Notes: a model not told the origin generated them from the letters alone. Counted from the stretch's first letter, positions 1 through 64,000 are shown. The stretch: DNA of 64,000 bases from Nanobdellota archaeon (GCA_030648155.1 JAUSIK010000013.1:65924-129923); one strand, 5' to 3'. Numbers and translations: made by a program.

Positions 1-511
1 TTTTAGAGGCTGAATTTTTAATTGCTGGTTTGAAAACCTCTCTTGGATGAATTAATGAGGCATCAAGAATTCCCTTACTAACTAATTGTTCTCCGATTAT
101 ATTATTTTTTGTGTCTAGCATGAGAATAAAGACATGCTCTTCTTTTTTGTCCTTTAATCTTTCATGGAAATAATCAAAAACATCCTTTGCACAGGATATT
201 TTTCTTCGATTTTTATTATTTGTTTGCTTTAATTGATTGTATCTTTTACCTAGCTCGGTCATTGCTAGGATCTGCATTGCTTTACTTGGCCCGATTCCCT
301 TTATTTTCTGAAGTTCTTTTAATGAACATTCAAAAAGTTTGTCCAGTTTATACTCACTTATTAATCTATTGGACATGTCCACAACATTTTCTCCAGGGGT
401 GCCAGTTCTTAGGATTATAGCCAACAATTCTGCATCGCTTAATGTTTCTGAACCGTATTTTAAGAATCGTTCTCTAGGCCGTCCATTCTCTGGAATGTCT
501 TTTATTTTCAT
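1..511 (-). CDS. RadC-like (UPF0758) protein, N-terminal part. The ATG lies at 509-511 on the minus strand and the ORF runs off the window start.
   Basis: Minus-strand translation gives MKIKDIPENGRPRERFLKYGSETLSDAELLAIILRTGTPGENVVDMSNRLISEY..., the typical RadC N-terminal HhH region. The plus-strand ORFs 187..420 and 339..554 are low-complexity antisense artefacts. Confidence 0.55.
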   Translation of the reverse strand, partial: MKIKDIPENGRPRERFLKYGSETLSDAELLAIILRTGTPGENVVDMSNRLISEYKLDKLFECSLKELQKIKGIGPSKAMQILAMTELGKRYNQLKQTNNKNRRKISCAKDVFDYFHERLKDKKEEHVFILMLDTKNNIIGEQLVSKGILDASLIHPREVFKPAIKNSASK

Positions 512-653
512 AATTACTATAAAATATCATTTATTAAAAAACTATTTAATCTAATCTAATAACGTATCTTTGAACTAGATGTTCTAAAATGCTGTTAATT
601 TTATATATTAGGTGTAAATCATTTACAGTAAAAAACATTTAAGGAGATTATAA

Positions 654-729
654 CGGGCCTACTAGGATTTGAACCTAGGACCTCATCCTCCGCAAGGATG
701 CGTTCTGATCCAGACTGAACTATAGGCCC
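654..729 (-). tRNA. tRNA-Arg (anticodon GCG)
   Basis: The reverse complement folds as a 76-nt cloverleaf. The acceptor stem is GGGCCTA/TAGGCCC, the anticodon stem CATCC/GGATG and the loop TTGCGGA. U33 is present and the T-loop is TTCAAAT. No CCA is encoded. Confidence 0.8.
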
Positions 730-765
730 TATAAAGTTAAAAGAAAAGAGTTTATAAGTTAATTG

Positions 766-1335
766 TTAGAAATGTTTATCTATGTCTTTTTTATATGAAT
801 GAATTTCTTCATCTTTAAACCAGACTTTTATCTCTTTATTTGCATTTTCTAAAGTGTCTGATGCATGAATAAGATTTCTTAAAACGCGTTTTTTATTATC
901 TGCCAATGAGTAGGACTCAATTGAAGCATAATCTCCGCGAATTGTTCCTGGAATAGCTTGTCTAGGTTCTGTTGCGCCCACCATTTTTCTTACTAACTCT
1001 ATAGAATGAGGACCTTCAATAACTAAGGCTACAATAGGGCCTTCTTTAAGGAAGGTGGTAAGCCAGCTTTGGATGGTTTTTCCTAGATCAATATGATCTT
1101 TATATTCCATCTTTTTATTTTCTTTATCATAGGCTTTCTTTGTTTTTTCAAATACATTTTTAGCCCATTCTTCATCGAGAGGATAGTGATTCAGAGCTTG
1201 TTTTTCATCACACCAAACCATTTTCATGGCTACTATTTTTAGGCCTGAATCTTCAAAACGAGAGATTATTTTTCCTGCTAGGCTTCTTTGTACTGCGTCG
1301 GGTTTCAATAATACTAAAGTTCTTTCCATTACCAT
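766..1335 (-). CDS. ndk: nucleoside diphosphate kinase
   Basis: N-terminus reads ERTLVLLKPDAVQR...GKIISRFE. The NDK active-site region NxxHASD is present as NLIHASD. A roughly 40-aa insertion is present. Confidence 0.85.
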   Translation of the reverse strand: MVMERTLVLLKPDAVQRSLAGKIISRFEDSGLKIVAMKMVWCDEKQALNHYPLDEEWAKNVFEKTKKAYDKENKKMEYKDHIDLGKTIQSWLTTFLKEGPIVALVIEGPHSIELVRKMVGATEPRQAIPGTIRGDYASIESYSLADNKKRVLRNLIHASDTLENANKEIKVWFKDEEIHSYKKDIDKHF

Positions 1336-1561
1336 GGGAAAGTTTGGATTAGAGGGGTTTTAAAGATTTTGGTATTTGCAGTTTTGTTTATTAAGTAATA
1401 ATTGATGAATAAGACTAGTCTAAAAAATAGAAGAGGGTTCATCATTCCCTCAAAAGAAAAGGATGGACAATTATTGGGGGTTCAACTCTTTGCCATTCCA
1501 CCAGCTAATTTTGATTGTTTTAAAGATCAAAATTAAGCAATAAAATAAAGACTAATGAATA

Positions 1562-1744
1562 TTAATACTTTTTTCTCAAGGTTTCCATAATTGAGAGGGC
1601 CATTGCAGAACTTATTATTCCTATCCCACTGAAAAACAGAGTATCATTAGGGTATAAAGTTCTTCCAATTAGAGTTAAGAGCAAGCCAAGTACAAATATA
1701 GTAAGAATGAATATTTCTTTAATCTTTTGTTTATTTGATTTCAT
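1562..1744 (-). CDS. small hydrophobic protein (two predicted TM segments)
   Basis: ORF only, with a hydrophobic composition. Confidence 0.25.
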   Translation of the reverse strand: MKSNKQKIKEIFILTIFVLGLLLTLIGRTLYPNDTLFFSGIGIISSAMALSIMETLRKKY

Positions 1745-1911
1745 AGTTATGATTATATGATGTGTCCTTTAAATTTATTTTGACTTGCTATGTTTTTTGA
1801 TTAATAGAGTAGACAACTCATTTTTAATAAACTTAGCAATAGTATAATTATTTAGATTTGCCCTTATCAATATTTGTCATAAATATTTTAACTATTTAGG
1901 AAAAAAGTAAA

Positions 1912-3393
1912 TTATTTTTTATAATAATTTTGATCTATTTTAATTAAACTGCAGTCTATATTGGAAGATTGCCAGAGATCTATTGATTGATGATAAGTAG
2001 TTTTTATATCAGTACAATGCCAGGAATAAAAAATTCTTGAAGGGTATTTTTGCATGAGGAGGATATTGTTTTCTGCATAACTATTAACGTATAAAACTGA
2101 ATTGTTAAAGTGGACATCATTTCTTGCTAAGTCTTTTGCTGGCATTTTTCCAGAACAAAGACCGCAATCTAGAAAAATTATGGCGTTTGAGATATTGTTA
2201 TTTTCAATATAATTGTAGATATAAGTCCTTTCATTTATTTCAGAAGATATTATATTAGAAAAAATTATTAAAAATAAAATGTTTAGGATAACAATTAGAG
2301 AAAAGACTAATTTTCTGTATTTTAGATTATTTATAGATAGGGATATTAAAGGAAAAAATGCGAATGAGGAGGAAAATAAATATCTTGGACCGTATTGATT
2401 TCCTGCTTCTTTTGCATAGAAAAAATAGACTAAAATAAATAATAGTATTATGGCAAGGAATAAATATATTCTAGAGTCATTTTTATTTCTTTTAAGGGAG
2501 AGAGGTATTAGGATTATTGAAAGAGGCACCCAAATTGAAAGTTGAATAAGTCTTAATAAGATATTGTTTTCAATAGCCCAGGAGAATGAATGGGTGTAGC
2601 CATTATTGAAGCCAAATGTATCTAGAGGGTTGTAGATAGAAAAAGGCATAATAAATGGACTGGAGGTTTGAAGGTAATTATAGGTTAGAAATAGAATGAA
2701 TGGGGCCGAGAATCCTATTAATGCTAATGAGATATTTTTCATTTTTTCTTTATTAGATGTGAATAAATAATGGATTAGAAGTGGAATGGAAAGTATTATG
2801 GCATCTAATGGGCGGATGTTTAGAAGTATGCCTATTGATAGGCCTATTATGATGGGATGAAGTTTGTTTGGATGATTTATATTTTTTAAATAAAAATATA
2901 CTGAAAGGGCTGAAAAAAATAATGCTGAAGGATGTGAAAAATAGGAGGCTGAATTAAATATTAGATAGGGGCTTGTTGAGGCAATAATCAAGGATGTCCT
3001 GGCTGTTTTTTCTGTAGATATTTGTTTTGTTATTAAATAGATCAAAATTAAAGTTAGTAGGAAAAAAATAAGATTGATTAAAAAAGGAAAATTAATAAGA
3101 ATTCCAATGGAGAGAAATAAAGGCCAGCCTAGAGGGTACTTACTGTAAAATTTTCCATCATTAATAATGTGAAAAAAATCGAAGAATTCTTTTTGTTCAG
3201 GAGAGGGGACTGATATTTTTCCTTCTGAAAGGGTTTTAGCAGATATTAAATAGGAGTATTCATCTGCAGAATTTGGGAAATCTTTAAGAGTCGATTGGTT
3301 AGTATAAATGGCTAGAACCAAAGAAAAAGTTAGAATACTAACTATAAATATTAAATTCCTCTTTTCTTTCATAAATAGTATTAATTTAAACAT
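1912..3393 (-). CDS. polytopic membrane glycosyltransferase, GT-C fold (PMT/ArnT-like)
   Basis: There are more than ten predicted TM helices. The N-terminal loop carries DE-containing motifs and FFDFFHIINDGKFYSKYPLGWP, which resembles GT39/GT83 family mannosyltransferases. Confidence 0.5.
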   Translation of the reverse strand: MFKLILFMKEKRNLIFIVSILTFSLVLAIYTNQSTLKDFPNSADEYSYLISAKTLSEGKISVPSPEQKEFFDFFHIINDGKFYSKYPLGWPLFLSIGILINFPFLINLIFFLLTLILIYLITKQISTEKTARTSLIIASTSPYLIFNSASYFSHPSALFFSALSVYFYLKNINHPNKLHPIIIGLSIGILLNIRPLDAIILSIPLLIHYLFTSNKEKMKNISLALIGFSAPFILFLTYNYLQTSSPFIMPFSIYNPLDTFGFNNGYTHSFSWAIENNILLRLIQLSIWVPLSIILIPLSLKRNKNDSRIYLFLAIILLFILVYFFYAKEAGNQYGPRYLFSSSFAFFPLISLSINNLKYRKLVFSLIVILNILFLIIFSNIISSEINERTYIYNYIENNNISNAIIFLDCGLCSGKMPAKDLARNDVHFNNSVLYVNSYAENNILLMQKYPSRIFYSWHCTDIKTTYHQSIDLWQSSNIDCSLIKIDQNYYKK

Positions 3394-3426
3394 TATATAA
3401 ATATTTAAAAATTACAGATTTGTATA

Positions 3427-3702
3427 TTGAGGATGCGAGATGTTTATTATTCTGCTTTGTTCAAAGTGAGGGGATTAATTGGAAATGTTAATAATGAAGA
3501 AAGGATTATAGATAATATTTTAAATTATTTAGAGAAAGATGCAGTTAGTGGAAAAGAAGAAAGAAATAATGAATTTAGAGAAGATTTAAGCAATGCTCTT
3601 AAAGGTTACAATGGGCCTTTTTATGATTGGTTTAAGAATAGGGAAAGAAGAGTTGAGGGTAGAGGTGAGATTTTTTTAGATATAATAGGTTATAGGGAAT
3701 AG
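3427..3702 (+). CDS. hypothetical protein
   Basis: ORF only. It sits immediately upstream of the UDG gene on the same strand. Confidence 0.3.
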   Translation: MRMRDVYYSALFKVRGLIGNVNNEERIIDNILNYLEKDAVSGKEERNNEFREDLSNALKGYNGPFYDWFKNRERRVEGRGEIFLDIIGYRE

Positions 3703-3709
3703 TTTTTAT

Positions 3710-4315
3710 TTGAGGTGGAAAATGAGTGAAAAGGAGAAATTATTAGAAGAGATAAAAAAAGAGACTCTCCAGGCGGATTTGCCTTTGAAAGAGGGAGCGA
3801 CTAATCTTGTATTTGGAAAAGGAAAGGGTGATGTTGAAATTTTATTTATTGGAGAAGCGCCCGGAAGGAACGAGGATTTGCAGGGGGTGCCTTTTGTTGG
3901 TGCTGCTGGAAAGAATTTAGATAAATTACTTCATGAAGTTGGATTGAGTTTGGATGATGTTTACATTGCTAATATATTGAAGTATAGGCCTCCGGAAAAT
4001 AGGGGCCCATTACCTTCTGAAATTAAAGCACATACGCCCTATTTACTCAAGCAAATTAAAGCAATAAGGCCTAAAGTTATTTGTTCATTAGGAAATTATG
4101 CTACTAAGTTTTTCTTGGCTGGAACAGATGTTGATAAAATGAATGAACAGGAAGGAATTACTAAAATACATGGAAAACCAAGGGAGATTGAACTTGATGG
4201 AATGAAACTAAAATTAATTCCTTTGTTTCATCCTGCAGCGATAATTTATAATAGAAGTTTAATTGCGGAATGGGAAAAAGATTTAGAGATTGTTAAGAAA
4301 GAAATTGGGAAGTGA
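3710..4315 (+). CDS. uracil-DNA glycosylase, family 4
   Basis: Carries the family-4 UDG motifs GEAPGRNEDLQGVPFVGAAGKNLD and FHPAAIIYN, and is about 200 aa. Confidence 0.85.
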   Translation: MRWKMSEKEKLLEEIKKETLQADLPLKEGATNLVFGKGKGDVEILFIGEAPGRNEDLQGVPFVGAAGKNLDKLLHEVGLSLDDVYIANILKYRPPENRGPLPSEIKAHTPYLLKQIKAIRPKVICSLGNYATKFFLAGTDVDKMNEQEGITKIHGKPREIELDGMKLKLIPLFHPAAIIYNRSLIAEWEKDLEIVKKEIGK

Positions 4316-4320
4316 ATTTA

Positions 4321-4836
4321 CTATACTCCCAATATTTCTTCGCATTTATTTATAAAACTGTAAGCATCTTTCTTGATTTTCTCTGCAATTTCTTTTGATG
4401 TTTGTTTTGTTACACTATATTGTGCAATTTCTCTTTTATTTTTTGCATCAGCTAATTTTTCTAATTCTTCTTTTTGAAAATGTGCATTTTTTATTAACAT
4501 TAAATCTTTTTGATTTAATTGCTTCTTTTTAACAAAATATTCTTCCAGAATCATAAGGGTAGCGGCGTGATTTTTGCTTCTAAAACCAATACTTGCTATT
4601 AAAGAAAGGGCAGCAGTGTACAAAGCATAATATCCTGTAATAGCTACCCACTCATTGGAATTATAATCAGAAGGTATTTGAAGCAAGATTCTTGCTTTTT
4701 TATTATTTAAGTTGGAAAGAATGCCCATAGTTATAAGATTATTTTTTGCTTTGTCCAAATATTTTTTAGTTAAAGAAATTACAGTTTTGTCTTTTACAAT
4801 TTTGCCTTTCTTCAAATAAAATTCAATTTTTCTCAT
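4321..4836 (-). CDS. HEPN-domain protein, the partner of the upstream MNT
   Basis: All-helical and about 170 aa. It overlaps the 3' end of the nucleotidyltransferase gene by 14 bp, the classic MNT-HEPN operon order. Confidence 0.55.
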   Translation of the reverse strand: MRKIEFYLKKGKIVKDKTVISLTKKYLDKAKNNLITMGILSNLNNKKARILLQIPSDYNSNEWVAITGYYALYTAALSLIASIGFRSKNHAATLMILEEYFVKKKQLNQKDLMLIKNAHFQKEELEKLADAKNKREIAQYSVTKQTSKEIAEKIKKDAYSFINKCEEILGV

Positions 4837-5479
4837 CTTTATACATCCAATAGTAAAATGTATCTTCTCCCTTGAATACTATCCCATACATTTTTAAGTC
4901 ATTCCATAATTCAAGATTATCTTTTTTTATATTCGGAAATTCATCTGGAGATAATATGATTGGAGCAAACTCTAGATTATATTTATATTTGAGTGATTTA
5001 ACAAAATGTTCTATTTCTTTATTTTTAGTTGACACACAAATAATGTCAACATCGCTTTGGTTTGATTCTGTTCCCTTAGAATAGCTCCCGAATAATACGA
5101 CCATCCAAATATGGTGATTATTCATAATCTCTTTTATTGCATTATACACTATTTTATTTTTTTTCATAAAATCTATTTCTCTTTGCAGCATATAATGATC
5201 AAATCCTGTTTCTGAATATAAGTGATCCATGTCTAAAAAATATACAAGAGTTTTTCCTTTTTTATCTTCTTTCACAATTTTTTTATCAGCCATGGATTTT
5301 AAAGTAGAGTTAACCCTCTCATAAGAATAATAATTATCTAATCTTTCAATTATTTCCTTAATAGTCATATCTTTGCCTTCTGGGAAAAATGAACTTATTA
5401 CAGCCCCCTCTAGAAAAGATAATTCCATTTTCCCAAAGGACCCAAAGCCTATTTTCTGTTTTCTTTCTATTTTAGTCAT
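4823..5479 (-). CDS. minimal nucleotidyltransferase (MNT, pol-beta superfamily) with an N-terminal extension
   Basis: Carries the GS...D.D nucleotidyltransferase signature as MVVLFGSYSKGTESNQSDVDIICV. Confidence 0.7.
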   Translation of the reverse strand: MTKIERKQKIGFGSFGKMELSFLEGAVISSFFPEGKDMTIKEIIERLDNYYSYERVNSTLKSMADKKIVKEDKKGKTLVYFLDMDHLYSETGFDHYMLQREIDFMKKNKIVYNAIKEIMNNHHIWMVVLFGSYSKGTESNQSDVDIICVSTKNKEIEHFVKSLKYKYNLEFAPIILSPDEFPNIKKDNLELWNDLKMYGIVFKGEDTFYYWMYKDEKN

Positions 5480-5611
5480 TTCATATCTATTGAATTTTCA
5501 ATAATATTATTGAATTTTCAGTATTTAAGTTTTTTGGTTTTGATTGATGGATTGAGAGAGGTTATATTGGAAGATAATAATGTTTATAAGATAATTGGGA
5601 TATAAATTTAA

Positions 5612-6076
5612 ATGTTGGTTAAAAAACCAGTTATTGAAAAGGATTTGAGAAAGACTCTAAATTCAAATATTGACTATAAATTTAGATATAAAGAAGGGGA
5701 TAACTTAGAGAGTGCGATTAAAGAAGTATTAGCCGATAGAGATATATTTACATTTTTTGCATTGTTCTTTAAACCTAGACAAGGTTTGAAATTAGGGAGC
5801 ATGGGTTATCTCGATGATTCTGTCCGAGTTGAACAGCATTACGGGCTAATGCTAGATTTCGAAAACCTTCCAAGAAGGTTAAAATTATTTATGTATGAAA
5901 CAACTAGCCCATCTTATCCAAATCGGGAGATAGAAGTTAATTATGTTTGGGACTTAAATAATGGTGAAAGACAGCTTAATGTTGAGACATTTATTGAACA
6001 AGTGAATGAAACTTTAAGATATCCAAGAAAATATTTAGTTGAACTAAATGAAGGATTTAGGATAGAGTCTTCTTAA
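5612..6076 (+). CDS. hypothetical protein
   Basis: ORF only, lying between two toxin-antitoxin modules. Confidence 0.3.
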   Translation: MLVKKPVIEKDLRKTLNSNIDYKFRYKEGDNLESAIKEVLADRDIFTFFALFFKPRQGLKLGSMGYLDDSVRVEQHYGLMLDFENLPRRLKLFMYETTSPSYPNREIEVNYVWDLNNGERQLNVETFIEQVNETLRYPRKYLVELNEGFRIESS

Positions 6077-6181
6077 TTGAAGGTCAAAAAGGTATAAAAT
6101 TTAATTCGTTGCTTTCTTTGAGAAAAATTCAGTTTTTTATAATCTAAAAGTTTATATAGGTTTTATCGTTAATATATTAAT

Positions 6182-6445
6182 ATGGCAGAAAAGATAGAAA
6201 TCGATATTATTATTTATCCTGAAGGAAAAGGAAAAGATAAAGTTTATAGCATTAGCTCTATGCAAGTCCCTAATGTGGCAACACAAGGGGATTCTATTGA
6301 AGAGGCCAAAAGCCGTTTAAGAGAGGCATTAGAGCTTTATTTTGAGTCTGCTCCCTGGGAACGTGAAAGATTAATGAAGATAGAAGAAGAGGAAGAAAAC
6401 GATAATAATGCTCCGATGATTAGTAGATTAGTTTTAGTATCTTAA
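6182..6445 (+). CDS. hicB: HicB-like antitoxin (UPF0150 fold)
   Basis: Sequence EIDIIIYPEGKGKDKVYSISSMQVPNVATQGDSIEEAKSRLREALELYFE matches the HicB/UPF0150 pattern. It overlaps the HicA-like ORF convergently. Confidence 0.55.
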   Translation: MAEKIEIDIIIYPEGKGKDKVYSISSMQVPNVATQGDSIEEAKSRLREALELYFESAPWERERLMKIEEEEENDNNAPMISRLVLVS

Positions 6446-6682
6446 TAGTTCATTCAATTCTTCAATAATTTCTTTAGAGACTCCTACCTCATTACATGCA
6501 GACAGAAGGTTTTGTCTTATAATATTAGTTGGCTTTTTTACATTTACCAGAACAATCGGTCTTCTTAGAGGCGGATTTTTATTTACGATAATATGATCTC
6601 CACGCATTCTTTGAATAAAGAATCCTTCTTTACTTAGAATATTCACCACTTTTTGCACGATGGGTTTAAGCCTGTATTTCAT
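6434..6682 (-). CDS. hicA: HicA-like mRNA interferase toxin
   Basis: 82 aa. KVVNILSKEGFFIQRMRGDHIIVNKNP resembles the HicA G(S/D)H core. Confidence 0.5.
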   Translation of the reverse strand: MKYRLKPIVQKVVNILSKEGFFIQRMRGDHIIVNKNPPLRRPIVLVNVKKPTNIIRQNLLSACNEVGVSKEIIEELNELLRY

Positions 6683-6754
6683 TTTTGTTTTTCTCTTTTT
6701 ATTATCAATTACTTGTCTTTTTAGAAACTATATCTTTATATTTCTTTTTGTGAC

Positions 6755-7849
6755 TTATTTTGATAAATTAGAATATTTAGTAGGATTTGTTCTTAAATTA
6801 TCTTCTGAAGTTTCCCAGCCAGCTAAGTTTTCTGAGGAATTTATTTTATCACCAAAGTAACTGGCTAGACGATAATATTTTTCAGGAGTTACTAGTTTTA
6901 GAGGAAGTTGATATTGTTCTACAAATAATTCTAATTTTTCTGCTTTATTCTTATCCTCTTTATTAGTTCTTATTTCATAAGCGTGAATTCTACCTCTTTT
7001 ATTTTTTACAATAAAATCTATTTGCAAGGAAGTTTTATCTGAATTGAAAATCGCCCTATACTTTTCAGGTACATCAAGATCAAATCTTTGATGAGGAAGG
7101 TATTCTCTACCCAGATAATGAAATATTCTAGCAATATTGGCCTCCCACATTGATTGAGTTTCTAATTGAATATCTCCCCTATAACCCTGGAATGTAGGCA
7201 ATCTATATCTAGAAAGATTATTTGGATTCAGACGTGCATCTCTTGTAGCTTCAGCTTGTCTCTTCCTAAATTCTTCATTTTCCCATAATTCTTTTGTACG
7301 TTCAGAATGTTTCCTTCTAAATTCTTCATCCTTCCATCTATCATTTAACATTTCTCTTAAACCTTCAGAATGTCTCTTCCTAAATTCTTCATCCTTCCAA
7401 TTTTTCTTTACTGCTTCAGCATTTCTCTTCCTAAATTCTTCATTTTCCCATAATTCTTTTGTACGTTCAGAATGTTTCCTTCTAAATTCTTCATCCTTCC
7501 ATCTATCATTTAACATTTCTCTTAAACCTTCAGCATTTCTCTTCCTAAACTCTTCATCCTTCCAATTCTCCCTTGTAGCCTCAGCATTTGTTTTGTTTGG
7601 AAGATTATATTGACGGAAAATTTTAGTTAAAGTAGGATGAGATGTTTTAGCCTCATTTGCGAGTAAGTTAATACTTTTATTACTATCTTGATGATAAAGA
7701 AATAGATTATCTACAATTGAGAGGGAAGGATCACCATACTTTCCATGCCATTCAGACAGGTTTTCTAAAGTTTTATCTGAAAAATTATCTTCGAGAGAGC
7801 TATCGCTATTCAAGAGGTATTCTATAAGGTTTTCTTTCTTAATAATCAT
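6755..7849 (-). CDS. repeat protein with an N-terminal HTH, tandem W.DEEFR.KHSE (NUMOD3-like) repeats, and a C-terminal domain that may be a nuclease
   Basis: A 55-aa unit is duplicated exactly, with the sub-repeat W[KE][DN]EEFR[RK][KR][HN][SA]E. An HSE.TKE motif recalls NUMOD3 DNA-binding repeats of homing endonucleases. An HTH-like segment SINLLANEAKTSHPTLTKIFRQ lies upstream. Confidence 0.45.
   Translation of the reverse strand: MIIKKENLIEYLLNSDSSLEDNFSDKTLENLSEWHGKYGDPSLSIVDNLFLYHQDSNKSINLLANEAKTSHPTLTKIFRQYNLPNKTNAEATRENWKDEEFRKRNAEGLREMLNDRWKDEEFRRKHSERTKELWENEEFRKRNAEAVKKNWKDEEFRKRHSEGLREMLNDRWKDEEFRRKHSERTKELWENEEFRKRQAEATRDARLNPNNLSRYRLPTFQGYRGDIQLETQSMWEANIARIFHYLGREYLPHQRFDLDVPEKYRAIFNSDKTSLQIDFIVKNKRGRIHAYEIRTNKEDKNKAEKLELFVEQYQLPLKLVTPEKYYRLASYFGDKINSSENLAGWETSEDNLRTNPTKYSNLSK
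7258..7590. repeat. two copies of a tandem direct repeat of about 165 bp inside CDS 6755..7849
   Basis: The unit tctcttcctaaattcttcattttcccataattcttttgtacgttcagaatg... occurs twice back to back with near-100% identity. Confidence 0.8.
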
Positions 7850-7963
7850 AAAGATGTTAAAAATAAGGGTTATTTAAAACTTTCTAATTTGATACTATTA
7901 TTTAGTGATAATTTAATGGCACTTTTTTGCCTTCCTAAAAAGATATAAAAACGAAGATTTTTA

Positions 7964-9748
7964 TTGGCTTGTATGGGATTGTTATGGAAGAATTTAAAGA
8001 AGTATAAGGGATTGCTTGTTTTAGCTTTAGTTTTGGCTACAATCAATCAGGTTTTTTCTTTGCTTGATCCTCAAATATTTAGATTAATTATAGACAATTA
8101 TGCCAGCAAAATTGGAGAGTTAGAAAGAGAGGAGTTTTTCAAGGGAATAGGGCTCTTACTTTTGGCATCAATAAGTGTGGCATTGATTTCTAGAATTGCC
8201 AAGAATTTTCAGGATTATACTGTGAGTTATATGACTCAAAAAATGGGTACACGAATGTATTCTCAAAGTGTGAATCATACTTTTTCTTTGCCTTATGAGG
8301 TTTTTGAAGATCAAAGATCTGGAGATTTACTGCAAAGACTGCAAAAGGCAAGAACTGACACACAAACATGGATTGCTAGTTTTATTAATGTTATTTATTT
8401 GTCTATAGTCGGCATTTTATTTGTCGTAATCTATGCTTTCAGTGTTCACTGGATGGTTGGGGCTACTTACTTCTTAATTGTTCCAATTTTGGGTGTATTG
8501 ACTTTTGTTTTGAGCAAGAGAATTAAAGAAGCTCAAAAGAAAATTGTTGCTGAAAGTGCTGCATTAGCTGGATCTACAACTGAAACTTTAAGAAATGTTG
8601 AACTTGTTAAAAGTTTGGGATTGGAAAGTCAGGAAATTGGAAGATTAAATGAAGTTAATGAAAAAATACTTAATCTTGAATTAAAGAAAATAGTTATAAT
8701 TAGAAAGATAAGTTTTATTCAAGGAACAATAATAAATTTGATGAGGGTCTGCTTGCTATTATTAATGCTTTGGCTTGTTTACACCAGGGGGATTACTTTA
8801 GGTGAATTCTTTAGTTTGTATATTTATTCATTCTTTATATTTTCACCGCTTGGTGAACTTGGAACTATTGCTGCTCATTATCAGGAAGCTAAAGCGAGCA
8901 ATGAAAAATTACAAGAGGTATTAAAGATGTCGCCACAGGAGAAACCTGTTTCTCCTAAAACTATTGAGAGTTTAAAATCTATAGAATTTAAGAATGTCGA
9001 GTTTACTTATAAAAGCGGAAGTAAACCTTCAGTTAGAAATTTAGGATTAAATTTGAAGGGTGGAGAAACTATAGCATTTATTGGACCTTCTGGAAGTGGA
9101 AAGACTACATTAATTAAACTTTTAGTAGGGTTGTATAGTCCGACAAAAGGGAAAATAAGTATAAATGGGAAAGATTCTAAAGAAATTGATTATGATGATT
9201 TAAGAAGGCGTGTAGGATTGGTTTCACAAGAGACTCAATTATTTGCAGGAACTTTAAGGGAAAATTTGCTTTTCGTAAATCCTAATGCGACGGATGAAGA
9301 GTGCATGCAAGTTTTGAAACTCGCTTCTATTACTGCATTACTTGAAAGAGGAGGAAATGGACTAGATACTAAAATTGGGGAGGGAGGGATTAAAATTTCA
9401 GGCGGGGAAAGACAGAGACTCGCAATTGCCAGGGCATTATTAAGAAATCCTGACTTGATTATTTTTGATGAGGCTACAAGTAGTTTAGATTCTATAACTG
9501 AAAAGGAAATCACAAAAACAATACAGAATATCATTAAGGCAAGGCCTAATTTGATGGTTGTATTAATCGCACATAGATTGTCCACAGTTATTCACGCAGA
9601 TGTAATTTATGTTTTAGAGAGAGGGAAAATTATTGAGAAAGGCACGCATAATGGCCTACTTAAGAAGAAAGGGCTGTATTATGCTTTGTGGAGACAACAA
9701 AGTGCGGTGGATAATGGGAAGGATAGTTTAAATGGGAAGAAAGTATAA
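7964..9748 (+). CDS. ABC transporter, fused permease and ATPase (exporter type)
   Basis: Six TM helices at the N-terminus. Walker A is GPSGSGKTT, the ABC signature is LSGGERQRLAIARAL and Walker B is IIFDEATSSLD. Confidence 0.9.
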   Translation: MACMGLLWKNLKKYKGLLVLALVLATINQVFSLLDPQIFRLIIDNYASKIGELEREEFFKGIGLLLLASISVALISRIAKNFQDYTVSYMTQKMGTRMYSQSVNHTFSLPYEVFEDQRSGDLLQRLQKARTDTQTWIASFINVIYLSIVGILFVVIYAFSVHWMVGATYFLIVPILGVLTFVLSKRIKEAQKKIVAESAALAGSTTETLRNVELVKSLGLESQEIGRLNEVNEKILNLELKKIVIIRKISFIQGTIINLMRVCLLLLMLWLVYTRGITLGEFFSLYIYSFFIFSPLGELGTIAAHYQEAKASNEKLQEVLKMSPQEKPVSPKTIESLKSIEFKNVEFTYKSGSKPSVRNLGLNLKGGETIAFIGPSGSGKTTLIKLLVGLYSPTKGKISINGKDSKEIDYDDLRRRVGLVSQETQLFAGTLRENLLFVNPNATDEECMQVLKLASITALLERGGNGLDTKIGEGGIKISGGERQRLAIARALLRNPDLIIFDEATSSLDSITEKEITKTIQNIIKARPNLMVVLIAHRLSTVIHADVIYVLERGKIIEKGTHNGLLKKKGLYYALWRQQSAVDNGKDSLNGKKV

Positions 9749-10225
9749 TTATTGTTTTTTTGTAAAATCAATTCTTTTTATGCCCTTTATTTTATCGAAA
9801 TCAGGATCTGAACTTATTATGGTTTTGATATCTTTTTGTTTCATGGATGCGAGATGAAATGCGTCTCTTGGTTTTAGATTCGTTTCTTTGTAAACTTCAA
9901 TCATTTTTATTATGGTTTGCATATTTGTAGAAATTATCTCTAAATTTTCTAATTTTAAGAATAGTTCTGCTGCCTCAACAGCGGTTTCGCGATTATTATA
10001 TTTGTTAATTTGATAAATAAATTCATCGAAAGTTAATGATGTAGTGTAAGCTTTATAATGGCCTTTTTTCACTTTTTCTATAATTGCTCTTGCATTTTTC
10101 CCTATTTCTTCTGTGTCTATAGAAGCGTAAATGAATAGGTTTGCATCGAGATAAACTTCATCAAACTTTAATTCCTGCTCTTTTTGCCCTTTCATCATAC
10201 TGTTCATAGATTGCATGGGGATCAA
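9749..10225 (-). CDS. vapC: PIN-domain ribonuclease (VapC-like toxin). The true start is probably an internal Met near 10195.
   Basis: VYLDANLFIYASID...SLTFDEF is a PIN acidic-residue pattern. It sits downstream of, and overlapping, an AbrB-type antitoxin. Confidence 0.6.
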   Translation of the reverse strand: MIPMQSMNSMMKGQKEQELKFDEVYLDANLFIYASIDTEEIGKNARAIIEKVKKGHYKAYTTSLTFDEFIYQINKYNNRETAVEAAELFLKLENLEIISTNMQTIIKMIEVYKETNLKPRDAFHLASMKQKDIKTIISSDPDFDKIKGIKRIDFTKKQ

Positions 10226-10439
10226 CGTTTATCTTTTTTCCCTTTCTTTCTTTAGACGCTTTTTCTGCCATAATTTCAAGTTCCTTTAGGATATCTATAT
10301 TATTGTTCTTTATTAGTACCCCTTGTTTTTCTTCTGTTATAATAACTTCCTGCTGAGGATACATTTTATAGGTTTCTCTAAATATCTTAGGAATTACAAT
10401 TTGCCCTTTGGGGCCGAGTCTTACTTTAAGTTCTACCAT
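10161..10439 (-). CDS. vapB: AbrB/MazE-type (swapped-hairpin) antitoxin, VapB-like
   Basis: VELKVRLGPKGQIVIPKIFRE is the typical SpoVT/AbrB beta-hairpin motif. Confidence 0.6.
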   Translation of the reverse strand: MVELKVRLGPKGQIVIPKIFRETYKMYPQQEVIITEEKQGVLIKNNNIDILKELEIMAEKASKERKGKKINVDPHAIYEQYDERAKRAGIKV

Positions 10440-10463
10440 GTTATACTTGAGGTAAGAAAGTAT

Positions 10464-10595
10464 TTAAGGTTTATGGTTTGGGGCTGAACGAATTTTAATA
10501 AATTTATAATGGGCTGATTGTGTTTGTTGATTACACTTTGGGCAGACATCATTTAGGGTATAATGAAGGTTTGGGCATTTTTTTAATTTAGTCAT
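10464..10595 (-). CDS. nop10: H/ACA ribonucleoprotein subunit Nop10 (43 aa). It is absent from the ORF track.
   Basis: Hand translation gives MTKLKKCPNLHYTLNDVCPKCNQQTQSAHYKFIKIRSAPNHKP, with the Nop10 zinc-ribbon CP...CPxC. Its ATG overlaps the aIF2-alpha stop (ATGA), completing the conserved archaeal S27e-aIF2alpha-Nop10 operon. Confidence 0.6.
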   Translation of the reverse strand: MTKLKKCPNLHYTLNDVCPKCNQQTQSAHYKFIKIRSAPNHKP

Positions 10596-11290
10596 TTTTC
10601 TATTAATTCAAAGATAGCTTTCTTTTCCTTGGCTTTCTTTTCTATATTATGCAGGATGTTTAGAAGATTTTTATTAGCTTCCTTAAAATCTTTTGCTTTA
10701 GCGGAAATTGAAAAGCGAGAAGAACCTAAGTAATTTATTTCTGAATCTGGAACATCCAATATTTCCTTCATCTCTGTTATAGCATTTGGAGAAACTGACG
10801 AAAGCTTGAAAATTTTCCTTACTTCTTTTTCTTTTTCTATTTTTTCTTTAAGTATATTTAAAATCTTTTCAATTTGGCTCTTACTAAAGAATTTTTCTAA
10901 TATATTTGGATTGTCTTTTGCATCTTCTAAAAATGTTACAAAGTCGTATTCTTTTTTTATTTTTTTAACAAGTTCTTCAGGGTTTGTTACAATGTTTTTT
11001 AACATACTTATTAGACTGCGTTCTTTTTTATGGCGTTCTAATACTTCATACTTTTCTTTAGCGGTTACTCTTCTTAGGCTTAATTCTACGTGGCCTTGAG
11101 AGACATTTAACACCTTACAGACTATTTTTTTGTTTGGAATTACGTATTCTCTTAGATTTCTAATTCTTCCTGCAGCTACTTCGGATAGCACCATTGAGCC
11201 TTCTCCTTCATCCTCTATATCTAGGAAGATATTTGTTTTTTCTATTTTCTTAACGGTACATAATATTAATTGTCCTTCTACTAATGCCAT
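10592..11290 (-). CDS. eif2a: translation initiation factor 2 alpha subunit (aIF2-alpha)
   Basis: N-terminal S1 domain EGQLILCTVKKI...MVLSEVAAGRIRNLREYV...ELSLRRV. Operon context is S27e upstream and Nop10 downstream. Confidence 0.8.
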   Translation of the reverse strand: MALVEGQLILCTVKKIEKTNIFLDIEDEGEGSMVLSEVAAGRIRNLREYVIPNKKIVCKVLNVSQGHVELSLRRVTAKEKYEVLERHKKERSLISMLKNIVTNPEELVKKIKKEYDFVTFLEDAKDNPNILEKFFSKSQIEKILNILKEKIEKEKEVRKIFKLSSVSPNAITEMKEILDVPDSEINYLGSSRFSISAKAKDFKEANKNLLNILHNIEKKAKEKKAIFELIEK

Positions 11291-11463
11291 AAGACTTCTT
11301 TAATTGGGCCTCTTACTTTGGCCTTGCCTCCTGTTGTTTTTAAGAGCATATAGTTGCATTTAGAGCATTTTATTATAGATGCTGATTTTCCAAAAACTAT
11401 CCTGGTAGTGTTGCATCTTGGACAGCCTATTTTAAGGAATTTCGTTTTTTTGAATTTAGGCAT
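11281..11463 (-). CDS. rps27e: ribosomal protein S27e
   Basis: 60 aa with a C4 zinc ribbon CPRC...CSKC, and GGKAKV. Confidence 0.85.
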   Translation of the reverse strand: MPKFKKTKFLKIGCPRCNTTRIVFGKSASIIKCSKCNYMLLKTTGGKAKVRGPIKEVLWH

Positions 11464-11549
11464 AAAAATTTTAAGGGATGAAGGGTTTTAAAGATTACTA
11501 TGAACTCTTTAACTCTTGGTTAGTGAATAATGGAGTTAGAGAGGTTAAT

Positions 11550-12329
11550 TTACTTTAATAAAAGATCTGCTTTGACCGGCAGGTGATCTGAAAGGAGGTC
11601 ATTTAATACTGTATAATTTAGGAACTTAAATTTTTTAGATGCAAGTATCCAATCTATTCTTACTTTTGGGTTAACTGCAGGGTGAGTTGGGATTTTCTTT
11701 TGAGGAAGGTAAGTATGGAGGTTTAAATTATCACAAAGCATATGGAGTGTTTTTTCTTTTCCAGCAAAATCGCAATTAAAATCGCCTGCAATAATTTTCG
11801 GAGTGTTTTTATAATTTGAAAAATAATCTATAATGTTTTTGGCTTGTTTCTCTCTAGAATGAAACCTCAAATAGTCAAGCCATACCATATGAACTGAAGC
11901 AAAATGGATCTTTCTATATGGGTGTTCGATTTCAGCAGAAACAAAGCCTTTTCTAGGCGTTGGAAATGAAAATGAAAATGGGCGGGAGTATGTGTTTTTA
12001 ATTTGATATCGAGATAAAATGGCTGTTCCAAATTCATATATGCTCTTTTTTCCAAGAGAAAGGGATGAATGTTTGCCGTAAAAGCTGTAACGATATGGTG
12101 TTAGCTTCATTAATTCTGTTAATTGATCAAAATTTCCCGTAAATAGAGAATTACGATCAATTTCTTGCAAGCTTACAATGTCTGCATTTTCATGTTTAAT
12201 TAACCTAGCTATTTCTTCAATATTTTTAGCAACTCTTTCTTTTTTTAGGAAAATTGGGAATACAGAATTATTAACATTTCTTCCATGCATTATGTTAAGA
12301 TTAAGAATTTTAATTTGGTTGTTTTTCAT
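11550..12329 (-). CDS. endonuclease/exonuclease/phosphatase (EEP) family protein
   Basis: SLQEID, GDFN and SDHLPV motifs match the EEP catalytic residues. Confidence 0.65.
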   Translation of the reverse strand: MKNNQIKILNLNIMHGRNVNNSVFPIFLKKERVAKNIEEIARLIKHENADIVSLQEIDRNSLFTGNFDQLTELMKLTPYRYSFYGKHSSLSLGKKSIYEFGTAILSRYQIKNTYSRPFSFSFPTPRKGFVSAEIEHPYRKIHFASVHMVWLDYLRFHSREKQAKNIIDYFSNYKNTPKIIAGDFNCDFAGKEKTLHMLCDNLNLHTYLPQKKIPTHPAVNPKVRIDWILASKKFKFLNYTVLNDLLSDHLPVKADLLLK

Positions 12330-12383
12330 ATTTTTACAACTATTAGTTAAAATAGAGAGATATAAATGTTTTGAAATGATTTT

Positions 12384-13697
12384 TTAGACCTTTACAAGTT
12401 CTATATCCAGCACTTTTTGCAATTCTTGGATGAATTGTACTTCCTTATCTTTTGAAATGAGGCAACCAGCAGCGTTTGGATGTCCTCCAACTTCTCCCCC
12501 TAGAGGAACTACTACCTTATCAAGGACTTCACGAACATTACGCCCATCTTTTCCTGTAATTCTGGCAGAGACTTTTATTTTATCTTCATTATAGGCCAAT
12601 GCAACGATAATTGTGCCTTCACTATATAATGGGGAGCGAGATATTATTGAGGCTACTGTTCCAATGATAGTGTCTCTAATATTATTTTTTGCATTTATTA
12701 TTGTATAATTTTTGCCTGTAATTTTTTCAGCTTCAGCTATATATTTTAGGGCCGAAACCAAATGCTGGCGGTACTCAATGTAGATTTTTTCAGCTTTCGA
12801 TTTTAGGGATTTATTACCAAGGCAAAATCCCAGAGAGACGAAAGGATAACCCATTCTACTGCAGGCATTAATTAGAGCTGAAAGTTCGCGGGCATCTTCA
12901 AGGCGATTATGAAATTTTAATAAATAGAGATTGCCTATAAGTTTTTCCGACTCAATTTTGCCAGGATTTTTTAAGATTATTGAAGTTGTTAGATTAGTCA
13001 TTTCTTCATTGGTTAGTTCATATAAGGCTTTGTAGGCTCCATTATTTTTTGGAATATTAGCCTCTCTTAAAAGCTCTATTACCCCTTTATAGGAACCTGT
13101 TACGTTCGGGATATATGGAGATGAAGAATATTCTAGTGCTTTGTCGAGAGGTCTTGTAGAGGGATAAATTAATAGGCCTTTTTTTATTACTGCATCTGCA
13201 TCTTTTATAATTTCATCATATCTTTTTCCAATATTATCTTGATGATTGTCTCCTATCATACCTATCAGGGCAAGCGTTGATAGGTCTTTATTTTGCTCTG
13301 AAAGAGATTTTGCAAAAAAATAGCATATTGCTGCACTACAAAGGGATTCTTGATTTTCTAATGAGGGATTAACCATTAATACATTTTCAGGTATTTCCTG
13401 CGTTATTTCGTGGTGGTCTAGGATTATAACTGGATTTTTTTTGTCTTTAAGATATTTCAAACTTCCAGAGGCTAAATCTAGAAATATAAGAAGATTATCT
13501 TCTGGAAGGTTTTTAATAAAGTCTTCATCAAGGCTTTTTACTATACTTAGAGTAAACGTTTTGTTCCATCGTTGAAGCGCACGTGAAAATATTGCTGCTG
13601 AAGCTATTCCATCGGTATCAAAATGGCTTACAATTCTAATTGGAAATGTCGTAAGATTATTTATTCTTTCAATTGCTAGTTTAATTCTGTCTAACAT
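12384..13697 (-). CDS. DHH-family phosphoesterase (archaeal RecJ/GAN-like or NrnA-like)
   Basis: FDTDGIASAAIF and ILDHHE are DHH motifs I and III, and a GGH-like DHHA1 region GGEVGGHPNAAG is present. It is adjacent to the S15 gene, a conserved archaeal pairing. Confidence 0.7.
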   Translation of the reverse strand: MLDRIKLAIERINNLTTFPIRIVSHFDTDGIASAAIFSRALQRWNKTFTLSIVKSLDEDFIKNLPEDNLLIFLDLASGSLKYLKDKKNPVIILDHHEITQEIPENVLMVNPSLENQESLCSAAICYFFAKSLSEQNKDLSTLALIGMIGDNHQDNIGKRYDEIIKDADAVIKKGLLIYPSTRPLDKALEYSSSPYIPNVTGSYKGVIELLREANIPKNNGAYKALYELTNEEMTNLTTSIILKNPGKIESEKLIGNLYLLKFHNRLEDARELSALINACSRMGYPFVSLGFCLGNKSLKSKAEKIYIEYRQHLVSALKYIAEAEKITGKNYTIINAKNNIRDTIIGTVASIISRSPLYSEGTIIVALAYNEDKIKVSARITGKDGRNVREVLDKVVVPLGGEVGGHPNAAGCLISKDKEVQFIQELQKVLDIELVKV

Positions 13698-13715
13698 CCT
13701 CTTTTTGAAATATAT

Positions 13716-14111
13716 TTATTGGTTTTTATTTAGCGTGTGTAAAAGCCACAATCTTTTTGCCAGTGATTTTTTTGCAGTATTATCATATTTATTTTTGCCC
13801 ATGTGGGATTTTAGGTTGGTTATTTTGTTTTCAACTATTTCTTTTTCAGTAGTATACTTTACATTTGCTTCCTTTAGAATTTGAGTTACTTTTTTTCCTA
13901 GGAGGCGTGTTTTGGGAATTCCGTGTTTGTCTCTCAATATTAAGCCTATTTTAGCTGGTGAATTTCCTTGTTTTGCAAGATCTACTATTATTTTTTCTAA
14001 CTCTTGAGGCTTTATTTTTATCCAGCTTGATTTTTCTTCTTTTTCTTCAGCAGGGGCAGATGAATCTACTGGTGAACCTTCTTTTTCTTCTGTTTTTTTT
14101 GTTTTTGGCAT
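13716..14111 (-). CDS. rps15: ribosomal protein S15 (S13e)
   Basis: LAKQGNSPAKIGLILRDKHGIPKTRLLGKKVTQIL and a C-terminal LAKRLWLL helix. Confidence 0.75.
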   Translation of the reverse strand: MPKTKKTEEKEGSPVDSSAPAEEKEEKSSWIKIKPQELEKIIVDLAKQGNSPAKIGLILRDKHGIPKTRLLGKKVTQILKEANVKYTTEKEIVENKITNLKSHMGKNKYDNTAKKSLAKRLWLLHTLNKNQ

Positions 14112-14156
14112 AATTGATTTTAGATTAGTGGTGTTTTAAAGGTTTCTGTTTGTTTT

Positions 14157-14909
14157 TTGTTGATAAATGGGGGGGTAAGTAGTTATTGGATAGTGGTTAC
14201 ACATAGTAAGATTTATAAAGGTGTTTTCAAAGGGAGTAGGATGGAAGATGAAATGGATTTTAGAGTTGGATTGGCTGAAAAGGCTATTGATAATGTAATG
14301 GATATTGGGTTAAACGGGTTAGTAGATGAGTTATGCACTATTAACTTTCCAGATCTTGATCGAGAGAAAATTATAGTTGGTTTGGAATTTTCTGATGATA
14401 AATTTCCAGATGTATTTGTGAGCCCTTTATTTGGAGGGGATTATTATCATATTGCTGGAAATCTACCTAGAAGTTTAATTGAAAAACCTTACTGTATGAA
14501 AGTTACTAAAGGGATTTTAGGCCATGAATTGACACATATTTCAAGAGGAGATATTAAAGGGGATGAAACTTGGCTTAGGAATGTTCTTTATACTGTAGCT
14601 TCAGAAGGATTTGATAATTATAAATTTTTATTGCCTGCTATTAATAATGAGGTAAAAGATAGGGAGTATGTTGAAAATTACTTTTCTAGAATTGAGAGGG
14701 CTACTGATGAAGAGGCAATCAGGAGAGGTTTAGGAAAAGAGACATATTTCGCTAGAAAATATGTTGAGAATATATTGAAGAATTATAACGCTAGGATGAA
14801 TAGTGGTTATCATAGTAGCGAAAAAATATTAAGATTAATTAATCCTAAGAAAGGATTTTTTACTGATCAGGATTTGGAAGAAATAGCAAGTATTGATAAG
14901 GGGTTCTAA
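14157..14909 (+). CDS. hypothetical protein with an HExxH zinc-metallopeptidase-like motif. The true start is probably the internal Met at MEDEMDF.
   Basis: ILGHELTHISRGD contains HExxH. No other family signal is visible. Confidence 0.3.
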   Translation: MLINGGVSSYWIVVTHSKIYKGVFKGSRMEDEMDFRVGLAEKAIDNVMDIGLNGLVDELCTINFPDLDREKIIVGLEFSDDKFPDVFVSPLFGGDYYHIAGNLPRSLIEKPYCMKVTKGILGHELTHISRGDIKGDETWLRNVLYTVASEGFDNYKFLLPAINNEVKDREYVENYFSRIERATDEEAIRRGLGKETYFARKYVENILKNYNARMNSGYHSSEKILRLINPKKGFFTDQDLEEIASIDKGF

Positions 14910-15017
14910 GAAAGATTGCTGCTTAGGGATTTTAAGAAGCGTAATGTTTAAAAAGGTTTGATTGAGAGTATAATGATAAGCGCATCCTTTGACTAGGTCT
15001 GTTAAGGGCTAGCTTTA

Positions 15018-15362
15018 TTGACCTATTATATTATGAAGTTACCTAAAGAAACTAAGAGATACTGCCCGTATTGCAGAAAACATACGACACATGCAGTTGA
15101 TACAGCAAAACAGAGAGCAAGATCTGCTACTCATCCTTTATCAAGAGGATCTAGTTCTAGAGAAAAATTAAGAGGATTAAGAGGAGGCTTTGGAAATTTA
15201 GGAAGAAGATCAAGAAAGGGGCCTAAAGATTGGAAAATGAAGGCAAAAGTTACAAAGAGAATTACTGTTACATATAGGTGCAAAGTTTGCAAGAAAATGC
15301 ATAATATTAAAAAAGCAATTAGATCAGGAAGAATAGAAATAGGGGAGAAGATTTCAAAGTAA
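15018..15362 (+). CDS. rpl44e: ribosomal protein L44e
   Basis: RYCPYCRKHTTH...YRCKVCKK is the zinc ribbon of L44e. It is very basic. Confidence 0.8.
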   Translation: MTYYIMKLPKETKRYCPYCRKHTTHAVDTAKQRARSATHPLSRGSSSREKLRGLRGGFGNLGRRSRKGPKDWKMKAKVTKRITVTYRCKVCKKMHNIKKAIRSGRIEIGEKISK

Positions 15363-15363
15363 A

Positions 15364-16056
15364 ATGGCAGAAGCAGTTAAACAGAAAACAGAGAGCAAAA
15401 AACGCGGAATTAAAAAAGGATTTTATGAAGTGGAAGCGCCATTGACCGCGGTTAAGATTTCTTTATACGGCGGTTCAATGGAAGAATTTGAAGGAAGGGT
15501 TGTAAATTTAGATTTGACTAAGAGTCTGCGAGGAAGGAGTTTGGAATTAAGAATGAAGATAAAAAATGAAGATGGAAAATTAAAGGCTAGTCCAGTTAGT
15601 GCTAATTTGGCAGGCTCTTACATTAGAAGGGCTTTAAGAAGAGGATCTGATTATGTTGAAGATTCATTTAAGGCTAACTGCAGAGATGCAGTTTTGGTTG
15701 TTAAACCTTTTATGATAACAAGAAGAAGAGTATCTAGAGAGGTAAGGAATGCAATAAGGGTAAATGCAAGGAAATTTATTGAAGGGTACTTGAAAATAAG
15801 AACTACTAAAGAATTGTTTTCTGATATAATTGCTAATAAATTGCAAAGAGGAATGGCTGCTAAATTAAAGAAAATTTATCCTCTAGCTATGTGCGAAATT
15901 AGAGTATTTGAAATTATAGGGGAAAAGGCTTTGGAGGATATTAAAGAAGAAGAGAGAAAGCAATTAATGGAAGAACAAGGAAAGGAAGAAATTTCGGAAA
16001 TAGAAACCGAAGAAGAGAATAAAGAAGAAATTAAAAAAACAAGAAAAAAAGAGTAA
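15364..16056 (+). CDS. rps3ae: ribosomal protein S3Ae (S1e)
   Basis: KKGFYEVEAP...KIYPLAMCEIRVFEI matches the S3Ae C-terminal consensus K..YPL....IRK. It sits in an operon with L44e. Confidence 0.65.
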   Translation: MAEAVKQKTESKKRGIKKGFYEVEAPLTAVKISLYGGSMEEFEGRVVNLDLTKSLRGRSLELRMKIKNEDGKLKASPVSANLAGSYIRRALRRGSDYVEDSFKANCRDAVLVVKPFMITRRRVSREVRNAIRVNARKFIEGYLKIRTTKELFSDIIANKLQRGMAAKLKKIYPLAMCEIRVFEIIGEKALEDIKEEERKQLMEEQGKEEISEIETEEENKEEIKKTRKKE

Positions 16057-16080
16057 AAAAAGGTTTATTAATTTTAAAGT

Positions 16081-17298
16081 GTGAATAATTTAATGATTAG
16101 AAAAATAGATTTGATAATAGTTTTATTTTTGATACTTACGTTTATTGGAAGTTTTTTGTATATTGCTGATAAAAATTTGTTTGTGGATGAAGAAGTTCAT
16201 TATTTGCAGATTAAAAGATTTATGTCTGGCGATAGAGGAGTATATGATATTATAACTGTAATTCCTGGATATCATTATTTTTTATCGGTTATCGGAAAAA
16301 CTTTTGATTTTTACAGTGAGGGCCAAATTAGATTAGTTAATGCAACTATTGGCTTTATTTCGATTTTTGTTTTTTTATTATTAACTTTCAAGATTGAAGG
16401 GAAGAGGGGCTGGAGAAAAGGGCTTGAATATGCATTTTTTCCTATTTTATTCCCTTTTTTCTTTTTGATATATACTGATGTTTTATCTTTGTTATTAGTA
16501 ATGGCTATGGTTTACTTTACTCTAATTAAAAGATATTCTATAGCCGCGATATTTGGAATATTAAGTTTTTTTGTGAGGCAAAATAATGTTGTGTGGATGG
16601 GGTTTGCTTTATTTTTAGTTTATTTTCAAAGAAATGGGATGAAAATAAAATTCAGCGGGATTGGGGAGACAATAAAGAATTGCTGGGTTTTTATTTTAGG
16701 ACTGGCAATATCTGTATTATTCTTCATTTATAATGGCGGATTTTCAGCAGGAGATAAGGCAATGCACGAGGGAGGAATATTTTTAGGAAATATATTTTTC
16801 TTCTTGTTTTTATTTTTCTTCTTATTTTTCTTTTTAAATATAAGCAATATTTTTAGGATCAAGGAATTTACTAGGAAGAATAAATGGATATGGATTTTAC
16901 TTATTGGTATTTTTATAATATATATGAAATTTTTTGTCGTTGATCATCCCTATAATTTTCTTGGAAAAGATTATTTTTTAAGAAATATTATCCTTCAGGA
17001 GTTTATTTCTGGAATATGGATTAAAGCTTGTTTATTTATTCCTATCGCTTATTCTATTTTAAGCCTGTGTGTTATTAAATTAAAGAAAAAGGAGTTTTAT
17101 TTGATATATTTGTTCAGTTTCATATCTTTACTGCCTATGTGGTTAATAGAACAGAGATATTATTTAATTCCTTTTACATTGTTTATATTATTTAAAGAGG
17201 AGAGTAAAAATTGGGTTGAGAGGGCGACAATTGGAATTTACTTTATAGCATCTATTGTTATTTTTTACTTAATTGGAGAGGTTAAGTTTTTCTTGTAA
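16081..17298 (+). CDS. polytopic membrane glycosyltransferase, ALG10/DIE2-like (GT59-like)
   Basis: The N-terminal lumenal motif VDEEVHYLQIKRFMSGD resembles the ALG10 DEIFHIPQAQ motif. There are more than ten TM helices. Confidence 0.45.
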   Translation: MNNLMIRKIDLIIVLFLILTFIGSFLYIADKNLFVDEEVHYLQIKRFMSGDRGVYDIITVIPGYHYFLSVIGKTFDFYSEGQIRLVNATIGFISIFVFLLLTFKIEGKRGWRKGLEYAFFPILFPFFFLIYTDVLSLLLVMAMVYFTLIKRYSIAAIFGILSFFVRQNNVVWMGFALFLVYFQRNGMKIKFSGIGETIKNCWVFILGLAISVLFFIYNGGFSAGDKAMHEGGIFLGNIFFFLFLFFFLFFFLNISNIFRIKEFTRKNKWIWILLIGIFIIYMKFFVVDHPYNFLGKDYFLRNIILQEFISGIWIKACLFIPIAYSILSLCVIKLKKKEFYLIYLFSFISLLPMWLIEQRYYLIPFTLFILFKEESKNWVERATIGIYFIASIVIFYLIGEVKFFL

Positions 17299-17329
17299 TT
17301 CGGTTTTAGGCTTTTAAATACATGACCCT

Positions 17330-17342
17330 AACTTTTAAAAAC
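17330..17342 (+). promoter_or_regulatory. putative TATA box (aacTTTTAAAAac) about 25-30 nt upstream of tRNA-Gln
   Basis: An A/T octamer at archaeal promoter spacing from the mature tRNA 5' end. Confidence 0.3.
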
Positions 17343-17364
17343 TCTTAAATTCCCTAACAAGTAT

Positions 17365-17437
17365 AGCCCCTTAGTCTAGTGGTCTAGGATTTCAGGTTTT
17401 GGTCCTGAAGACCCAGGTTCGAATCCTGGAGGGGCTA
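17365..17437 (+). tRNA. tRNA-Gln (anticodon TTG)
   Basis: 73-nt cloverleaf. Acceptor stem is AGCCCCT/AGGGGCT, anticodon stem TCAGG/CCTGA with loop TTTTGGT, and T arm CCAGG-TTCGAAT-CCTGG. Confidence 0.8.
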
Positions 17438-17487
17438 TGAAACAAAAGGTTAGATAGCTTAATAAATAAATTATAACACATCTTGAC

Positions 17488-17997
17488 ATGAATGACCTGT
17501 TTGAAATTAAAAAATCTAAAATAGCTGGAAATGGGATTTTTGCCAGTAAAGAAATAAAAAAGGGACAAACTATTTACTTTCTAAGTGGAGAATTATGTAG
17601 TTTAGACGAAATAATAAAGAAGGTAAATAATGGAGTGGAAGAGCCCTCCGATCCCTTGGAAGTTGAAAATGAAGAATATTTGGATTTAGACGAAACATCA
17701 AGAACTTTTAATCATTTATGTAATCCTAATGCATTTATTCGCGGAAGAAATGAACTTGTTGCTTTGAAAAATATTACAATTGGAGAAGAAATAACTTTTG
17801 ATTATTCTACTACAATGAATGACAACGAAGAAAAAATAAAGGCGGCTGGAAGAACATTATGGACTTGCAAATGTAATTGCGGAGCAAAAAACTGCAGAGG
17901 AATAATAAACCAATTCAAAACCTTATCAAAAAAAAGACAAGAATTTTACATAAAAAACATGTATGTGCCTGATTTCATACTAAGAAAGTTTAAATAA
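17488..17997 (+). CDS. SET-domain protein-lysine methyltransferase with a post-SET cysteine cluster
   Basis: GNGIFASKEIKKGQ is the SET-N motif, NHLCNPNA matches NHSCxPN, ITFDYS matches ELxFDY, and CKCNCGAKNC matches post-SET CxCx4C. Confidence 0.8.
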   Translation: MNDLFEIKKSKIAGNGIFASKEIKKGQTIYFLSGELCSLDEIIKKVNNGVEEPSDPLEVENEEYLDLDETSRTFNHLCNPNAFIRGRNELVALKNITIGEEITFDYSTTMNDNEEKIKAAGRTLWTCKCNCGAKNCRGIINQFKTLSKKRQEFYIKNMYVPDFILRKFK

Positions 17998-18004
17998 AAA
18001 GCCT

Positions 18005-18062
18005 GATAAATAACTTTTAGTTATAAAGCTGGAGGGGTTATCCAACAAAAGATTCTATAGTC
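18005..18062 (+). repeat. att-like repeat A: conserved motif gataaataacttttagttataaag followed by a 32-bp copy of the tRNA-Gln 3' end plus trailer
   Basis: ctggaggggttatccaacaaaagattctatag at 18031-18062 matches 26 of 32 positions of ctggaggggctatgaaacaaaaggttagatag at 17425-17456, which spans the tRNA-Gln 3' end and its trailer. Confidence 0.6.
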
Positions 18063-18126
18063 TAAGTGTGCAAACATCACTTAGTTATTTGGAAAGGGTT
18101 AAAAATGATTAATCATATATCTTAAT

Positions 18127-18864
18127 GTGAAAATAAAAATTAATTTTCAAAAAGAAAAGATAGGATTATATCCTAAGAATAGAATTAAGAAAGTTTGGAA
18201 TAATCCTCAAATAGTTACGACCTCTGTAAAACCTACAATAGTAAAAGATGGAAATAAAAATGTTCTCCAATTAGGTTTTTCAAAAGGAAAGTTTGGAAAG
18301 GAAGATAAGGCAAGCTGGCATATAAATTTTAAAAAAAGTTATGAAGTTTTATATTGCCAGTATAAGGTAAAGTTTGAGAAAGGTTTTGACTGGAAATTGG
18401 GGGGAAAATTGCCTGGATTTGGTGGAGGAGACAAACCCGGAGGAGGAAAACAGTCTAAGGAGGGTTTTTCCTCAAGAGTTATGTGGCGCGAAAAAGGAAC
18501 AATGCATCAATATGTCTATTATCCAGAAAACAATGCTCATTACGGAAAAGGGTTCTGGTGGCATAATCTGTGCTCTAATAAAATTGAACAATTGAAATTC
18601 AAGCCTGGTAAATGGCACACTATAAAAATGAAAATCAAAATGAATAACAACTGGAAAGATCCGGGGCATATAATCTCATGGCTTGATGGAAAACTTGCCC
18701 TTTACCAATACATCGACCTAAGAGAAAAGAATACCAAAGAATATGGGGTTGAGTCATTTATTTTTACAGTATTCTTTGGTGGCGATGACAAAAGTTTTGC
18801 TCCAAGAAAAGATTGTAAGATTTATTTTGATGATTTTATAATTTCTGATAAAGATATTAAATAA
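18127..18864 (+). CDS. hypothetical protein, possibly a concanavalin-like polysaccharide lyase (PL14/PF14099-like)
   Basis: The GGKLPGFGGGDKPGGG motif is recalled from PF14099 lyases. Composition is beta-rich and W/Y-rich. This is a tentative call. Confidence 0.3.
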   Translation: MKIKINFQKEKIGLYPKNRIKKVWNNPQIVTTSVKPTIVKDGNKNVLQLGFSKGKFGKEDKASWHINFKKSYEVLYCQYKVKFEKGFDWKLGGKLPGFGGGDKPGGGKQSKEGFSSRVMWREKGTMHQYVYYPENNAHYGKGFWWHNLCSNKIEQLKFKPGKWHTIKMKIKMNNNWKDPGHIISWLDGKLALYQYIDLREKNTKEYGVESFIFTVFFGGDDKSFAPRKDCKIYFDDFIISDKDIK

Positions 18865-18908
18865 TACTTGGTTTATTTTTTTTCTGATAAATATATAAAA
18901 AATAGTCG

Positions 18909-18951
18909 GATAAATAACTTTTAGTTTAAAAGCTGAAGGGGCTATTCATTT
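18909..18951 (+). repeat. att-like repeat B: second copy of gataaataacttttagtt.aaaagctg.aggggctat, with a partial tRNA-Gln 3'-end copy
   Basis: About 38 of 44 positions match repeat A, and ctgaaggggctat matches the tRNA-Gln 3' end in 12 of 13 positions. Confidence 0.55.
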
Positions 18952-19451
18952 TAACAAGCATAGTTTTCAGATACAGTAGTTACTATGATTTGCTTATTAG
19001 TCTTTGGGATTGATACAAGGGTATATGGTTGGGTTAACGCTTGGGTTAGAAGACAATTTTCTCCAGGAGTCGACTCTTTTACTATGGCTTCAATATAAAA
19101 TAAATGATTGATCATTTTTTCAACTTTAATTGAGTAGCCCCCTGTAGGTTTTTCGCCTAGAAATAAGGCTATAATTGTTTCTTCTTGAAAGTTTGGAGAG
19201 GAGGGTAGTATTTGTTCTGGAAACATTTCGCCCCATAGTTTTGTCCAATCTGTTGTTGATTTTGCTATTCTGGTCTGTTTTTGAGATAGGCTGTTTTGTG
19301 TTCCTTCAAGAAGAACTTTAAAAGATAATTCTCCAGGTTTTTTTTCTGTTTCCTGCGGTGTTTTTACAATATCTAAATAAAAAACTGAAATAACAATTAT
19401 TATTCCAATTAAAACAAGGGACGAATGAAATAAAAGGGGTTTATTTACCAT
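18951..19451 (-). CDS. hypothetical secreted or membrane-anchored protein
   Basis: N-terminal TM or signal segment LLFHSSLVLIGIIIVISVFYL. Confidence 0.35.
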   Translation of the reverse strand: MVNKPLLFHSSLVLIGIIIVISVFYLDIVKTPQETEKKPGELSFKVLLEGTQNSLSQKQTRIAKSTTDWTKLWGEMFPEQILPSSPNFQEETIIALFLGEKPTGGYSIKVEKMINHLFYIEAIVKESTPGENCLLTQALTQPYTLVSIPKTNKQIIVTTVSENYAC

Positions 19452-19568
19452 TAAGGTTAAAGGTGGAGGTTGTATTTAAATTGTTTTTTATATTCTAGTA
19501 GTATTGAAGTGATTAATAATATAGTCAAATGTATAAAACTTTATTAATATCTTCTATTTATTATAATT

Positions 19569-20237
19569 ATGTGGACATACCATAAAGAAGTAAAAAGAGA
19601 GTTTGATGTTACTAAAGTAAATAGAGACTTTATTATTTTTGAATCTGATACAAGTTCTTTTGACTTTTGTAGTGCAAATTTCAAAAATAACTATTTTGGG
19701 AAGCAAATTTATTCTTCTCAACTACAAATTTTTAATGTAAATAAAAATCATCCAGTGGAACTAAGAAGCACCTCTCATCAAAATGTCCGCCTTAGGGTTT
19801 TAGGTGATGAGCGTCTTCCTGCACAATTAGCATTGGATAAGGAAGTTTATCGATGTTCTACTTTGGTACTTATGCCTTATAAAATAGAAGAAGTTCCTGC
19901 AGTGGAAGAGGAAAAAGCAAGAATTTATTCAATCGAGAAAGGATTTGCTAGAATTGGCCAGAGTGAAAGATTAGATAGTTCTTTGTTATTTGTTCCGCAT
20001 GGAGATATTATTGAGTCAGAAATTTCAAAGTATTGTTTCATGCCACCATCACAAGTTTGGTCTCATGTACATAAGTGGCTATTAAATAGGCATGTTGTTT
20101 ATTCCAAAGCAGATATATTTAATAACAAAGAAGAAGGTCATTTTGAGATTCCTATTGATGGAGTAAGAAAAGTTAGCAAAGACATTGTTCAAACATTGGA
20201 AAGAGAGTACGATATAAAATTAATTTTTGATAATTAA
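19569..20237 (+). CDS. hypothetical protein
   Basis: ORF only. It is convergent with the Bud32 gene and overlaps it by 4 bp. Confidence 0.3.
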   Translation: MWTYHKEVKREFDVTKVNRDFIIFESDTSSFDFCSANFKNNYFGKQIYSSQLQIFNVNKNHPVELRSTSHQNVRLRVLGDERLPAQLALDKEVYRCSTLVLMPYKIEEVPAVEEEKARIYSIEKGFARIGQSERLDSSLLFVPHGDIIESEISKYCFMPPSQVWSHVHKWLLNRHVVYSKADIFNNKEEGHFEIPIDGVRKVSKDIVQTLEREYDIKLIFDN

Positions 20238-20884
20238 TATTGATCTTTATAACGCCCTCTTGATTCTACTTTTTTTAATCTTTTTAAAATTTCTTCATAA
20301 TTTTTTGAAATTTTATAGCCTTCTAGAATGGAATTAAAGGCCTGCTCGGCAATTTTGAAATGCTTGGCCTCTAGAGCTTCTTTAATTAAGTGGAGATCTA
20401 CTGCTTTGTCCTCTGCTCTTTTCGAGGTAAACCCTAAACCGAAGTCAATAAAATAGAGAATAGATTTTTGCAATATCATGTTAGAAGTAGTTAAATCTCC
20501 ATGAATTATATCGTTGTCATGAATTTTGGCAAGATTTTCCCCAATTTTTTTACATACTTCTAATTTATTTTTTATAGAATCCAGATGTTCGGATAGTTTT
20601 TTTCCTTCAATAAACTCTATTATTATTTCTTGAGTATTTTCATTTAATTTAAGAATTTTAGGAATTGGGATAAGTTTGGACGCTTTTTGAAGAAGATTAA
20701 ATTCTTTTTTTGTTCTTTGCTTTCTAATTTTTTGATCTAATTCAGGGAGCCTGTAAGATTTTCTTACTCTTTTTTTTGTAATTAATTCTTTATCTTTTAT
20801 TATAATTGCTTCAGCCCCTTGCTGAATTATTTTTCCTTTCATGATAGATGGTGCAAGGGAAGGTTTATAAGGTTTTTTTGGCAT
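20234..20884 (-). CDS. bud32: Bud32/PRPK-like atypical Ser/Thr kinase (KEOPS subunit)
   Basis: About 215 aa with a glycine-rich loop. HGDLTTSNMIL is the catalytic loop and IDFGLG matches DFG. Confidence 0.7.
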   Translation of the reverse strand: MPKKPYKPSLAPSIMKGKIIQQGAEAIIIKDKELITKKRVRKSYRLPELDQKIRKQRTKKEFNLLQKASKLIPIPKILKLNENTQEIIIEFIEGKKLSEHLDSIKNKLEVCKKIGENLAKIHDNDIIHGDLTTSNMILQKSILYFIDFGLGFTSKRAEDKAVDLHLIKEALEAKHFKIAEQAFNSILEGYKISKNYEEILKRLKKVESRGRYKDQY

Positions 20885-20892
20885 ATATTTAG

Positions 20893-21234
20893 ATGATTTC
20901 TAAGGCAGGATCAATACTAACATTGATTGGGGGGATAATTACTTTTGTAATTTCATTTTTGTTTTTGTTAGTTGGGATTGTTGTTTTATCTGTTGCATCA
21001 TTATATGATAAAATAGGAACTCAACTAGCACCTGGACTAATTGCCGGCATTTTAATACTTATTTTTATATGTTTGTTAATAGCAGGAATATTGAAAATTT
21101 ATGCGTCAAAATTAATGATGAATAAAAAGAAGGTAGTTAAGGGAGGAGTTATTGCTGTAGTAACAGGGGCGTTCACTTCAGATATATTTGCTTTGAGCGG
21201 AGGGATAGTCGCTCTTGTTCAAGGGAACAATTAA
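20893..21234 (+). CDS. small membrane protein (3 TM)
   Basis: Hydrophobic segments only. Confidence 0.35.
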   Translation: MISKAGSILTLIGGIITFVISFLFLLVGIVVLSVASLYDKIGTQLAPGLIAGILILIFICLLIAGILKIYASKLMMNKKKVVKGGVIAVVTGAFTSDIFALSGGIVALVQGNN

Positions 21235-21263
21235 ACTTTGATTATTGTTTAATAATACTGAAG

Positions 21264-22625
21264 TTAGAACTTCATTTTTCTACCGAATTTTTTGGCGAAT
21301 TTCATAATTGTTTTTTGATCCATTGTGCCTGATGCAAGATTTGATTGAGAACTAATCATTTCTTTAAGCATTTTATATTGTTTTATCAATGCCCTAATTT
21401 CTGAAGTGGATGTTCCCGATCCTTTTGCAATTCTCGCGATTCTTGATGTTTGTTTTTCTAGAATTTCCGGATTTTCAACTTCTTCTTTAGTCATAGAATT
21501 TATTGCATGCTTCCAATGCTTAACTTTTTCCTGCTGTAATTCTAATTGCTCTGATGATATTTTTTCTTTTGCCTTTCCTAAACCTGGGATTAGAGAAAGA
21601 ACTTTATCCATGGAGCCGAGAGATTCCATTGATTCTAACTGTGTTTGCAAATCTTTAAGGGTAAATTTTCCTTCTTGCAGTCTTGCTTGCTGTTCTTCTA
21701 TTTGTTTTTGATCCATTACTGAATGGATCTTTTCCATAAGTGTTTTTAAGTCGCCCATACCTAGAAGCCTTGAGAGGAATGATTCTGGGTCGAAAGTTTC
21801 TAAATCAGATGGTTTTTCACCTGTTCCGATAAATATTACAGGGGCTTTTACTTCTGCACAGGCTGTTAGTGAACCTCCTGCCTTTGCGGTTGAGTCCATA
21901 CGAGTTATTATTACTCCTGTAATATTTAGGATTTCTTTGAATTTTTGCGCTTGGGATTTTGCAGCTTGCCCTATATCTGCAGGCATGACTAGAATAGTTT
22001 CAGAAGGAGAAATAAGTTTATTCAAGGATTTTATTTCATCTATTAACTGTGAATCTAGAGCATCACGACCTGCTGTATCGACTAAAACTAAATCATATTT
22101 TTTTAATTCTTGTAAGAAAGACTTGTAGATTTTTTCAGGAGATTTTTCTTTTTTATTTACAAAGATGGGAATGTTTAATTTTTTTCCTAATTGTTCTAAT
22201 TGGTCGGTTGCTGCAGGACGATGGACATCTAGACCTATGGCACATACTTTATGGCCTCTTTTAGCATAATAAGATGCTAATTTTGAAATGGTAGTTGTTT
22301 TTCCAGATCCGTACAAACCTACTAACATAAAAGTATTTGATTTTTGCAGTTTTATTTCTCTTTTTTCTCCTAGAATAGACAATAGTTCATCATGCAATAA
22401 TTTAATGACATGCTCTTTTTTTTCTAAGCCTTTAATTCTTTCATCTAGAGCAACTTGCTTAATTTTTTGGGTGATTTGCAAGACCAAGGAGACATTAACA
22501 TCTGCTTCTATGAGTGCTCTTTGCAAATCTTTTATAATTTGATCAACTAGAGTTTTATCTAGAAAAATAGCATTAGCTATCTTATCTGTTGTTTTTTTCA
22601 ATACTGATGACAGTTTGTCTAACAT
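21264..22625 (-). CDS. srp54: signal recognition particle protein SRP54
   Basis: N domain followed by G domain (GLYGSGKTT, DTAGR) and a Met-rich C-terminal M domain. Confidence 0.9.
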   Translation of the reverse strand: MLDKLSSVLKKTTDKIANAIFLDKTLVDQIIKDLQRALIEADVNVSLVLQITQKIKQVALDERIKGLEKKEHVIKLLHDELLSILGEKREIKLQKSNTFMLVGLYGSGKTTTISKLASYYAKRGHKVCAIGLDVHRPAATDQLEQLGKKLNIPIFVNKKEKSPEKIYKSFLQELKKYDLVLVDTAGRDALDSQLIDEIKSLNKLISPSETILVMPADIGQAAKSQAQKFKEILNITGVIITRMDSTAKAGGSLTACAEVKAPVIFIGTGEKPSDLETFDPESFLSRLLGMGDLKTLMEKIHSVMDQKQIEEQQARLQEGKFTLKDLQTQLESMESLGSMDKVLSLIPGLGKAKEKISSEQLELQQEKVKHWKHAINSMTKEEVENPEILEKQTSRIARIAKGSGTSTSEIRALIKQYKMLKEMISSQSNLASGTMDQKTIMKFAKKFGRKMKF

Positions 22626-22760
22626 AGAAAAGGCAGGAAAGAAGGGGTTAATAAAGTTTCGCTAGAGATAATGTTTATGAATGGCGCGACTAAAAATTCC
22701 AACAATGTATTTTTGAGTTTTTCAAAAACATTTCGGAATGTGAAAATTAACGGAATTTAT

Positions 22761-23168
22761 TTAAGCAATTCTTCTTTCTCTTGCAAAAGTTGGAACCCAT
22801 ATTCCATAAAGTGCAATCGCATCTTTGTAAGCATTTACTTCTTTTCCGACAGCAGAAGCCAAAGATTCTGGTCTTACTTCTAAAGCATTCAAAACTCGTG
22901 TGACTTTGTCTAAACTTCCAACATGGAGTGTTGCAATTTCTCCAGATGTTTGATCTCTTATTGTAATTCCAAGTCCCGATTTATTCCCAGTGATAGAACG
23001 AGTATCATAAGGAGTTTTCTCTTCAACACCATCTCTTGTTCTCTTGCAAAAGTAAATGTCTACAACTGTTGAAGTTACTCTTCTTAAGGAATCCAAATGT
23101 TCTGGATTTGTAGGTAAATTTCCGGTATGAACATTTAAACCATTTATATCATATATTTCATATGTCAT
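22761..23168 (-). CDS. conserved hypothetical protein, locally GC-richer than its surroundings
   Basis: The ORF has a non-repetitive, conserved-looking sequence. About 38-40% GC by eye, against roughly 30% for the window. Confidence 0.4.
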   Translation of the reverse strand: MTYEIYDINGLNVHTGNLPTNPEHLDSLRRVTSTVVDIYFCKRTRDGVEEKTPYDTRSITGNKSGLGITIRDQTSGEIATLHVGSLDKVTRVLNALEVRPESLASAVGKEVNAYKDAIALYGIWVPTFARERRIA

Positions 23169-23337
23169 ATTTTGGTTATTATTGGATCATATTTAAATCT
23201 TTCGCTTTATCACTATTACAAAGTTACAAATATAATTATTCATTTTTCGGATTATTAACATATAAGTGGGAGGTAATAAAAATATAACAAATCCTGTTAT
23301 AAGGTAATTTTATAAATTAATTCACATTGAAGGGACC

Positions 23338-23841
23338 ATGAACTTGGATCAGATATTTATTTATGCAATTGTTTTAGCTGTTGTTATTTTTATTATTTCC
23401 TATATAATCAAGATGCTAAAGGGAAAAATTGCAATTGAACTGGAAAAATTTGAATATTCTACTGGAGAGGAAATTAAGGGGCAGGTTATATTAAAATTAA
23501 GAAAGGAAGTTAAGGCAACGGCACTTAATATTGGGATTATTGGAGAGAGAAAACAGAAATCTTCTTTTGGCCGAAAATCATCAAGCCAAAAAAATGCTGT
23601 TTATGAATTCAAGAAGCCAATAAGCGGAGAAAAGATTTATCCTGCTGGAGAGAGTAAATTTGACTTTAAATTGAAGACTCCGAGTAATATCGAGTCTAAA
23701 ATAAATAGTGGGAATGCAACGGTGGATACAATGATGAACACAATGTTAAGTTATGCTGGCATGATTAGATGGTATGTGGTTGCTGAATTGGAAGTTGCTG
23801 GACTTAATATTAAAAAGAAGGTTCAGATTAACATCTCGTAA
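23338..23841 (+). CDS. hypothetical membrane-anchored protein (N-terminal TM helix, then a beta-rich domain)
   Basis: ORF and hydrophobicity only. Confidence 0.3.
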   Translation: MNLDQIFIYAIVLAVVIFIISYIIKMLKGKIAIELEKFEYSTGEEIKGQVILKLRKEVKATALNIGIIGERKQKSSFGRKSSSQKNAVYEFKKPISGEKIYPAGESKFDFKLKTPSNIESKINSGNATVDTMMNTMLSYAGMIRWYVVAELEVAGLNIKKKVQINIS

Positions 23842-24863
23842 TTTTTGATTATTCTGTCCAGGACTTTGAGAGGCTCTTCTGGATTGAACTTGTTTTTATT
23901 TAGAGCTTTCTCATACTTTGATAGATTGTTGAGGAAATTTTGGATTTGGATTTTACTAGGATTTTCTGAATAGTCACCTAGGCCTGATTTTTTTAGGTAG
24001 AGGGCGTTAAATGTTTGCTCGAACTGGCCTTTTAGAGGGAGTGCGAAATATGGCTTTTTTAGATAAATTGCTTCTGAAATTAGAGAGAAACCTGCAGATG
24101 CGATTACTGCTTTACAGGTTGATAGGTCTTTTAGAAATGAAGTTGATGGCTTTTTTAGCAGGATATTTTTTATCTTTTCATTTTTTTTGATAAAAGGAGA
24201 ATAAACGATAAAGTTCTCTGGGATTGAACTGAATATTTTTATTAAATTTTCTGAAGGTTTGGTTAAGTATATTAGAACTTTATTTTGTTTTATAGGCTTT
24301 AAATTTATTATCTCTTTTCTTAATATTGGAGAGACTATGAATGTTTTTTCTTTAGAAGGTTTTGTTTTTGTAAATGAAGTTACTATGAACGCATCCGCTT
24401 TTGAGACACAGGTATTTATCGTTAGTTTGGCTAATGTACTTGACAGGAGATATTCTTTTGGTATTTTTATGTTGGTATTTGTTAGAAGGTGTTGATTATC
24501 GAGGCTTATTAATGGAAGATTATACCAATAGGAGATTATTGGAGTTAGGAGTTCCATATCTGAAATGCAAATTTGAGGTGAAAATTTGTCTATTTTAGAT
24601 TTTATTGGCTTCCAATTTGATAAATCTGTAAGGGTTGTTTGAATATTTTTAAGGAAAGTTTTAGTTAGCGAAAGTTTCCCGTTTTCAAATACTAATGGGA
24701 TTCCTTCGATTTTTATAGAGGGGAATTTTTTTAATACCTCATAAGCTTGGCCATAAGTTAGTACAAGAACTTTATGTCCTTTTTTATGTAAATGTGAAAT
24801 TATTTCTATTGCCCTGGACGAATGACCTAAACCTTCTCCACATACCCCGTATAGTATACGCAT
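23823..24863 (-). CDS. GT-B glycosyltransferase, GT1/GT28 (MurG/UGT-like)
   Basis: MRILYGVCGEGLGHSSRAIEIISHLHKKGHKVLVLT is the hallmark N-terminus of the Glyco_trans_1_3 family. Confidence 0.6.
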   Translation of the reverse strand: MRILYGVCGEGLGHSSRAIEIISHLHKKGHKVLVLTYGQAYEVLKKFPSIKIEGIPLVFENGKLSLTKTFLKNIQTTLTDLSNWKPIKSKIDKFSPQICISDMELLTPIISYWYNLPLISLDNQHLLTNTNIKIPKEYLLSSTLAKLTINTCVSKADAFIVTSFTKTKPSKEKTFIVSPILRKEIINLKPIKQNKVLIYLTKPSENLIKIFSSIPENFIVYSPFIKKNEKIKNILLKKPSTSFLKDLSTCKAVIASAGFSLISEAIYLKKPYFALPLKGQFEQTFNALYLKKSGLGDYSENPSKIQIQNFLNNLSKYEKALNKNKFNPEEPLKVLDRIIKNYEMLI

Positions 24864-24925
24864 TTTATTGATGGAGGGAGAAATGTTAATAAATGTTGGT
24901 TTTGAGAGAGAAAAGGTTTAAAATA

Positions 24926-25813
24926 TTACTTTAGACCAAAATATCTATCAAACTCTATGCCTACTTTAGTGTGAGTTTTTATATAATCTGCTAAATCTTG
25001 GGGTGAATTCTTATCATCCCTCATTTTTTTTATGGTTTCTTCCATTATGGCCTCATTCACATTTAAATCTAAAAGATACATTACCATATTTATCTTTTTT
25101 TGATCTGGACGTATTATTTTCATTTCATCTTTTTTTCTTTGTAAGTAGACAATTTCAAACGGCCCCCCCACCCCAGTATGCTTTTCACTTGCCTTTCCGG
25201 CTTTCATTAAAACATCTATTCCTTCGTCTAAGCTTAGTTCTTTTTTCCATCTATAATTTTCTAATTCTACACCCATCTTTTCAATAGCCATAATTTGTCC
25301 GCTTCCTGAAACGGCGTAGTCTTTTATATTATTGAATAATAGGCTTGTTCCAGGAAATCCTACTAAATATAGAAGGGGATTATCATAGTTTGTAGCTAAC
25401 ATTAATTCCAAAGAAAAAAATCCGTTTGTATTATTCGAAGCTTTGAGGACTTCTTCTACTACATGATGATTAATAACTGTACCTTGCTGGGGGGCTATTA
25501 CTTCTCTAATATCGGAGAAACCATATTTTGCTAGGACTCCTCTTTGAAAATGTTTCGCCCTTATGTTATGGTAAGATTGTTCAACTTTATCGCTTAATTC
25601 TTTTCCTGACCTATATTGATTCTCTTTAACTAATTGAATAATTTCATTTCCTAGCACTGGAGAACCTATTACACCTGTTATTGAAGAATCATCTAATTCT
25701 TGAATTTTTTTAAAAATATCTTGCGTAAATCCTATTCCTTGGTAGGTCCCTTCAGCATCTTGAATTAACATAACTGTATTGTTATTAGGAATTAGTCCTA
25801 TACTTATTGTCAT
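24926..25813 (-). CDS. Ntn-hydrolase related to proteasome-beta/HslV, with no propeptide (Thr at position 2)
   Basis: MTISIGLIPNNNTVMLIQDAEGT parallels HslV TTIVSVRRNGHVVIAGDGQ. ITGVIGSPVLGNEIIQL parallels IAGFAGGTADAFTLFEL. YAVSGSGQIMAI matches the GSG motif. There is a C-terminal extension of about 60 aa. Confidence 0.45.
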   Translation of the reverse strand: MTISIGLIPNNNTVMLIQDAEGTYQGIGFTQDIFKKIQELDDSSITGVIGSPVLGNEIIQLVKENQYRSGKELSDKVEQSYHNIRAKHFQRGVLAKYGFSDIREVIAPQQGTVINHHVVEEVLKASNNTNGFFSLELMLATNYDNPLLYLVGFPGTSLLFNNIKDYAVSGSGQIMAIEKMGVELENYRWKKELSLDEGIDVLMKAGKASEKHTGVGGPFEIVYLQRKKDEMKIIRPDQKKINMVMYLLDLNVNEAIMEETIKKMRDDKNSPQDLADYIKTHTKVGIEFDRYFGLK

Positions 25814-26022
25814 ATGGATGTGGGCTAAATGAGGTTTATAAATCTTTTTGTTTGTAACTACTTTTAAGTTAAATACTTTAATTAAATAAATCTAAATAAT
25901 GTTATTTAATATTTAATAAAGTTATTTAATTTTAGTCCTGAAAGGGTTAGATAGGGGAGGAAATTACTAGTGATTTATAATTGGGGGAAAGATTTATTAA
26001 GATTATTTAATGTTAAATAAGA

Positions 26023-26262
26023 ATGGTAAAAAAAGAGGGTGGAAAAAGTTTAAAGACTTTTAATTTAAATGGGGAAATTTATAGAGAATATTCCGAATAC
26101 TGCAGGAAACACGGAATTAGCATGAGCAAAAAAGTTGAGAATTTCATCAAGCAAGAATTAGAAAAATTTAGAGGCGTTAGGGGTGATGAAAATAAAACAA
26201 TTGAAAGAAAATCAGGGGAATTTAGCGGGGAGATTGAACATTCTTTTAAAAAATATTGCTGA
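26023..26262 (+). CDS. small ribbon-helix-helix-like DNA-binding protein
   Basis: FNLNGEIYREYSEYCRKHGISMSKKVENFIKQEL fits a beta-alpha-alpha RHH pattern. Confidence 0.3.
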   Translation: MVKKEGGKSLKTFNLNGEIYREYSEYCRKHGISMSKKVENFIKQELEKFRGVRGDENKTIERKSGEFSGEIEHSFKKYC

Positions 26263-26296
26263 AAGATTTTTATACTGAAAATGTTTAGAGAGTTAG

Positions 26297-27031
26297 ATGG
26301 CGAAAGAGGGTTTTTTTAGAAAGAATAAATATGCTTTCTCTTTATTAATAATTATTTTAGTGCTTTTTGGTATTACTGCAATTAACCCTCCTTATCCTCA
26401 AGATTTTTTTTACGAACATATCATGACTATTGTTTTTTTTGTGTTGATGATTTTTAGCTACAAATATTTTAGGTTGAGCAATCTATCATATACTTTGATA
26501 TTTGCTTTTTTAATTTTGCATATTATTGGGGCGAGGTTTACTTATTCTGAAGTGCCTTATCCTCAATTTTTTATGAACTATTTTAATTTTGATATTCAAG
26601 AATTTTTTGGGTGGGAAAGAAATCATTATGATAGATTGGTTCATTTTTCATTTGGACTGCTTTTTGCGTACCCTCTAAGAGAACTATTTTGGAGAGTAGC
26701 ACAGGCAAAAGGAATTTGGAGATATTATTTGCCTTTAGAGTTAGTTATGGCTTTTTCAATGTTATATGAATTAATAGAATATGGATTTGCTGTAATTGTC
26801 GGCGGAGATGTTGGCCAGTCATATTTAGGAACACAAGGAGATGAGTGGGATGCACAGAAAGATATGCTGTTAGCGACGCTGGGGGGATTAATAACTCTAA
26901 GTGTGACTTTTTTTGTTAATTTATTTTACAAGGGTTTTAAGAATGAACTAAAAGACAGTCTTAAAATAAGCAGAAAAACTCCTTTAGGAGAAGTAGAATT
27001 AAGAAGGTTAAAGAAGAGGGCAGGGAGATAG
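26297..27031 (+). CDS. DUF2238 (YjdF-like) membrane protein
   Basis: LHIIGARFTYSEVPY matches the YjdF-family conserved core as recalled. Seven TM segments. Confidence 0.5.
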   Translation: MAKEGFFRKNKYAFSLLIIILVLFGITAINPPYPQDFFYEHIMTIVFFVLMIFSYKYFRLSNLSYTLIFAFLILHIIGARFTYSEVPYPQFFMNYFNFDIQEFFGWERNHYDRLVHFSFGLLFAYPLRELFWRVAQAKGIWRYYLPLELVMAFSMLYELIEYGFAVIVGGDVGQSYLGTQGDEWDAQKDMLLATLGGLITLSVTFFVNLFYKGFKNELKDSLKISRKTPLGEVELRRLKKRAGR

Positions 27032-27035
27032 TTTT

Positions 27036-28406
27036 TTACTCGAGTCCTAGATTTTTTAGAACTGTGGATTTAGTGAAAGGAGTTAGGTCTTTGTAGTTTT
27101 GTCCAGTCCCTAAGAAGTAAATAGGTTTTTTAGTTACATAGGAAACTGAAAGAATTGTACCTGCCTTTTCATCTACATCTGCTTTTGAGAGTATTATTCC
27201 GTCAATATTAATCGATTCATTAAATGTTTTAGCCTGCTCTAGAGCATCATTTCCGGTTATTGATTCAGCAAGAAATATTTTTAAATCTGGCTGTGAGACT
27301 CTTACTATTTTTTCCATTTCTTTAATAAGATTTGTTTTGGTGTACATTCTTCCAGCAGTGTCTATAAGAACTGCTTTTATTTTGTGGATCTCTGCATATT
27401 TTTTAGTGTCAAAAGCAACTGCGGCAGGGTCTGAACCATAGGTATGTTTTACAATAGGTATATGCAATTTATCCGCATGCTGCTGGAGTTGTTCAATTGA
27501 GGCAGCCCTGAAGGTATCGGCTGCTCCTAAAACGCATGAGATATTATTTTCTTTAAGGTAGTGTGCTACTTTTGCAATTGAGGTGGTTTTACCGCTTCCA
27601 TTGATTCCAACAAATATTATTACATAAGGGCCAGTGTGTTTTTTATTTATTGCTTCGATAAGATTAGGCGGTTCTGTTAAGATTTCTAAAATAGAATTTT
27701 TAAGGGAATTAATTATTGTTTCATTTACCTTTGCTTTTTTTACTTCTATTCCAACAAGGTCTTTTGACAGTTCTTTATGGATTTTTTCTACAACGTCTAG
27801 CGCGACATTATTTTCGAGAAGAGTTATTTCTAACTCTTGAAATAGTTCATCGAACTGCTCTTGTGCAAGAGTGGATGTTGAAAGTTTTGACGCTAATTTT
27901 GAAAAGAATCCTTCTTGTTTTTCTGGTTCTTGTATTTTTTTAGGTTCTTCTTTTATTGCTTCAGGAATGGATTGTTCAGGCACTTTTTGTTCAATAATTG
28001 CTGATTCTTCTGATTTTTCTTGGGTTAGGTTTTCGCCTGATTTTTTTCTTGAGAAAATTTTTGAGAAAAAGCCTTGCTTCTCGTCAGCTGGTTTTTGTTC
28101 GTCAATAATTTCTTTTTCAAGTTCTTCTAGGCCTTTCTGAAGCTTTTCATCATGAACAGTTTCTTGAGGTTTAATGACTGGTTTTTCTTCGATTTTTTGG
28201 GGCGTTTCTTGAATAACTTCTTCTTTGATTTCCTCTATTTTCTTCTTTTTAGTTTCTTTTTTTATTTTAGAAGGTTTTACTGGTTTTTCTTTATTTTTTT
28301 TTGGCTTAATTTCTTTTTTTTCTTTAGCAGACTTAGTTTTACTAGTTTTTTCTTCTTCTGGTTTTTTGAACCAGGATGTTAGTTTGTCTTTAAGTGATTT
28401 AAACAT
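27036..28406 (-). CDS. ftsY: SRP receptor FtsY, with a long K/E-rich N-terminal region
   Basis: NG domain with GINGSGKTT and DTAGR. The N-terminal 170 aa are a low-complexity K/E/P region. Confidence 0.9.
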   Translation of the reverse strand: MFKSLKDKLTSWFKKPEEEKTSKTKSAKEKKEIKPKKNKEKPVKPSKIKKETKKKKIEEIKEEVIQETPQKIEEKPVIKPQETVHDEKLQKGLEELEKEIIDEQKPADEKQGFFSKIFSRKKSGENLTQEKSEESAIIEQKVPEQSIPEAIKEEPKKIQEPEKQEGFFSKLASKLSTSTLAQEQFDELFQELEITLLENNVALDVVEKIHKELSKDLVGIEVKKAKVNETIINSLKNSILEILTEPPNLIEAINKKHTGPYVIIFVGINGSGKTTSIAKVAHYLKENNISCVLGAADTFRAASIEQLQQHADKLHIPIVKHTYGSDPAAVAFDTKKYAEIHKIKAVLIDTAGRMYTKTNLIKEMEKIVRVSQPDLKIFLAESITGNDALEQAKTFNESINIDGIILSKADVDEKAGTILSVSYVTKKPIYFLGTGQNYKDLTPFTKSTVLKNLGLE

Positions 28407-28447
28407 AATTTTCTTAGAGGAGGGAGATTTATAAAGTTGTGTTTTAC

Positions 28448-29029
28448 TTAAATTTTTATTCGATAATGGTATATTTTATCAAAGCGAATTGTCCAGGAAC
28501 AGGTTTGTTTTATTGATGCTTTTTCCATTATTTTTCTAAAAAGACGGATTGAATTTCCATGTGCTGAAATTGCCACATTGACTTTATTTTTTATCATTAA
28601 ATCTTTTAAATCTTTAATAAAAGAAGAGACTCTTTTTTCTACCTGCTTGAAACTCTCTCCTTTTGGAGGCGAGGCGGAGAAATCTCTATGAATTCTATTA
28701 AATTCATCCAGGGAATGCTTTTTTATATAATCTTCATGAAGAGTTCCATTTAGAGTGCCGTAATTTCGCTCTATTATCCTATTATCGATGATAATTTTTT
28801 TACATTCAGGGTGGAATTTTAGAACTTGTTTAAGTGTTTGTTTTGAGCGATTTAATTTTGTTTGAAAAGCAACCTGAAATTCTTTATTTTTCAGTTTATT
28901 TGCCAAAATTTTGGCTTGTTTTTTCCCCAATGCTGTTAGTGGAGGGTTATGCAGACCTGTAAAACGTTTGTCTCTATTATAAGTAGTTTGATCGTGACGG
29001 AAAAGATAGATATTTAGTTTATTTGCCAT
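28448..29029 (-). CDS. histidine phosphatase superfamily (phosphoglycerate-mutase-like) protein
   Basis: LFRHDQTTYN is a variant of the RHG motif. A downstream His is in SAHGNSIR. Confidence 0.55.
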   Translation of the reverse strand: MANKLNIYLFRHDQTTYNRDKRFTGLHNPPLTALGKKQAKILANKLKNKEFQVAFQTKLNRSKQTLKQVLKFHPECKKIIIDNRIIERNYGTLNGTLHEDYIKKHSLDEFNRIHRDFSASPPKGESFKQVEKRVSSFIKDLKDLMIKNKVNVAISAHGNSIRLFRKIMEKASIKQTCSWTIRFDKIYHYRIKI

Positions 29030-29103
29030 TTCATATAGGTGGAAGGATGGATTTTTATATGTAATGGAATGTTGTGTTTGTTTGCAATAAAGAATAAAAA
29101 GGT

Positions 29104-29391
29104 ATGAAGGTAAGGATAATTATGGGTATTGAATACGGGACAATAATACACAGGATTACTTTTAAAGAATCTGAATTGGTTTCTGATATTGCGAAGGAAC
29201 TAAGGGATAAGCATCCTGCATTGGATGAAAGAGAAAGCTTAAAACTTGCACAGAATTCTTTAAATGGTTTAAGAAGGGATTATGATGAATCACTCTATAA
29301 GGGATTGGTAAGAGAAGGGGTGAATTATGGTGTTAAGTTATATGGGGAATCTGGAAGTGAAGGGCCAGTTGAAGATTTTGGTTTGGGATAG
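29104..29391 (+). CDS. hypothetical protein
   Basis: ORF only. Confidence 0.3.
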   Translation: MKVRIIMGIEYGTIIHRITFKESELVSDIAKELRDKHPALDERESLKLAQNSLNGLRRDYDESLYKGLVREGVNYGVKLYGESGSEGPVEDFGLG

Positions 29392-29415
29392 ATTATGGCT
29401 AATTTTATACACTAT

Positions 29416-29766
29416 TTAATAATCTCTAAATGGCACTATTTTTACATTTTTAACAGATGAACGGATTACATAGCCATCTTTTTTTGGAGAATGCTCTAAT
29501 TCGTTATTCTCTCTCATCAATAACATTACACTTCTAATATCGTTTGTGGTGTATCTATTATTATATAATAACTTAATTTTTGCTGTGACTTCTTCAGGAG
29601 TTTTACCCGGAAAATCGTATCTATCTTGAACTATCTCAAGAACACTAAGAATTAATGGCCTAGCATGTTCGTATATAACTTTTTCACATTGTTCTAATGT
29701 TTTTTTTGCATTTTCTCTTTTTCTAAATGCGTCATTTAATCTCATATTTTGTAAAATTACTTTCAT
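29416..29766 (-). CDS. hypothetical protein
   Basis: ORF only. Confidence 0.3.
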   Translation of the reverse strand: MKVILQNMRLNDAFRKRENAKKTLEQCEKVIYEHARPLILSVLEIVQDRYDFPGKTPEEVTAKIKLLYNNRYTTNDIRSVMLLMRENNELEHSPKKDGYVIRSSVKNVKIVPFRDY

Positions 29767-29836
29767 TATAAAAATATTGTTGTAATAGCTTTATATTCAA
29801 CATTAATCTTAAATAGTTAAATGATTAATATTTATT

Positions 29837-30175
29837 ATGGATATAAAAAATAGAGCAGATATTTTGTCTTTTGGAGACTTATGTGGAAGGATACAAGGTC
29901 TTTATGATTCACAAAATATAAGCATAGCATATGTTAAGATAGAGGAAAATGCAATTTCCCATAAACATGATAAAATGGAAGAGGTTTATTATATACTTAA
30001 GGGGGAGGGAATTATACAAATTGGAAAGGAGAGAAGAAAAATTGGAGTGGATGATGTTATTTCTATACCTAAGGGAGAATATCATCATTTGGAAAATACA
30101 TCTAAGGAACCACTGGAATTAATTGTGGTTACTCATCCTAGATACGATTCAACGGATGTCCATAAAAAAGAATAA
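29837..30175 (+). CDS. cupin-domain protein
   Basis: HKHDKMEEVYYILKGEG...IPKGEYHHLEN shows the two cupin His motifs. Confidence 0.6.
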   Translation: MDIKNRADILSFGDLCGRIQGLYDSQNISIAYVKIEENAISHKHDKMEEVYYILKGEGIIQIGKERRKIGVDDVISIPKGEYHHLENTSKEPLELIVVTHPRYDSTDVHKKE

Positions 30176-30222
30176 TTTTAGACTACAACTAATTTTATAA
30201 GCAAGTTAATTATGAGAATTAT

Positions 30223-30780
30223 ATGCTAACTTATAATGATTTATATGAATTACTTAGAAAGGAGAAATATTCAGAAACTTTACAACAGATAGATCGGAAT
30301 TTTTTGACTGATTTTTCTGAATATTTAAAAAAATTAAGGGAAGAGACTAAAGGGGAGAGTGATTTATTTTCAAACGGTGCTGCGGATTCTAAGAAACAAC
30401 TCGAAAATTCTATTGCGTTATTTAAAGGAATAATCTTAAGAAGAAAGAAGAAATTACTTCAATTAGTTTTTGTGGCGGCTGAAACTGGAATAATGAAAAG
30501 AGACTATGAAAATATGTTTGATTTTGAGAAAAAGATATTTGATAATTTAGTAAAGGCACTAGAAGAAGGGGATAAAGAACTTTCTTTAATTATGAATGGG
30601 CGACAGGATAGCAAATTAGAATTTAAGATGATCATTTTTAATGAAAATATTGATTCGTTTGCTGATATGGAAGGCAATTTAATCGGGCCATTTATTAAAG
30701 GAGATTTGGTTAATTTAGATTCTAAAGTATGCGACGTTTTGGTTAGTGGGAAAAAGGCAAGTTATGTTGATGAAAATTAA
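30223..30780 (+). CDS. GINS subunit (Gins51/Gins23-like)
   Basis: The N-terminus YNDLYELLRKEKYSETLQQIDRNFLTDFSEYLKKL matches the GINS A-domain pattern. Confidence 0.45.
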   Translation: MLTYNDLYELLRKEKYSETLQQIDRNFLTDFSEYLKKLREETKGESDLFSNGAADSKKQLENSIALFKGIILRRKKKLLQLVFVAAETGIMKRDYENMFDFEKKIFDNLVKALEEGDKELSLIMNGRQDSKLEFKMIIFNENIDSFADMEGNLIGPFIKGDLVNLDSKVCDVLVSGKKASYVDEN

Positions 30781-30785
30781 TAATG

Positions 30786-31088
30786 TTAGCCGTAAAGAAT
30801 TGTACCTATAATTATTAATGCATCTAAAACAATCCAAATTACATAAGCAAATATTATTGGCTTATATTTATGGATAATTCCATAGGAAAGCCAGAAACAG
30901 GCAACAATGAGGTATGATGTCCAGGATATTGCTGATACGCCCGATGCGTTTTTTTCCAGCCAAATATTAAGAAGTTGAGGGAGAGTTATTAGCGGGCTTA
31001 TTATTCCAGCTAGATAGATTAATCTATCTATTAACTTTTTTTCATCTCTTTTTGTTATTTTTAGTTTATGTAATATTGAATGTATCAT
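30786..31088 (-). CDS. SemiSWEET-like PQ-loop membrane protein (3 TM)
   Basis: 100 aa with three TM helices and a PQ motif in TLPQLLNIW. Confidence 0.4.
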   Translation of the reverse strand: MIHSILHKLKITKRDEKKLIDRLIYLAGIISPLITLPQLLNIWLEKNASGVSAISWTSYLIVACFWLSYGIIHKYKPIIFAYVIWIVLDALIIIGTILYG

Positions 31089-31279
31089 CTCTTTTTAATT
31101 ACTATAAGAAAAAGGACAATGGAGATTATTATAAATAATGAGGGAAGAATTGAGGTCAACACTAGATTAGTTTTGTCTCCAGGGGAAAGAAGAATTTCCT
31201 TATTTGATGTTAAAAAAAATATTCCTAAGGTGTAAAGAGCAAGGGCTGAAATTGATAGAAATAATTTAGTAGAGTGCAT
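31085..31279 (-). CDS. small membrane protein (2 TM)
   Basis: Overlaps the start of the downstream PQ-loop gene by 4 bp, so probably in an operon with it. Confidence 0.3.
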   Translation of the reverse strand: MHSTKLFLSISALALYTLGIFFLTSNKEILLSPGDKTNLVLTSILPSLFIIISIVLFLIVIKKR

Positions 31280-31303
31280 GTTTTTGTAAATACGGGGAAT
31301 TAT

Positions 31304-31702
31304 TTAAGACTTTTGCTTTTTGAAATTTAATGCTAGGGAGTTCATGCAATATCTTTTTCCAGTTGGATTGGGGCCGTCATCAAAAATATGGCCTAAGTGG
31401 CTTCCGCATTTTTTACAAATAACTTCAACTCTTTTCATAAATAAGGAATCATCTTTTTTTAGTTGGACTGAATTAGGAAGTGCATCATAGAAACTAGGCC
31501 AGCCTGTTCCAGATTCAAATTTTGTTTTCGAGTTGAATAGTGGATTTCCACAGGCTGTGCAGGTATAGACTCCAGTTTCTTTGTTATGAAGCAGAGCTCC
31601 TGTGAATGGGGCTTCTGTTCCTTTTTCTCTAAGTATGTGATATTGTTCTGGGGAAAGTTTTTTCTTGAAGTTTGAGATTGATTGAGGTTTTTTGGATTTC
31701 AT
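31304..31702 (-). CDS. msrB: peptide methionine sulfoxide reductase MsrB
   Basis: Zn-binding CxxC pairs CTACG and CKKCG. The active-site region is GTGWPSF, and the HLGHIFDDGP motif is present. Confidence 0.9.
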   Translation of the reverse strand: MKSKKPQSISNFKKKLSPEQYHILREKGTEAPFTGALLHNKETGVYTCTACGNPLFNSKTKFESGTGWPSFYDALPNSVQLKKDDSLFMKRVEVICKKCGSHLGHIFDDGPNPTGKRYCMNSLALNFKKQKS

Positions 31703-31983
31703 TTTATCATTTCTCCAACACTAGGGATATGCAGTAATATAAATTCTCTAATTTCTTTTTTAAATTCAGGATTCAATGATATTCCAGTAAAATTTGACTT
31801 TTTATATATTAATATCCAGTTCAATTTAGAAAGTTGTTTTAGAGATTCATTAAGATTTTGAAATCTTTTGAAATGTTCTGTTCGGTCATATTTTGCCCCC
31901 CAGTTTTCTTTCCTGGCTAACTTAAACATTATTTCGGCTTTCTCTTTTTCTAAAGTAAGATTCATTTTTATGTAATAATTCAT
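31699..31983 (-). CDS. hypothetical protein
   Basis: ORF only. Overlaps msrB by 4 bp. Confidence 0.3.
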   Translation of the reverse strand: MNYYIKMNLTLEKEKAEIMFKLARKENWGAKYDRTEHFKRFQNLNESLKQLSKLNWILIYKKSNFTGISLNPEFKKEIREFILLHIPSVGEMIK

Positions 31984-32063
31984 TTTTATATAAATGTTTC
32001 TATTTTTGATATATCTCTATTATGAATAGTAATATTTATAAAGGGGCATAATTTAATCATATT

Positions 32064-32402
32064 ATGAAAATTAAAGAGAATAAGTCTTTATTTTTGAAAC
32101 AATTTGGAGATACTCCTCAATTGAGAGTTTTAGACTTTTTTATAGATAATCATTTTTTTGATTTTCCTCTAACGGAAATAGCTAGAGAAAGTAATGTAAG
32201 CTATAATTCATTAAAGTTGATATTACCTCAATTTATTAAGAACGGTATTGTTTACAAAACTAGAAGAATTGGAAAGTCCGATTATTATAAATTAAATTTG
32301 GAAAACCTTATTGTAAAAAATTTGATGAAACTTGATTGGATGCTTGTAGAAAGAAGTATGGAAAATATTGGAAATAAAGAGAAAAAAGTTATTCTATCTT
32401 AA
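32064..32402 (+). CDS. winged-helix DNA-binding protein
   Basis: LTEIARESNVSYNSLKLILPQFIKNGIVYKTRRIGKSDYYKL is an HTH followed by a wing. Confidence 0.4.
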   Translation: MKIKENKSLFLKQFGDTPQLRVLDFFIDNHFFDFPLTEIARESNVSYNSLKLILPQFIKNGIVYKTRRIGKSDYYKLNLENLIVKNLMKLDWMLVERSMENIGNKEKKVILS

Positions 32403-32509
32403 TTATTTAGATATAAATTTCTATTGGATCAATTTTTAATAAAGATCATTGAGACATCCTATAGGATTGGCAAGATATGGTTTAAATAGTTCTTTGATTA
32501 TTTTTATTT

Positions 32510-32947
32510 ATGAGATACGACGGTATAGAGATTATAGGTTCTGGGAAATTTTCAGAGAAAACTGTAGATGCACTTGAATGGATTAAGAGTAAGAGCAAGA
32601 AAGATTATGAAAAAGTTAGGAAATATTTGAAGGTTATAAAGCAGTCATCTCGGTCTTTAATGTTATTAAAGACGGCACAGTTTAATGTTAATATTCGTTC
32701 CGCTTACCATGGAGTTGAATGGTATGCTGGGATTATTGTACATGATGTACATCACTACTATTTGCATGCTATAAAAGGGTTTAAATGGGAACCTAAAACA
32801 TTTGCTAAACATGAATATTTGTGTTTTGATGAACAATTGAAATTTTTAAGGAAAATTAAGGCTCCTCAATGGCTGATAGATCACGTTGAAAAGTCTTACA
32901 AAGCTGGACATTGGAGACCTTCAGCTAGAAAAAAGCAAAATTGGTGA
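32510..32947 (+). CDS. hypothetical protein (His-rich)
   Basis: ORF only. Confidence 0.3.
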   Translation: MRYDGIEIIGSGKFSEKTVDALEWIKSKSKKDYEKVRKYLKVIKQSSRSLMLLKTAQFNVNIRSAYHGVEWYAGIIVHDVHHYYLHAIKGFKWEPKTFAKHEYLCFDEQLKFLRKIKAPQWLIDHVEKSYKAGHWRPSARKKQNW

Positions 32948-32956
32948 AGGTTCAAG

Positions 32957-33096
32957 AAAAGCCTCAAGAGGGATTTGAAATACAAACTTTTTAGAAAAAA
33001 GTTTCTATGAGTTCAAAAACTTAGAAGGCTATTGATTCTCAATAGTTGTCTAGCGCATGCACAATTCCTTAAGAATTGATTGGAATTTTCAATTCC
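32957..33096 (-). mobile_element. 140-bp unit at tRNA-Thr: a 23-bp copy of the tRNA-Thr 3' end (32957-32979) plus a 117-bp hairpin-rich element
   Basis: aaaagcctcaagagggatttgaa occurs at 32957-32979 and again at 33097-33119, where it spans the tRNA 3' end plus 4 nt of trailer. The intervening sequence shares about 90 bp with 43853-43945. Confidence 0.6.
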
Positions 33097-33100
33097 AAAA

Positions 33101-33190
33101 AGCCTCAAGAGGGATTTGAACCCCCGACCCTTAGTTCGTTTGGATTTCTTCTCATACAAAACTAATGCTCTACCACTGAGCTATTGAGGC
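33101..33190 (-). tRNA. tRNA-Thr (anticodon TGT) with an 18-nt intron after position 37
   Basis: Acceptor stem is GCCTCAA/TTGAGGC, D arm GCTC-AGTGGTA-GAGC, and anticodon stem TTAGT/ACTAA enclosing a 25-nt loop. That loop is the 7-nt loop TTTGTA.A plus the intron TGAGAAGAAATCCAAACG. Confidence 0.8.
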
Positions 33191-33288
33191 ATATAAAGAT
33201 TAGATTTTGAAGAGTTTATAAGATTTTGGTTTTGTTTTTGAGCTGATTTTTATCCTTAATTTTTTGCAGATAGAAAGGTTTAAGTATT

Positions 33289-33308
33289 ATTACGTATAAT
33301 TACGTAAT
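33289..33308. promoter_or_regulatory. perfect 20-bp palindrome attacgtataattacgtaat abutting the start codon of the AbrB-NTase gene, a putative operator
   Basis: The 8-bp arms attacgta and tacgtaat are exact reverse complements, and the palindrome ends at the ATG at 33309. Confidence 0.45.
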
Positions 33309-34112
33309 ATGGTAGTTATAAGCAGAGTCAGCAGGGGGAGCAAAATGGATCAGATATATCTGCCTAGAAATAGAGAGGGCTTGAATGCAGGAGATTATGT
33401 CGTAGTTGAAGCCTTAGAAGAGGAAATTGGCAGAGAGAAGAAAAATGGAAAAGTAAATGAGAGGCTTTTCTTTTATGGTGTTAAGGACTTAGAGCCAATA
33501 AAATTAGAGATAATTAAAAAAGTTATGAAAATTTTGATGGATAAAAGGGCGTTTATATATAATAATATTATTATTACAGGGTCTTTTTTGAATAAGGGAT
33601 TTAATTTTAAAGATATAGATTTAATTATTGTGGGTGATAAAATTAATGGGAAATATTTGAAAGGAATTCTAGAAGAAAAAACAGGCATTGAATTTCATAT
33701 TAATGGAATAAAGAATAAGGATTTGATAGCTGGGCTGGAAAGTGATCCATTATATGAAATGATGCTAAATAAGTGCATTTCAAAGAAGAGATTTGTTTAT
33801 AGGACAAAGAGAAAAATAGACTATAAAATTTTGGATTTGCATTTATTAAAAAGCAAGGCCTTAATAGATAATTTTGATATATTAAATGGGGGAGAAAAAT
33901 ATTATTTGGTGAGAAATGCTATGGCAATATATCTTTTTATCAAAGGGAAAAAAATTAGCAAAGAGAGTGTAGACACAGAAGTGAAAAAAATATTTGGAGT
34001 AAATATTGATAAAATTAAAGACAACTTGCTAGATAGGGATGATTTTATAAGAAAGTATAATTCTTTTTATGATAAGGTATTTGATTTAATTATAAGGGGC
34101 GGTAGGAAATAG
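33309..34112 (+). CDS. AbrB-like N-terminal domain fused to a pol-beta-type nucleotidyltransferase
   Basis: QIYLPRNREGLNAGDYVVVE is a swapped-hairpin-like motif. IIITGSFLNKGFNFKDIDLIIVGD matches the GS..D.D nucleotidyltransferase signature. It is a paralog of 44389..45177. Confidence 0.55.
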   Translation: MVVISRVSRGSKMDQIYLPRNREGLNAGDYVVVEALEEEIGREKKNGKVNERLFFYGVKDLEPIKLEIIKKVMKILMDKRAFIYNNIIITGSFLNKGFNFKDIDLIIVGDKINGKYLKGILEEKTGIEFHINGIKNKDLIAGLESDPLYEMMLNKCISKKRFVYRTKRKIDYKILDLHLLKSKALIDNFDILNGGEKYYLVRNAMAIYLFIKGKKISKESVDTEVKKIFGVNIDKIKDNLLDRDDFIRKYNSFYDKVFDLIIRGGRK

Positions 34113-34447
34113 TGCATAATAGAAATAAATTAATTGATATTCTTATAAGTAACATCTCTAATGCAGTTGTTCATAGAATTCTTGAGAAAGCTACTCTAAA
34201 TCCAGAAATTGTGGATTGGTATAGAAAGGAAATGATAAATAGTTTTCAAATCGCAAAAAAATATAGGGATATGATTAATCCTAAAGAAAAATTACCTGAA
34301 AAAAATATTGCCTATATTAGAGATAAAATTCTTCGAAAAGTTAAGGGGGAATTATTAATTAGGGTCAATAAGGGATACGAAAACATTGATTTAGATAAGG
34401 TTGAGGAAGAAATTGATCAAGTTTTAGAAGAGATGAAAGTAATTTAA
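34112..34447 (+). CDS. hypothetical helical protein (GTG start overlapping the upstream stop)
   Basis: ORF only. It may be a HEPN-like partner of the nucleotidyltransferase, but that is not demonstrated. Confidence 0.3.
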   Translation: MHNRNKLIDILISNISNAVVHRILEKATLNPEIVDWYRKEMINSFQIAKKYRDMINPKEKLPEKNIAYIRDKILRKVKGELLIRVNKGYENIDLDKVEEEIDQVLEEMKVI

Positions 34448-34647
34448 AAATTAAGAAAAGTAAAGTAAACCTCTTAATTTTTTTACAAATGTAAAAATTA
34501 AAAAGATATGTAAAAAACATAAAATCAAATTATTAATAATATAGGGATAATGGGGAGATGGTTGTAGGACAAGGGGAGGGGCAAGTTATTAACTGTATTT
34601 AGCAAATTAAGAAATTTTAAATAGGGTTATTTACTGGGGTTAGAAAG

Positions 34648-34718
34648 GGTCTCATCGTCTAGTGGTAGGACATATCTTTGACGTGGATAGGGCGGCAGTT
34701 CGATTCTGCCTGGGACCA
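34648..34718 (+). tRNA. tRNA-Val (anticodon GAC)
   Basis: Acceptor stem is GGTCTCA/TGGGACC, anticodon stem TATCT/GGATA with loop TTGACGT, and T arm GGCAG-TTCGATT-CTGCC. A TTTTAAATA box lies about 35 nt upstream. Confidence 0.7.
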
Positions 34719-34756
34719 TAGGAAATATTTATATACTGGAATATATATTTTATGAT

Positions 34757-35233
34757 ATGGATATTACAAAAGGAGGTGTAACTTTTGTTAGTGTTTTTCT
34801 TTTAAGTATAACTTTTGTTAGTGCTTTACATAGCGATATTTCTAGTTTTGAGGCAAATATATTAGGAGAACCGGAACCAGTTGTAAGTATTTCAGTACCT
34901 GATAGCGTATTTTTTGGAGATTTAGAAAAGGGAAAACGATCTGATGAAATTAGAATTAATATTACTAATACTGGTACTGTTGGGGTTTTTATAACTCCTC
35001 AATTAGTTGATACATCTGAAAAAATATTTAATTACACTTATTTTGCAAGAAGAACCACTAATCCTTTTGAAAGAATTGGAAACTTTACATTTAATATAAC
35101 TGCTCCTGCGAGGGGAGAGGTTGAAAAAGAATTTATATATGCTAGATTAGATTTAATAAGTTTTACAGGCAATATAAATAATGATATTCCTGGACACAAA
35201 GCAGATGTTAGATTTTTTGCAGTGGCCATGTAA
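34757..35233 (+). CDS. small secreted protein with a possible class-III (type IV pilin-like) signal peptide
   Basis: The N-terminus MDITKG-GVTFVSVFLLSITFV has a charged residue, then Gly, then a hydrophobic stretch. The rest is beta-rich with N-x-T sequons. Confidence 0.35.
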   Translation: MDITKGGVTFVSVFLLSITFVSALHSDISSFEANILGEPEPVVSISVPDSVFFGDLEKGKRSDEIRINITNTGTVGVFITPQLVDTSEKIFNYTYFARRTTNPFERIGNFTFNITAPARGEVEKEFIYARLDLISFTGNINNDIPGHKADVRFFAVAM

Positions 35234-35762
35234 GTCATGTTTATTATTGATTATAGGATTGTTTTTGATAACCAGCTGTAGCGGGTTAGAACTGGGAGTA
35301 TCTCCTCCAGAGATAGTTTTTTCAGGGAAACAAGGAGACACTATATGCAAAGAAATAAAGATTTTTAGTGATAAAAGTGTTAATTTAGTTTTAAATGACT
35401 CCTGGAGTGAAAAGAAACTTATTTCAAGAAATATTAATGACTATAATTATAATAATAAAAAATTTGGAATAACTGCAGATTATCATAAAAGGGCTTTTGT
35501 TGATGGAAAATATGCGTCTATTATATGTTTAAGCGGAGAAAATTCTGGAAGATATTATGGATTGTTAAAAGTTAATTCTGAAAATGGCAATGTAGGCTTA
35601 GGAACTTGGCTGGTTCTAAACTTGAGTGAATCTGGAAAGAGGTTAAGCCCTATATCTAAAAGAGCTACAGATACAAAGCAATTTAATTTTTTAATTTATT
35701 TGAATATATTCTTGTTGATTATTATTGCAGTATTGATAACTTTTCACTTAGTTACTAAGTAA
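35181..35762 (+). CDS. secreted protein with an N-terminal signal/lipobox-like LITSC and a C-terminal TM anchor
   Basis: The signal region reads LLLIIGLFLITSCSG and the C-terminal anchor FNFLIYLNIFLLIIIAVLITFHL. Confidence 0.35.
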   Translation: MIFLDTKQMLDFLQWPCKSCLLLIIGLFLITSCSGLELGVSPPEIVFSGKQGDTICKEIKIFSDKSVNLVLNDSWSEKKLISRNINDYNYNNKKFGITADYHKRAFVDGKYASIICLSGENSGRYYGLLKVNSENGNVGLGTWLVLNLSESGKRLSPISKRATDTKQFNFLIYLNIFLLIIIAVLITFHLVTK

Positions 35763-35831
35763 GTTAGTAAGTTAGTTAATAAGAAAGGTTTTTATAGTAT
35801 TTTTACCAATAGAATTAAGGAAAAAGAGGGA

Positions 35832-35972
35832 ATGAAGAAATATTTACTTTTAATAGAGGATGAGCATTTGTGGGATGAGTTTAAAAAAGTTCTAAATAAA
35901 GATATTAACAGCGAGATTCTTGAATTAATAAAAGAAAGAATTAAAACAAAAGGGGGAAGAAGAGAAAAATGA
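35832..35972 (+). CDS. possible 46-aa ORF whose stop overlaps the next gene's ATG (ATGA)
   Basis: Hand translation gives MKKYLLLIEDEHLWDEFKKVLNKDINSEILELIKERIKTKGGRREK. It could instead be leader sequence, so confidence is low. Confidence 0.2.
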   Translation: MKKYLLLIEDEHLWDEFKKVLNKDINSEILELIKERIKTKGGRREK

Positions 35973-37828
35973 TTTTTGAAAAAAAAGGGCAGATGACTAT
36001 ATTTGTTATTATGGCTATAGTATTGGCTGCAGGAATTATAACCTATTTTGTCGTTCGTGGAAACTTGGGAAATAATAATGTTCCTAGCGAACTAGAGCCT
36101 GTTTTTAATTATTATAAAGAATGCATAAGGCAGGAAACTAGAAATGGGGCAAGTTTGGCTGGAAGCCAGGGGGGATATATTGATGTCCCAGCTTACAAAC
36201 CTGGAACTGAATTTGCTCCTTTTTCATCTGAATTAAACTTTTTGGGTTTTCCAGTTCCTTATTGGTATTATGTATCTGGGAATGGACTAATAAAAGAGCA
36301 AATGCCGAGTAAAGCAGATATTTCTATTGAAATTGGAGAGTATGTTGGAGAGGAATTAGAAAGATGCGACTTTACTCCTTTTATTGCACAGGGATATAGC
36401 ATTGAGGTTGACGAGGCTGATGTTAAAGTGGATATTGAAAATACAAAATTGAGGGCAAGAGTGATTTCTGAAATGACCGTCTCAAAAGGAGAGGCATATG
36501 CTAGAATTAGCGAGCATAATATTGAAATAAATAGTAAACTAGGAAAATTTTATGATATTGCAAGAAAAATTTATGAAAAACAAAGAGCCGATGCAGTTTT
36601 TGAAACTTATGCAATAGATGTTTTAAGATTATACACTCCTGTAGATGGGGTTGAAATAAGCTGTTCTGGAAAAGTTTGGAAAACAAATGATGTGATACAA
36701 GAATTAAAATCAGGACTTGAAGCGAATATTGGTGCTTTGAAATTTAAGGGCGACTATTATAATCTTATTAACAAAAAAGGAGAATATTATGTAATTGATG
36801 CAGGTGAAGATATAGATGAGAATATTAACTTGATATATTCTAGAGAAATGCCTTCTAAAGTAGAAATAGTTGGAGAGGGAGTCGATGATGATTTAATGAT
36901 AGCTTCACCAGTAGGAATACAAGAGGGATTAGGCATCCTTGGATTTTGTTATGCTCCTTATCATTTTGTTTATGATGCCAGTTTTCCAATTATGGTGCAG
37001 ATATATAATAATGAAGAAATATTCCAGTTTCCTGTAGTGGTTATTATTGATAATAATGTTGCAAGAGAGGGAGTATTTTCAGAATTGGAGCAGGATAGTG
37101 AGGAGTTTGATTTGTGCGAGTTTATGAACCAGGATATTGAAGTAAATATTTATGATGTGAATTTAGAAAGAGCAAATGCTAATATTTCTTACCAATGCTT
37201 TAATCAGCGATGCAGACTCGGAGAAAGTAAAGATGGAAACTTTGCAGGAAAGGCTCCATCATGTTTAAATGGAGAGATTTTACTAAGGGCAGATGGATTT
37301 AGTGATAAGAGTGAAGAGTTTTCAACAAATAAAGAAAAAAATATTGATATTATACTTGAAAGGGAGTATAATGTTAAACTTGACTTAAATGTTGGAGGGA
37401 AAAAACTTGATGGAACTGCAATAATTTCCTTTACTGATTCAAATGGAGAAAGCAAAAGTACGTTATTGCCTGATTCTCCAGAGATTAAATTGAGCGAGGG
37501 CGAATACGAGATAAAAATTTATGTTTATGGAAATTCAAGCATAACTATTCCTTCAAGCAAACGAACACAATGCCAAGATGTTCCTCGATCTGGAATAATG
37601 GGCTTTTTTGGAGGGACCAAAGAACAATGCTTCGATATATCAATACCTGAAACTAAAATAGAATATGCATTAAGGGGAGGGGGCACGTCTAAGGAATATA
37701 TCCTTGCTGATTATTTAGAAACTGGAAATATTGAGATAAATGTTGATGAACTTCCTTTACCTAAATCATTAGAAGAATTACAATATAATTACGCTTCCTT
37801 TGAAGGGATGAGGGTGACAATTATATGA
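35969..37828 (+). CDS. large secreted protein with a class-III (archaeal type IV pilin-like) signal peptide
   Basis: The N-terminus MIFEKKGQ-MTIFVIMAIVLAAGIITYFVV shows the KGQ cleavage motif followed by a hydrophobic helix. It is translationally coupled to the downstream giant gene (ATGA). Confidence 0.5.
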   Translation: MIFEKKGQMTIFVIMAIVLAAGIITYFVVRGNLGNNNVPSELEPVFNYYKECIRQETRNGASLAGSQGGYIDVPAYKPGTEFAPFSSELNFLGFPVPYWYYVSGNGLIKEQMPSKADISIEIGEYVGEELERCDFTPFIAQGYSIEVDEADVKVDIENTKLRARVISEMTVSKGEAYARISEHNIEINSKLGKFYDIARKIYEKQRADAVFETYAIDVLRLYTPVDGVEISCSGKVWKTNDVIQELKSGLEANIGALKFKGDYYNLINKKGEYYVIDAGEDIDENINLIYSREMPSKVEIVGEGVDDDLMIASPVGIQEGLGILGFCYAPYHFVYDASFPIMVQIYNNEEIFQFPVVVIIDNNVAREGVFSELEQDSEEFDLCEFMNQDIEVNIYDVNLERANANISYQCFNQRCRLGESKDGNFAGKAPSCLNGEILLRADGFSDKSEEFSTNKEKNIDIILEREYNVKLDLNVGGKKLDGTAIISFTDSNGESKSTLLPDSPEIKLSEGEYEIKIYVYGNSSITIPSSKRTQCQDVPRSGIMGFFGGTKEQCFDISIPETKIEYALRGGGTSKEYILADYLETGNIEINVDELPLPKSLEELQYNYASFEGMRVTII

Positions 37829-40800
37829 GAAAAGAAATATTACTAGGGATTGTAATTTTGTTTGTTTTAGTGGTTGGAGTAGAAGCTCAAGTAGGGGGGA
37901 GTTTTTCACAATCAGTCACATATCAACATAGGGCAAGCTATCAGGCAATTTATGGGCCTGAAGATAGACTAAATACATACTGGCCTATACTGGGGGATAA
38001 AGAAACTTGCCAGGCAAGACAGGACTTTATACTACAAATTTCTCCTGCTGGATGCCAGCCTGCTGTAGTGAGGTCTGATCTATTAGCTGAACAAAATGTT
38101 CCTGTATTTTGCCAGATAGATGCATTACAAATAAACCCTTTAATTGATGTTGATAAAATTAGAAGCCTTAGATTTACTGGGAAATATCCACAAGAGATTT
38201 TAGGCGCAGGATTTCATCCTGCTAGAGCTGCATTAAGAACTAGGGACAAATTACTAGGAAGTCCATTAATAAATAATATAGGGTATGTCGTGGTAGTTTT
38301 GAAGAAAAACCCTGTTGAAAAAAATGTTCCTGACTTTGTTAATGTAACTTTATCTGCTCAAATTGATTACGAGGCAGGAAACGCTTTTGGTATTGGGAAG
38401 GCAGAATTTATTTTAGAACCAGTTAGTGATTATGAATGGGAAACGCAAAAATTCAAACAGAGTTTTTGGAATGGAAGATATTTTGTTAGACTAGAACAAG
38501 TTGATCCTAATTTTGTTGTTGTTTCTTTATTTAGCGGTGAACGAAAAATATCTACAACTAGAGTTGGAAGAGGCGAAACTAGCAGTTCTATTTGGGTTCC
38601 TGGAGTTTATTGCAGGGCTGGAGTTAAAGTCACTTATGATGGATTGGTTGCTGCCGAAAATAAGGCAACGATTTCAATAAGTGATGATAAAGGAACCGAT
38701 ATTTTAGATGTTTATGATGGAAGCAGATTTTTAAATGATAAGTGTAGTGTAGATAAAATTGAAATATATGATGAAAAAAGTAGTTCTACTGTTAAGGCAG
38801 GAAATGTAAGCATTAGATGCAGTGACGGACAGAGATTAGAGCTTAAATTAGGAGATGTTTTGAAAGAAGATAAATGGCATTTATCTGAAAAATATGATCC
38901 TACTAAAAGAATAGATGTATTTTTAGATTTAGGAAAGAAAATAAAAAGCGGAATTTATTTCAAAGATGCTAAAGTTTATTTGGAATATATTGAAAATGAT
39001 GTTAATTTTGATGGGCCTTTATTTGTACTTGAAATAGGAGAGGTAAGAAATAATGTGGTTTATATGGATGCGATAAAGTTTGGGGATGCAATTAAAGATG
39101 TTAATTTGAATGTTATTAATGAGGTTAAAAATTCTTTCGAATTGTTAGATGGGGCTAAGATTGTAAATGAGGAGTTGAAATTGGATGCCTATAATATTAA
39201 CAGCAATATTGATGAGTTAAATTTAGGCGATGAAAATGAGAATAAGCTTAGAGAGGCTATTTCTGCTTTTAGAAATGTAAGCGATCAATATCCTGCCGAG
39301 AGAGACAGCAATTCTAAAGATGGAGAAAGCTGGGGAGAAAGGGCACTTAAGAAGGCGATTGATTTAGCTTCATTGGCTGGAAAGGAAAAGATAAGGGCAG
39401 ATTTAATTAAAGAATTTGTTGATAGGTATCCTGATTCAAATTTTGCTGATAGTTATAGATATGAATATAATCAGATAGTCAGCACTGATTTTTCAAGAGC
39501 AGGTGGGGTAATAAATATAGACCAGCGGTTTTACAATGTTAGATTGGTTGATTTGGAAATACCAAGAAAACAATCTAGTGCTGATTTTGCTTTGACTGGC
39601 GTGGAATCTGGAAATGTTAAAGTAAATTTAAATGAACTAAAAAATATTATAGATAGAGGGGTAGGGTCGATTGATAGCATAAGATTAGATAAAATACATG
39701 ATGAAGAAAATGTTAAGGCTAGTATAAATTGCAGAGTTGAAAAGAGCGGGGGAGGTTATGGTTTGAAGTCAGAATCTTATAATTTGAAATTAAATGATGA
39801 GGCTACTAAGGTTTGCGATAAGGCATTCATTAAATTGAGAGATACACATATTGAACAGATTGCAAAAGTAAGATTAATACCTGAAGCACAAGGGACTAGA
39901 ACAGAGACAAATTTAACCGTAAATATTGGAATTGAAAAGAGAGCTATAAAATTATCACCTGATAAAACTAGCGAGATGATTGAAAATCTTAATGAAAGTA
40001 TTAAAAAGTGGGAGAATATAAATGAAAAATTAGGAAAGGTTGTAAGTGGATTGAAGGGTGCTTGTTTCGCAACTGCAGGCGTATTGACTGTGAAGAATTT
40101 CATAAGCGGAATAGGTGGAGAGGCACTCGCAAGGCAAAAAGTGATGGTAGGATGGACAAAAGAGTGCAGTGATTTGGTTAATGCTAATCCGCCAAAATAT
40201 CCAACATTAAATGCTTGTTATTTAGCAAAGAGTGATGAGATTAATAAAGATGTAAGCTCTGCAAATGAAGCAATAAATCAGATTAATACTAGAATTGAAG
40301 GGATTGAAAGAAATTATGTTGAAAGCAGTTCTATAGGCGGAACGGATATCAATAGGGGGAAGGCGGCGGTTGCTTACTGCAACGATTTAAAGACGAGATA
40401 TGGAACAAGAGATGTTAAAATTAAAGAAGGGGCTAATGAAAGAACTCTAAAATTTAGTGAAGTATTAGGAGATTGTGAACAAGGATATAATAATCAGGGG
40501 CTTTATGGATACAATGAGTTGAGAGAGATAGAATATAATTTGATAATGAAAGATAGGGCTTCTTCAGTTAATGTTAAAGATAGTTCAAATAGATTATTAC
40601 AAGGAAGTTATGACCAGATTTATGAAAATAGACATCGTTATGAGGAAGTTGAGAAGGCTAAAGCGACAAAGACTCTAGGATTACCTTCTGTTCCGATTGC
40701 ACCTACTAGTAGTATTAGAAAGAATGTTGTTGGAGAGGTTGTGAGTGTGGGAGGAGTTTCTTCTGATGTTAAAATTGATAAATTAGATAAGGAAAAAAAT

Positions 40801-43791
40801 ACTCATCTGGCAAGCATGAGCACTTATAATACAGAGGGATTTACTGTTAATGGTATTAAGAGAAAAGGTTTCAAGGGAGGAGATATTTACTTATTGGGAC
40901 TGAACAAAGATACAGAGGGATATTCTGTTCAGGAAGTTTATAGGAAGACTGGAGATAATAAATATGAAATATTAGATAGTAGTGAGAGGGGAGATTTCTT
41001 AGATATATATGGAATTGGCAGAATAACTCCAGCAGATAGTGTAAGTTATGCAAATTCATACGAAAACCCTGAAGTAAGATATTATGAAACTGAACCATAC
41101 AAGGGAATGCCTGCGATTGTACCTTTTGATGTTAGAGATGGGTGGTATGCTGCGACAAGACAGACTTTACCTGCATTTGGAGGAATAGGAGCATTTGATT
41201 CTAGCGGAAGAGTTACTAGTTTTTACTTATGCAATGTTGGACCTAATCATAAAGAGCAATTCTTTGAGGGATATGGGGATGATATTTGCCAATTAATTAA
41301 TTTGAATACAGGACAGCCTTATGGATTCTTCCCAGGGTTGAGTGAGACTGAAGCAAAAAGAAGAGTTGGACAGGCAGTTGGTGCAATTGAAGATGCTGCA
41401 AATCAATATGGCAGGAAACTTGCAAGAGTTGCTGGAAAGGATTTTGCGGTTGGAAGGCCTGCTGCAAACATTCCTTCAACTCAATGCCAGAACTTTATGT
41501 CTCCTGAAGAATGCCATTTAATGTTTAATGTTTGTGATCCTGTTATTTGTCCTTCATCTAGATGTGATTTTGGAGGGCAATATCCTGTAGCAGACGTTGT
41601 ACAGACTGGAATAATTGGATCAACATTATTATGTCTTCCTAATATTAGAGAAAAAATTATTATTCCTGTTTGCTTGACAGGAATACATGCTGGAATTGAT
41701 GGGTTTGTAAGTATTCTAAAAAATCATAGAGATTGCTTGCAAGAAAGTTTAGAAACTGGGAGAACAATTGGAATTTGCGACCAGATTTATTCAATATATT
41801 TATGTGAATTTTTCTGGCGACAGATTTCTCCTGTTGCCAAAGTAATTTTACCAAAGATAGTTGAACTTGCTTATGGGCAGGGAACACGAGGTGGTGGAGA
41901 ATATCTTACTGTAAGTGCAGCTTGGCAGAATACACAAGACTCTGTAAATTATTTCACTCAAAGCTATGCTGCGAATTCTATTAAAGCATTCCAGGCAAGA
42001 AGTATAGAAGAGGCAGGGGCTCCATTCTGTAAGGCATTTGTTTCTGCAAAGGCACCTACTTCGTTTGAGAGTTTAATTGAACCTGACAGTCCTCCACAAT
42101 TCCATGCATGGTTTAGTGCTACTAGATTTACAGATGCAACTGTTCCTGCTACTTCACAGTATAAAGTATTTTATCATATATTTTCTGGAAAGGATCAGGG
42201 TGTGCATTATAGTGTATATATGAAGAATCCCCCTACATCCAGCTACTATAGTTTGCCTGCCATTGTACATGTTGCTTCTGGATTTGTTGGAAGAGGGCAG
42301 TATGCAACCGAAAGTAAAGACTTTACTGCTCCAGAAGGATATAAAGAATTATGTGTAAGAGTAAATGATAAGGAAGAATGTGGATTTAAAGAAGTATCAA
42401 CAAGCTTTGCAATTAATTCTCTAAGAGATAGTTATGTAGCTGACCAGGCAAAAGAATCAGAAATAAAAACTGAAGGGGAATGCATAAGTGGAAGCACAAG
42501 TTTAAAGGCAACTGTATTAAGTCCTAATATTGGGGCAAATGCAGAAGAGGCAGGTTTGCCACAAATTTATAATAGGGGAATTGTTAGAATTTGTTCAAGC
42601 AAAAACCCTGGAAGCGCGACTGATCCTAGTAGATTTGCTGATAAGGGATTTTGCGGTGATCCAAAATTAAGATGCTGGCTTGATAAAAATAGTGTGGCTA
42701 ATGCAATAACCGATAACAATGCAGGAGTTAGAGACGCGACATTATCGGAAATTGAGAAAACTCAAAGAGAAGATTTAGCTAATAAGGGAATAATTGTTGG
42801 AGATGATGTTGCAGTAGAAGAAATTAAGCAAATAAGAGATTCTATAAATATGTTAAGGACAAAGGCAGAAGTAAGCGACCAGGAAGTAACAGAAACAACA
42901 ATTCGACTAGATTCTTTATTTGATAGAGTGGTGCTTAATCATCATAAGGCGCAAATACTTTATTTAATTGGAGACAGCAAAGCAGTGCAGGTTGAAAAAA
43001 TTATTGCAAAAATAAGAAACCAGGAGAGCAGGAAATCAGAAGTTGTGAAGGGAACAGAGGTTCCGACTCCAACTGAAACTCCAAAGGCAACTGCTACTGT
43101 GACACCAAAGTCAACTCTATCTCCAGAGGCGACTCCGCAAGTTACAAATAATCCTGTTAAATTAACTCTTGGGCAGGATTATAACAGCAAGATTAAAATT
43201 TATTTGTATAAAGATGGAAAGATTACAGATATTTATTTTTTGAATTCAGAGATATTTATTGAAGATTTTGCACTTTGGATTGATAGAAGAATTGGAAAAG
43301 TGAATAAAAATAAAATAGAGGTATTTTCTTATAATATTGATGATACTAATACTGCATTAGGGGGAGAGTATGATGAATTTTTTGACGGGTATTTTGTTGA
43401 GGGAAGAAATATAATAAAAATAGAAGGTACAAAAGAGGTTATTGATGCAGAAAGGAGTGAGGGAGATTATCAATACATATTAAGCAATGAGTATAACCCT
43501 GAAAATACGATTAGCATCATAGAAAAAAGTTCTACTGCGGATAGAATAATATTGATTATTGAGAAAGGAAAAATTTATACTCCTCAATTAAAGATATTGA
43601 TCGGAAATGTTCGACCAATTGAGGAAGGATTATTTGAAATTCAACTAATTAGTGAAGCTAATAGTGTGAACGGATTACAAGCTTATTTAGATAGCAAAGG
43701 ATTATTTATTCCTGAAAGTAAAGTCCTCATTTATTACAATTTAAATAATGCGATTATCGAGGGAAAAGAAATAATTATATCTTTAACTTGA
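37825..43791 (+). CDS. giant (1988 aa) secreted surface protein or adhesin, with a Cys-rich central module and a C-terminal T/P-rich linker
   Basis: Sec-type signal MRKEILLGIVILFVLVVGVEA. A Cys cluster lies around residues 1290-1420, and the linker reads PTPTETPKATATVTPKSTLSPEATPQ. No enzymatic motif is recognisable. Confidence 0.6.
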   Translation: MRKEILLGIVILFVLVVGVEAQVGGSFSQSVTYQHRASYQAIYGPEDRLNTYWPILGDKETCQARQDFILQISPAGCQPAVVRSDLLAEQNVPVFCQIDALQINPLIDVDKIRSLRFTGKYPQEILGAGFHPARAALRTRDKLLGSPLINNIGYVVVVLKKNPVEKNVPDFVNVTLSAQIDYEAGNAFGIGKAEFILEPVSDYEWETQKFKQSFWNGRYFVRLEQVDPNFVVVSLFSGERKISTTRVGRGETSSSIWVPGVYCRAGVKVTYDGLVAAENKATISISDDKGTDILDVYDGSRFLNDKCSVDKIEIYDEKSSSTVKAGNVSIRCSDGQRLELKLGDVLKEDKWHLSEKYDPTKRIDVFLDLGKKIKSGIYFKDAKVYLEYIENDVNFDGPLFVLEIGEVRNNVVYMDAIKFGDAIKDVNLNVINEVKNSFELLDGAKIVNEELKLDAYNINSNIDELNLGDENENKLREAISAFRNVSDQYPAERDSNSKDGESWGERALKKAIDLASLAGKEKIRADLIKEFVDRYPDSNFADSYRYEYNQIVSTDFSRAGGVINIDQRFYNVRLVDLEIPRKQSSADFALTGVESGNVKVNLNELKNIIDRGVGSIDSIRLDKIHDEENVKASINCRVEKSGGGYGLKSESYNLKLNDEATKVCDKAFIKLRDTHIEQIAKVRLIPEAQGTRTETNLTVNIGIEKRAIKLSPDKTSEMIENLNESIKKWENINEKLGKVVSGLKGACFATAGVLTVKNFISGIGGEALARQKVMVGWTKECSDLVNANPPKYPTLNACYLAKSDEINKDVSSANEAINQINTRIEGIERNYVESSSIGGTDINRGKAAVAYCNDLKTRYGTRDVKIKEGANERTLKFSEVLGDCEQGYNNQGLYGYNELREIEYNLIMKDRASSVNVKDSSNRLLQGSYDQIYENRHRYEEVEKAKATKTLGLPSVPIAPTSSIRKNVVGEVVSVGGVSSDVKIDKLDKEKNTHLASMSTYNTEGFTVNGIKRKGFKGGDIYLLGLNKDTEGYSVQEVYRKTGDNKYEILDSSERGDFLDIYGIGRITPADSVSYANSYENPEVRYYETEPYKGMPAIVPFDVRDGWYAATRQTLPAFGGIGAFDSSGRVTSFYLCNVGPNHKEQFFEGYGDDICQLINLNTGQPYGFFPGLSETEAKRRVGQAVGAIEDAANQYGRKLARVAGKDFAVGRPAANIPSTQCQNFMSPEECHLMFNVCDPVICPSSRCDFGGQYPVADVVQTGIIGSTLLCLPNIREKIIIPVCLTGIHAGIDGFVSILKNHRDCLQESLETGRTIGICDQIYSIYLCEFFWRQISPVAKVILPKIVELAYGQGTRGGGEYLTVSAAWQNTQDSVNYFTQSYAANSIKAFQARSIEEAGAPFCKAFVSAKAPTSFESLIEPDSPPQFHAWFSATRFTDATVPATSQYKVFYHIFSGKDQGVHYSVYMKNPPTSSYYSLPAIVHVASGFVGRGQYATESKDFTAPEGYKELCVRVNDKEECGFKEVSTSFAINSLRDSYVADQAKESEIKTEGECISGSTSLKATVLSPNIGANAEEAGLPQIYNRGIVRICSSKNPGSATDPSRFADKGFCGDPKLRCWLDKNSVANAITDNNAGVRDATLSEIEKTQREDLANKGIIVGDDVAVEEIKQIRDSINMLRTKAEVSDQEVTETTIRLDSLFDRVVLNHHKAQILYLIGDSKAVQVEKIIAKIRNQESRKSEVVKGTEVPTPTETPKATATVTPKSTLSPEATPQVTNNPVKLTLGQDYNSKIKIYLYKDGKITDIYFLNSEIFIEDFALWIDRRIGKVNKNKIEVFSYNIDDTNTALGGEYDEFFDGYFVEGRNIIKIEGTKEVIDAERSEGDYQYILSNEYNPENTISIIEKSSTADRIILIIEKGKIYTPQLKILIGNVRPIEEGLFEIQLISEANSVNGLQAYLDSKGLFIPESKVLIYYNLNNAIIEGKEIIISLT

Positions 43792-43829
43792 AAAGTCGAA
43801 GAAACTTCTAATTAATTGGGTAAATATTT

Positions 43830-43970
43830 TGAAATGCGGGAAGAAGGATCCTGAAATACAAACTTTTTAGAAAAAAGTTTCTATGAGTTCAAAAACTTAG
43901 AAGGCTATTGATTCTCAATAGTTGTCTAGCGTATGCACATTCCTTCAGAATTGACATGATCTTTGATCAT
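43830..43970 (-). mobile_element. 140-bp unit at tRNA-Leu: a 20-bp copy of the tRNA-Leu 3' end (43830-43849) plus a 120-bp element homologous to 32980-33096
   Basis: tgaaatgcgggaagaaggat occurs at 43830-43849 and again at 43970-43989, where it spans the tRNA 3' end plus 5 nt of trailer. Positions 43853-43945 are about 95% identical to 32975-33068. Confidence 0.6.
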
Positions 43971-43974
43971 GAAA

Positions 43975-44058
43975 TGCGGGAAGAAGGATTCGAACCTTCG
44001 AAGGCACTAAGCCACTTGGTCCTAAGCCAAGTCCGTTTGACCGCTCCGGCATCCCCGC
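43975..44058 (-). tRNA. tRNA-Leu (anticodon TAG), long variable arm
   Basis: 84 nt. Acceptor stem is GCGGGGA/TTCCCGC, anticodon stem CTTGG/CCAAG with loop CTTAGGA, a 15-nt variable arm, and T arm GAAGG-TTCGAAT-CCTTC. Confidence 0.8.
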
Positions 44059-44368
44059 ATAAAATTAGGGAGATAAATAGAGTTTTAAAGATTTGGGTTA
44101 GAGATTTTAAAAATTCAAAGTACTGATATTATTCTTAAAAAGGATTTGTGGAAAAAAGAAATGATAGTCCATATGATGGCAAGAAGGTTGATTCAAGCTA
44201 TTTGATCGATAATAAAAGTAGAATTCTGGCATAATAGTGAAAAGTATAAATTATTGAATAGAAATAATAAAAAATATTATTCGAAACAAGTTAAATTCTG
44301 CAAAAATGAGCAGTTAAGTGCTCTTTGATAAATGTTCTTGACTTTTAGAGATAGGAATGTTTATAAAT

Positions 44369-44390
44369 ATGTTTATACATGTATAAACAT
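44369..44390. promoter_or_regulatory. perfect palindrome atgtttatac-at-gtataaacat overlapping the probable start codon (44389) and a tttataaata TATA-like box, a putative operator
   Basis: The 10-bp arms are exact reverse complements. The arrangement is the same as at the paralog, 33289-33308. Confidence 0.45.
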
Positions 44391-45177
44391 GAGACATGAG
44401 ATAATTAAACAGGCATTTAAATTAGGGAATTCTGCTGGAGTTCTTCTACCTAATGAATGGAGAAACAAGAAAGTATTGATTAAACTTATTGAAAAATCTA
44501 TTACAGAAGAGATATTTGAGATTTTAGAGGAGAATAATTTGTTGAAAAATACAATTGGGATTTTTTTAGCTGGGAGCTATGCTAGGGGAGAGGAAACGGA
44601 AGATAGTGATATTGATGTTTTAGTTATAACTGATAATTTCAATAAGCAAATAAAAAATGGAAAATATGAGATAGTTTTTATTTCTAAAGATAGATTAGAC
44701 AACTCTATTATGAAAAGTATTTATTTAGCTTCTTTGATTAGTGAATCTAAGGCAATTTTAAACGGGTATTTTTTAGAACTGTATAAAAATAAGGTTAAGG
44801 GTATTTTTATAAAAAAACAATTGGATGAAATAAAATCTATGACTGGAATAAATGAAAAATCCATTGAAATAGATAAAGAAATGGGGGAGAAAGTTCCTGA
44901 TGAGACTATATATTCTGTAGTTTTGAGACTAAGAGAAATATATTTAATTGAATCCTTAAAAAATAATAAAGATTTTTCTAATAAAGAATTTTTAGGATTG
45001 ATAAGAAGCATTGCTAGTGAAGAATCATACAATGCTTATTTAAGGATTAAGAATAATTTGAAACCTAAACAGACTATTGCGGTTGAAGAAGCTATGGCTT
45101 TAATAGATGAACTAAAGAAAAGAATTAGGAGGCTGAAAAATGGCAAAAAGAAGCAAAAGATTGAAGAAAGCGATTGA
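44389..45177 (+). CDS. AbrB-like domain fused to a nucleotidyltransferase, paralog of 33309..34112. The track ORF starts at 44332, but the start is probably the Met at 44389.
   Basis: KLGNSAGVLLPNEW is a swapped-hairpin motif. IGIFLAGSYARGEETEDSDIDVLVI matches the GS...D.D nucleotidyltransferase signature. Confidence 0.55.
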   Translation: MRHEIIKQAFKLGNSAGVLLPNEWRNKKVLIKLIEKSITEEIFEILEENNLLKNTIGIFLAGSYARGEETEDSDIDVLVITDNFNKQIKNGKYEIVFISKDRLDNSIMKSIYLASLISESKAILNGYFLELYKNKVKGIFIKKQLDEIKSMTGINEKSIEIDKEMGEKVPDETIYSVVLRLREIYLIESLKNNKDFSNKEFLGLIRSIASEESYNAYLRIKNNLKPKQTIAVEEAMALIDELKKRIRRLKNGKKKQKIEESD

Positions 45178-45406
45178 GAGTTATAAAGATGAAATAGAAA
45201 AACATTTTAATAAGTTAGATAAAGATATTGAAGAAGGAGGTAATATATTGGCTAGATATTATATTAAGGAGCTAGATAAAAGTCTTATTGATGCTTTAGA
45301 AAAAAAACTTGGTTTACTAGGGGAGGATGAGGAAACTAGTGAGTTATTGAAAAAATATAAGGCACGCTTGATGGAATATAAGAAAAAAGTTGGTGAATTT
45401 GGATAA
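45140..45406 (+). CDS. hypothetical helical protein (K/E-rich)
   Basis: ORF only. Overlaps the end of the nucleotidyltransferase gene. Confidence 0.3.
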   Translation: MAKRSKRLKKAIESYKDEIEKHFNKLDKDIEEGGNILARYYIKELDKSLIDALEKKLGLLGEDEETSELLKKYKARLMEYKKKVGEFG

Positions 45407-45607
45407 ATGCCTTCAGGAGATAATTAGCATTAGGTTAAGAATCTCACGAGCCAAAAACGAGGTTTGTAGTCGATGAGCTTTTTTCATCAAAAAAGTTGTA
45501 GTTAAAAAAGTGTTAAAGTTAAACTCTGCAAAAATAGGAAGTTAAGTGCTCCCCGAATAGACTGAATCAATCACAATGGTTAAAAATGAGGGTAGGGTAG
45601 TAGAATT

Positions 45608-46315
45608 ATGTTTGGAAAAAATAAATACGTAAACTTCGTTTCAGATAAAGATTTTTTGAAGTGTGTAGAGCATGTTTGTAAAGGATATGCTGAAGCTAGA
45701 GATAATTTATCCATAGAGGATTTAAAGAGTAATGGTCTAGATCCGTTTAAGACCTTATTTGACTTAATCAATAAAAGAATAAGTTTTGATACTTGGTTAA
45801 AAAATGAAGAAATGAGACAAGCTGATAAAACTCTGAATAATAGAATTGGAGAGTTTCATCAAAAATTACTTGGAAGTGTTAAGAATTGGGTAGATTTGGG
45901 AATTGGTGATGATTCTAAGGTAGACTTAATGAAAAAAGATAAATCTATATTTATAGAGTTAAAAAATAAATTTAATACAGTAAATTCAGATTCCTTAGAT
46001 AAAGTTAGGGATAAGTTGGAAAGAGCAGTAGCACAGAATAAAAAAGCCAAAGCATACTGGGCTTTCATTATATCAAAAGACAATTCATCAGGAGATAGAA
46101 TTTGGAATAAAAAAGGTAGAAAAACAAACGAAAGAATAAGAGTAATTTATGGTTCTAAAGTTTATGAGTTAATAACTGGAGATAAAGATGCTTTAAAGAA
46201 AACTTGGTTGGCTCTCCCAAGAGCAATAAATGATTATTTCAATGGGAAAGCGGTAATGATTCCTGAAGAGGATATGAAAAAGCTCGTAGGTTTGTTTGGA
46301 TCGGCTCTTCAATAA
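45608..46315 (+). CDS. putative type II restriction endonuclease, the convergent partner of the C5-methyltransferase
   Basis: The call rests on position only. Its 3' end overlaps the methyltransferase 3' end by 77 bp, and no nuclease motif was assigned with confidence. Confidence 0.3.
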   Translation: MFGKNKYVNFVSDKDFLKCVEHVCKGYAEARDNLSIEDLKSNGLDPFKTLFDLINKRISFDTWLKNEEMRQADKTLNNRIGEFHQKLLGSVKNWVDLGIGDDSKVDLMKKDKSIFIELKNKFNTVNSDSLDKVRDKLERAVAQNKKAKAYWAFIISKDNSSGDRIWNKKGRKTNERIRVIYGSKVYELITGDKDALKKTWLALPRAINDYFNGKAVMIPEEDMKKLVGLFGSALQ

Positions 46316-47306
46316 TTTTCTCGTTTGTATTTGATAAAGCTTTAATTATTTGTTTTCCAACTTCTTCTGCTAATTTTACTGGAACAGCGTTGCCTATTTG
46401 TTTATATTGAGAAGATACACTTCCAACAAATTCCCAGTTATCTGGAAAAGTCTGTATTCTTGCATATTCTCTAATTGTGAATGGCCTTGTTTCTTCTGGG
46501 TGACATCTCTCAGTTTGTTTTTGAGAAGGAGAGGTAGTTAACGTTAAACAAGGTTCATCCCAAGAGATACGTCTCGCCATTCCTCTTTTTCCCCCGCCAC
46601 TAAATAAGCTCTTACCCATAAACTCTTTTTGAATGCCTTTTGGTAAATTTACCCAACTTCCACCAGGAGGAACTAAATCCAATACTTTCTTTCTCTTTTC
46701 AGAATATTTAGTTCCTAGGGAAGAAGGAACTTCCTTAAGAGCATCTTTTAAAGTTGTTGTATTTTTGTGAGGGGTAGGATATTCAAAATTTATCTTATCT
46801 TTTGTTCCTATAATAATAATTCTTTTTCTTTTTTGCGGAACAGAATAATTAACTGCGTCTAGTATTTTGTATTTAACTTTATAACCTAAAGAGGTAAGAA
46901 CTTCAACCATTGTTTTCAAAGTTCTACCGCCGTCATGATTAGCTAATCCTGAAACATTTTCAGCCCAGAATATTTTAGGTTGTATTTCTTTTACGGCTCT
47001 TGCAAACTCAAAAAATAGAGTTCCTCTTATATCTTCAAAACCAAGTCTTTTACCGGCATGACTAAATGCCTGACAGGGAAAGCCCCCAGTTAAAACATCT
47101 GCTTCAATTCCTTTAAAGTCAACATCTTTTATGTCTTTATGTGTAATATTCCAGTTAGGCCTATTTTTTCTTAAAGTAGATACACAATCTTTATCAATTT
47201 CATTAAGAAAAACGTTTTTTAATCCAGCTTTTTCTAAACCCAGCGCTAATCCCCCAGCACCAGCAAATAGTTCTACAATAGTAAAATCGCCCTCTTTTTT
47301 TATCAT
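46239..47306 (-). CDS. DNA (cytosine-5)-methyltransferase
   Basis: Motif I is FAGAGGLALGL, motif IV GFPCQAFSHAG, motif VI ENV, and a QIGNAV motif is present. Confidence 0.85.
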   Translation of the reverse strand: MIKKEGDFTIVELFAGAGGLALGLEKAGLKNVFLNEIDKDCVSTLRKNRPNWNITHKDIKDVDFKGIEADVLTGGFPCQAFSHAGKRLGFEDIRGTLFFEFARAVKEIQPKIFWAENVSGLANHDGGRTLKTMVEVLTSLGYKVKYKILDAVNYSVPQKRKRIIIIGTKDKINFEYPTPHKNTTTLKDALKEVPSSLGTKYSEKRKKVLDLVPPGGSWVNLPKGIQKEFMGKSLFSGGGKRGMARRISWDEPCLTLTTSPSQKQTERCHPEETRPFTIREYARIQTFPDNWEFVGSVSSQYKQIGNAVPVKLAEEVGKQIIKALSNTNEKIIEEPIQTNLRAFSYPLQESLPLSH

Positions 47307-47407
47307 ACTTTAATCATGTATTCATAGTTTAAATATTTTTGGTCCAGAGGGTGTAACTTTGGAGAGGTTCAAGCTAGTATAGTTATTTTAAAAACATGTT
47401 CAATTTT

Positions 47408-48286
47408 CTAAAACCACTTCTTTAATGATTGGTTTTGGTATTTAGAGAGATTAGTCTCAAACTGCCAGAAGTTTATTTGTCCATTTGGATTTTTTGTATA
47501 TATTCCTTTTTGGGTATCAAAGGTTACTTCGAAGTTACTGCCTGAGAATTTTTCTTTCATATATCTTAACACCTCTATTCTCTCTTTTTGTTTATTTGAA
47601 AGTGTAGTATTCTGATTATCCAATCTTGTTTGATTTGTACTTAAGTTACATGTTGGGCAATCCAGACTATAAAATGCAGCAACACCGCTAAAAAAGTCAG
47701 CTATTTGACATAAAGGAAATTTCTTAGAATCTACTTGTTCTATCTCTGATACGGCAAAATCTTTTTTTATCTCAAAAATGTGACTTCCATCTTCTTTCTT
47801 CTTGATAAATATTTTTGATGAAATATTATCCAAAATCTTCTTTAATTCTTCCCAATTAATTACTCCCTGCTCATCTGGAAATATAACCCATTCTGCTTCC
47901 GAAGACCACCTTTTTGTAAATACATTTTTGAACAAGTGGAAATACATTTTTCCCAAGATAGTGTTATTGTCTTCTGGAATTTGTTCCTTTCTTTTATAGG
48001 AGTTCCAAATAACAACATCGATTCTTAGAGTTTTATCTTTTAGAAACTGAAAAACCAAGTCAATAATTTTTTTGGCGGCTAATCTTTCTCTTGCGCTTCC
48101 TAGTTTAGACCATTTAAATTCCTTAAGCCCAGATTCTGTTAAGAGTTTTGCCATTTTATTTTCGATTAAGCTAACAGCTTTCAGTTCCATAGATAGCATA
48201 CATATTGAGCTATATTCTCCTCCGTGATAATATGATTCATCAGAGTAAGCTACATGAGTATGATTTTTTTTATTCCTTTCTTCCAT
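47408..48286 (-). CDS. DUF3800-like protein
   Basis: VAYSDESYYHGGEYSS parallels the YIDESG start of DUF3800, and LCQIADFFSGVAAF parallels the QIADLIA motif. Confidence 0.4.
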   Translation of the reverse strand: MEERNKKNHTHVAYSDESYYHGGEYSSICMLSMELKAVSLIENKMAKLLTESGLKEFKWSKLGSARERLAAKKIIDLVFQFLKDKTLRIDVVIWNSYKRKEQIPEDNNTILGKMYFHLFKNVFTKRWSSEAEWVIFPDEQGVINWEELKKILDNISSKIFIKKKEDGSHIFEIKKDFAVSEIEQVDSKKFPLCQIADFFSGVAAFYSLDCPTCNLSTNQTRLDNQNTTLSNKQKERIEVLRYMKEKFSGSNFEVTFDTQKGIYTKNPNGQINFWQFETNLSKYQNQSLKKWF

Positions 48287-48787
48287 AAAGTTCCAACTAG
48301 GAAATTTAACTCCCTATTTCTCATTTTTATCTGTGGTGTACATTGAAAATTATCTTGAATGCGCCTATCGCTCCAAGTATAGTTATTAATCCCGTAGCCG
48401 GAATATAAATGCCGTCTAGCCAAATAGCCCAGACTAAGCTACATACTAACCAACCGATTAGGAAAACTACTAGGTCTGCTAAATCCATTTTTGTCTTACC
48501 TCCTTTGAGATTCAGTTCTCTTTTCTACAGTAAGACCAGAACTTGTTTAAGAGGTCTTACTAACCTCTTTTTTTCATTTATCTGACTAATAATTCAAATT
48601 TATAAAATTTTCTGTTCTCTAGAATTTCTCTAATTTTTAAAAAATATAACTCTAACGCTCCTACGGGAGCACTCAACCATTTCCAAAATTTCTTATAGAC
48701 GATAAAAATGTCTGAGATCGTGCAAACATTGACCCAAGGTGACACGCCCTCACGAGATTATTATTTAGAATGAATGCCTTAGAAAAA

Positions 48788-49729
48788 TTATCCTGCCTTT
48801 TTTTCTTTATTTTTGTCTGAAGGGGAGACTTTTGATCTTATTTTATCTTCTAATTTTAGTTTATCAATAAGCTCTTTATAACGATTTCTTATAGTTACTT
48901 CTGTTATTCCAGCTACATCCGCAACTTCTCTTTGAGTGCGTTTTTCATCGTTAAGGAGAGAGGCTACATAAAGAGCTGCAGCTGCGATTCCTGCCGGACC
49001 TCGACCAGAGGTTAATTCTACAATATCTGCTTTTTTTAGAATCTTTAGAGCATCATTCTGGCTTTTTGGAGTTAGATGCAAAATAGATGCGAATCTAGAA
49101 ATATAGTCTTTAGGCGAAGAAGGAGTTACTTTAATTTTTAATTTTCTTACTATAAATCTATAGGTTCTTCCTATTTCTTTTCTTTCTACGTCTGATGCAC
49201 CTGCTATTTCATCTAATGTTCGTGGGATATTGTATGAACGACAGGCTGCGTAAATACACGCTGCGATTACAGATTCCATTGATCTTCCACGAACTAGACC
49301 TCTTTGAAGAACATAATTATAGATTCTTGATGCTTCATCTCTTATTACTGAAGGTAGACTCAAGAATGAGGCTACTCTTCTCAATTCTGCCATTGCTAAT
49401 CTTAAATTTCTTTCAATTGATGTAGAAACTCTTTCTTGCCATTTTTTTAACCTCAAGAATTTACGAGTTTGCCCTGCTTCTAATTTATAGATATCTGAAA
49501 TTTCTCCGACGTTTGTGGTTAGACCTTTGTCATATTTTTGCATAGAAATAGGTGCGCCACCACGTCCTTTTTTTTCTGATTTGTCGAACTGGCCTCCTGC
49601 ATCCTGGCCTGTATCGACCATTTTTTCTTCGATAATTAGACCGCATTCATTGCATACTATTTCACCTTTTTGATCATCATAAGTAAGGTTTACACTTCCA
49701 CATTCCGGGCATCTTTTTACGTAGGTCAT
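48788..49729 (-). CDS. tfb: transcription initiation factor IIB (TFB)
   Basis: N-terminal zinc ribbon CPECGS...CNECG, then a B-finger, then two cyclin-fold repeats. 313 aa. Confidence 0.9.
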   Translation of the reverse strand: MTYVKRCPECGSVNLTYDDQKGEIVCNECGLIIEEKMVDTGQDAGGQFDKSEKKGRGGAPISMQKYDKGLTTNVGEISDIYKLEAGQTRKFLRLKKWQERVSTSIERNLRLAMAELRRVASFLSLPSVIRDEASRIYNYVLQRGLVRGRSMESVIAACIYAACRSYNIPRTLDEIAGASDVERKEIGRTYRFIVRKLKIKVTPSSPKDYISRFASILHLTPKSQNDALKILKKADIVELTSGRGPAGIAAAALYVASLLNDEKRTQREVADVAGITEVTIRNRYKELIDKLKLEDKIRSKVSPSDKNKEKKAG

Positions 49730-49764
49730 AGAACTTAATCCAAAAGCTTTAAAAGAGTTACTAT

Positions 49765-49785
49765 TTTCCTATATATAAAGCTTTC
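49765..49785 (-). promoter_or_regulatory. putative BRE/TATA element (minus strand cgaaagCTTTATATAtagg) about 40 nt upstream of the tfb ATG
   Basis: A TTTATATA octamer lies between the S8e stop and the tfb start. Confidence 0.4.
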
Positions 49786-49802
49786 GGTGTTATCGACGAG
49801 GG

Positions 49803-50162
49803 TCAATCAACAAGAATAGCATTTACCATCCCTTCTTGTGAGGGTCTATTGGTAATTTTTGCTTTTCCTAGTGAAGTTTCGATAATAGCACTTTTCACAA
49901 GCCTATTTTGCCTTGCTAGAAATCTATTTTGAGGAGTTTCTATAACATTTTTTATATTTGCTTTTTGAATTTTTCCTTTAACTAAAAGGTTTACAGTATT
50001 GGCTTTTAATAATATTGTTTTTCTTTTTCCCCCAGTAGGTCTTATTTTTTTACTTTTGTTTTCTCCAAGAATAACTGGCCTTTCTTGGTTTTTCTTTTCA
50101 TGATGCTTTTTCTTTCTACGTGCATGATATTTTCCGCCAGTTATTTTTCTTCCTAATTTCAT
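49803..50162 (-). CDS. rps8e: ribosomal protein S8e
   Basis: MKLGRKITGGKYHARRKKKHHE parallels the S8e N-terminus (GRSLRKPSGGRYRPARKK). The C-terminal region NAILVD is also S8e-like. Confidence 0.7.
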   Translation of the reverse strand: MKLGRKITGGKYHARRKKKHHEKKNQERPVILGENKSKKIRPTGGKRKTILLKANTVNLLVKGKIQKANIKNVIETPQNRFLARQNRLVKSAIIETSLGKAKITNRPSQEGMVNAILVD

Positions 50163-50287
50163 ATAGGGAGGGAATAACAGTGGTTTATAAAGATTTCTAG
50201 AGGGTTTTTATTTACTAATTAATTCTACAGTTAACATACATAATTGACAAACGTAAAGTTTAAATACGGTTGTGATGAAAACTTGAT

Positions 50288-50533
50288 ATGGTTAATGGAA
50301 TAGAAAGACCTCTTGACTTGTTAAATCAGGCAAAAGGCAAAGAAGTTTTGATTCAACTAAAAGGGAATCAACAGTTTGTTGGAACTTTAATGGCATTTGA
50401 TATGCATATCAATGTGGCATTAGATAATGCAAAAGAAGTTGTTGATGGAGAAGTAAAGAAAAATATCGGATTGACATTCTTAAGAGGGGATACAATAATT
50501 TATATCTCGCCAGCATCTATATCTGCTAGATAA
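50288..50533 (+). CDS. Sm-like archaeal protein (SmAP/LSm)
   Basis: The Sm1 motif is VLIQLKGNQQFVGTLMAFDMHINVAL and the Sm2 motif is LRGDTIIYI. Confidence 0.85.
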   Translation: MVNGIERPLDLLNQAKGKEVLIQLKGNQQFVGTLMAFDMHINVALDNAKEVVDGEVKKNIGLTFLRGDTIIYISPASISAR

Positions 50534-50928
50534 TGGGCGAAGAAAAATATAGTTCTAAAATTGAGTTTGGTGATGATTGTTTAGATATTAAAATAAGTTA
50601 TGACGCTAGATTTACTAGAGAAGATTATAATCAGGCTTTAAATTATTTTGAATGGAGGGCTTCAAAACAAAATAATACGGTGGATAGGGATCAAATTGAG
50701 GTTTCACCTAAAGAAGGAGAAATAAGAAAAGTTGAAACAGCTTTAAGAGTTAAATTAAATGATGATCTGCTTGCTGAAAGGGCAAAAATATTAATTAAAG
50801 CGCCTTATGTTATTCCTTTGCTTGTTCAGGATTTAGTGCATTATAGGGAGAGTAATGAACTTTTAGAGGAAGAAGAGAGACTAATTGGTTATGCAATTAC
50901 TCAGCTTGAAAAGACTTTAGAGAAGTAA
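50533..50928 (+). CDS. hypothetical protein
   Basis: ORF only. Its ATG overlaps the Sm gene stop. Confidence 0.3.
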   Translation: MGEEKYSSKIEFGDDCLDIKISYDARFTREDYNQALNYFEWRASKQNNTVDRDQIEVSPKEGEIRKVETALRVKLNDDLLAERAKILIKAPYVIPLLVQDLVHYRESNELLEEEERLIGYAITQLEKTLEK

Positions 50929-51813
50929 TGAATCAAAGTCTTTTGCTATGGATACTTTTTTGAAAACTTTTTTAGCTTCTTTTTCTATTTTTTGAAGATT
51001 ATATTCATAACGCTGTGAGATATGAGTGAGGATTAAATTTTTTACTTTTGCTTTTTTTGCAATTGTTGCTGCTTCTACCGAAGTCAGGTGCTTGAATTCT
51101 TTAGCATGCTCTTCTTCTTCAATGGAGAATGATGATTCTATTATTAGCAAGTCAGAGTCTTTAGCTATTTTTACTGCGTTTTCATTATATTTTGTATCTA
51201 ATATTAGTGATACTTTTCTTCCTTTTTCGATGTATGAAACTTGTGAGGCTTTTATTTTTTTATTATTAAATTTAATGTCTTTACCTTCTTGCAGGTTTTT
51301 TAGGAGTGGAGAATTTGGGAGTTTAAACTTTTTAATTTTATTTTTATCAAGCCTTCTTTTTTCTTTTATTATGAATGCATAAGCATTGCAACGCGAGGTA
51401 TGATCCATTGGTTTAGTTTCTACAGTAAAATCTTTTTCATCAATAAATACTTGGTTTTCTACTTCATGGACTTCTAACGGTATCTTAATGTGGACTAATT
51501 CCTGCAATAGAGACATATAATGCTTTGTTCCTTTAGGGCCATATAATTTTAGCGTTTTGTTGTAGCCTTGCATTGCTAAAGTTTGCAATAGTCCAGGAAG
51601 GCCTAGAACATGATCACCATGCCAGTGTGTAATTAGGATTCTTGTTATTTTTGAAGGGCTAATTTCTGCTATTTTAAATTGGCGCTGTGTCCCTTCACCG
51701 CAATCTAAAAGAATATTTTCATTCTTATATGAAAGAAGAATAGCTGAATGGTTTCGAGTTTTTGATGGAATAGAATTTGAAGTTCCAAGAAAGTTAAGGT
51801 TTATTTTTTCCAT
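50917..51813 (-). CDS. rnz: ribonuclease Z (tRNase Z), metallo-beta-lactamase fold
   Basis: ITHWHGDHVLGLPGLL matches the HxHxDH motif. About 300 aa. Confidence 0.8.
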   Translation of the reverse strand: MEKINLNFLGTSNSIPSKTRNHSAILLSYKNENILLDCGEGTQRQFKIAEISPSKITRILITHWHGDHVLGLPGLLQTLAMQGYNKTLKLYGPKGTKHYMSLLQELVHIKIPLEVHEVENQVFIDEKDFTVETKPMDHTSRCNAYAFIIKEKRRLDKNKIKKFKLPNSPLLKNLQEGKDIKFNNKKIKASQVSYIEKGRKVSLILDTKYNENAVKIAKDSDLLIIESSFSIEEEEHAKEFKHLTSVEAATIAKKAKVKNLILTHISQRYEYNLQKIEKEAKKVFKKVSIAKDFDSLLL

Positions 51814-51848
51814 TTTTTTAAGAAGTGAAAGGTGTTTAAATAGGTTAC

Positions 51849-52532
51849 TTAGCGTTTGATTGTTAGGGCTTTTATATCATCCTGCCAGGGTAATTCTCGC
51901 AATTCTGAAAGGTAATATGTAATAAATCTAATTGGATATGCTCTTAGTTTTTTTTGATAATGGTCATTTGAGGAACTTTGCAAGATTTTTCCATTATGAA
52001 TGCTAATGAGTTCTTCTGCGAAAGGAGAATTAAAATATAAACTTGTAAATTCCTTATTAGTTTTGTAGGATTTTCTTTTGGCGTTTAATCTAATTCCCCC
52101 TTTATCTTTAAGAAGATATTCTTCTAGGGTTTTGTTTGATTGGTGAGGCTCTTTTGCAGGTTTTGATAGATTTAATCTATGGATTCTTTCCCATTTTCTA
52201 TAAGAGGGGAGCCATTCTTTTGGAATTGATTGTCGTTGAGCGAATGAAAGGTACAATTCAAAATGATATAATGCATCTACTCTGTTGTTTGTCTCAAATT
52301 TTTCCAAATCTAGAAACTCAACATTTGATTTAGGGCTTTGAGGTTTTACGCAGACTTGGTATTTTTTAGATTTGCCGTTGTTAAGAACTGAAAGACTTAG
52401 TCTAACGGGTTTATTATTATAATTAAAGTATAAGGAGTAATGAAATGCATCTTTTTCTTCTTCTGTTTTTATTGTTAATGCAATATTAGCTCTATCAACA
52501 ATTAATGAAAGAGAGGAATTTATATTTTTCAT
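51849..52532 (-). CDS. hypothetical protein
   Basis: ORF only. Confidence 0.3.
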   Translation of the reverse strand: MKNINSSLSLIVDRANIALTIKTEEEKDAFHYSLYFNYNNKPVRLSLSVLNNGKSKKYQVCVKPQSPKSNVEFLDLEKFETNNRVDALYHFELYLSFAQRQSIPKEWLPSYRKWERIHRLNLSKPAKEPHQSNKTLEEYLLKDKGGIRLNAKRKSYKTNKEFTSLYFNSPFAEELISIHNGKILQSSSNDHYQKKLRAYPIRFITYYLSELRELPWQDDIKALTIKR

Positions 52533-52633
52533 TAGGATTTGTCAATTTGATATTATTTAAACCTTTTTTAGTATTTGTTTGAGTAGTAACGGGGCGAAGA
52601 AAAGTTTAAATAGGGATTTAGAATATTTTAATC

Positions 52634-52831
52634 ATGGATAAATGGAGTGAATTATTACTGGGATTGATTTTAGTAATTGTTCCTATCGTGATTGCATTTT
52701 ATTCTCAAAGTTGGGGAGCCTGGGATTTTTGGAGTGCTGCTTGGAATTTCTTTAAGGGCGGATTATTCTGGGTGGTTGTAATGGTTGGTGTTTTATTCAT
52801 TCTTTTAGGTATTAGTGATTTGAAGGGATAG
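52634..52831 (+). CDS. small membrane protein (2 TM, Trp-rich)
   Basis: ORF only. Confidence 0.25.
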   Translation: MDKWSELLLGLILVIVPIVIAFYSQSWGAWDFWSAAWNFFKGGLFWVVVMVGVLFILLGISDLKG

Positions 52832-52833
52832 AT

Positions 52834-53286
52834 ATGGATTATAGAGAAGAGCTGAATAGGGCAGATGAAGAGATTAAAGATTCTTATGAATGGGATGTTA
52901 TTTCTAAATATACTTGTATAATTGACAAAGTTTACAGGCAAACTGCAAAGATACTGAAAATTGCTGAAGTAGAAAGAGTAACTTTAAAGCGAGGAGATTA
53001 TTTTTTTACTAGTGAAGGGGAGCTGTATCATCAGCACGTTAGTCGAAGAGGGAGTATAGGAACTATAAGTTTTATTCATAGTGCGGATAATCTTTCTGAA
53101 ACTTCAATAATGAGTTTTGCTCCAAGATTATTAAAATCTTCATCTGAAGGTTATCAAAATTTGTCAAATGGAGAGATTTCTCAAAGAGTTTTAAGGGAGT
53201 TTATTGATGATCTTGTAATTAGTAGCTATGAAGCTGTAGGTCAAAAACTGGAATTAAAACAGTTGGATATGGTAAAGGATAGGTAA
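52834..53286 (+). CDS. hypothetical protein
   Basis: ORF only. Its N-terminus MDYREEL resembles that of the next ORF, MEYREDF. Confidence 0.3.
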   Translation: MDYREELNRADEEIKDSYEWDVISKYTCIIDKVYRQTAKILKIAEVERVTLKRGDYFFTSEGELYHQHVSRRGSIGTISFIHSADNLSETSIMSFAPRLLKSSSEGYQNLSNGEISQRVLREFIDDLVISSYEAVGQKLELKQLDMVKDR

Positions 53287-53287
53287 G

Positions 53288-53656
53288 ATGGAATATAGAG
53301 AAGACTTTATGGTTTTTGGAGAAGAGCTGGATAGGTTGGGGTTGGTTTATAGCCACACTAACGTTAATAATGTTTTAAAAGGAACTAATTTCTCTTCAAT
53401 GTATTTTATTGCTAAAAAACCTGGACTCTTAAAACGTGTTTTTGGAGATGGATCTTACGATTCTGTAGGAGATATAGTTTCTAACTTTTTTGATTATGAG
53501 CATAGTTGTGATATTTGTCCTTTAAGAATAGAAGTTATTAATCAAAAATATGCTCCAAAATTAAGGGAATTTGCTAAAAGTTATCGGGACAGAACTGGAA
53601 GGGAAGTTGAATTGATTATTGATGATGGGGTAGAATCGTCAAGAGCTATGAAATAA
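53288..53656 (+). CDS. hypothetical protein
   Basis: ORF only. Separated by 1 nt from the previous ORF, so probably in an operon with it. Confidence 0.3.
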   Translation: MEYREDFMVFGEELDRLGLVYSHTNVNNVLKGTNFSSMYFIAKKPGLLKRVFGDGSYDSVGDIVSNFFDYEHSCDICPLRIEVINQKYAPKLREFAKSYRDRTGREVELIIDDGVESSRAMK

Positions 53657-53724
53657 TTGATATTAAGGTTTCTTTAGTTTAGATGCATGATAATAGGTAA
53701 ATTTAATAATAACATTTATTTGTT

Positions 53725-54105
53725 TTGAGTATGAATGGAAAGAGGGTTGTCAAAGTTTTAGGAATTTTAAGTATTGTTTATGCGGCATTACATATTTTAT
53801 TTATTCTTTTAGTTTTTTCCTCTTTATACATATTTAGTAATGTTTTTGGAGGAAATTCTTCTTGGTTTCTTGATTTAATAACTCAGAGGAATGCTCTCTT
53901 GCTAGAGATTCTTGTATTCTCTTTAATTTATTTTTCATTATATATTTTAGCTGGAATTGGATTAGTTAATTATAAAGACTGGGCTAGAACTTTATTGATA
54001 GTTTTGTCTATAGTTGGTTTGTTATACTTTCCTATAGGGACCATTGTAGGAATAATATTTTTGATATTCTTATTTAATAAAGATGTTTCTAAAACATTAA
54101 ATTAA
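53725..54105 (+). CDS. membrane protein (4 TM)
   Basis: Hydrophobic segments only. Confidence 0.35.
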   Translation: MSMNGKRVVKVLGILSIVYAALHILFILLVFSSLYIFSNVFGGNSSWFLDLITQRNALLLEILVFSLIYFSLYILAGIGLVNYKDWARTLLIVLSIVGLLYFPIGTIVGIIFLIFLFNKDVSKTLN

Positions 54106-54146
54106 ATCTTCGCAATTAATATATACTTTAACTTGTTTTTTACTTT

Positions 54147-55307
54147 ATGACAGAATGCAGAATATGCGGGGAAGAGGATTGCAAAGAACACAGCATGTTC
54201 ATTGGGAAGGTTAGAAAAATTGATAGTTTTTCTGGAAGTTCTCCCCCTGAAGTTTTTGTGGGGAAATGGAATTATCCAAATGTATATGTGGGCATATTGT
54301 CGCCTGAAGAGTATGGGAATACAAAAATTATGTCTAGCCATGAAGAGTGGCATTCTAAAAAACTAGAAATACAGGATGTTGTAAATTTAAGGAACAAATT
54401 AATATACGGCAGAACGCAGAATAATATTAAAAAAGTTTTAAATGCAAATAGATTTATGAGTGTACTGCAGGAGGTTGCAATGACTTCTAAATCAGTTGCA
54501 AGCCAGTTTGTTTTAAAGAAACCAATTAGCAGGAATGATGAAAAAGAGAATAGGGTGCCTTTGATATCCAACGCTGCCCCTGTCGAGAGTGTGAAACTAG
54601 AGGAGAACCCTAAGATAGAAAAGAAGGTTGAATATTTAGTTGGGGATAGAGATGTTAAATCTAAACAGGCTTTAATTGAACTTGAAAAAGGAGGGATCGA
54701 TACTTCGACCATGATAAAATTACTATCTGCTGGATTATTAGGGGTGGGGAAGAATAGGAAATTAGTTCCAACTAGATGGAGTATAACAGCAGTGGATTCT
54801 AATTTATCAGAAGAAAAAATTGATAAGATAAAGTATTATTCCAGTATATCTGATTACATGGTTTTTCATGATGAGTATGTAGGAAATCATTATGAGATTT
54901 TATTAATTCCAAGATACTGGAGTTTCGAGGTAATAGAAATTTCTTTAAAGAATTTTGGAATATGGAAAGATTATGAGACTATTTTTAAAAGGAAAAAATA
55001 TGCAGAATCAGTTACAGGAGCTTATTATGCAAATAGACTAGGGGTAACTGAATATTTAGAAAGCATAAGGAGGCAGGCTACTGTATTAATTTTTAGAGAG
55101 ATTAAGCCTGAATACTATGCACCTTTGGGCGTGGGAATATTAAGAGAAACAACTAGAAGCGCAATGAAAGGAGAGGGGAAAAAATTTAGTAATTTGAAAG
55201 AGGCTTTAGATGATATTCAGACTAGATTAAGAATTCCTGTAGGGAGATATTTGAAAGAAAGTTCATTAATGATTGAAATGCAACAGAGGAGTTTAAGTGA
55301 TTTTTAG
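54147..55307 (+). CDS. conserved archaeal protein with an N-terminal Cys cluster and a C-terminal PIP-like motif (possibly Nre-family)
   Basis: The N-terminus is CRICGEEDCKEH. The C-terminus ends QRSLSDF, a PIP-box-like Q-x-x-L-x-x-F. The family assignment is uncertain. Confidence 0.3.
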   Translation: MTECRICGEEDCKEHSMFIGKVRKIDSFSGSSPPEVFVGKWNYPNVYVGILSPEEYGNTKIMSSHEEWHSKKLEIQDVVNLRNKLIYGRTQNNIKKVLNANRFMSVLQEVAMTSKSVASQFVLKKPISRNDEKENRVPLISNAAPVESVKLEENPKIEKKVEYLVGDRDVKSKQALIELEKGGIDTSTMIKLLSAGLLGVGKNRKLVPTRWSITAVDSNLSEEKIDKIKYYSSISDYMVFHDEYVGNHYEILLIPRYWSFEVIEISLKNFGIWKDYETIFKRKKYAESVTGAYYANRLGVTEYLESIRRQATVLIFREIKPEYYAPLGVGILRETTRSAMKGEGKKFSNLKEALDDIQTRLRIPVGRYLKESSLMIEMQQRSLSDF

Positions 55308-55313
55308 AGGATA

Positions 55314-55868
55314 TCACTTTTTACCAACAGCTTCCTTGATATTTTTGTTAAGTTGGCGCATAGACTCTTCTAACTGCTGTTTATTCTTTGTACCAGTACA
55401 GACTAGTTTTCCATTGCTAAATAAAAGGAAGGTGGCTGTTGGGTCTGTAAGCTTATATACAAGCCCTGGAAACTGCTCTGGTTCATATTCTGTGTTTTCT
55501 AATTGAAGAGCTAAAACATTAAGATTAAGACTTAAATCAATGCTTCCAGATGCAACAATATTTTGAACTGTAATTTTTGGCTTGTCTGTTATTCTTACCC
55601 CAATTTTTGCTATTTGTTTTATAACTTGCTCTATTACTTCTTTTACTTGCGCTACACTTTTAGTTCCTGTGCAAACAAGATTTCCTGATGAGAAAACTAA
55701 AACTGCCGATTTAGGCTTTTTAATTCTTAAAACTAGACCTGGGAATTGTTCGGGATTATACTCTGTATTAGACTGTACACGAGCTAATTTTGTTAGAGAG
55801 ACTGGTTTTCCAAGGGACGTCGTAGCAACAATATTTTGAACCTTTAAATTAGAGTTAGATTCTGCCAT
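55314..55868 (-). CDS. tbp: TATA-box-binding protein
   Basis: Two direct repeats, QNIVATTSLGKPVSL...LVFSSGNLVCTGTK and QNIVASGSIDLSLNL...LLFSNGKLVCTGTK. 184 aa. Confidence 0.9.
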   Translation of the reverse strand: MAESNSNLKVQNIVATTSLGKPVSLTKLARVQSNTEYNPEQFPGLVLRIKKPKSAVLVFSSGNLVCTGTKSVAQVKEVIEQVIKQIAKIGVRITDKPKITVQNIVASGSIDLSLNLNVLALQLENTEYEPEQFPGLVYKLTDPTATFLLFSNGKLVCTGTKNKQQLEESMRQLNKNIKEAVGKK

Positions 55869-55978
55869 TTTATCATTCTTTATGTTATTTAAAAAGGAAG
55901 ATGCTTTATAAAGCTTTCTTTTAGGCCTGTTGTTCGGAAAATACTAAAATATTAATACACTTGAGCATATAAACGAAT

Positions 55979-56386
55979 GTGGAAAAGACCCATCGTTCAT
56001 CTATTCGTGAGAAGAAAGTTAAGAAAGAAGATATTAATGATGAGAACTATCCTGGGAAGCTAATAATTGAGTGGAGGAATAGAGCACACAGTCCATTTGG
56101 GGAGTATATATTAAGGTATGACAAAGGAATTTTTCAGCAGAGGATTTATTATGAACTGGATAAAAAATATGGATTTTACATATTATACTTTAACGGGAGT
56201 TGTTTTGGGACAATTCCTAAGGGCAAGTCGGCCGAAGAGGATCAGGAGAGTGTAAATAAAAGGTTATATGAAAAAATCAATTTAGAAGCGCTTTACCAAC
56301 TTGAACTTGTAAATGATAAGTCGAAAGGTAGAGAAATTACACTAGAGGGAAAAATTCATATTTTTGAGAAAAAGCAGGTTTTATGA
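55979..56386 (+). CDS. hypothetical protein
   Basis: ORF only. Confidence 0.3.
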   Translation: MEKTHRSSIREKKVKKEDINDENYPGKLIIEWRNRAHSPFGEYILRYDKGIFQQRIYYELDKKYGFYILYFNGSCFGTIPKGKSAEEDQESVNKRLYEKINLEALYQLELVNDKSKGREITLEGKIHIFEKKQVL

Positions 56387-56587
56387 TTTTTTATGGGGCA
56401 TATTTATTTCTTTTTTCTTTTTTTTCTTTCTTTTATAATACTCTTCTAAAGGATCATTAGGATTTACTAAATCTGGCTCTTGAAACTTTTCATCACTTTC
56501 ACTTTTTTCATAATTCCCTTGGTGTTTCACAATAGGTCTAGGGGAATTTATTAGAAATATGTACGCTGTTTTTAACAGGCTTCTTTT

Positions 56588-58270
56588 CTATTTGGATTCT
56601 ATTTGTATGTCCTTTAATGAGGCTATATCATGAATGCCTCTTTCTGGACGGAAATGAGTTATTCTTGGGAAACGAAGGGCGTAGCCTGATGAATATGCTG
56701 AAGATTTTTGGATGTTTTGATAAGTTACTGAAACTACTAACTTAGGTTTTATTTTTACTTCTTTTTCTTTTTCTTCAAGGATTAACGGCTTAAGGAGATT
56801 AGTCATTTCTTCATAAGTTGTAGATTGATCTTCGTCTTCTTTTTCCTTAAGACCTGATGAAACTTTTCCTACTTCTAAAAATTTTTCAGAGTCTGAATCG
56901 GCTTTACAGGCTACGATATAAGATGTTAGCCATCCAGCTCTTTTTCCTGATCCGTACTCTGCTCCAACTATTACTAAATCAAGATCCTGGACATCTGGCT
57001 TCATTTTTATCATATATCCTACTCTGCGACCTGCTTGATATGGGGCATCTAATTTTTTCATCATTATTCCTTCCTCTCCTGATGAAAGTGTTTTTGTATA
57101 GAATTCTAGGGCTTTTTTTTCATCGTCTGTTACAAATTGCATAGAGGGGCGTATTTTTTTATCTACAATAGGAATTAATTTTTCCAGTATTTTTCTTCGT
57201 TCTTTAAACTGCTCCGATGCAATAATTTTTCCATTTAAATATATTATATCAAAAACATTTATCTCAACTGGAAGAATTTTTATCAGCTTTTCTATATCGT
57301 ACTTTCTTTTAATTCTTTGGCTGATCGCTTCAAAAGGCAGATACTTTTTTGTTTCTGGATTAAATCCAACTACCTCGGTATCTAAAATAAATGAATTTGC
57401 TTTTAAATGTTTTTTTATTGCTTCTACTACATCTGGAAATTGAGATGTGACATTTTCTAAGCGTCTAGTGAATAGTGAGATAATTCCTTTTTCATCTTTA
57501 TTGATCATTACACGGAATCCATCATATTTGTGCTCGATGGCTGCGGGTTTTCCACATATTCTGAATGCTTCTTCTATATTTGTTACTTTGATTGGAAGCA
57601 TTACTTTTATTGGTTTTCCTGGCATGATTGTTATTTCTTCGAGATGTTTTTTTCCTTTGGATGCTGACTCAAAAATTACTGCATAATCATTGGAAATATC
57701 GTAGGCCCTTTCTATTGCTTCTGACATGGATTCATTTGGAAAAAATGCTTCTGCCAATGCATCTCTTAATACACCATCTGCTACGCCAATACGAAGGTCA
57801 GAGAGAAGGGTTCGAATTATATATTTTGCTTCTTTTCCTGAAGCAGAATTAAGAATTTCTATTATAATAGATAATTTTTTTTCAACTGCACCATGGCCTT
57901 GTATTTCTACTAATTTTCTTAAGTTTTCAAAGATTTTTTCTGCTGTTAATTTTGAGTTAAACAGCGTAGATTGTTTTCTTTTACCTATAAATGCATCTGC
58001 TATTGCACCTAGATCCCCTAATTTTTTGTATTTTTTATATAGGTCTGTTTCAGATGTTCCAGATGCTTTCGAAATAGCCTTAATTACTAGTTTGTCGGAT
58101 ATTCCAAATTCTTTAGAATCATAATCTGGAAATACTTTTCCTTTTAGAAGGTAAATTAATTCTGATTTTTTTAGTTTTTTTAGAAAGCTTGCTAGAATTG
58201 AAACTTTTTCTAAACGCTTTGGGGTTTGGGACAGGGATTCATAGAGTTCTATAAATTCAGAGTATTGCAT
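56588..58270 (-). CDS. lig: ATP-dependent DNA ligase
   Basis: KYDGFR is the active-site Lys motif I. A DNA-binding domain lies N-terminal and an OB fold C-terminal. 560 aa. Confidence 0.9.
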   Translation of the reverse strand: MQYSEFIELYESLSQTPKRLEKVSILASFLKKLKKSELIYLLKGKVFPDYDSKEFGISDKLVIKAISKASGTSETDLYKKYKKLGDLGAIADAFIGKRKQSTLFNSKLTAEKIFENLRKLVEIQGHGAVEKKLSIIIEILNSASGKEAKYIIRTLLSDLRIGVADGVLRDALAEAFFPNESMSEAIERAYDISNDYAVIFESASKGKKHLEEITIMPGKPIKVMLPIKVTNIEEAFRICGKPAAIEHKYDGFRVMINKDEKGIISLFTRRLENVTSQFPDVVEAIKKHLKANSFILDTEVVGFNPETKKYLPFEAISQRIKRKYDIEKLIKILPVEINVFDIIYLNGKIIASEQFKERRKILEKLIPIVDKKIRPSMQFVTDDEKKALEFYTKTLSSGEEGIMMKKLDAPYQAGRRVGYMIKMKPDVQDLDLVIVGAEYGSGKRAGWLTSYIVACKADSDSEKFLEVGKVSSGLKEKEDEDQSTTYEEMTNLLKPLILEEKEKEVKIKPKLVVSVTYQNIQKSSAYSSGYALRFPRITHFRPERGIHDIASLKDIQIESK

Positions 58271-58522
58271 TATTTAGGAAATGAAGATGTTTATTTAAGG
58301 GTTATGGGAAGGTAATTGTATAATGTTTAAATTGTTTAAGATTAATAATTACAAGTTACTTTGTGAAGTATATTAATTGAGATGACTGGAAAAATGGAAA
58401 TTTATTATATGGATGATTGGGATTTATTAGAAATGTATGCGGGTGAATCTAAGGCTGATTATGGGGAAATATTGGAAGTTTTTAATGGTTGTTTTGAAAT
58501 TGATGATTGAAAGACAATAATA

Positions 58523-59242
58523 TTAAATCCATCCTCGCTTTTTTATGCCTTCATTAGTTATTTGGAAAGTGAGTTCTTTTTCTGGGAGAGAGCGATGTTT
58601 TTTAATATAGAGTGTCCTTTTACCTTTTTCATTTGAGAGCTCAATATGGCATTTGCTCCAATATTTTAGTATATCTCCTCCAACCATTCTTTTTTCATCA
58701 TCCCAATTATATATTTGATTTGTAATGATACAAGGAATTTCTCTTTTTCTTGAAATTTCTGCCAGTGTTCTAATTTGATTAACTAATTCAGAATTTATTT
58801 TTTGCATTTCTTTATTTTCTCTATCTGGGAGGGAGTTTCTTGCGGATGCGAATTCTAGCCTATAAAGTATTGTAAGGCCATCTACTATAATTAGAGACAC
58901 TTCATCTTTTAAGTGTTTTAAAAGGGTTTTGAAGGCTTCAATTTGCTCTTGGAAATTTGTCGGCTTTAGAAGAAAGATATTTTTTAAGACTTCTTCTGTT
59001 TTTTCTGGAGCTAATTGTTTTACTCTTTCAATTGAAAAACCTCCTTCAGTGTCTATATAAATGACCTTATTTCCTTTTTTTGCTTGAGAAACTGCCGTCA
59101 AAAGGCAGAAATTGGTTTTTCCTGATCCTGAAGGGCCATATATAACAGTTACTATATCTGTTTCATATCCCCCATGAAGAAGGGTGTTTAAATCGAATGA
59201 CCCTGCAGATATTTTTACCATGATTATACGTATCATTGGCAT
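58523..59242 (-). CDS. radB: RadB (RecA/RadA paralog without an N-terminal HhH domain)
   Basis: Walker A is YGPSGSGKT and Walker B is LIIVD. 239 aa. Confidence 0.6.
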   Translation of the reverse strand: MPMIRIIMVKISAGSFDLNTLLHGGYETDIVTVIYGPSGSGKTNFCLLTAVSQAKKGNKVIYIDTEGGFSIERVKQLAPEKTEEVLKNIFLLKPTNFQEQIEAFKTLLKHLKDEVSLIIVDGLTILYRLEFASARNSLPDRENKEMQKINSELVNQIRTLAEISRKREIPCIITNQIYNWDDEKRMVGGDILKYWSKCHIELSNEKGKRTLYIKKHRSLPEKELTFQITNEGIKKRGWI

Positions 59243-59276
59243 ATATAAAAATAACTAAATGAAAAAATATATTTGT

Positions 59277-59471
59277 TTATCTTCGTCTTTTTGAAGATTT
59301 TATTGCTTTTGATGGCATTGAATGATTGAAACACTTTTTGCATGTGAATGAATGAACTAACAGAATAATTCCTGCTACTAGTATTATCCACATTGAGTAG
59401 TCTACATTATCCCATATCGCAGCTAATATTATAATAATAGCTAAAACTGCCTCGCAAATGCTTTTACACAT
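59277..59471 (-). CDS. small membrane protein
   Basis: ORF only. Confidence 0.25.
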   Translation of the reverse strand: MCKSICEAVLAIIIILAAIWDNVDYSMWIILVAGIILLVHSFTCKKCFNHSMPSKAIKSSKRRR

Positions 59472-59623
59472 AAATTCAACCTCCTTTTTTTATTTACTAT
59501 AGGATGATTAAAGGGTTAATAAAGTTAACTTTTTTGGGGTTGTGAAGTTAGCGTCAGGTAAAAAACTAGAAACATCGTTTCGGAACGAAAAATATATAAG
59601 CTTTAACTTTCAAAGATGACATT

Positions 59624-60061
59624 ATGGCAACAATCAATCCTTACATTAACTTCAACGGAAATGCCGAAGAAGCATTTACATTTTACAAATCAGTATTTGG
59701 CGGAGAGTTCGCAAAAATTACACGTTTCAAAGACCTATCAAGCCCTGAATTCCCCGTAGCAGAAAAAGAAGCAAATAAAATAATGCACATTGCTTTGCCT
59801 ATCGGTAAGAACATTTTAATGGCCAATGACGTTCCAGAAAGTATGGGACAAGTAAGCGAAAACGAAAACAGAAGTAAAATATCAATTAGTGCAGAAAGTA
59901 AAGAAGAAGCAGATAAATTATTCAACGGACTTTCGGCAGGAGGACAAATTGAATGTCAAATTGGAGACAGTCCTTGGGGTTCCTATTTTGGAATGTTTAG
60001 AGACAAATACGGTATTGAGTGGACAGTGGACTTTGATCTAAAATATAAGGGGCAAAAGTAA
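59624..60061 (+). CDS. VOC/glyoxalase-family protein (PhnB-like)
   Basis: INPYINFNGNAEEAFTFYKSVFGGEF...IMHIAL is very similar to the PhnB N-terminus. Confidence 0.6.
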   Translation: MATINPYINFNGNAEEAFTFYKSVFGGEFAKITRFKDLSSPEFPVAEKEANKIMHIALPIGKNILMANDVPESMGQVSENENRSKISISAESKEEADKLFNGLSAGGQIECQIGDSPWGSYFGMFRDKYGIEWTVDFDLKYKGQK

Positions 60062-60241
60062 CCGAAGAAAAAATTGAAGGGTTCAAGAGTTAAGTGAAGA
60101 TTTTCTAATCAAATCCAACCATCTATTCTTTCCTAATTTTAAATTAACTCCTGCTCTGTTGTATGGGCTTCATCTATTGTTATATGTGCTTTTATGAAAT
60201 TATATTTTAGGCAAGGTTAAAGATTTAATAATTTGAAAAAA

Positions 60242-60499
60242 TTACTTCTTTTTCAAATCTACAGAGATTTTATCGAGGTCTTTCTTAATTGCAGAAACTG
60301 CATCAGAAACTGCCTTCTTTACTGTTTTTCCTGAAGATTGAATTTTCATTAATAAGGGTTTTGTAGGGTGCTCTTTTCTCCATGCAGCGAAATCTATATC
60401 ATCGGCATTTAAATATACCCTTATTATTTCGGCAAGTGTACTATTATCTATATTTAATTCAATTTCGTTTTTATCCTGTTTAGTGATTTCAATATTCAT
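60242..60499 (-). CDS. rpoL: DNA-directed RNA polymerase subunit L (Rpo11)
   Basis: IELNIDNSTLAEIIRVYLNADDIDFAAWRKEHPTKPLLMKIQ matches the RpoL consensus (HTLGN...V.FA.Y...HPL). Confidence 0.55.
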   Translation of the reverse strand: MNIEITKQDKNEIELNIDNSTLAEIIRVYLNADDIDFAAWRKEHPTKPLLMKIQSSGKTVKKAVSDAVSAIKKDLDKISVDLKKK

Positions 60500-60521
60500 A
60501 TAAAGAATGGTTTTTTATGGT

Positions 60522-60818
60522 TTAAAAGCCTTTCGGATTGTCCTTTAATACATCTTCTATATGTTGTTTTAATTGGCTTCTAAATAATGTTTCTTCTTGA
60601 GAAAGAGGAGCCTGATAGAATTCTTGAAGTATATCTTTAGTTTTTTCCGTAATTTCACCTTGTTGATAGGAGTTGCCTTCATATGTAATTACAAACTTTA
60701 TTCCTCCTTCTTTGTGGCCACTTCCCCCTATGGCTCCAGGCATATATCCATGCGAGCCTCGAAAATCTCTAATTTTGATATTTAAAGATTCATCTAGGGA
60801 TACTAAATTATATCCCAA
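60522..60818 (-). CDS. hypothetical protein
   Basis: ORF only. Confidence 0.3.
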   Translation of the reverse strand: MGYNLVSLDESLNIKIRDFRGSHGYMPGAIGGSGHKEGGIKFVITYEGNSYQQGEITEKTKDILQEFYQAPLSQEETLFRSQLKQHIEDVLKDNPKGF

Positions 60819-61094
60819 AATAGGATGCTTTTTTTGGTCAAGAATTGCAGAAAAAGGAATGAGAGATTTTATTTCATTAATTTTTTTAAATGACTTATCA
60901 CTATCTTATTTTTTTCTAAATTTTCAATTAATTCTTCTATATTTTTATTAGTAAATGATGGTGGATTAATTGACTCTCCACCTGAAACATATTCTGATAT
61001 TCCGATTGCAAAGGTAGTTTTGATTGTTGTTTTTACTTTATTCCTGTTAAATATGTTCATAGTTAAGATGAGTATTCTTAGTATAAAAATATTG

Positions 61095-61646
61095 TTAATC
61101 TATAATTTCTATATCTTCACCTGAAAAGGGCTTTTTGGATTCGGGTTTTTTATTATCTGCTTTGTCTTCTTCGGATGGCTTTGTTTCTATTAATGAGCGG
61201 GGGGATTGAGTAAAATCTTGCTTGTCTTTTCTTAAATTAATATTAAAGAATTTTTGGAGTTTATTTACAATTACGAAATCATTTTTTGGAAGGAGCCCAT
61301 TTTCAACTAACTTAAGGTTATTTTCTGATTCTCCTATTGAAAGAGCTACTTGCCTTCTTGTTAGGCCAAGTTCCTTCCTTTTTCTAGTGACTTGCCATTG
61401 AAAATTTTCTATTAGTTCGGCTATAACTTGATTTTTTTTCCACTGCAAGGGTTTTCTTAAATCTTCAAAATAGATTCTTTCCTCTTGGTTTTCATCGTCT
61501 TTCTTTTTATTTGGCCTTTTAATTATTGGCCTTCTTATTATTGCCAGCCCCTCTGATTTAGCATAAGATTCTTTTACACGCACTATTTTTCCTTCTTCAA
61601 TTACATCAACTAAATCGGTAGGTATATCGGTGTACCAGGGTTCCAT
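61095..61646 (-). CDS. HTH (XRE-type) DNA-binding protein, MBF1-like C-terminal domain
   Basis: LGLTRRQVALSIGESENNLKLVENG is an HTH_3 motif. Confidence 0.4.
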   Translation of the reverse strand: MEPWYTDIPTDLVDVIEEGKIVRVKESYAKSEGLAIIRRPIIKRPNKKKDDENQEERIYFEDLRKPLQWKKNQVIAELIENFQWQVTRKRKELGLTRRQVALSIGESENNLKLVENGLLPKNDFVIVNKLQKFFNINLRKDKQDFTQSPRSLIETKPSEEDKADNKKPESKKPFSGEDIEIID

Positions 61647-61694
61647 ATTTTTTAATGTTAAGAAGGGTTTTTATTGATTGTTATTCTGGATAAT

Positions 61695-62369
61695 TTACTT
61701 TTTTAGATAGGATTCGATTTCTTCTACTGTATGGAATCCCTCAAGAATTACTTTTTCATTGATCATAACTGTTGGGAGAGTTGTCACATCATAGACTCTT
61801 CTTTGAAGATCGACCGCTTTTAACTTTAAATCTCCTGCAATAGGGAGAAGAATTACCTTATTTCCCTTGTTTTCTTTTACTGTTCTTAAAACATTAGATA
61901 AAACTTTTTGCTGTGCAACTAATGCTGAATTTTTTGGATCGCCAGAATAGAAATATACGATTGTATCAAACGGCTCACTGCATTTGTCTTTGAGCAGCAG
62001 TGAGTTTAACCAGAGTTCTGTTTTTAGTAAAACATATCTCTTTTTTTCTCTAAATAAATCATCAGATATTTGATTAGCTTCTTCATATTTTTCTAAAACT
62101 AGGCCTTGAGTGTAAATATCATCTGCAAAAATAAAGTTCTGCTCTATTGCTTCCTCGCAGGAACTTTTATCCATTATTTGAAAATAATAATTTTGCAGTT
62201 TAAGATCAAGCGCCTGAATTTCATAATCTTTATAGTAGTCTACTATTTTATTAGTTCTATATGCTTCAACAAATAATCCAAGTGAAAAACCGATAATTAG
62301 GATTAATACAGAAATAATTAGGGATTCTAGAAAAATTCTGAATTTTGATTTCATTATTTCGTATACCAT
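61695..62369 (-). CDS. membrane-anchored thioredoxin-fold-like protein (no CxxC seen)
   Basis: N-terminal TM segment. The C-terminal end LPTVMINEKVILEGFHTVEEIESYLK resembles the C-terminus of a thioredoxin or DsbA fold. Confidence 0.3.
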   Translation of the reverse strand: MVYEIMKSKFRIFLESLIISVLILIIGFSLGLFVEAYRTNKIVDYYKDYEIQALDLKLQNYYFQIMDKSSCEEAIEQNFIFADDIYTQGLVLEKYEEANQISDDLFREKKRYVLLKTELWLNSLLLKDKCSEPFDTIVYFYSGDPKNSALVAQQKVLSNVLRTVKENKGNKVILLPIAGDLKLKAVDLQRRVYDVTTLPTVMINEKVILEGFHTVEEIESYLKK

Positions 62370-63577
62370 CTAATATCTCCTTTGGCAAGCTTATACAAGG
62401 CAATAATTAATGGGATAACATATAATGCCCTGTAGAAGAATGAGTAAGCTAAGATGTTTAAAACACTTTTGTTTCCTGTTTCAGAATTTTTGAAGCCAGT
62501 TTTATAATAGTAAACAGCAAGACCGAAGAATATAATTCCAAGGAATAAAAGAAGAGTGAATGACATTGAAAATTCAAGATATCTCAAGTAGTCATAGCCT
62601 ATAAAAGAATAATATAGTGCAATTACTTGATAAGAGCCTTTAATCCATAAATAACGCATCATTAGAAAGAATCCTATGAGTGCGAGCACAAATGATGCAG
62701 ATACATAGGGAATTACGAAGTATCCAAATGCTCCTTTTTTAAACATGGTTCTCCAATATTTATGAACGGTTTGAAGGCCTCCCAGATTCCATCTGACCCT
62801 TTGCTTGATCCAGACTTTTAGACTTTCAGGAACTGTTGTATATACAATAGCATTATAAGACATTCTTGTATTGTAACCTTCACTAAGAATATGCCATGTA
62901 ATTTCAATATCTTCTGTGAGGTTTTTTGGATCGAATCCGCCTAATTTTTTCACAACAGATTTTCTATAGATACTTAGAGGACCATTTGTTACATATACTG
63001 AATCTACAAAGTCTAGTAGTTTTCTTGTCCATGCTATTATCGAATAATCCATTACCTGAAATTTGCCAAGCCAGTTATTTTTGTTTTTAACTAGAACTCT
63101 TGAAGTTACCGCTGCCACATTTAAATCTTGAAAATGTCCAACCATATTAATTAGTGCGTCTTTCTTAGGGTAAGAATCTGCATCGACTACTGCGATTAAT
63201 TCTCCTTTTGCTATTTTTAGAGCTTCATTTAAGGAATTGGCTTTTCCTGAATTTTTTTTATCCAAGACTAGAATGTTAGAGTACTTTTTTTGCAGAGATT
63301 TTGCTATTTTAAGAGTATTATCTGTACTACCGTCATTAATAATTATAATTTCTTTTTTACTGGCAGGATATTCTATTTCAATTAGTGATTTAATTGTTTC
63401 TTCTAAAGAATCTTGTTCGTTGTAAGCAGGTACTAAAAAAGATATTGACGGATAATTTTTAATTTCTGGGCTTTTAAATAAATAAGAATAGTAACGATTG
63501 TGAAGCACCAGAAATATCATCAAGAAAAATATTCCGAAAAAAAACATTAATAAATAAACAATTGTAAAAATATCCAT
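62354..63577 (-). CDS. family 2 glycosyltransferase, processive type (NodC/cellulose/chitin-synthase-like)
   Basis: LVPAYNEQDSL, IIINDGSTDNT, DADS and QRVRW match QxxRW. TM helices flank the catalytic domain. Confidence 0.8.
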   Translation of the reverse strand: MDIFTIVYLLMFFFGIFFLMIFLVLHNRYYSYLFKSPEIKNYPSISFLVPAYNEQDSLEETIKSLIEIEYPASKKEIIIINDGSTDNTLKIAKSLQKKYSNILVLDKKNSGKANSLNEALKIAKGELIAVVDADSYPKKDALINMVGHFQDLNVAAVTSRVLVKNKNNWLGKFQVMDYSIIAWTRKLLDFVDSVYVTNGPLSIYRKSVVKKLGGFDPKNLTEDIEITWHILSEGYNTRMSYNAIVYTTVPESLKVWIKQRVRWNLGGLQTVHKYWRTMFKKGAFGYFVIPYVSASFVLALIGFFLMMRYLWIKGSYQVIALYYSFIGYDYLRYLEFSMSFTLLLFLGIIFFGLAVYYYKTGFKNSETGNKSVLNILAYSFFYRALYVIPLIIALYKLAKGDIRWYTK

Positions 63578-63580
63578 TTT

Positions 63581-64000
63581 TTAGTTTTCCTGCTCATCTA
63601 ATTTTTCGCCTTTTGTAAGGTGAAAATAGTCATAGAATATATCGCTCAAAGTTAATTCAGCAGTATGGCCCATTTTCTTTTTTGATACTAGGCCTATTTC
63701 AACAAATTTTTTAATGTGTTCATAGGCCTTATTGCCTCTTATATTAATCAATACTGACTGCTTTAGAGGAGCTTTATATGCAATGATTGCCAGGGTTTCT
63801 TGCTCAGCCTTACTAAATTCAGAAGAGCCTGTGGCTAGTTTATTCACAAGATAAGTGTAATCTGGGGAAACATCCATTTTCCAGAGGTTTTCTTTATGCA
63901 CTATCTCAATTCCTGAATTTTTGTACTTATCCTGGAGATCTGAAAGAATTTTTTTTAAAAGAATTGGATTGACATCTGTAAGGGCTATTAGCTCTTGTAT
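63581..64000 (-). CDS. scpB: segregation and condensation protein ScpB (5' end beyond the window). The track ORF starts at a GTG, but the reading frame is open to position 64000.
   Basis: ETLAIIAYKAPLKQSVLINIRGNKAYEHIKKFVEIGLV is the second ScpB winged helix. Hand translation upstream of 63901 continues IQELIALTDVNPILLKKILSDLQDKYKNSGIEI with no stop. Confidence 0.55.
   Translation of the reverse strand: MQELIALTDVNPILLKKILSDLQDKYKNSGIEIVHKENLWKMDVSPDYTYLVNKLATGSSEFSKAEQETLAIIAYKAPLKQSVLINIRGNKAYEHIKKFVEIGLVSKKKMGHTAELTLSDIFYDYFHLTKGEKLDEQEN

Follow-up and report, generated by a model that had tools for sequence, protein, structure and literature searches.

How do two unrelated accessory genes come to stand one behind the other downstream of a tRNA-Gln gene, each closed by a near-copy of the end of that tRNA? 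This question is raised by one locus in the window, that is, the whole stretch of 64,000 nucleotides of DNA analyzed in this study. The window has a G+C content of ~31% and codes for archaeal S15, L44e, S3Ae and SRP54, a Bud32/RIO-type kinase, Nre and RadA-like proteins; its host is a DPANN archaeon, a tiny-celled organism. The reading that we lean towards, without regarding it as secured, is that the locus consists of two small integrase-less gene cassettes, which site-specific recombination, with the enzyme supplied in trans, placed successively at the 3' end of tRNA-Gln.

The anatomy of the array is shown directly. It begins with an intact tRNA-Gln(UUG) gene (17365..17437, + strand), which was called by ARAGORN (ttg; 17364-17438) and matched Rfam RF00005 at 64.2 bits, and continues with a SET gene and a polysaccharide lyase family 14 (PL14) lyase-like gene, with one credible gene per interval according to Pfam and ORF calls. 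The gene of cassette 1 encodes a SET-domain methyltransferase of 169 aa (17488..17997, + strand; PF00856, E = 4e-12). The gene of cassette 2 encodes a PL14-like protein of 245 aa (Polysacc_lyase_14; 18127..18864, + strand; PF21294, E = 7e-40), which bears the locus tag Q7S27_04760 in the NCBI MAG. On the right lies a convergent gene with a PrcB_C domain (18951..19451, - strand), whose stop codon is 5 nt past the array end and which is likely to be the original neighbor of the tRNA (the B' side).

Each cassette ends in a 47-nt block, here called P-core. The block of cassette 1, TAAAAAGCCTGATAAATAACTTTTAGTTATAAAGCTGGAGGGGTTAT (17995..18041, + strand; nhmmer E = 4.5e-15), overlaps the SET stop codon, and that of cassette 2, which ends in CTGAAGGGGCTAT (18899..18945, + strand; nhmmer E = 1.8e-12), is the right boundary of the array. 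The two blocks are identical at 39 of 47 positions, and chance alone would give only ~6e-5 pairs of this kind in 64 kb. Both contain GATAAATAACTTTTAGTT exactly (18005-18022 and 18909-18926), and this sequence was found nowhere else in the 64-kb window, even at 3 mismatches. The last 13 nt of the block correspond to the core of site 1, the 13-mer CTGGAGGGGCTAT (17426..17438, + strand), which comprises the tRNA end plus one trailer base and recurs with 1 mismatch each at 18029-18041 and 18933-18945; site 2 reads GGGGTTA where GGGGCTA is expected. The likeness to the tRNA extends back into the T-loop (GTT..AA..CTG), with 17 of 22 positions matching at both sites.

The left ends of the window cassettes carry a short motif, P', which reads GAAACAAAAGGTTAGATAG in cassette 1 (17439..17457, + strand) and CCAACAAAAGATTCTATAG in cassette 2 (18042..18060, + strand). 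Each matches the sequence that follows the other site: the 24 nt 3' of site 1 and the 24 nt 3' of site 2 agree at 17/24 in a fixed register (p = 2e-5). The P' of cassette 1 lies outside the region homologous to the SET genes of other genomes, and it includes AACAAAAGGTTA, which matches the P box TAACTTTTAGTT of the block in inverted orientation at 10/12 (10 of 500 shuffles were as good). This inverted P box is tentative, being significant in only 2 of 9 left ends, those of window site 1 (10/12) and of the related locus L114 (11/12). P' itself was recognizable in only 3-4 of 9 left ends and was weak or absent in most. At the internal junctions the putative overlap is flanked by inverted TGGA/TCCA. 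The topology is tRNA (B)-core-P' at site 1, P-core-P' at site 2 and P-core-B' flank at site 3.

Most of what the first-pass annotation had described at this locus was confirmed. Its 32-nt repeat of the tRNA end, with 26/32 positions matching, held exactly; its conserved motif before both copies held too and proved to be part of a longer block of 47 nt. The claim of exactly one gene between successive sites (SET, then lyase-like) was upheld by Pfam and ORF calls, and the absence of an integrase from the 64-kb window was upheld by a motif scan and by Pfam on 30 ORFs. The third, partial copy, which had been placed at 18934-18950, was corrected to 18933-18945.

Several ordinary identities for the block were considered and rejected. 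An attC-type hairpin was excluded by single-strand DNA folding of both sites on both strands: with DNA energy parameters, shuffled sequences did as well (z = +0.17 to -0.33). A pseudo-tRNA or other known RNA was excluded by Rfam covariance models run against the locus, in which the true tRNA was the sole match and the blocks matched no family. A common terminator or 3'-UTR motif was excluded by the count of 2 copies per 64 kb, and no terminator-like site was found at the blocks.

The cargo genes are unrelated to each other, and both are accessory genes. SET orthologues at 60-82% identity are common across DPANN, and those of their contexts that were inspected (L116, L117, L119-L132) had neither tRNA-Gln nor the 47-nt block. 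Homology between these orthologues and the window begins in the promoter region (~17452) and stops at the stop codon; therefore, P' and P-core are outside the SET unit. PL14 orthologues at 75-82% identity were found in unrelated clusters (L133-L138), with no P-core and no tRNA-Gln in these contexts. For the closest of them (L138; 81% identical in amino acids and 83% in DNA), whose gene cluster is unrelated, DNA homology extends no further than the ORF. The cargo can be said to float: SET and PL14 orthologues at 72-83% identity occupy unrelated contexts, and homology ends at the gene unit. A conserved SET-PL14 pair in L138 was considered and rejected, as the 169-aa gene preceding the PL14 orthologue encodes an unrelated membrane protein.

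The block was sought elsewhere in two ways. A scan of 185,579 species-representative genomes, using a single pattern that spanned the tRNA end and the two copies, returned 56 intact DPANN tRNA-Gln genes, a partial copy (L018) and 1 further motif copy in a Nanoarchaeia MAG (L063). P-core was present in only 1 of the 185,579 species-representative genomes, and the system is therefore rare. JGI metagenomes, scanned with a pattern specific to the motif, yielded six contigs from five genomes, among them L111, which is the same contig as L063. The total came to 8 copies in 6 genomes, 2 in the window and 6 in five other DPANN genomes; an nhmmer profile found no more diverged P-cores in 140 loci. The conservation of P-core is clear: mean pairwise identity is 87% over the 47 nt and 31-33%, that is, random, over the adjoining 20-29 nt per side, with the right edge of conservation exactly at ...GGGGCTAT. 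The carrier genomes are distant from one another, their Bud32, S15 and SRP54 proteins being 43-59% identical, and their tRNA-Gln sequences differ.

Linkage to tRNA-Gln was likewise shown across genomes. A same-strand tRNA-Gln lies upstream of P-core in every contig that is long enough (L110/L112, L111, L114, L115), with the first P-core 0.6-1.3 kb downstream of the tRNA and the second P-core of L115 ~2 kb downstream. The genes between tRNA-Gln and P-core are all different among loci and all co-oriented with the tRNA. The cargo of L110/L112 is an LD-carboxypeptidase gene, set between tRNA-Gln(CUG) and the block, which is followed by tRNA-Glu. In L114, the order is S15, tRNA-Gln(UUG), a Zn-ribbon protein gene, the block and Bud32, and the same P' motif directly follows the tRNA-Gln. 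L111 has tRNA-Gln, a DUF3232 gene with a PIN remnant, a decayed tRNA-Gln 3' half, a RibD_C gene and the block, whereas L115 has tRNA-Gln(CUG), a short insert, a pair of 86-aa and 204-aa genes, the block, a methyltransferase gene and a variant block. L113, too short a contig to reach a tRNA, shows the block, a P'-like sequence and a nucleotidyltransferase/wHTH gene. Tandem P-cores, two each, occur in L115 and in the window; cassettes number 2 in the window and 2-3 in L115, with every gene co-oriented with the tRNA.

A comparison of the block with the resident tRNA is decisive for its nature. The resident tRNA ends read CGAGCAGGGCTAT in L110, TGCCCGGGGCTAT in L111, CGGGCGGGGCTAT in L114 and CGGGTGGGGCTAT in L115, whereas the block there keeps CTGGAGGGGCTAT or CTGAAGGGGCTAT. 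In those four genomes, block and resident tRNA have no more than GGGGCTA(T) (GGGCTAT in L110) in common. Because the block differs from the resident tRNA outside 7-8 nt, it is a fixed element and not a local duplication of the target. A length of 7-8 bp is generally that of a tyrosine-recombinase overlap. With the block fixed and the tRNA varied, homology between site and target is therefore confined to only 7-8 bp, which is the size of such an overlap.

Considering these results, we propose a model of serial insertion. A cassette would be made up of a short left-end P', a single accessory gene together with the region upstream of it, and the 47-nt P-core as right end, the last bases of which would mimic the acceptor 3' strand of tRNA-Gln. 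The inferred attachment site is the 3' end of tRNA-Gln, comprising the T-stem 3' strand, the acceptor 3' strand and A73. A circular cassette would bear the joined site P-core-P'. Recombination between this site and the tRNA end would take place over an overlap of ~7 bp, GGGGCTA (17431-17437, + strand, in site 1), and leave the tRNA intact. Before any insertion, the tRNA end would adjoin the flank directly, CTGGAGGGGCTAT running into TCATTTTAACAAGC. After insertion, P' would adjoin the tRNA and P-core would adjoin whatever previously followed the tRNA. Each newcomer would land beside the tRNA and push older cassettes outward, and a second event would give the order observed. The layout found, B-core-P', P-core-P' and P-core-B', is the one predicted by serial insertion at one site. 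Since the newest cassette adjoins the tRNA in the model, SET would have arrived after PL14. The recombinase would most likely be a tyrosine recombinase coded elsewhere and acting in trans. Circular intermediates, overlap position, enzyme class and arrival order are all inferred in this model.

The mobility of the cassettes is also an inference, as no empty site, excised circle, strain polymorphism or enzyme has been demonstrated. The same cassette, gene plus P-core, was not found in two places among the P-core loci or the contexts of SET and PL14 orthologues, and the transfer of whole cassettes is therefore not established. Inside site 2 (18008-18037), a single 30-mer, AAATAACTTTTAGTTATAAAGCTGGAGGGG, forms the end of two Logan contigs of SRR13727527, which means that the 30-mer has more than one context in that data set; this contig break is the sole hint of a presence/absence polymorphism or an excised circular form. 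The identical 30-mer is also present in L110, L111, L113 and L114, and it is possible that the contig break merely reflects other organisms in SRR13727527 that carry it. The attachment site of a catalogued virus or plasmid was considered as the source of the block and rejected, because nothing related to P-core was found in IMG/VR (two chance matches), INPHARED phages or PLSDB plasmids.

The enzyme was sought with a motif scan, which was validated by its detection of integrases in L079, L085, L111 and L127. It found no integrase beside any P-core, and neither Cas1 nor a transposase was found in the scanned ORFs. No IntI-type gene was seen, and there was no tyrosine-recombinase motif or Pfam match in the 64-kb window; each window cassette codes only for SET or PL14 and has no integrase of its own. 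That tRNA-Gln is a used attachment site in this clade is shown by L079 and L111. In L079 (Pacearchaeota), a 405-aa tyrosine integrase lies 85 nt after tRNA-Gln and is followed by element-type genes. This tRNA-Gln integrase is without P-core, and no integrase-bearing partner that uses P-core was found. L111 has a second array, which runs from an intron-bearing tRNA-Gln(CUG) through a 64-aa gene, vapB and vapC to a 43-nt copy of the tRNA 3' half that is free of introns; the vapBC insert measures 0.9 kb. As the tRNA bears introns and the copy does not, the two are of different origin. The first array of the same contig contains a 174-nt piece of this second one (vapC 3' end plus the tRNA 3'-half copy) at 92% identity.

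The first-pass annotation had interpreted the locus as serial integration at a tRNA site or an integron-like array, and this was supported with three qualifications. The array is not a strict integron, having no attC-like ssDNA fold and no IntI-type gene that could be seen. What had been taken for a copy of the tRNA 3' end belongs to the fixed 47-nt element, which keeps CTGGAGGGGCTAT where the resident tRNA reads CGGGCGGGGCTAT or CGAGCAGGGCTAT. Lastly, mobility is inferred only. The comparison of related genomes that had been suggested gave SET and PL14 orthologues elsewhere without the motif, and different genes between tRNA-Gln and the block. The finding named in advance as a refutation, a common 3'-UTR or terminator motif unlinked to tRNA-Gln, was contradicted both by the 2 copies per 64 kb and by the presence of tRNA-Gln wherever the flank suffices.

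One alternative, which we consider unlikely, is a transposon-type insertion with target-site duplication. It supposes non-autonomous elements with short terminal inverted repeats, mobilized by a casposase-like or other transposase that makes a long-stagger cut at the tRNA 3' end, each insertion thereby duplicating that end. Casposons, which are Cas1-dependent transposons, have tRNA 3' ends as targets, generate duplications of 14-15 bp and may occur in tandem. In favor of this view are the inverted P box in two left ends (10/12 and 11/12), a ~101-nt element after tRNA-Thr and tRNA-Leu in the window that ends, in each case, in 16-23 nt repeating the 3' end of the tRNA before it, and the 19 of 56 related tRNA-Gln loci with a second 3'-end copy 54-180 nt downstream. 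However, a duplication must copy the resident target, and P-core differs from it save for 7-8 nt in L110, L111, L114 and L115. Moreover, the scanned ORFs include no Cas1 or transposase, and most left ends are without inverted repeats.

A second alternative, also unlikely, is that the array preserves the scars of large proviruses or plasmids that integrated in succession at tRNA-Gln, each later deleted down to one gene and the right attachment site. Archaea are known to harbor large integrative elements at tRNA-Gln, PYG1 of Pyrococcus yayanosii (PMC9897764) being one, and L079 shows such an element, with integrase, in this clade. However, a common attachment site should mean common neighbors, and the gene next to P-core was different and unrelated in 8 of 8 cases. 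In addition, this gene is always co-oriented with the tRNA, with its stop codon no more than ~80 nt before P-core and overlapping it in two cases, and no integrase fragments were found within the arrays.

It is similarly improbable that P-core acts chiefly at the RNA or regulatory level (for instance as a signal for mRNA 3'-end formation, processing or termination that has a tRNA-like tail) and is maintained by selection, with the genes around it varying by ordinary rearrangement. This explanation would draw on the strong conservation with its sharp edge at the tRNA-like end, and on the constant position of the block after a co-oriented gene, for which it even supplies the stop codon in L111; AGCC near the 5' edge of the block could also pair with GGCU of the tail. 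However, the fold is no better than shuffled, no Rfam family or terminator-like site was detected, and the candidate pairings are broken in some copies without compensatory change. The strict linkage to tRNA-Gln and the tandem layout would remain unexplained.

Archaeal integrons, mostly without a nearby IntI, have been reported, and DPANN lineages were among the groups surveyed (PMC9668308). The attC sites of integrons are imperfect ssDNA hairpins (R''-L''/L'-R') of variable sequence. A true integron-type array, that is, an attC cluster without integrase (CALIN) as reported for archaea, would account for short co-oriented ORFs separated by a repeated site, but is very unlikely here because the block, unlike attC, is conserved in sequence and without a fold, the sites have no R''/R' GTTRRRY pair, and the insertion point is a tRNA end and not an attI beside intI.

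Serial site-specific insertion of tRNA-docked cassettes remains our preferred reading, and it shares features with several known systems. Like integrons (PMC9668308), the window has tandem single-gene co-oriented cassettes with varied accessory cargo and a recombination-type site mostly at the cassette 3' end, and in integrons, too, the integrase is often distant. Unlike integrons, in which attC is structured and sequence-variable, the window site is a conserved linear sequence of 47 nt; entry is at a tRNA 3' end, with no attI/IntI, and the cassettes seem to carry their own upstream regions. In tandem genomic islands at tRNA/tmRNA genes and in cis-mobilizable elements (CIMEs) (Dehalococcoides ssrA, PMC3146451; streptococcal CIME/IME accretion, PMC5704250), elements accumulated at one site are similarly separated by repeats of a small-RNA gene's 3' end. 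Some of these elements lack an integrase and rely on an enzyme in trans; the window has att-like sites and no integrase, but an integrase-bearing partner that would use P-core did not come to light. In contrast, those elements span kilobases to tens of kilobases with many genes, whereas the cassettes measure 0.6-1.3 kb with a single gene or short pair, and the right-end site of the cassettes is highly conserved in very distant genomes while the target tRNA differs.

Integrative elements at archaeal tRNA-Gln (PYG1, PMC9897764; L079) have the same target and a partial tRNA copy at the far end, and the window array has this arrangement of a tRNA-targeted element too, running from the intact tRNA to a partial copy of its 3' part. 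They differ in carrying an integrase and many genes (PYG1 is 21.4 kb with 44-bp repeats; PMC9897764), and their repeat copies the resident tRNA. Casposons resemble the array in the tRNA 3' end target, the tandem arrays and the possible terminal inverted repeats, but the window repeat is not a copy of the resident target, Cas1 and polymerase are absent, and the size is ten times smaller. No description of DPANN arrays of tRNA-docked cassettes was found in the literature searched.

A bolder reading can be formulated, which we regard as possible but less likely than not. A small DPANN clade would have its own gene-capture platform, in which the tRNA-Gln 3' end serves as attI, an unstructured 47-nt tRNA-mimic site serves as attC, and a recombinase coded elsewhere shuffles single-gene cassettes among genomes ~50% identical in core proteins. 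It is also conceivable that the tRNA-Gln cassettes belong to a wider undescribed class of small tRNA-3'-end elements in these archaea.

DPANN archaea are host-dependent organisms with very small genomes, and their gain and exchange of accessory genes are poorly understood. If true, a tRNA-docked cassette system would offer a compact route of gene flow between distant lineages, and would solve, independently and for a second time, the problem for which bacteria have integrons. The cargo known to date (SET methyltransferase, PL14-like protein, cell-wall peptidase, toxin-antitoxin parts and methyltransferases) fits host-interaction and defense functions. The 47-nt site is a concrete handle for further searches, with the identity of the recombinase as the main prize.

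Two further observations concern small elements near tRNA ends. A ~101-nt element, with no Rfam match and only chance matches in IMG/VR, follows both tRNA-Thr and tRNA-Leu in the window, each time closing with 16-23 nt that repeat the 3' end of the respective tRNA. In the related genomes, a second copy of the tRNA-Gln 3' end lies 54-180 nt downstream in 19 of 56 loci.

Repetition of a tRNA 3' end was not confined to the window. In 19 of 56 tRNA-Gln genes of other DPANN species (loci L014, L017, L019, L037, L038, L043, L049, L056, L057, L071, L078, L080, L083, L098-L101, and L104), an extra copy of GGAGGGGCTA, which is a second and at times a third, was present 54-180 nt downstream. The spacers preceding these copies were non-coding and partially conserved across species, following the pattern GAACC-loop-GGTTCGACGAGC ... 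GAAGTTGGGAGCACT, and no Rfam family was found for the repeated 3'-end feature behind DPANN tRNA-Gln. The same repetition was observed at tRNA-Glu, tRNA-Thr, and tRNA-Trp within these loci. Therefore, with repeats behind tRNA-Gln, tRNA-Glu, tRNA-Thr, and tRNA-Trp, these DPANN genomes generally carry duplicated tRNA 3' ends.

In the window, two loci on the reverse strand, tRNA-Thr (locus 32960-33190; gene 33101-33190) and tRNA-Leu (locus 43830-44059; gene 43974-44059), shared one order, in which the tRNA is followed by its own short hairpin, a hairpin-rich element of about 101 nt, and a copy of the tRNA 3' end. The two element copies (about 33077-32976 and about 43952-43852, respectively, both reverse strand) were 97% identical, and the closing 3'-end copies on the same strand (32979-32960 and 43849-43830; 16-23 nt) each matched their own tRNA. 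A relative of the element, with a compensated hairpin change, was located behind tRNA-Glu in the DPANN contig L110 (4580-4750). The element matched no family in Rfam and gave only chance-level matches in IMG/VR. It has the look either of a small element inserting, with a target-specific repeat, at the 3' ends of tRNAs, or of a structured scaffold carrying a 16-20-nt tRNA-matching tail.

The second array of the Nanoarchaeia contig L111 (7815-8860) consisted, in order, of an intron-bearing tRNA-Gln(CUG), which ARAGORN mislabelled as tRNA-Pyl(cta), a 64-aa gene, vapB, vapC, and a 43-nt repeat of the tRNA's 3' half that lacks introns. A stretch of 174 nt comprising the vapC 3' end and the tRNA-half copy was present again in the first array (5559-5732) at 92% identity.

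In L079, from a Pacearchaeota MAG, a tyrosine integrase of 405 aa (about 3781-4998, reverse strand, locus coordinates) lay directly downstream of tRNA-Gln (5083-5176, reverse strand), followed by wHTH and DNA-methylase-like genes; the far end of the element was outside the examined stretch. L079 thus holds a classical integrated element at the same target gene as the window array. In Nanoarchaeota MAG208, the 3' end of a tRNA-Gln standing alone, with no tRNA body (L018, 5906-5927), and a full tRNA-Gln on a separate contig (L080, 111-132) had a 40-nt trailer in common. The pair is compatible with occupied and empty versions of one site, or with an element boundary, inside this MAG.

The SET homologue P0009, 77% identical to the window SET, occurred on contigs L126-L132 in three distinct upstream contexts that diverged exactly at ATGTTAAAC, which is consistent with GTTRRRY, the core of integron sites. 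On its two sides the gene was bordered by the inverted repeat GAAGGCACGC / GCGTGCCTTC, and Hjc and a 270-aa tyrosine recombinase adjoined it in L127. This may be a true attC-type cassette with a SET gene as cargo.

Two Logan contigs of SRR13727527, L001 (end 7444) and L002 (end 8550), terminated on one 30-mer (window 18008-18037) inside site 2 and otherwise matched the window fully. This shared stop indicates an assembly-graph branch at the conserved end block (P-core).

Among other window genes, a 1988-aa ORF (37825-43791, forward strand) came after a 619-aa ORF without a Pfam match and stopped shortly before the tRNA-Leu-associated element; the two products are probably large surface proteins. 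A C-5 cytosine DNA methyltransferase (PF00145) and an adjoining DUF3800 protein (46239-48286, reverse strand) may mark a restriction-modification or defence island.

Follow-up and report, generated by a model that had tools for sequence, protein, structure and literature searches.

The analysed window, a stretch of 64,000 nucleotides from a Nanobdellota archaeon (GCA_030648155.1, JAUSIK010000013.1:65924-129923), has a G+C content of 29-36% and encodes TFIIB, Nre, SRP54, an ATP-dependent ligase and RadA-like proteins, and its tRNA genes carry BRE/TATA-like boxes upstream. One of these genes, a tRNA-Thr(TGT) on the minus strand, owes its length of 90 nt to an intron of 18 nt behind position 37, in keeping with the archaeal proteins encoded in the window (TFIIB, Nre, SRP54 and the ligase). 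Extension of the source contig by 2.4 kb brought in no tRNA.

The 3' end of this tRNA-Thr gene is present twice. The exact 23-mer AAAAGCCTCAAGAGGGATTTGAA, given in the plus-strand sense, is found at 32957-32979 and 33098-33120, and these are the only two matches in the 64 kb when up to three mismatches are allowed, against a shuffle expectation of 0.00. In the sense of the tRNA it reads TTCAAATCCCTCTTGAGGCT followed by TTT, which corresponds to T54 to the discriminator plus three trailer nucleotides. The distal copy sits 10 nt past the stop codon of an ORF at 32510-32947 and is read as a target-site duplication. The earlier note had recognised this exact repeat correctly, but its dimensions required correction: the copies lie 141 nt apart from start to start rather than 140 bp, the insert between them measures 118 bp (32980-33097) instead of 117 bp, and the repeat consists, according to ARAGORN and Rfam, of 20 nt of tRNA and 3 nt of trailer rather than of 19 and 4. 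The insert is gene-less, as had been stated, since no ORF of at least 60 aa was detected and reading by eye gave no longer frame. All three perfect hairpins that had been named are also there, accompanied by a fourth one (hp1 to hp4; Table 1).

Table 1. Coordinates of the two element copies in the window, their hairpins, the flanking repeats and the target tRNA genes
Feature	Position	Strand	Remarks
tRNA-Thr 3' end, distal copy	32957..32979	-	23/23 match to 33098-33120; then unique flank
Long-type element, copy 1	32980..33097	-	118 bp, no ORF; 97% over ~104 bp to 43852-43954
hp1, copy 1	32984-33004	+ coordinates	perfect hairpin
hp2, copy 1	33029-33045	+ coordinates	perfect hairpin
hp3, copy 1	33063-33077	+ coordinates	AATTC-CTTAA-GAATT; fourth hairpin, beyond the three first named
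hp4, copy 1	33080-33098	+ coordinates	variable perfect palindrome
tRNA-Thr repeat, proximal copy	33098..33120	-	functional tRNA-Thr 3' end + 3 trailer nt; inside tRNA call
tRNA-Thr(TGT), intact, target gene	33101..33190	-	ARAGORN; Rfam RF00005 63.3 bits, model positions 1-71
tRNA-Leu 3' end, distal copy	43831..43855	-	19 nt exact (43831-43849); 25 nt allowing 1 inserted base + 1 substitution in T-loop part
Long-type element, copy 2	43850..43970	-	core 43852-43954; blastn 97% over 104 nt; nhmmer E = 4.7e-56
hp4, copy 2	43955-43971	+ coordinates	CATGATC-TTT-GATCATG
tRNA-Leu repeat, proximal copy	43971..43994	-	functional tRNA-Leu 3' end + trailer
tRNA-Leu(TAG), intact, second target gene	43974..44059	-	ARAGORN; Rfam 56.5 bits at 43975-44058

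When the unit was compared with the window by blastn, a second copy of its core was recovered directly 3' of a tRNA-Leu(TAG) gene, where the tRNA-Leu tail GAAATGCGGGAAGAAGGAT is likewise present twice, at 43831-43849 and 43971-43989. The tails of the two tRNAs are alike at 19/25 positions, and each repeat pair matches its own tRNA. That one core resides at two tRNA genes, each time between repeats of that very tRNA, indicates that the repeat is derived from the target and is not an att site borne by the element. An independent Logan assembly of the same genome (SRR13727527) contains the same element junction, and its contig breaks off within the element, ~30 nt into the sequence common to both copies, as is expected of a de Bruijn assembler at a repeat.

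Syntenic contigs from eight other assemblies (loci with L numbers) were collected through homologues of the 1988-aa protein encoded at 37825-43791 (62-70% identity). The gene order SelR, tRNA-Thr, tRNA-Val, 619-aa protein, large protein, tRNA-Leu and TFIIB is kept in these relatives, and the nearest match of the tRNA-Thr in a named genome belongs to a Candidatus Woesearchaeota assembly. The units found there have a long form of ~118-127 bp or a short form of ~72-75 bp, neither of which contains an ORF and both of which comprise three or four perfect hairpins. In L030-L032, the tRNA-Leu is followed by a long-type unit, which is 82.7% identical to the Leu copy of the window over 271 bp of element and tRNA. 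At the same gene in L031, three more tRNA-Leu tails at +130, +248 and +342 nt form an array with three different small units. In L033, a tRNA-Leu with another acceptor sequence has its own tail duplicated at +79 around a 74-bp unit of the short type, and in L038, the closest relative, a short-type unit is flanked by the tail of its own tRNA-Thr. The short type is seen at the tRNA-Leu genes of L031 and L033 and at the tRNA-Thr gene of L038, with three different local repeats; each copy is flanked by sequence of its own tRNA, although the acceptor sequences differ. Finally, a Hainich groundwater contig (L024) carries a tRNA with the tail of the window tRNA-Thr, called Leu by ARAGORN, whose 20-nt tail duplication encloses a 92-nt insert without significant similarity to the window element in either orientation.

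Empty sites were encountered at the same genes, namely at tRNA-Thr in L027, L030-32, L036-37 and L039-40 and at tRNA-Leu in L034-35, L036-37 and L039, while L027 retains just decayed remnants downstream of tRNA-Leu. In this census, which rests on 6-7 copies from about five genomes, all six sequence-related copies adjoin a tRNA in one orientation, and the sequence-unrelated insert of L024 is a seventh with the same kind of flanks. A scan with the 19-mer of the tRNA-Thr tail gave one exact match in each of 25 loci, and blastn then disclosed the second copy in L024. No solo copies were detected by nhmmer in ~0.5 Mb of sequence. The core 21-mer GCTATTGATTCTCAATAGTTG was absent from viral contigs as well as from genome (GTDB) and metagenome contigs, viral contigs also lacked a further 23-mer and a short-type 30-mer, and blastn in 'distant' mode against phages and plasmids returned no match to the element. 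A degenerate hairpin pattern gave nine viral matches, all of which were discarded as chance hits without the element.

The repeat was thus borne out as part of a multi-copy system: the blastn search for additional copies that had been suggested in the earlier note succeeded both in the window (at tRNA-Leu) and in related genomes, and a simple local tandem duplication does not account for the repeat. The other reading offered in that note, a miniature element that leaves an exceptionally long duplication of its target, is supported by the 97% copy at tRNA-Leu and by the copies in relatives, each with the local tRNA 3' end.

All units share one layout. In the sense of the tRNA, the tail is followed by 2-4 nt, mostly T, then by hp4, hp3, hp2, the terminal hairpin hp1, 2-4 nt ending in TTC and the second tail; hp2 is confined to the long type, and the two types have hp4, hp3 and a GCTRGA block in common. 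The element hp4 is a perfect palindrome of 6-8 bp with a loop of 2-3 nt. The duplication comprises ~18-23 bp; it starts at T-loop position 54-58 and reaches 1-4 nt past the discriminator, and two distal tail copies have an additional base in the T-loop part. This varying right boundary (+1 to +4 nt) and the extra bases make the duplication length less crisp than that of classical transposases. Terminal inverted repeats are absent from all seven inserts, for which 56-97% of the shuffled sequences reached the observed score of an end-to-end inverted alignment.

The hairpins are maintained by changes on both sides of the stems, with three such pairs in the long type and five in the short type as predicted by RNAalifold; hp2, for instance, reads CTATTGA/TCAATAG in the window and CTGTTG/CAACAG in L031. 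Nearly all stem pairs are of the Watson-Crick type, with almost no G-U pairs, and the folding energies of the sense and antisense strands are close to each other (-31.5 vs -31.6 and -32.4 vs -34.1 kcal/mol), so that a strand preference in folding, which had been considered, was dismissed. With such stems and equal folding of the strands, the structures may be relevant in RNA, in single-stranded DNA or as palindromes of the duplex. With Rfam 15, only the tRNAs passed and no family reached its gathering score on the element, the sole CRISPR-repeat match having 15.6 bits against a gathering score of 42. A ribozyme, a C/D or H/ACA sRNA and an omega or guide RNA were dropped as candidates, for which neither Rfam support nor boxes on reading were found.

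The divergence among the copies is polar. The end at the distal repeat is conserved, with ~80 nt identical between the two window copies and the last 32 nt identical between the cores of L033 and L038, and the tRNA-proximal part gathers the differences, hp4 being wholly different in every copy. The Leu copy of the window combines the hp4 of the short unit of L031 with the core of its long unit, so that hp4 behaves as a separate module. The order of the units differs between L027 and L031, which points to recombination among repeats as a further force in shaping the arrays. The L031 array also holds a tRNA-like tail that differs from the local tRNA-Leu, a hint that units may carry a foreign tail. 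This 3' end, TGCGGGTGGAGGGATTTACCCC, lies on the plus strand within 8940-9000, and an acceptor/T-arm minihelix (GCGGGT...ACCCGCA) is a possible fold for it when the neighbouring bases are included.

The copies show that the repeat is copied from the target, that insertion leaves the tRNA intact, that the site is reusable and that the orientation is fixed. The interpretation that we favour, and hold to be moderately probable from sequence comparison, is that the insert represents one copy of a family of non-autonomous, trans-mobilised miniature elements of Nanoarchaeota (Woesearchaeota-like, DPANN), which would enter staggered breaks at the tRNA tail; we infer the mobility of the family from its distribution. 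An enzyme supplied in trans would break the two strands of the tRNA gene ~20 bp apart, one of them in the T-loop near position 53/54 and the other 1-4 nt past the discriminator; joining of the element between the breaks and subsequent gap filling would duplicate the tRNA tail. Breaks that span T54 to just beyond the discriminator would leave the tRNA intact, in that the tRNA-proximal tail copy would keep the gene complete and the old copy would be pushed downstream, and repeated insertion at the intact copy would build arrays. The run of T after the discriminator does not exceed three in any copy save the window tRNA-Thr (TTTT), and with such short runs the element is probably co-transcribed as a 3' trailer of the tRNA.

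As to the enzyme, casposases and target-primed copying are the known mechanisms that come closest, and within the favoured interpretation a Cas1/casposase-like integrase, for which the tRNA would serve as 'leader' and its tail as 'repeat', and polar target-primed copying are regarded as roughly equally likely. The target-primed route fits the common TTC at the distal junction and the contrast between a conserved distal and a variable proximal end, and it would also explain the absent inverted repeats, the variable duplication length, the fixed polarity and perhaps the origin of hp4 by fold-back synthesis. Simple cut-and-fill does not predict that hp4 is unrelated between near-identical copies. 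This point speaks against the favoured interpretation, as do the ragged boundary of the duplication, the foreign tail in L031, the differing unit order, the small number of copies and the absence of the core from the public collections scanned. The mature tRNA is not the source of the copied tail, since the duplication includes genomic trailer bases and lacks CCA. Pfam scans of ~48 of the window's ~72 ORFs detected no integrase, transposase, Cas1, PolB or reverse transcriptase, precomputed Pfam tables of the related loci list no integrase, transposase, Cas1 or reverse transcriptase next to the tRNAs, and no autonomous partner with the same ends as the element was found. A bolder version, to which we assign a low probability, is an unrecognised integration system in which the tRNA gene acts as 'leader plus first repeat', short structured units are inserted, the ~20-bp tail is duplicated and CRISPR-like arrays arise, either through an enzyme of the Cas1/casposase type working without inverted repeats or through target-primed copying. 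The former would resemble the proposed intermediate between casposon integration and CRISPR arrays, and the latter would amount to a SINE-like element in archaea; in either case, the system would be more novel than a non-autonomous site-specific element.

Another explanation, which had been put forward in the earlier note as an attL/attR-like signature, is that a virus or plasmid with a tyrosine integrase entered the T-loop and 3' end with its own copy of the tail and was then mostly deleted, or that a cargo-less CIME-like element was moved in trans. An intact tRNA followed by a partial 3' copy in direct repeat, the arrangement expected of an att-type insertion, is indeed present. The 3' halves of tRNA genes are classic archaeal and bacterial att sites with partial tRNA copies as the usual footprint (PMC9897764), the repeat begins in the T-loop, a known integrase sublocation, and tandem accretion at one tRNA is typical; the foreign tRNA-like tail in the L031 array and the variable repeat boundaries would likewise suit an att carried by the element. 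However, an element-borne att would yield one repeat sequence or a chimeric tRNA, whereas the same 97% core stands at tRNA-Thr (32957/33098) and tRNA-Leu (43831/43971) with locally matching repeats, as does the short type. Neither an integrase in or near any of the seven inserts nor kb-scale cargo was seen, and all inserts have 72-127 bp with the same boundaries in independent copies, which independent deletions would not give. This origin is disfavoured by the local match of the repeat pairs, the absence of a nearby integrase and the 118-bp insert, and we rate it as unlikely.

The units might also not be primarily mobile but constitute a selected structured RNA, either a 3' trailer or an antisense transcript, in which the tail copy would function, for example, as a decoy, as a module for processing or stability, or as a guide against the tRNA or its gene. 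The hairpins are kept by both-sided changes between genomes whose flanking protein is only ~65% identical, the orientation relative to the tRNA is fixed, most copies lack a strong T-run between tRNA and element so that read-through is likely, and the plus strand of the unit begins with 20 nt complementary to the tRNA tail, after which comes a scaffold of hairpins. Such a role is nevertheless difficult to reconcile with the empty sites at the same tRNAs in related genomes and with the near-identical copies at unrelated tRNAs of one genome, which indicate recent spread. The perfect Watson-Crick stems and the equal folding of the strands mark no RNA strand, a conserved promoter is absent, reading revealed neither C/D nor H/ACA boxes, and Rfam gave no family. 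As the principal explanation, a selected RNA seems to us quite improbable; mobility and expression of the element are not mutually exclusive. Although short direct repeats ~140 bp apart can come from slippage and the window is a MAG contig, a local accident (slippage or tandem duplication with filler DNA, or an assembly artefact) is extremely unlikely and effectively refuted by the recurrence of the 118-bp filler at 97% identity, 11 kb away, at another tRNA with its own duplication, by the same junction in the independent Logan assembly and by homologous units in five assemblies.

The favoured miniature-element reading can be set against known systems, among which casposons, including in-vitro mini-casposons, are close in their choice of target. 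Casposons target archaeal tRNA 3' ends including tRNA-Leu, with a TpsiC-loop segment as upstream recognition element, and casposases duplicate the adjacent 14-15 bp and can use a site repeatedly, leading to tandem arrays separated by a common duplication (PMC5137440, PMC4779613). The tRNA 3'-end target, a long duplication overlapping the tRNA end and tandem arrays are thus common to casposons and the units described here. In contrast, only ~5 bp of the 14-15-bp casposon duplication lie in the tRNA, whereas the duplication of ~18-23 bp seen here runs from T54 to the discriminator and begins inside the T-loop, although the target region is the same. Casposons further possess inverted repeats of 31-225 bp, a size of several kb, Cas1 and PolB, none of which belong to the present units of 72-127 bp, and they occur in both orientations (PMC4779613), while the units occur in one.

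Viruses, plasmids, ICEs and CIMEs with tyrosine integrases share with the present loci the intact tRNA with a downstream partial copy and the accretion of units, and tRNA-integrating elements with 44-bp repeats flanking 9-23 kb have been described (PMC9897764). In those elements, the att is carried along and the integrase lies inside, but here the repeat follows the target tRNA and the insert is ~0.1 kb without an integrase. Like MITEs, REPs and PATEs, the units are of small size, contain no ORF, are rich in hairpins, occur in several copies in intergenic DNA (here between convergent genes) and are presumably moved in trans; shortness, lack of coding sequence and presence at more than one locus are what they share with classical MITEs, the derivatives of DDE transposase elements. 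Whereas MITEs are bounded by terminal inverted repeats and make a short duplication of fixed length (2-10 bp), the units lack inverted repeats and show ~18-23 bp with a variable 3' boundary; PATEs and REPs derived from IS200/IS605 have subterminal hairpins, no duplication and a motif of 4-5 nt, whereas here the hairpins are accompanied by a ~20-bp duplication at every copy. To our knowledge, no MITE, PATE or REP has been described as strictly specific for tRNA tails with a duplication of ~20 bp.

There is also a formal likeness to CRISPR arrays, since a fixed upstream sequence (the tRNA body) is followed by ~20-bp direct repeats split by short inserts, and in the proposed model new units would enter at the tRNA-proximal repeat, which would be duplicated on insertion (L031 has four repeats). 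CRISPR arrays, however, combine identical repeats with unique spacers of ~26-72 bp and are accompanied by cas genes, whereas here structured units of 72-127 bp recur, the repeat lies in a functional tRNA and no cas gene was seen. With SINE/LINE retrotransposition, the units share the lack of inverted repeats, a long variable duplication, polarity, one conserved and one variable end and TTC microhomology at the junction. These signs are indirect, and neither a reverse transcriptase nor a poly(A) tail or an internal promoter turned up for the units. We know of no established case of target-primed retrotransposition of the SINE/LINE type in archaea. The full-text literature that was searched covers casposons, integrase-borne tRNA fragments and MITE surveys and yielded no miniature element that is specific for tRNA tails, free of inverted repeats and associated with a ~20-bp duplication. 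The element is consequently filed as a non-autonomous, site-specific mobile element for which no matching family description was found.

Several neighbouring features were noted in their own right. ORFs with AbrB-like and nucleotidyltransferase features lie upstream of both tRNAs (33309-34112 and 44332-45177), of which only the latter matches a Pfam nucleotidyltransferase family, the motif in the former having been read by eye. A link of these ORFs to the element was rejected, as the two proteins are not detectably similar and a further NTase/HEPN pair is encoded elsewhere in the window, and the adjacency is taken as coincidence. The second ORF is part of a 4.7-kb variable island (44332-48286), which lies 5' of tRNA-Leu in the interval up to TFIIB and also codes for a restriction endonuclease of the Eco47II type (45608-46315), a C-5 cytosine methylase (46239-47306) and a DUF3800 protein; it is missing in most relatives, and L033 has a different one there. 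Between SelR and the distal tRNA-Thr repeat, three small ORFs of 94, 112 and 145 aa occupy 31699-32947, the 112-aa product of which looks like a winged-helix protein on reading. They occur in no relative, where SelR or a MazG-like gene abuts tRNA-Thr, and their interpretation as a larger integrated element was abandoned since no further tRNA-Thr fragment flanks them.

In L028 (GCA_964547875.1, CAZJPE010000003.1, 16759-17632), and also in L029, the host tRNA-Leu(TAG) is split into its first 27 nt (~17632-17606) and its last 51 nt (16809-16759), and 6 nt of the anticodon stem are missing. The cassette between the pieces contains an ORF of 230 aa (17555-16863) with faint LAGLIDADG and Hom_end Pfam matches and a complete, divergent tRNA-Leu(TAG) at 16900-16815, and it looks like a homing-endonuclease-type element, which disrupts the resident tRNA gene and supplies a replacement copy. 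In L017, a Hainich H51 contig, three tandem-like units of ~50 nt (GGAGTCTTT..TTCGAAAAAGCC) follow tRNA-Thr at 880-1034, and each ends with the last 4-5 nt of the tRNA and a T-rich trailer; the syntenic L024 has one after the distal repeat, and this intergenic region differs sharply between strains with a near-identical flanking gene and tRNA. Downstream of tRNA-Thr in L039 (300-611), the long hairpins CACATTCCTG...CAGGAATGTG and CAGAGATTTCC...GGGAATCTCTG occur with no tRNA-tail duplication, which may be another kind of structured repeat in the lineage. The introns of tRNA-Thr(TGT) measure 18 nt in the window (33101-33190), 16 nt in L038 (2509-2600), 51 nt in L039 (612-734) and 19 nt in L024 (480-572), and the gene has no intron in L027, L030 and L004; such differences among close relatives suggest that the intron content of tRNA-Thr turns over quickly.

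If the favoured interpretation is true, very small archaeal genomes of the DPANN type carry a class of miniature mobile DNA for which tRNA genes are a safe place to land, the gene being repaired on insertion. A duplication of ~20 bp that is defined by the tRNA and lacks inverted repeats fits no usual transposase or integrase signature, for which reason the responsible enzyme, be it Cas1-like or target-primed, may be mechanistically interesting. For genome annotation, it matters that partial copies of tRNA genes arise through these units and that assemblies are interrupted at such loci, as happened in the Logan contig. The arrays record successive insertions and could serve as strain markers by which strains of uncultured Nanoarchaeota are told apart. 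For the evolution of tRNA genes, the family would provide a new case for why these genes attract mobile elements and for how archaeal tRNA genes become interrupted or fragmented.

Follow-up and report, generated by a model that had tools for sequence, protein, structure and literature searches.

Gene content of the locus

Four open reading frames (ORFs) lie on the plus strand at positions 34757–35233, 35181–35762, 35969–37828, and 37825–43791 of the window, the 64-kb stretch of archaeal DNA that was analyzed, and encode proteins of 158, 193, 619, and 1988 aa, referred to here as p158, p193, p619, and the giant protein. These are the ORFs given in a preliminary description of the same DNA, where they were presented as an operon of four; that grouping, however, omitted a fifth conserved ORF of 46 aa located between p193 and p619 (35832–35972, plus strand), and joined a facultative pair of genes with a conserved trio. 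ATGA overlaps are found at both junctions of the trio, between the 46-aa ORF and p619 and, as had been described, between p619 and the giant gene. The start codon of p193, which overlaps the end of p158, is uncertain, with an ATG at either 35181 or 35205. The feature located 3' of the giant gene in the window is a tRNA. None of p158, p193, p619, or the giant protein has a significant match in Pfam or NCBIfam, a literature search found no published characterization of these proteins, and the earlier statement that the four exported or membrane proteins lack an enzymatic signature holds.

Conservation of a three-gene core

Database relatives at E ≤ 0.001 number at least 1623 for p619 and at least 787 for the giant protein, showing that the cluster is real and not a chance arrangement; a relative of p619 is carried by at least 500 species-representative genomes. 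Among 82 related loci, p619 is present in all 82, the giant gene in 81, the 46-aa ORF in 68, p193 in 16, and p158 in 15. In 81 of the 82 loci, which span 41–72% identity, p619 is directly followed by the giant gene, while the flanking genes vary. p158 and p193 occur together in 15 of these loci, and the 16th locus with a p193 ends just upstream of that gene; where enough upstream sequence was available to assess the pair, it was found in 10 of 54 loci and is therefore absent from approximately 80%. The conserved unit thus runs from the 46-aa ORF through p619 to the giant gene, and p158 and p193 form a facultative pair that is evolutionarily separable from it.

The neighborhood includes housekeeping genes, with GINS, SRP54, and FtsY upstream, and TFIIB, S8e, LSM, and a metallo-beta-lactamase-fold protein downstream. 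Over 37 loci, mean identity was 56.6% for GINS, 50.4% for p619, and 46.2% for the giant protein, and the identities correlate with those of GINS (r = 0.84 for p619 and r = 0.76 for the giant protein). The conservation of both proteins approaches that of GINS, a replication protein, and their divergence is about as slow. The names of the 80 loci listed are Woesearchaeota, Pacearchaeota, Nanoarchaeota, or plain "archaeon," plus one Parvarchaeota; a search of viral contigs for relatives of the giant core found none. The best explanation of this distribution is a vertically inherited operon comprising the trio and specific to the Pacearchaeota and Woesearchaeota (Nanoarchaeota/Nanobdellota in GTDB), a taxonomic restriction shared with the Module 98 families of these two groups (Castelle et al. 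2021; PMC8204110). Many lineage-specific DPANN families were reported in that study, mostly of unknown function and predicted to be extracellular or membrane bound; the sole giant family discussed, fam00969, carries a murein lytic transglycosylase domain (PMC8204110), whereas no such domain was detected in the giant protein described here.

Export signals and protein architecture

The 46-aa ORF is found directly upstream of p619 in each of the loci that encode it, with 52–80% identity as determined by tblastn, and encodes a cytoplasmic protein with the consensus MKKYLLLIEDEhLWxxFKxxIxKDINSEIxELIK... and without a signal peptide. Judged by eye, its size and strand-helix-helix pattern resemble the ribbon-helix-helix fold; the best Pfam match to Arc had E = 0.2 in one of 26 members, and no ribbon-helix-helix match was found in the PDB.

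The p619 protein starts with MIFEKKGQ followed by a hydrophobic stretch of 20 residues, and its N-terminus, KKG followed by QMTIFVIMAIVLAAGIITYF, conforms to the FlaFind-type rule for class III (prepilin-type) signals, that is, a short basic N-terminus, [KR][GA], a +1 residue, and a hydrophobic stretch of ~20 aa, which we scored with our own regular-expression and hydropathy implementation rather than with FlaFind or SignalP. Q8 is invariant, and 110 of 120 p619 homologues carry the motif, [KR][GA]Q with the hydrophobic helix behind it, compared with five of 120 giants. The hydrophobic helix (aa 8–29) would serve as a membrane anchor or a pilin-like anchor; beyond it, an alpha/beta region (~aa 100–260) and three beta-sandwich domains (~aa 285–360, 388–475, and 483–594) make up the protein, in which ten Cys are invariant. 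As modeled, the sandwich domains, which would form a stalk, belong to a type known from surface stalks and pilins. Pfam searches (E ≤ 1) with p619 and with 30 of its homologues detected no pilin family and, as p619 matches no Pfam family, it has no match to a Pfam pilin N-terminal family or a solute-binding family. In its basic N-terminus, [KR]G, +1 residue, and helix of ~20 residues, as well as in its large non-pilin ectodomain and the location of its gene away from type IV filament (TFF) machinery, p619 is similar to the non-pilin proteins with class III signals that are tied to ABC transporters. It differs from these in that its ectodomain has no match to a solute-binding family, its partner is a giant secreted protein rather than an ABC transporter, and its cleavage is predicted.

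The preliminary description had assigned pilin-like N-termini to all four proteins and a class III signal to p158 as well as p619. Only the latter assignment stands, the signals of p158, p193, and the giant protein being of the Sec type. In p158 (34757–35233, plus strand), the KGG on which that assignment was based is missing from the closest homologues, and VSA, conserved in the family alignments A4 and A6, marks a Sec/SPase-I-type signal with cleavage before L, after aa 23. The ORF thus encodes a secreted protein of ~135 aa in its mature form, and is a facultative accessory gene. Its 242 relatives at E ≤ 0.001 in a library of representatives are all about 160 aa long, and the fold is probably a single beta-sandwich domain; its matches to Ig-like (ASH/PapD-like) domains are non-significant. 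The p193 protein (35181–35762, plus strand) is a type I membrane protein: A Sec signal precedes the ectodomain, and a transmembrane segment at the C-terminus (aa 165–193) carries a basic tail. In alignment A5, C56 and C116 are invariant, and the transmembrane segment and its K/R tail are conserved, in agreement with the C-terminal anchor proposed earlier. The lipobox proposed alongside it fails, since the Cys of LITSC is aligned to no Cys in 14 homologues, and p193 was rejected as an archaeal or bacterial lipoprotein on these grounds. It matched no PDB profile. For p158 and p193, subthreshold matches to ASH/PapD-like Ig domains (CFAP65, HYDIN, and Cep192) were limited to single members, and no significant Pfam or PDB profile match linked either to the Peptidase_M73/TasA or PapD-like families, as would be expected of TasA/camelysin-like or chaperone-usher-like fiber subunits.

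The giant protein (37825–43791, plus strand) carries a Sec-type signal, MRKEILLGIVILFVLVVGVEA followed by Q, with the cleavage site read by eye, and a T/P-rich linker at aa 1744–1777 (43054–43155), both of which had been noticed before. A membrane anchor is lacking, and none of 120 homologues ends in a transmembrane segment. In comparison with its homologues, a core of ~1,700 aa is conserved, in which 30 of the 32 Cys are invariant. The cluster of more than 20 Cys in ~130 aa that had been reported is not found; the densest window of this length (aa 1198–1327) contains 10. An N-terminal conserved block (aa 45–340; 37957–38844) has six invariant Cys and conserved segment lengths in alignment A1, and is followed by block 2 (aa 680–810; 39862–40254), with predicted long helices and the Gly-rich segment GACFATAGVLTVKNFISGI. 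The most conserved part is block 3 (aa 1075–1640; 41047–42744), which contains 19 Cys, 10 of them in a cluster at aa 1221–1327 (41485–41805), and holds the most hydrophobic segments of the family (aa 1253–1298, mean Kyte–Doolittle 1.33–1.37). In the part of the giant protein modeled with AF2, the core has many long helices, with pLDDT below 50 at aa 1239–1421, the most conserved stretch of ~180 aa. No sequence match was found in Pfam, NCBIfam, or the PDB, and no significant fold match was obtained, block 3 included. Sequons are depleted (8.75 observed vs. 15.5 expected).

A sharp boundary in the giant family, LFWNxHKAxxLxIxGD, separates the core from the hypervariable tail, which in the window comprises aa 1779–1988 (43159–43788). 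The region aligned to aa 1641–1988, consisting of a helical segment, the T/P linker, and the tail, is between 91 and 751 aa long in the 25 homologues aligned; beyond aa 1700, lengths of up to 1105 aa occur in a set of 120 homologues, and the content differs as well. The core thus keeps its length while the tail differs, from 91 to 1105 aa. Pfam searches of ten tails, nine of the longest among the homologues and that of the window itself, returned one trypsin-like domain and one DUF4347, and nothing else. No repeat pair involving the tail, as would be a sign of a diversity-generating retroelement, was found within 33000–46000.

A putative surface complex and its alternatives

p619 and the giant protein resemble nothing known, and the two probably make up a structure for contact at the cell surface rather than a four-pilin fiber. 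Our preferred reading, to which we assign a probability of roughly 0.45, is that they constitute a lineage-specific anchor-plus-giant complex at the cell surface for contact with a partner, a function that we infer. A prepilin peptidase would cut p619 after Gly7, and the N-terminal helix would hold the protein either within the membrane or as part of a short pilin-like stub, with the sandwich domains as a stalk. The giant protein would leave the cell via Sec, be stapled by ~15 disulfides, and stay on the surface by binding p619, with translational coupling providing matched amounts of the two; its variable tail would face outward and touch a partner cell or substrate. A role as regulator or assembly factor in the cytoplasm may fall to the 46-aa protein, and the secreted p158 together with p193, with its C-terminal membrane anchor, may be a pair of optional accessories, present as an upstream insertion in roughly one genome in five. 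It should be noted that conservation this strong is unusual for a host-contact protein, the tail alone being variable, and that this counts against the contact reading.

The surface or adhesin role suggested in the preliminary description remains plausible; its four-pilin apparatus, a type-IV-pilus-like fiber with p158, p193, and p619 as subunits and the giant protein as tip adhesin, is very improbable. The conserved class III signal of p619 speaks for it, and there are precedents for such a tip: Bacterial minor pilins associate with large tip proteins that are exported by Sec (PilY1). A PilY-like adhesin is also reported from the archaeal TFF subsystem 4A (bioRxiv 10.64898/2026.04.22.720090). 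The trio shares with these systems the combination of a pilin-type anchored protein and a large Sec-exported non-pilin with a putative role in adhesion. Unlike minor pilins and PilY1, however, it has no adjacent TFF genes, and p619, with ten times a minor pilin's size, is also far above that of filament pilins; Pfam and fold searches gave no PilY1 or beta-propeller signal. Neither a Pfam search of 20 of the larger ORFs of the window nor a motif scan of every ORF there of 90 aa or longer detected an assembly ATPase, a platform protein, or a prepilin peptidase, and none of the three lies in the 10-kb flanks, annotated with Pfam, of the related loci L001 and L002. The Sec-type signals of p158 and p193, their absence from most loci, and the lack of a Pfam pilin N-terminal family in p619 also argue against a fiber. 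Of the outcomes that would have told against the earlier proposal, rejection of the class III site applies to p158 and not to p619, and no intracellular enzyme fold was seen.

A cell wall built as a two-component, S-layer-like lattice, with the giant protein as canopy in the role of SlaA and p619 as membrane stalk in that of SlaB, is unlikely, even though the adjacent, coupled genes specify one large secreted protein without an anchor and one anchored protein with beta-sandwich domains, the pair is near-universal and lies in a core-genome context, and no DPANN S-layer protein has been determined yet (bioRxiv 10.1101/2023.10.27.564410). Proposed DPANN S-layer proteins are ~1,000 aa long and abound in Ig-like folds and sites for glycosylation, and S-layer sequences are quick to diverge (bioRxiv 10.1101/2023.10.27.564410); the giant protein, by contrast, is sequon-poor and Cys-rich, has many long modeled helices, and is conserved nearly to the level of GINS. 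A SlaA/SlaB-type pair would have an anchor made of a C-terminal transmembrane segment and coiled coil, as in SlaB, and an Ig-like, heavily N-glycosylated, poorly conserved canopy, whereas p619 is anchored at its N-terminus. There is no sequence homology between SlaA/SlaB of the Sulfolobales (PDB 8qox) and p619 or the giant protein, and the SlaB match of p619 rests on generic sandwich domains. Furthermore, separately annotated S-layer genes are among the top Woesearchaeota transcripts (PMC11606122).

The giant protein might instead be a membrane-active delivery or penetration device, in which the conserved, moderately hydrophobic helical region at aa 1250–1350, stapled by disulfides, would be a latent inserting element that opens or fuses the membrane of the partner and the tail targets or acts as effector, as in polymorphic toxins. 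In its favor, the literature has yet to settle how DPANN archaea get through host membranes, the block with the strongest conservation is also where the hydrophobicity of the family peaks, the region at aa 1250–1350 is modeled as helical with low confidence, which might be expected if this segment changes its conformation, the core/tail boundary is sharp, and one tail is a trypsin-like protease. We nevertheless regard this as improbable: The hydrophobicity is under the transmembrane threshold, no pore-former or fusogen fold was matched (the matches to colicin Ia, IpaB, and IpaD are weak and involve generic helices), most tails have no recognizable effector domain, and no immunity-like gene follows the giant gene. 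An Rhs/CdiA-like polymorphic toxin was rejected in the same way, because the variable tail is present but a known enzymatic domain was recognized in only one of ten tails and no small gene follows on the same strand. It is equally improbable that p619 and the giant protein are neighbors without a shared function, acting independently as, for instance, two separate surface proteins. Overlapping genes are frequent in the compact genomes of DPANN archaea, so that the coupling could reflect compactness. The adjacency of the two genes, however, outlasts the variation of their surroundings, and an anchorless giant protein needs to be retained if it acts at the surface.

Few uncultured archaea are as widespread as the Pacearchaeota and Woesearchaeota, which are presumed to live attached to other cells, and we know of no attachment or envelope component identified for them. 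In a bolder version that we hold to be a long shot, the trio would be an unrecognized contact or penetration organelle of all Pacearchaeota and Woesearchaeota, in which a pilin-anchored p619 stalk presents a 220-kDa disulfide-stapled machine whose conserved Gly- and Cys-rich helical core (aa 1250–1350) inserts into the membrane of the partner or fuses with it, and whose hypervariable tail selects the partner; if true, this would be the missing hardware for the cytoplasmic bridging of DPANN archaea. Irrespective of this version, the locus presents a class III signal peptide anchoring a large non-pilin protein outside any TFF locus. Occurring in at least 500 species with GINS-like conservation, and being extracellular, disulfide-rich, and structurally orphan, the locus is a concrete, testable candidate for core surface machinery. 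The conserved core of the giant protein could serve as a marker or antigen to label and enrich these cells, and studies of partner specificity could make use of its variable tail.

Gene content and inheritance of the locus

The four ORFs which the preliminary description had read as a single pilus, fibre or adhesin operon lie exactly where it placed them: p158 (34757-35233), p193 (35181-35762), p619 (35969-37828) and the gene for the giant protein of 1988 aa (37825-43791), all on the plus strand, the latter two overlapping by ATGA as described. The operon itself needs revision, as an additional 46-aa ORF (35832-35972, plus strand; ATGA overlap with p619) had been missed, and p158 and p193 are facultative. 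With the window's proteins as tblastn queries against related loci, matches to p619 were obtained in all 82, to the giant in 81 and to the 46-aa ORF directly upstream of p619 in 68; p193 was matched in 16 loci and p158 in 15. The latter two co-occur wherever a locus reaches far enough upstream, and of the 54 loci whose upstream sequence exceeds 2.5 kb, the pair is found in 10 and the small ORF in 46. These counts define the conserved unit as a trio of the small ORF, p619 and the giant; the p158/p193 pair appears to be a facultative insertion in the variable spacer that separates the trio from GINS. Two A/T-rich TATA-like boxes read by eye, TTTATATA within 34719-34756 (approximately 30 nt before the p158 ATG) and TTTTTATAG within 35763-35831 (approximately 45 nt before the ATG of the 46-aa ORF), suggest two separate transcription units.

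Over 37 loci, the identities of p619 and the giant track that of GINS (r = 0.84 and 0.76, respectively; mean identities 56.6% for GINS, 50.4% for p619 and 46.2% for the giant), which indicates that they are inherited vertically and strongly constrained. Housekeeping genes flank the trio in well-assembled relatives, and TFIIB and metallo-beta-lactamase-fold genes lie downstream of it in the window as they do there. The window (G+C about 31%) encodes the archaeal housekeeping proteins SRP54, FtsY, TFIIB, DNA ligase and Nre; its match to GINS is weak and sub-threshold.

At least 787 database relatives of the giant and at least 1623 of p619 are all unnamed or "hypothetical", including a hypothetical protein from a Nanoarchaeota MAG with 100% identity to the giant. 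A trypsin-like domain occurs in two relatives of the giant, and no Pfam domain was found on any p619 relative among the matches listed. When one genome was scanned per species, at least 500 genomes held a p619 relative. The IMG/VR scan revealed no relatives of the giant core in viral contigs. The names of the 80 loci listed are Woesearchaeota, Pacearchaeota, Nanoarchaeota or simply "archaeon", with one Parvarchaeota in addition. Two of the loci (L034 and L070) come from the same MAG, CAZVKQ01, and the two copies of the p619-giant pair in this bin could be paralogues or a strain mixture.

Topology and conservation of the encoded proteins

Pfam and NCBIfam gave no significant match for p158, p193, p619 or the giant, in agreement with the earlier statement that enzymatic motifs are not recognisable. 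Pfam searches member by member likewise found no recurring family for the giant (25 members), p158 (15 and 45 members) or the 46-aa ORF (26 members), and neither a pilin family match nor a recurring family for p619 and its homologues (31 members). Profile searches of the PDB with alignments A1 (giant), A4 (p158), A5 (p193), A2, A7 and A8 returned nothing significant; the sole match below E = 0.01, to huntingtin (E = 0.0045), was judged spurious.

Class III, pilin-type signals had been proposed for both p158 and p619, and the proposal holds for p619: 110 of 120 homologues show [KR][GA]Q followed by a 20-residue hydrophobic stretch (a FlaFind-type rule), and Gln8 is invariant. Across the whole window p619 alone passes this rule, bar one ABC transporter transmembrane helix. 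In its AF2 model (pLDDT 77.7), two helices, the N-terminal one at aa 3-32, accompany an alpha/beta region and three beta-sandwich domains. For p158, the KGG is missing in the closest homologues and the family keeps a signal peptidase I-type site after VSA. The protein is secreted, of about 135 aa, and its family is small (242 representatives), with only sub-threshold hints of an Ig-like fold; a TasA-like donor-strand fibre was dropped as a motif resemblance without statistical support. Behind its Sec signal, p193 has an ectodomain in which two Cys are invariant, then a C-terminal transmembrane segment and a basic tail; the cysteine of its supposed lipobox, LITSC, is not conserved, and lipoprotein anchoring was dropped. 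In appearance the 46-aa protein resembles ribbon-helix-helix proteins, without statistical support.

The giant carries a Sec signal, and a C-terminal transmembrane segment is present in none of 120 homologues. Conservation is very strong in blocks at aa 45-340, 680-810 and 1075-1640, and between aa 670 and 1720 the length differs by no more than a few percent across almost all of 119 homologues. Instead of the cluster of more than 20 Cys in about 130 aa described initially, the protein has 32 Cys overall, with 10 in the densest 130-aa window; 30 are invariant and would allow about 15 disulfides. Modelled by AF2 (pLDDT 68), aa 670-1720 contain long helices, mixed alpha/beta structure and one Ig-like sandwich, and end in a helical part. 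Model quality is lowest where conservation is highest, at aa 1239-1421, and the family's hydrophobicity maxima fall within this stretch, below the transmembrane threshold.

Past LFWNxHKAxxLxIxGD, a conserved motif, and a T/P linker, the tail differs among homologues both in how long it is and in what it contains: 91-751 aa align to aa 1641-1988 across 25 homologues, and beyond aa 1700 the 120 homologues reach up to 1105 aa. A Pfam scan of ten tails found a trypsin-like protease in one and DUF4347 in another, and a Cys-rich module recurs in several tails; a trypsin-like peptidase domain was seen in homologues P0048 and P0074. The module, of about 60 aa and without a Pfam match, reads CxxCGxGWFxxCDxxEC..G.CYF...C.SC....C..YP.E..C..N.C (P0086, P0072, P0048, P0042 and P0049). 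Targeting of the tail by a DGR was dropped, there being no tail repeat pair within 33000-46000, as was a polymorphic toxin with immunity gene, there being no same-strand small gene downstream of the giant.

Genomic surroundings of the cluster

Near-identical copies of a direct repeat of about 105 nt (32977-33082 and 43853-43957) bracket a 10.9-kb block holding the whole cluster, each just 3' of a minus-strand tRNA gene (tRNA-Thr, 33101-33190, and tRNA-Leu, 43974-44059, respectively). The repeat folds into three hairpins (z about -2), occurs in two copies only in the window and in none of the 82 related loci, and has no Rfam match. An integrated mobile element was dropped as an explanation, since the trio is syntenic and vertically inherited across the 82 loci and the repeat is missing from all of them.

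Between the giant and TFIIB, an islet (44332-48286) is inserted with an NTP_transf_2 nucleotidyltransferase (44332-45177) and its 88-aa partner, ORFs of 235 and 292 aa, and a minus-strand ORF of 355 aa with C5-cytosine methyltransferase motifs (FPCQAFS, by eye); this is probably a restriction-modification or defence island. Upstream, a pair of ORFs of 267 and 111 aa (33309-34447; 1-nt overlap), with weak Pfam matches only, turns up again close to the cluster in three of the related loci (L006, L050 and L059). A 245-aa ORF (18127-18864) strongly matches the Polysaccharide lyase 14 family (E = 6.6e-40), so that a genome taken to be metabolically minimal may encode an extracellular enzyme for polysaccharide degradation.

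Candidate functions of the p619-giant pair

Our tentative reading, at a probability of roughly 45%, is a lineage-specific surface complex, in which the pilin-type helix would hold p619 in place as anchor or stalk and the giant would be its cargo: anchorless, disulfide-stapled, with a conserved working core and a variable tail that would face outward. The data establish topology and conservation; we infer that p619 is cleaved and interacts with the giant, and that the complex may take part in partner contact. An S-layer is an unlikely alternative to such a complex, weakened by the depletion of N-glycosylation sequons in the giant (8.75 observed versus 15.5 expected), the long helices in its core and slow divergence; the S-layer proteins that have been proposed for DPANN archaea have about 1,000 aa, are rich in Ig-like folds, carry heavy glycosylation and evolve fast (bioRxiv 10.1101/2023.10.27.564410). 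The moderate hydrophobicity of the giant's conserved block is the sole basis for considering a membrane-active device, which we would hold to be improbable. Least probable is the pilus apparatus, as the locus has a single pilin-like protein and no type IV filament genes nearby (20 of the larger window ORFs searched with Pfam, those of 90 aa or more scanned for motifs, and the annotated 10-kb flanks of related loci L001 and L002).

The trio belongs to no family tested here and resembles known anchor-plus-giant surface systems in logic only; literature searches found neither the p619-giant pair nor the trio described. Castelle et al. (PMC8204110) report lineage-specific protein families common to Pacearchaeota and Woesearchaeota, their function mostly unknown, and predict many DPANN lineage-specific families to be extracellular or membrane-bound; the only giant family they discuss bears a transglycosylase domain. 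The preliminary description was partly right, its pilus model being unsupported: the operon, for which an anchor-and-cargo function at the cell surface may be proposed, is uncharacterised, real and widespread.
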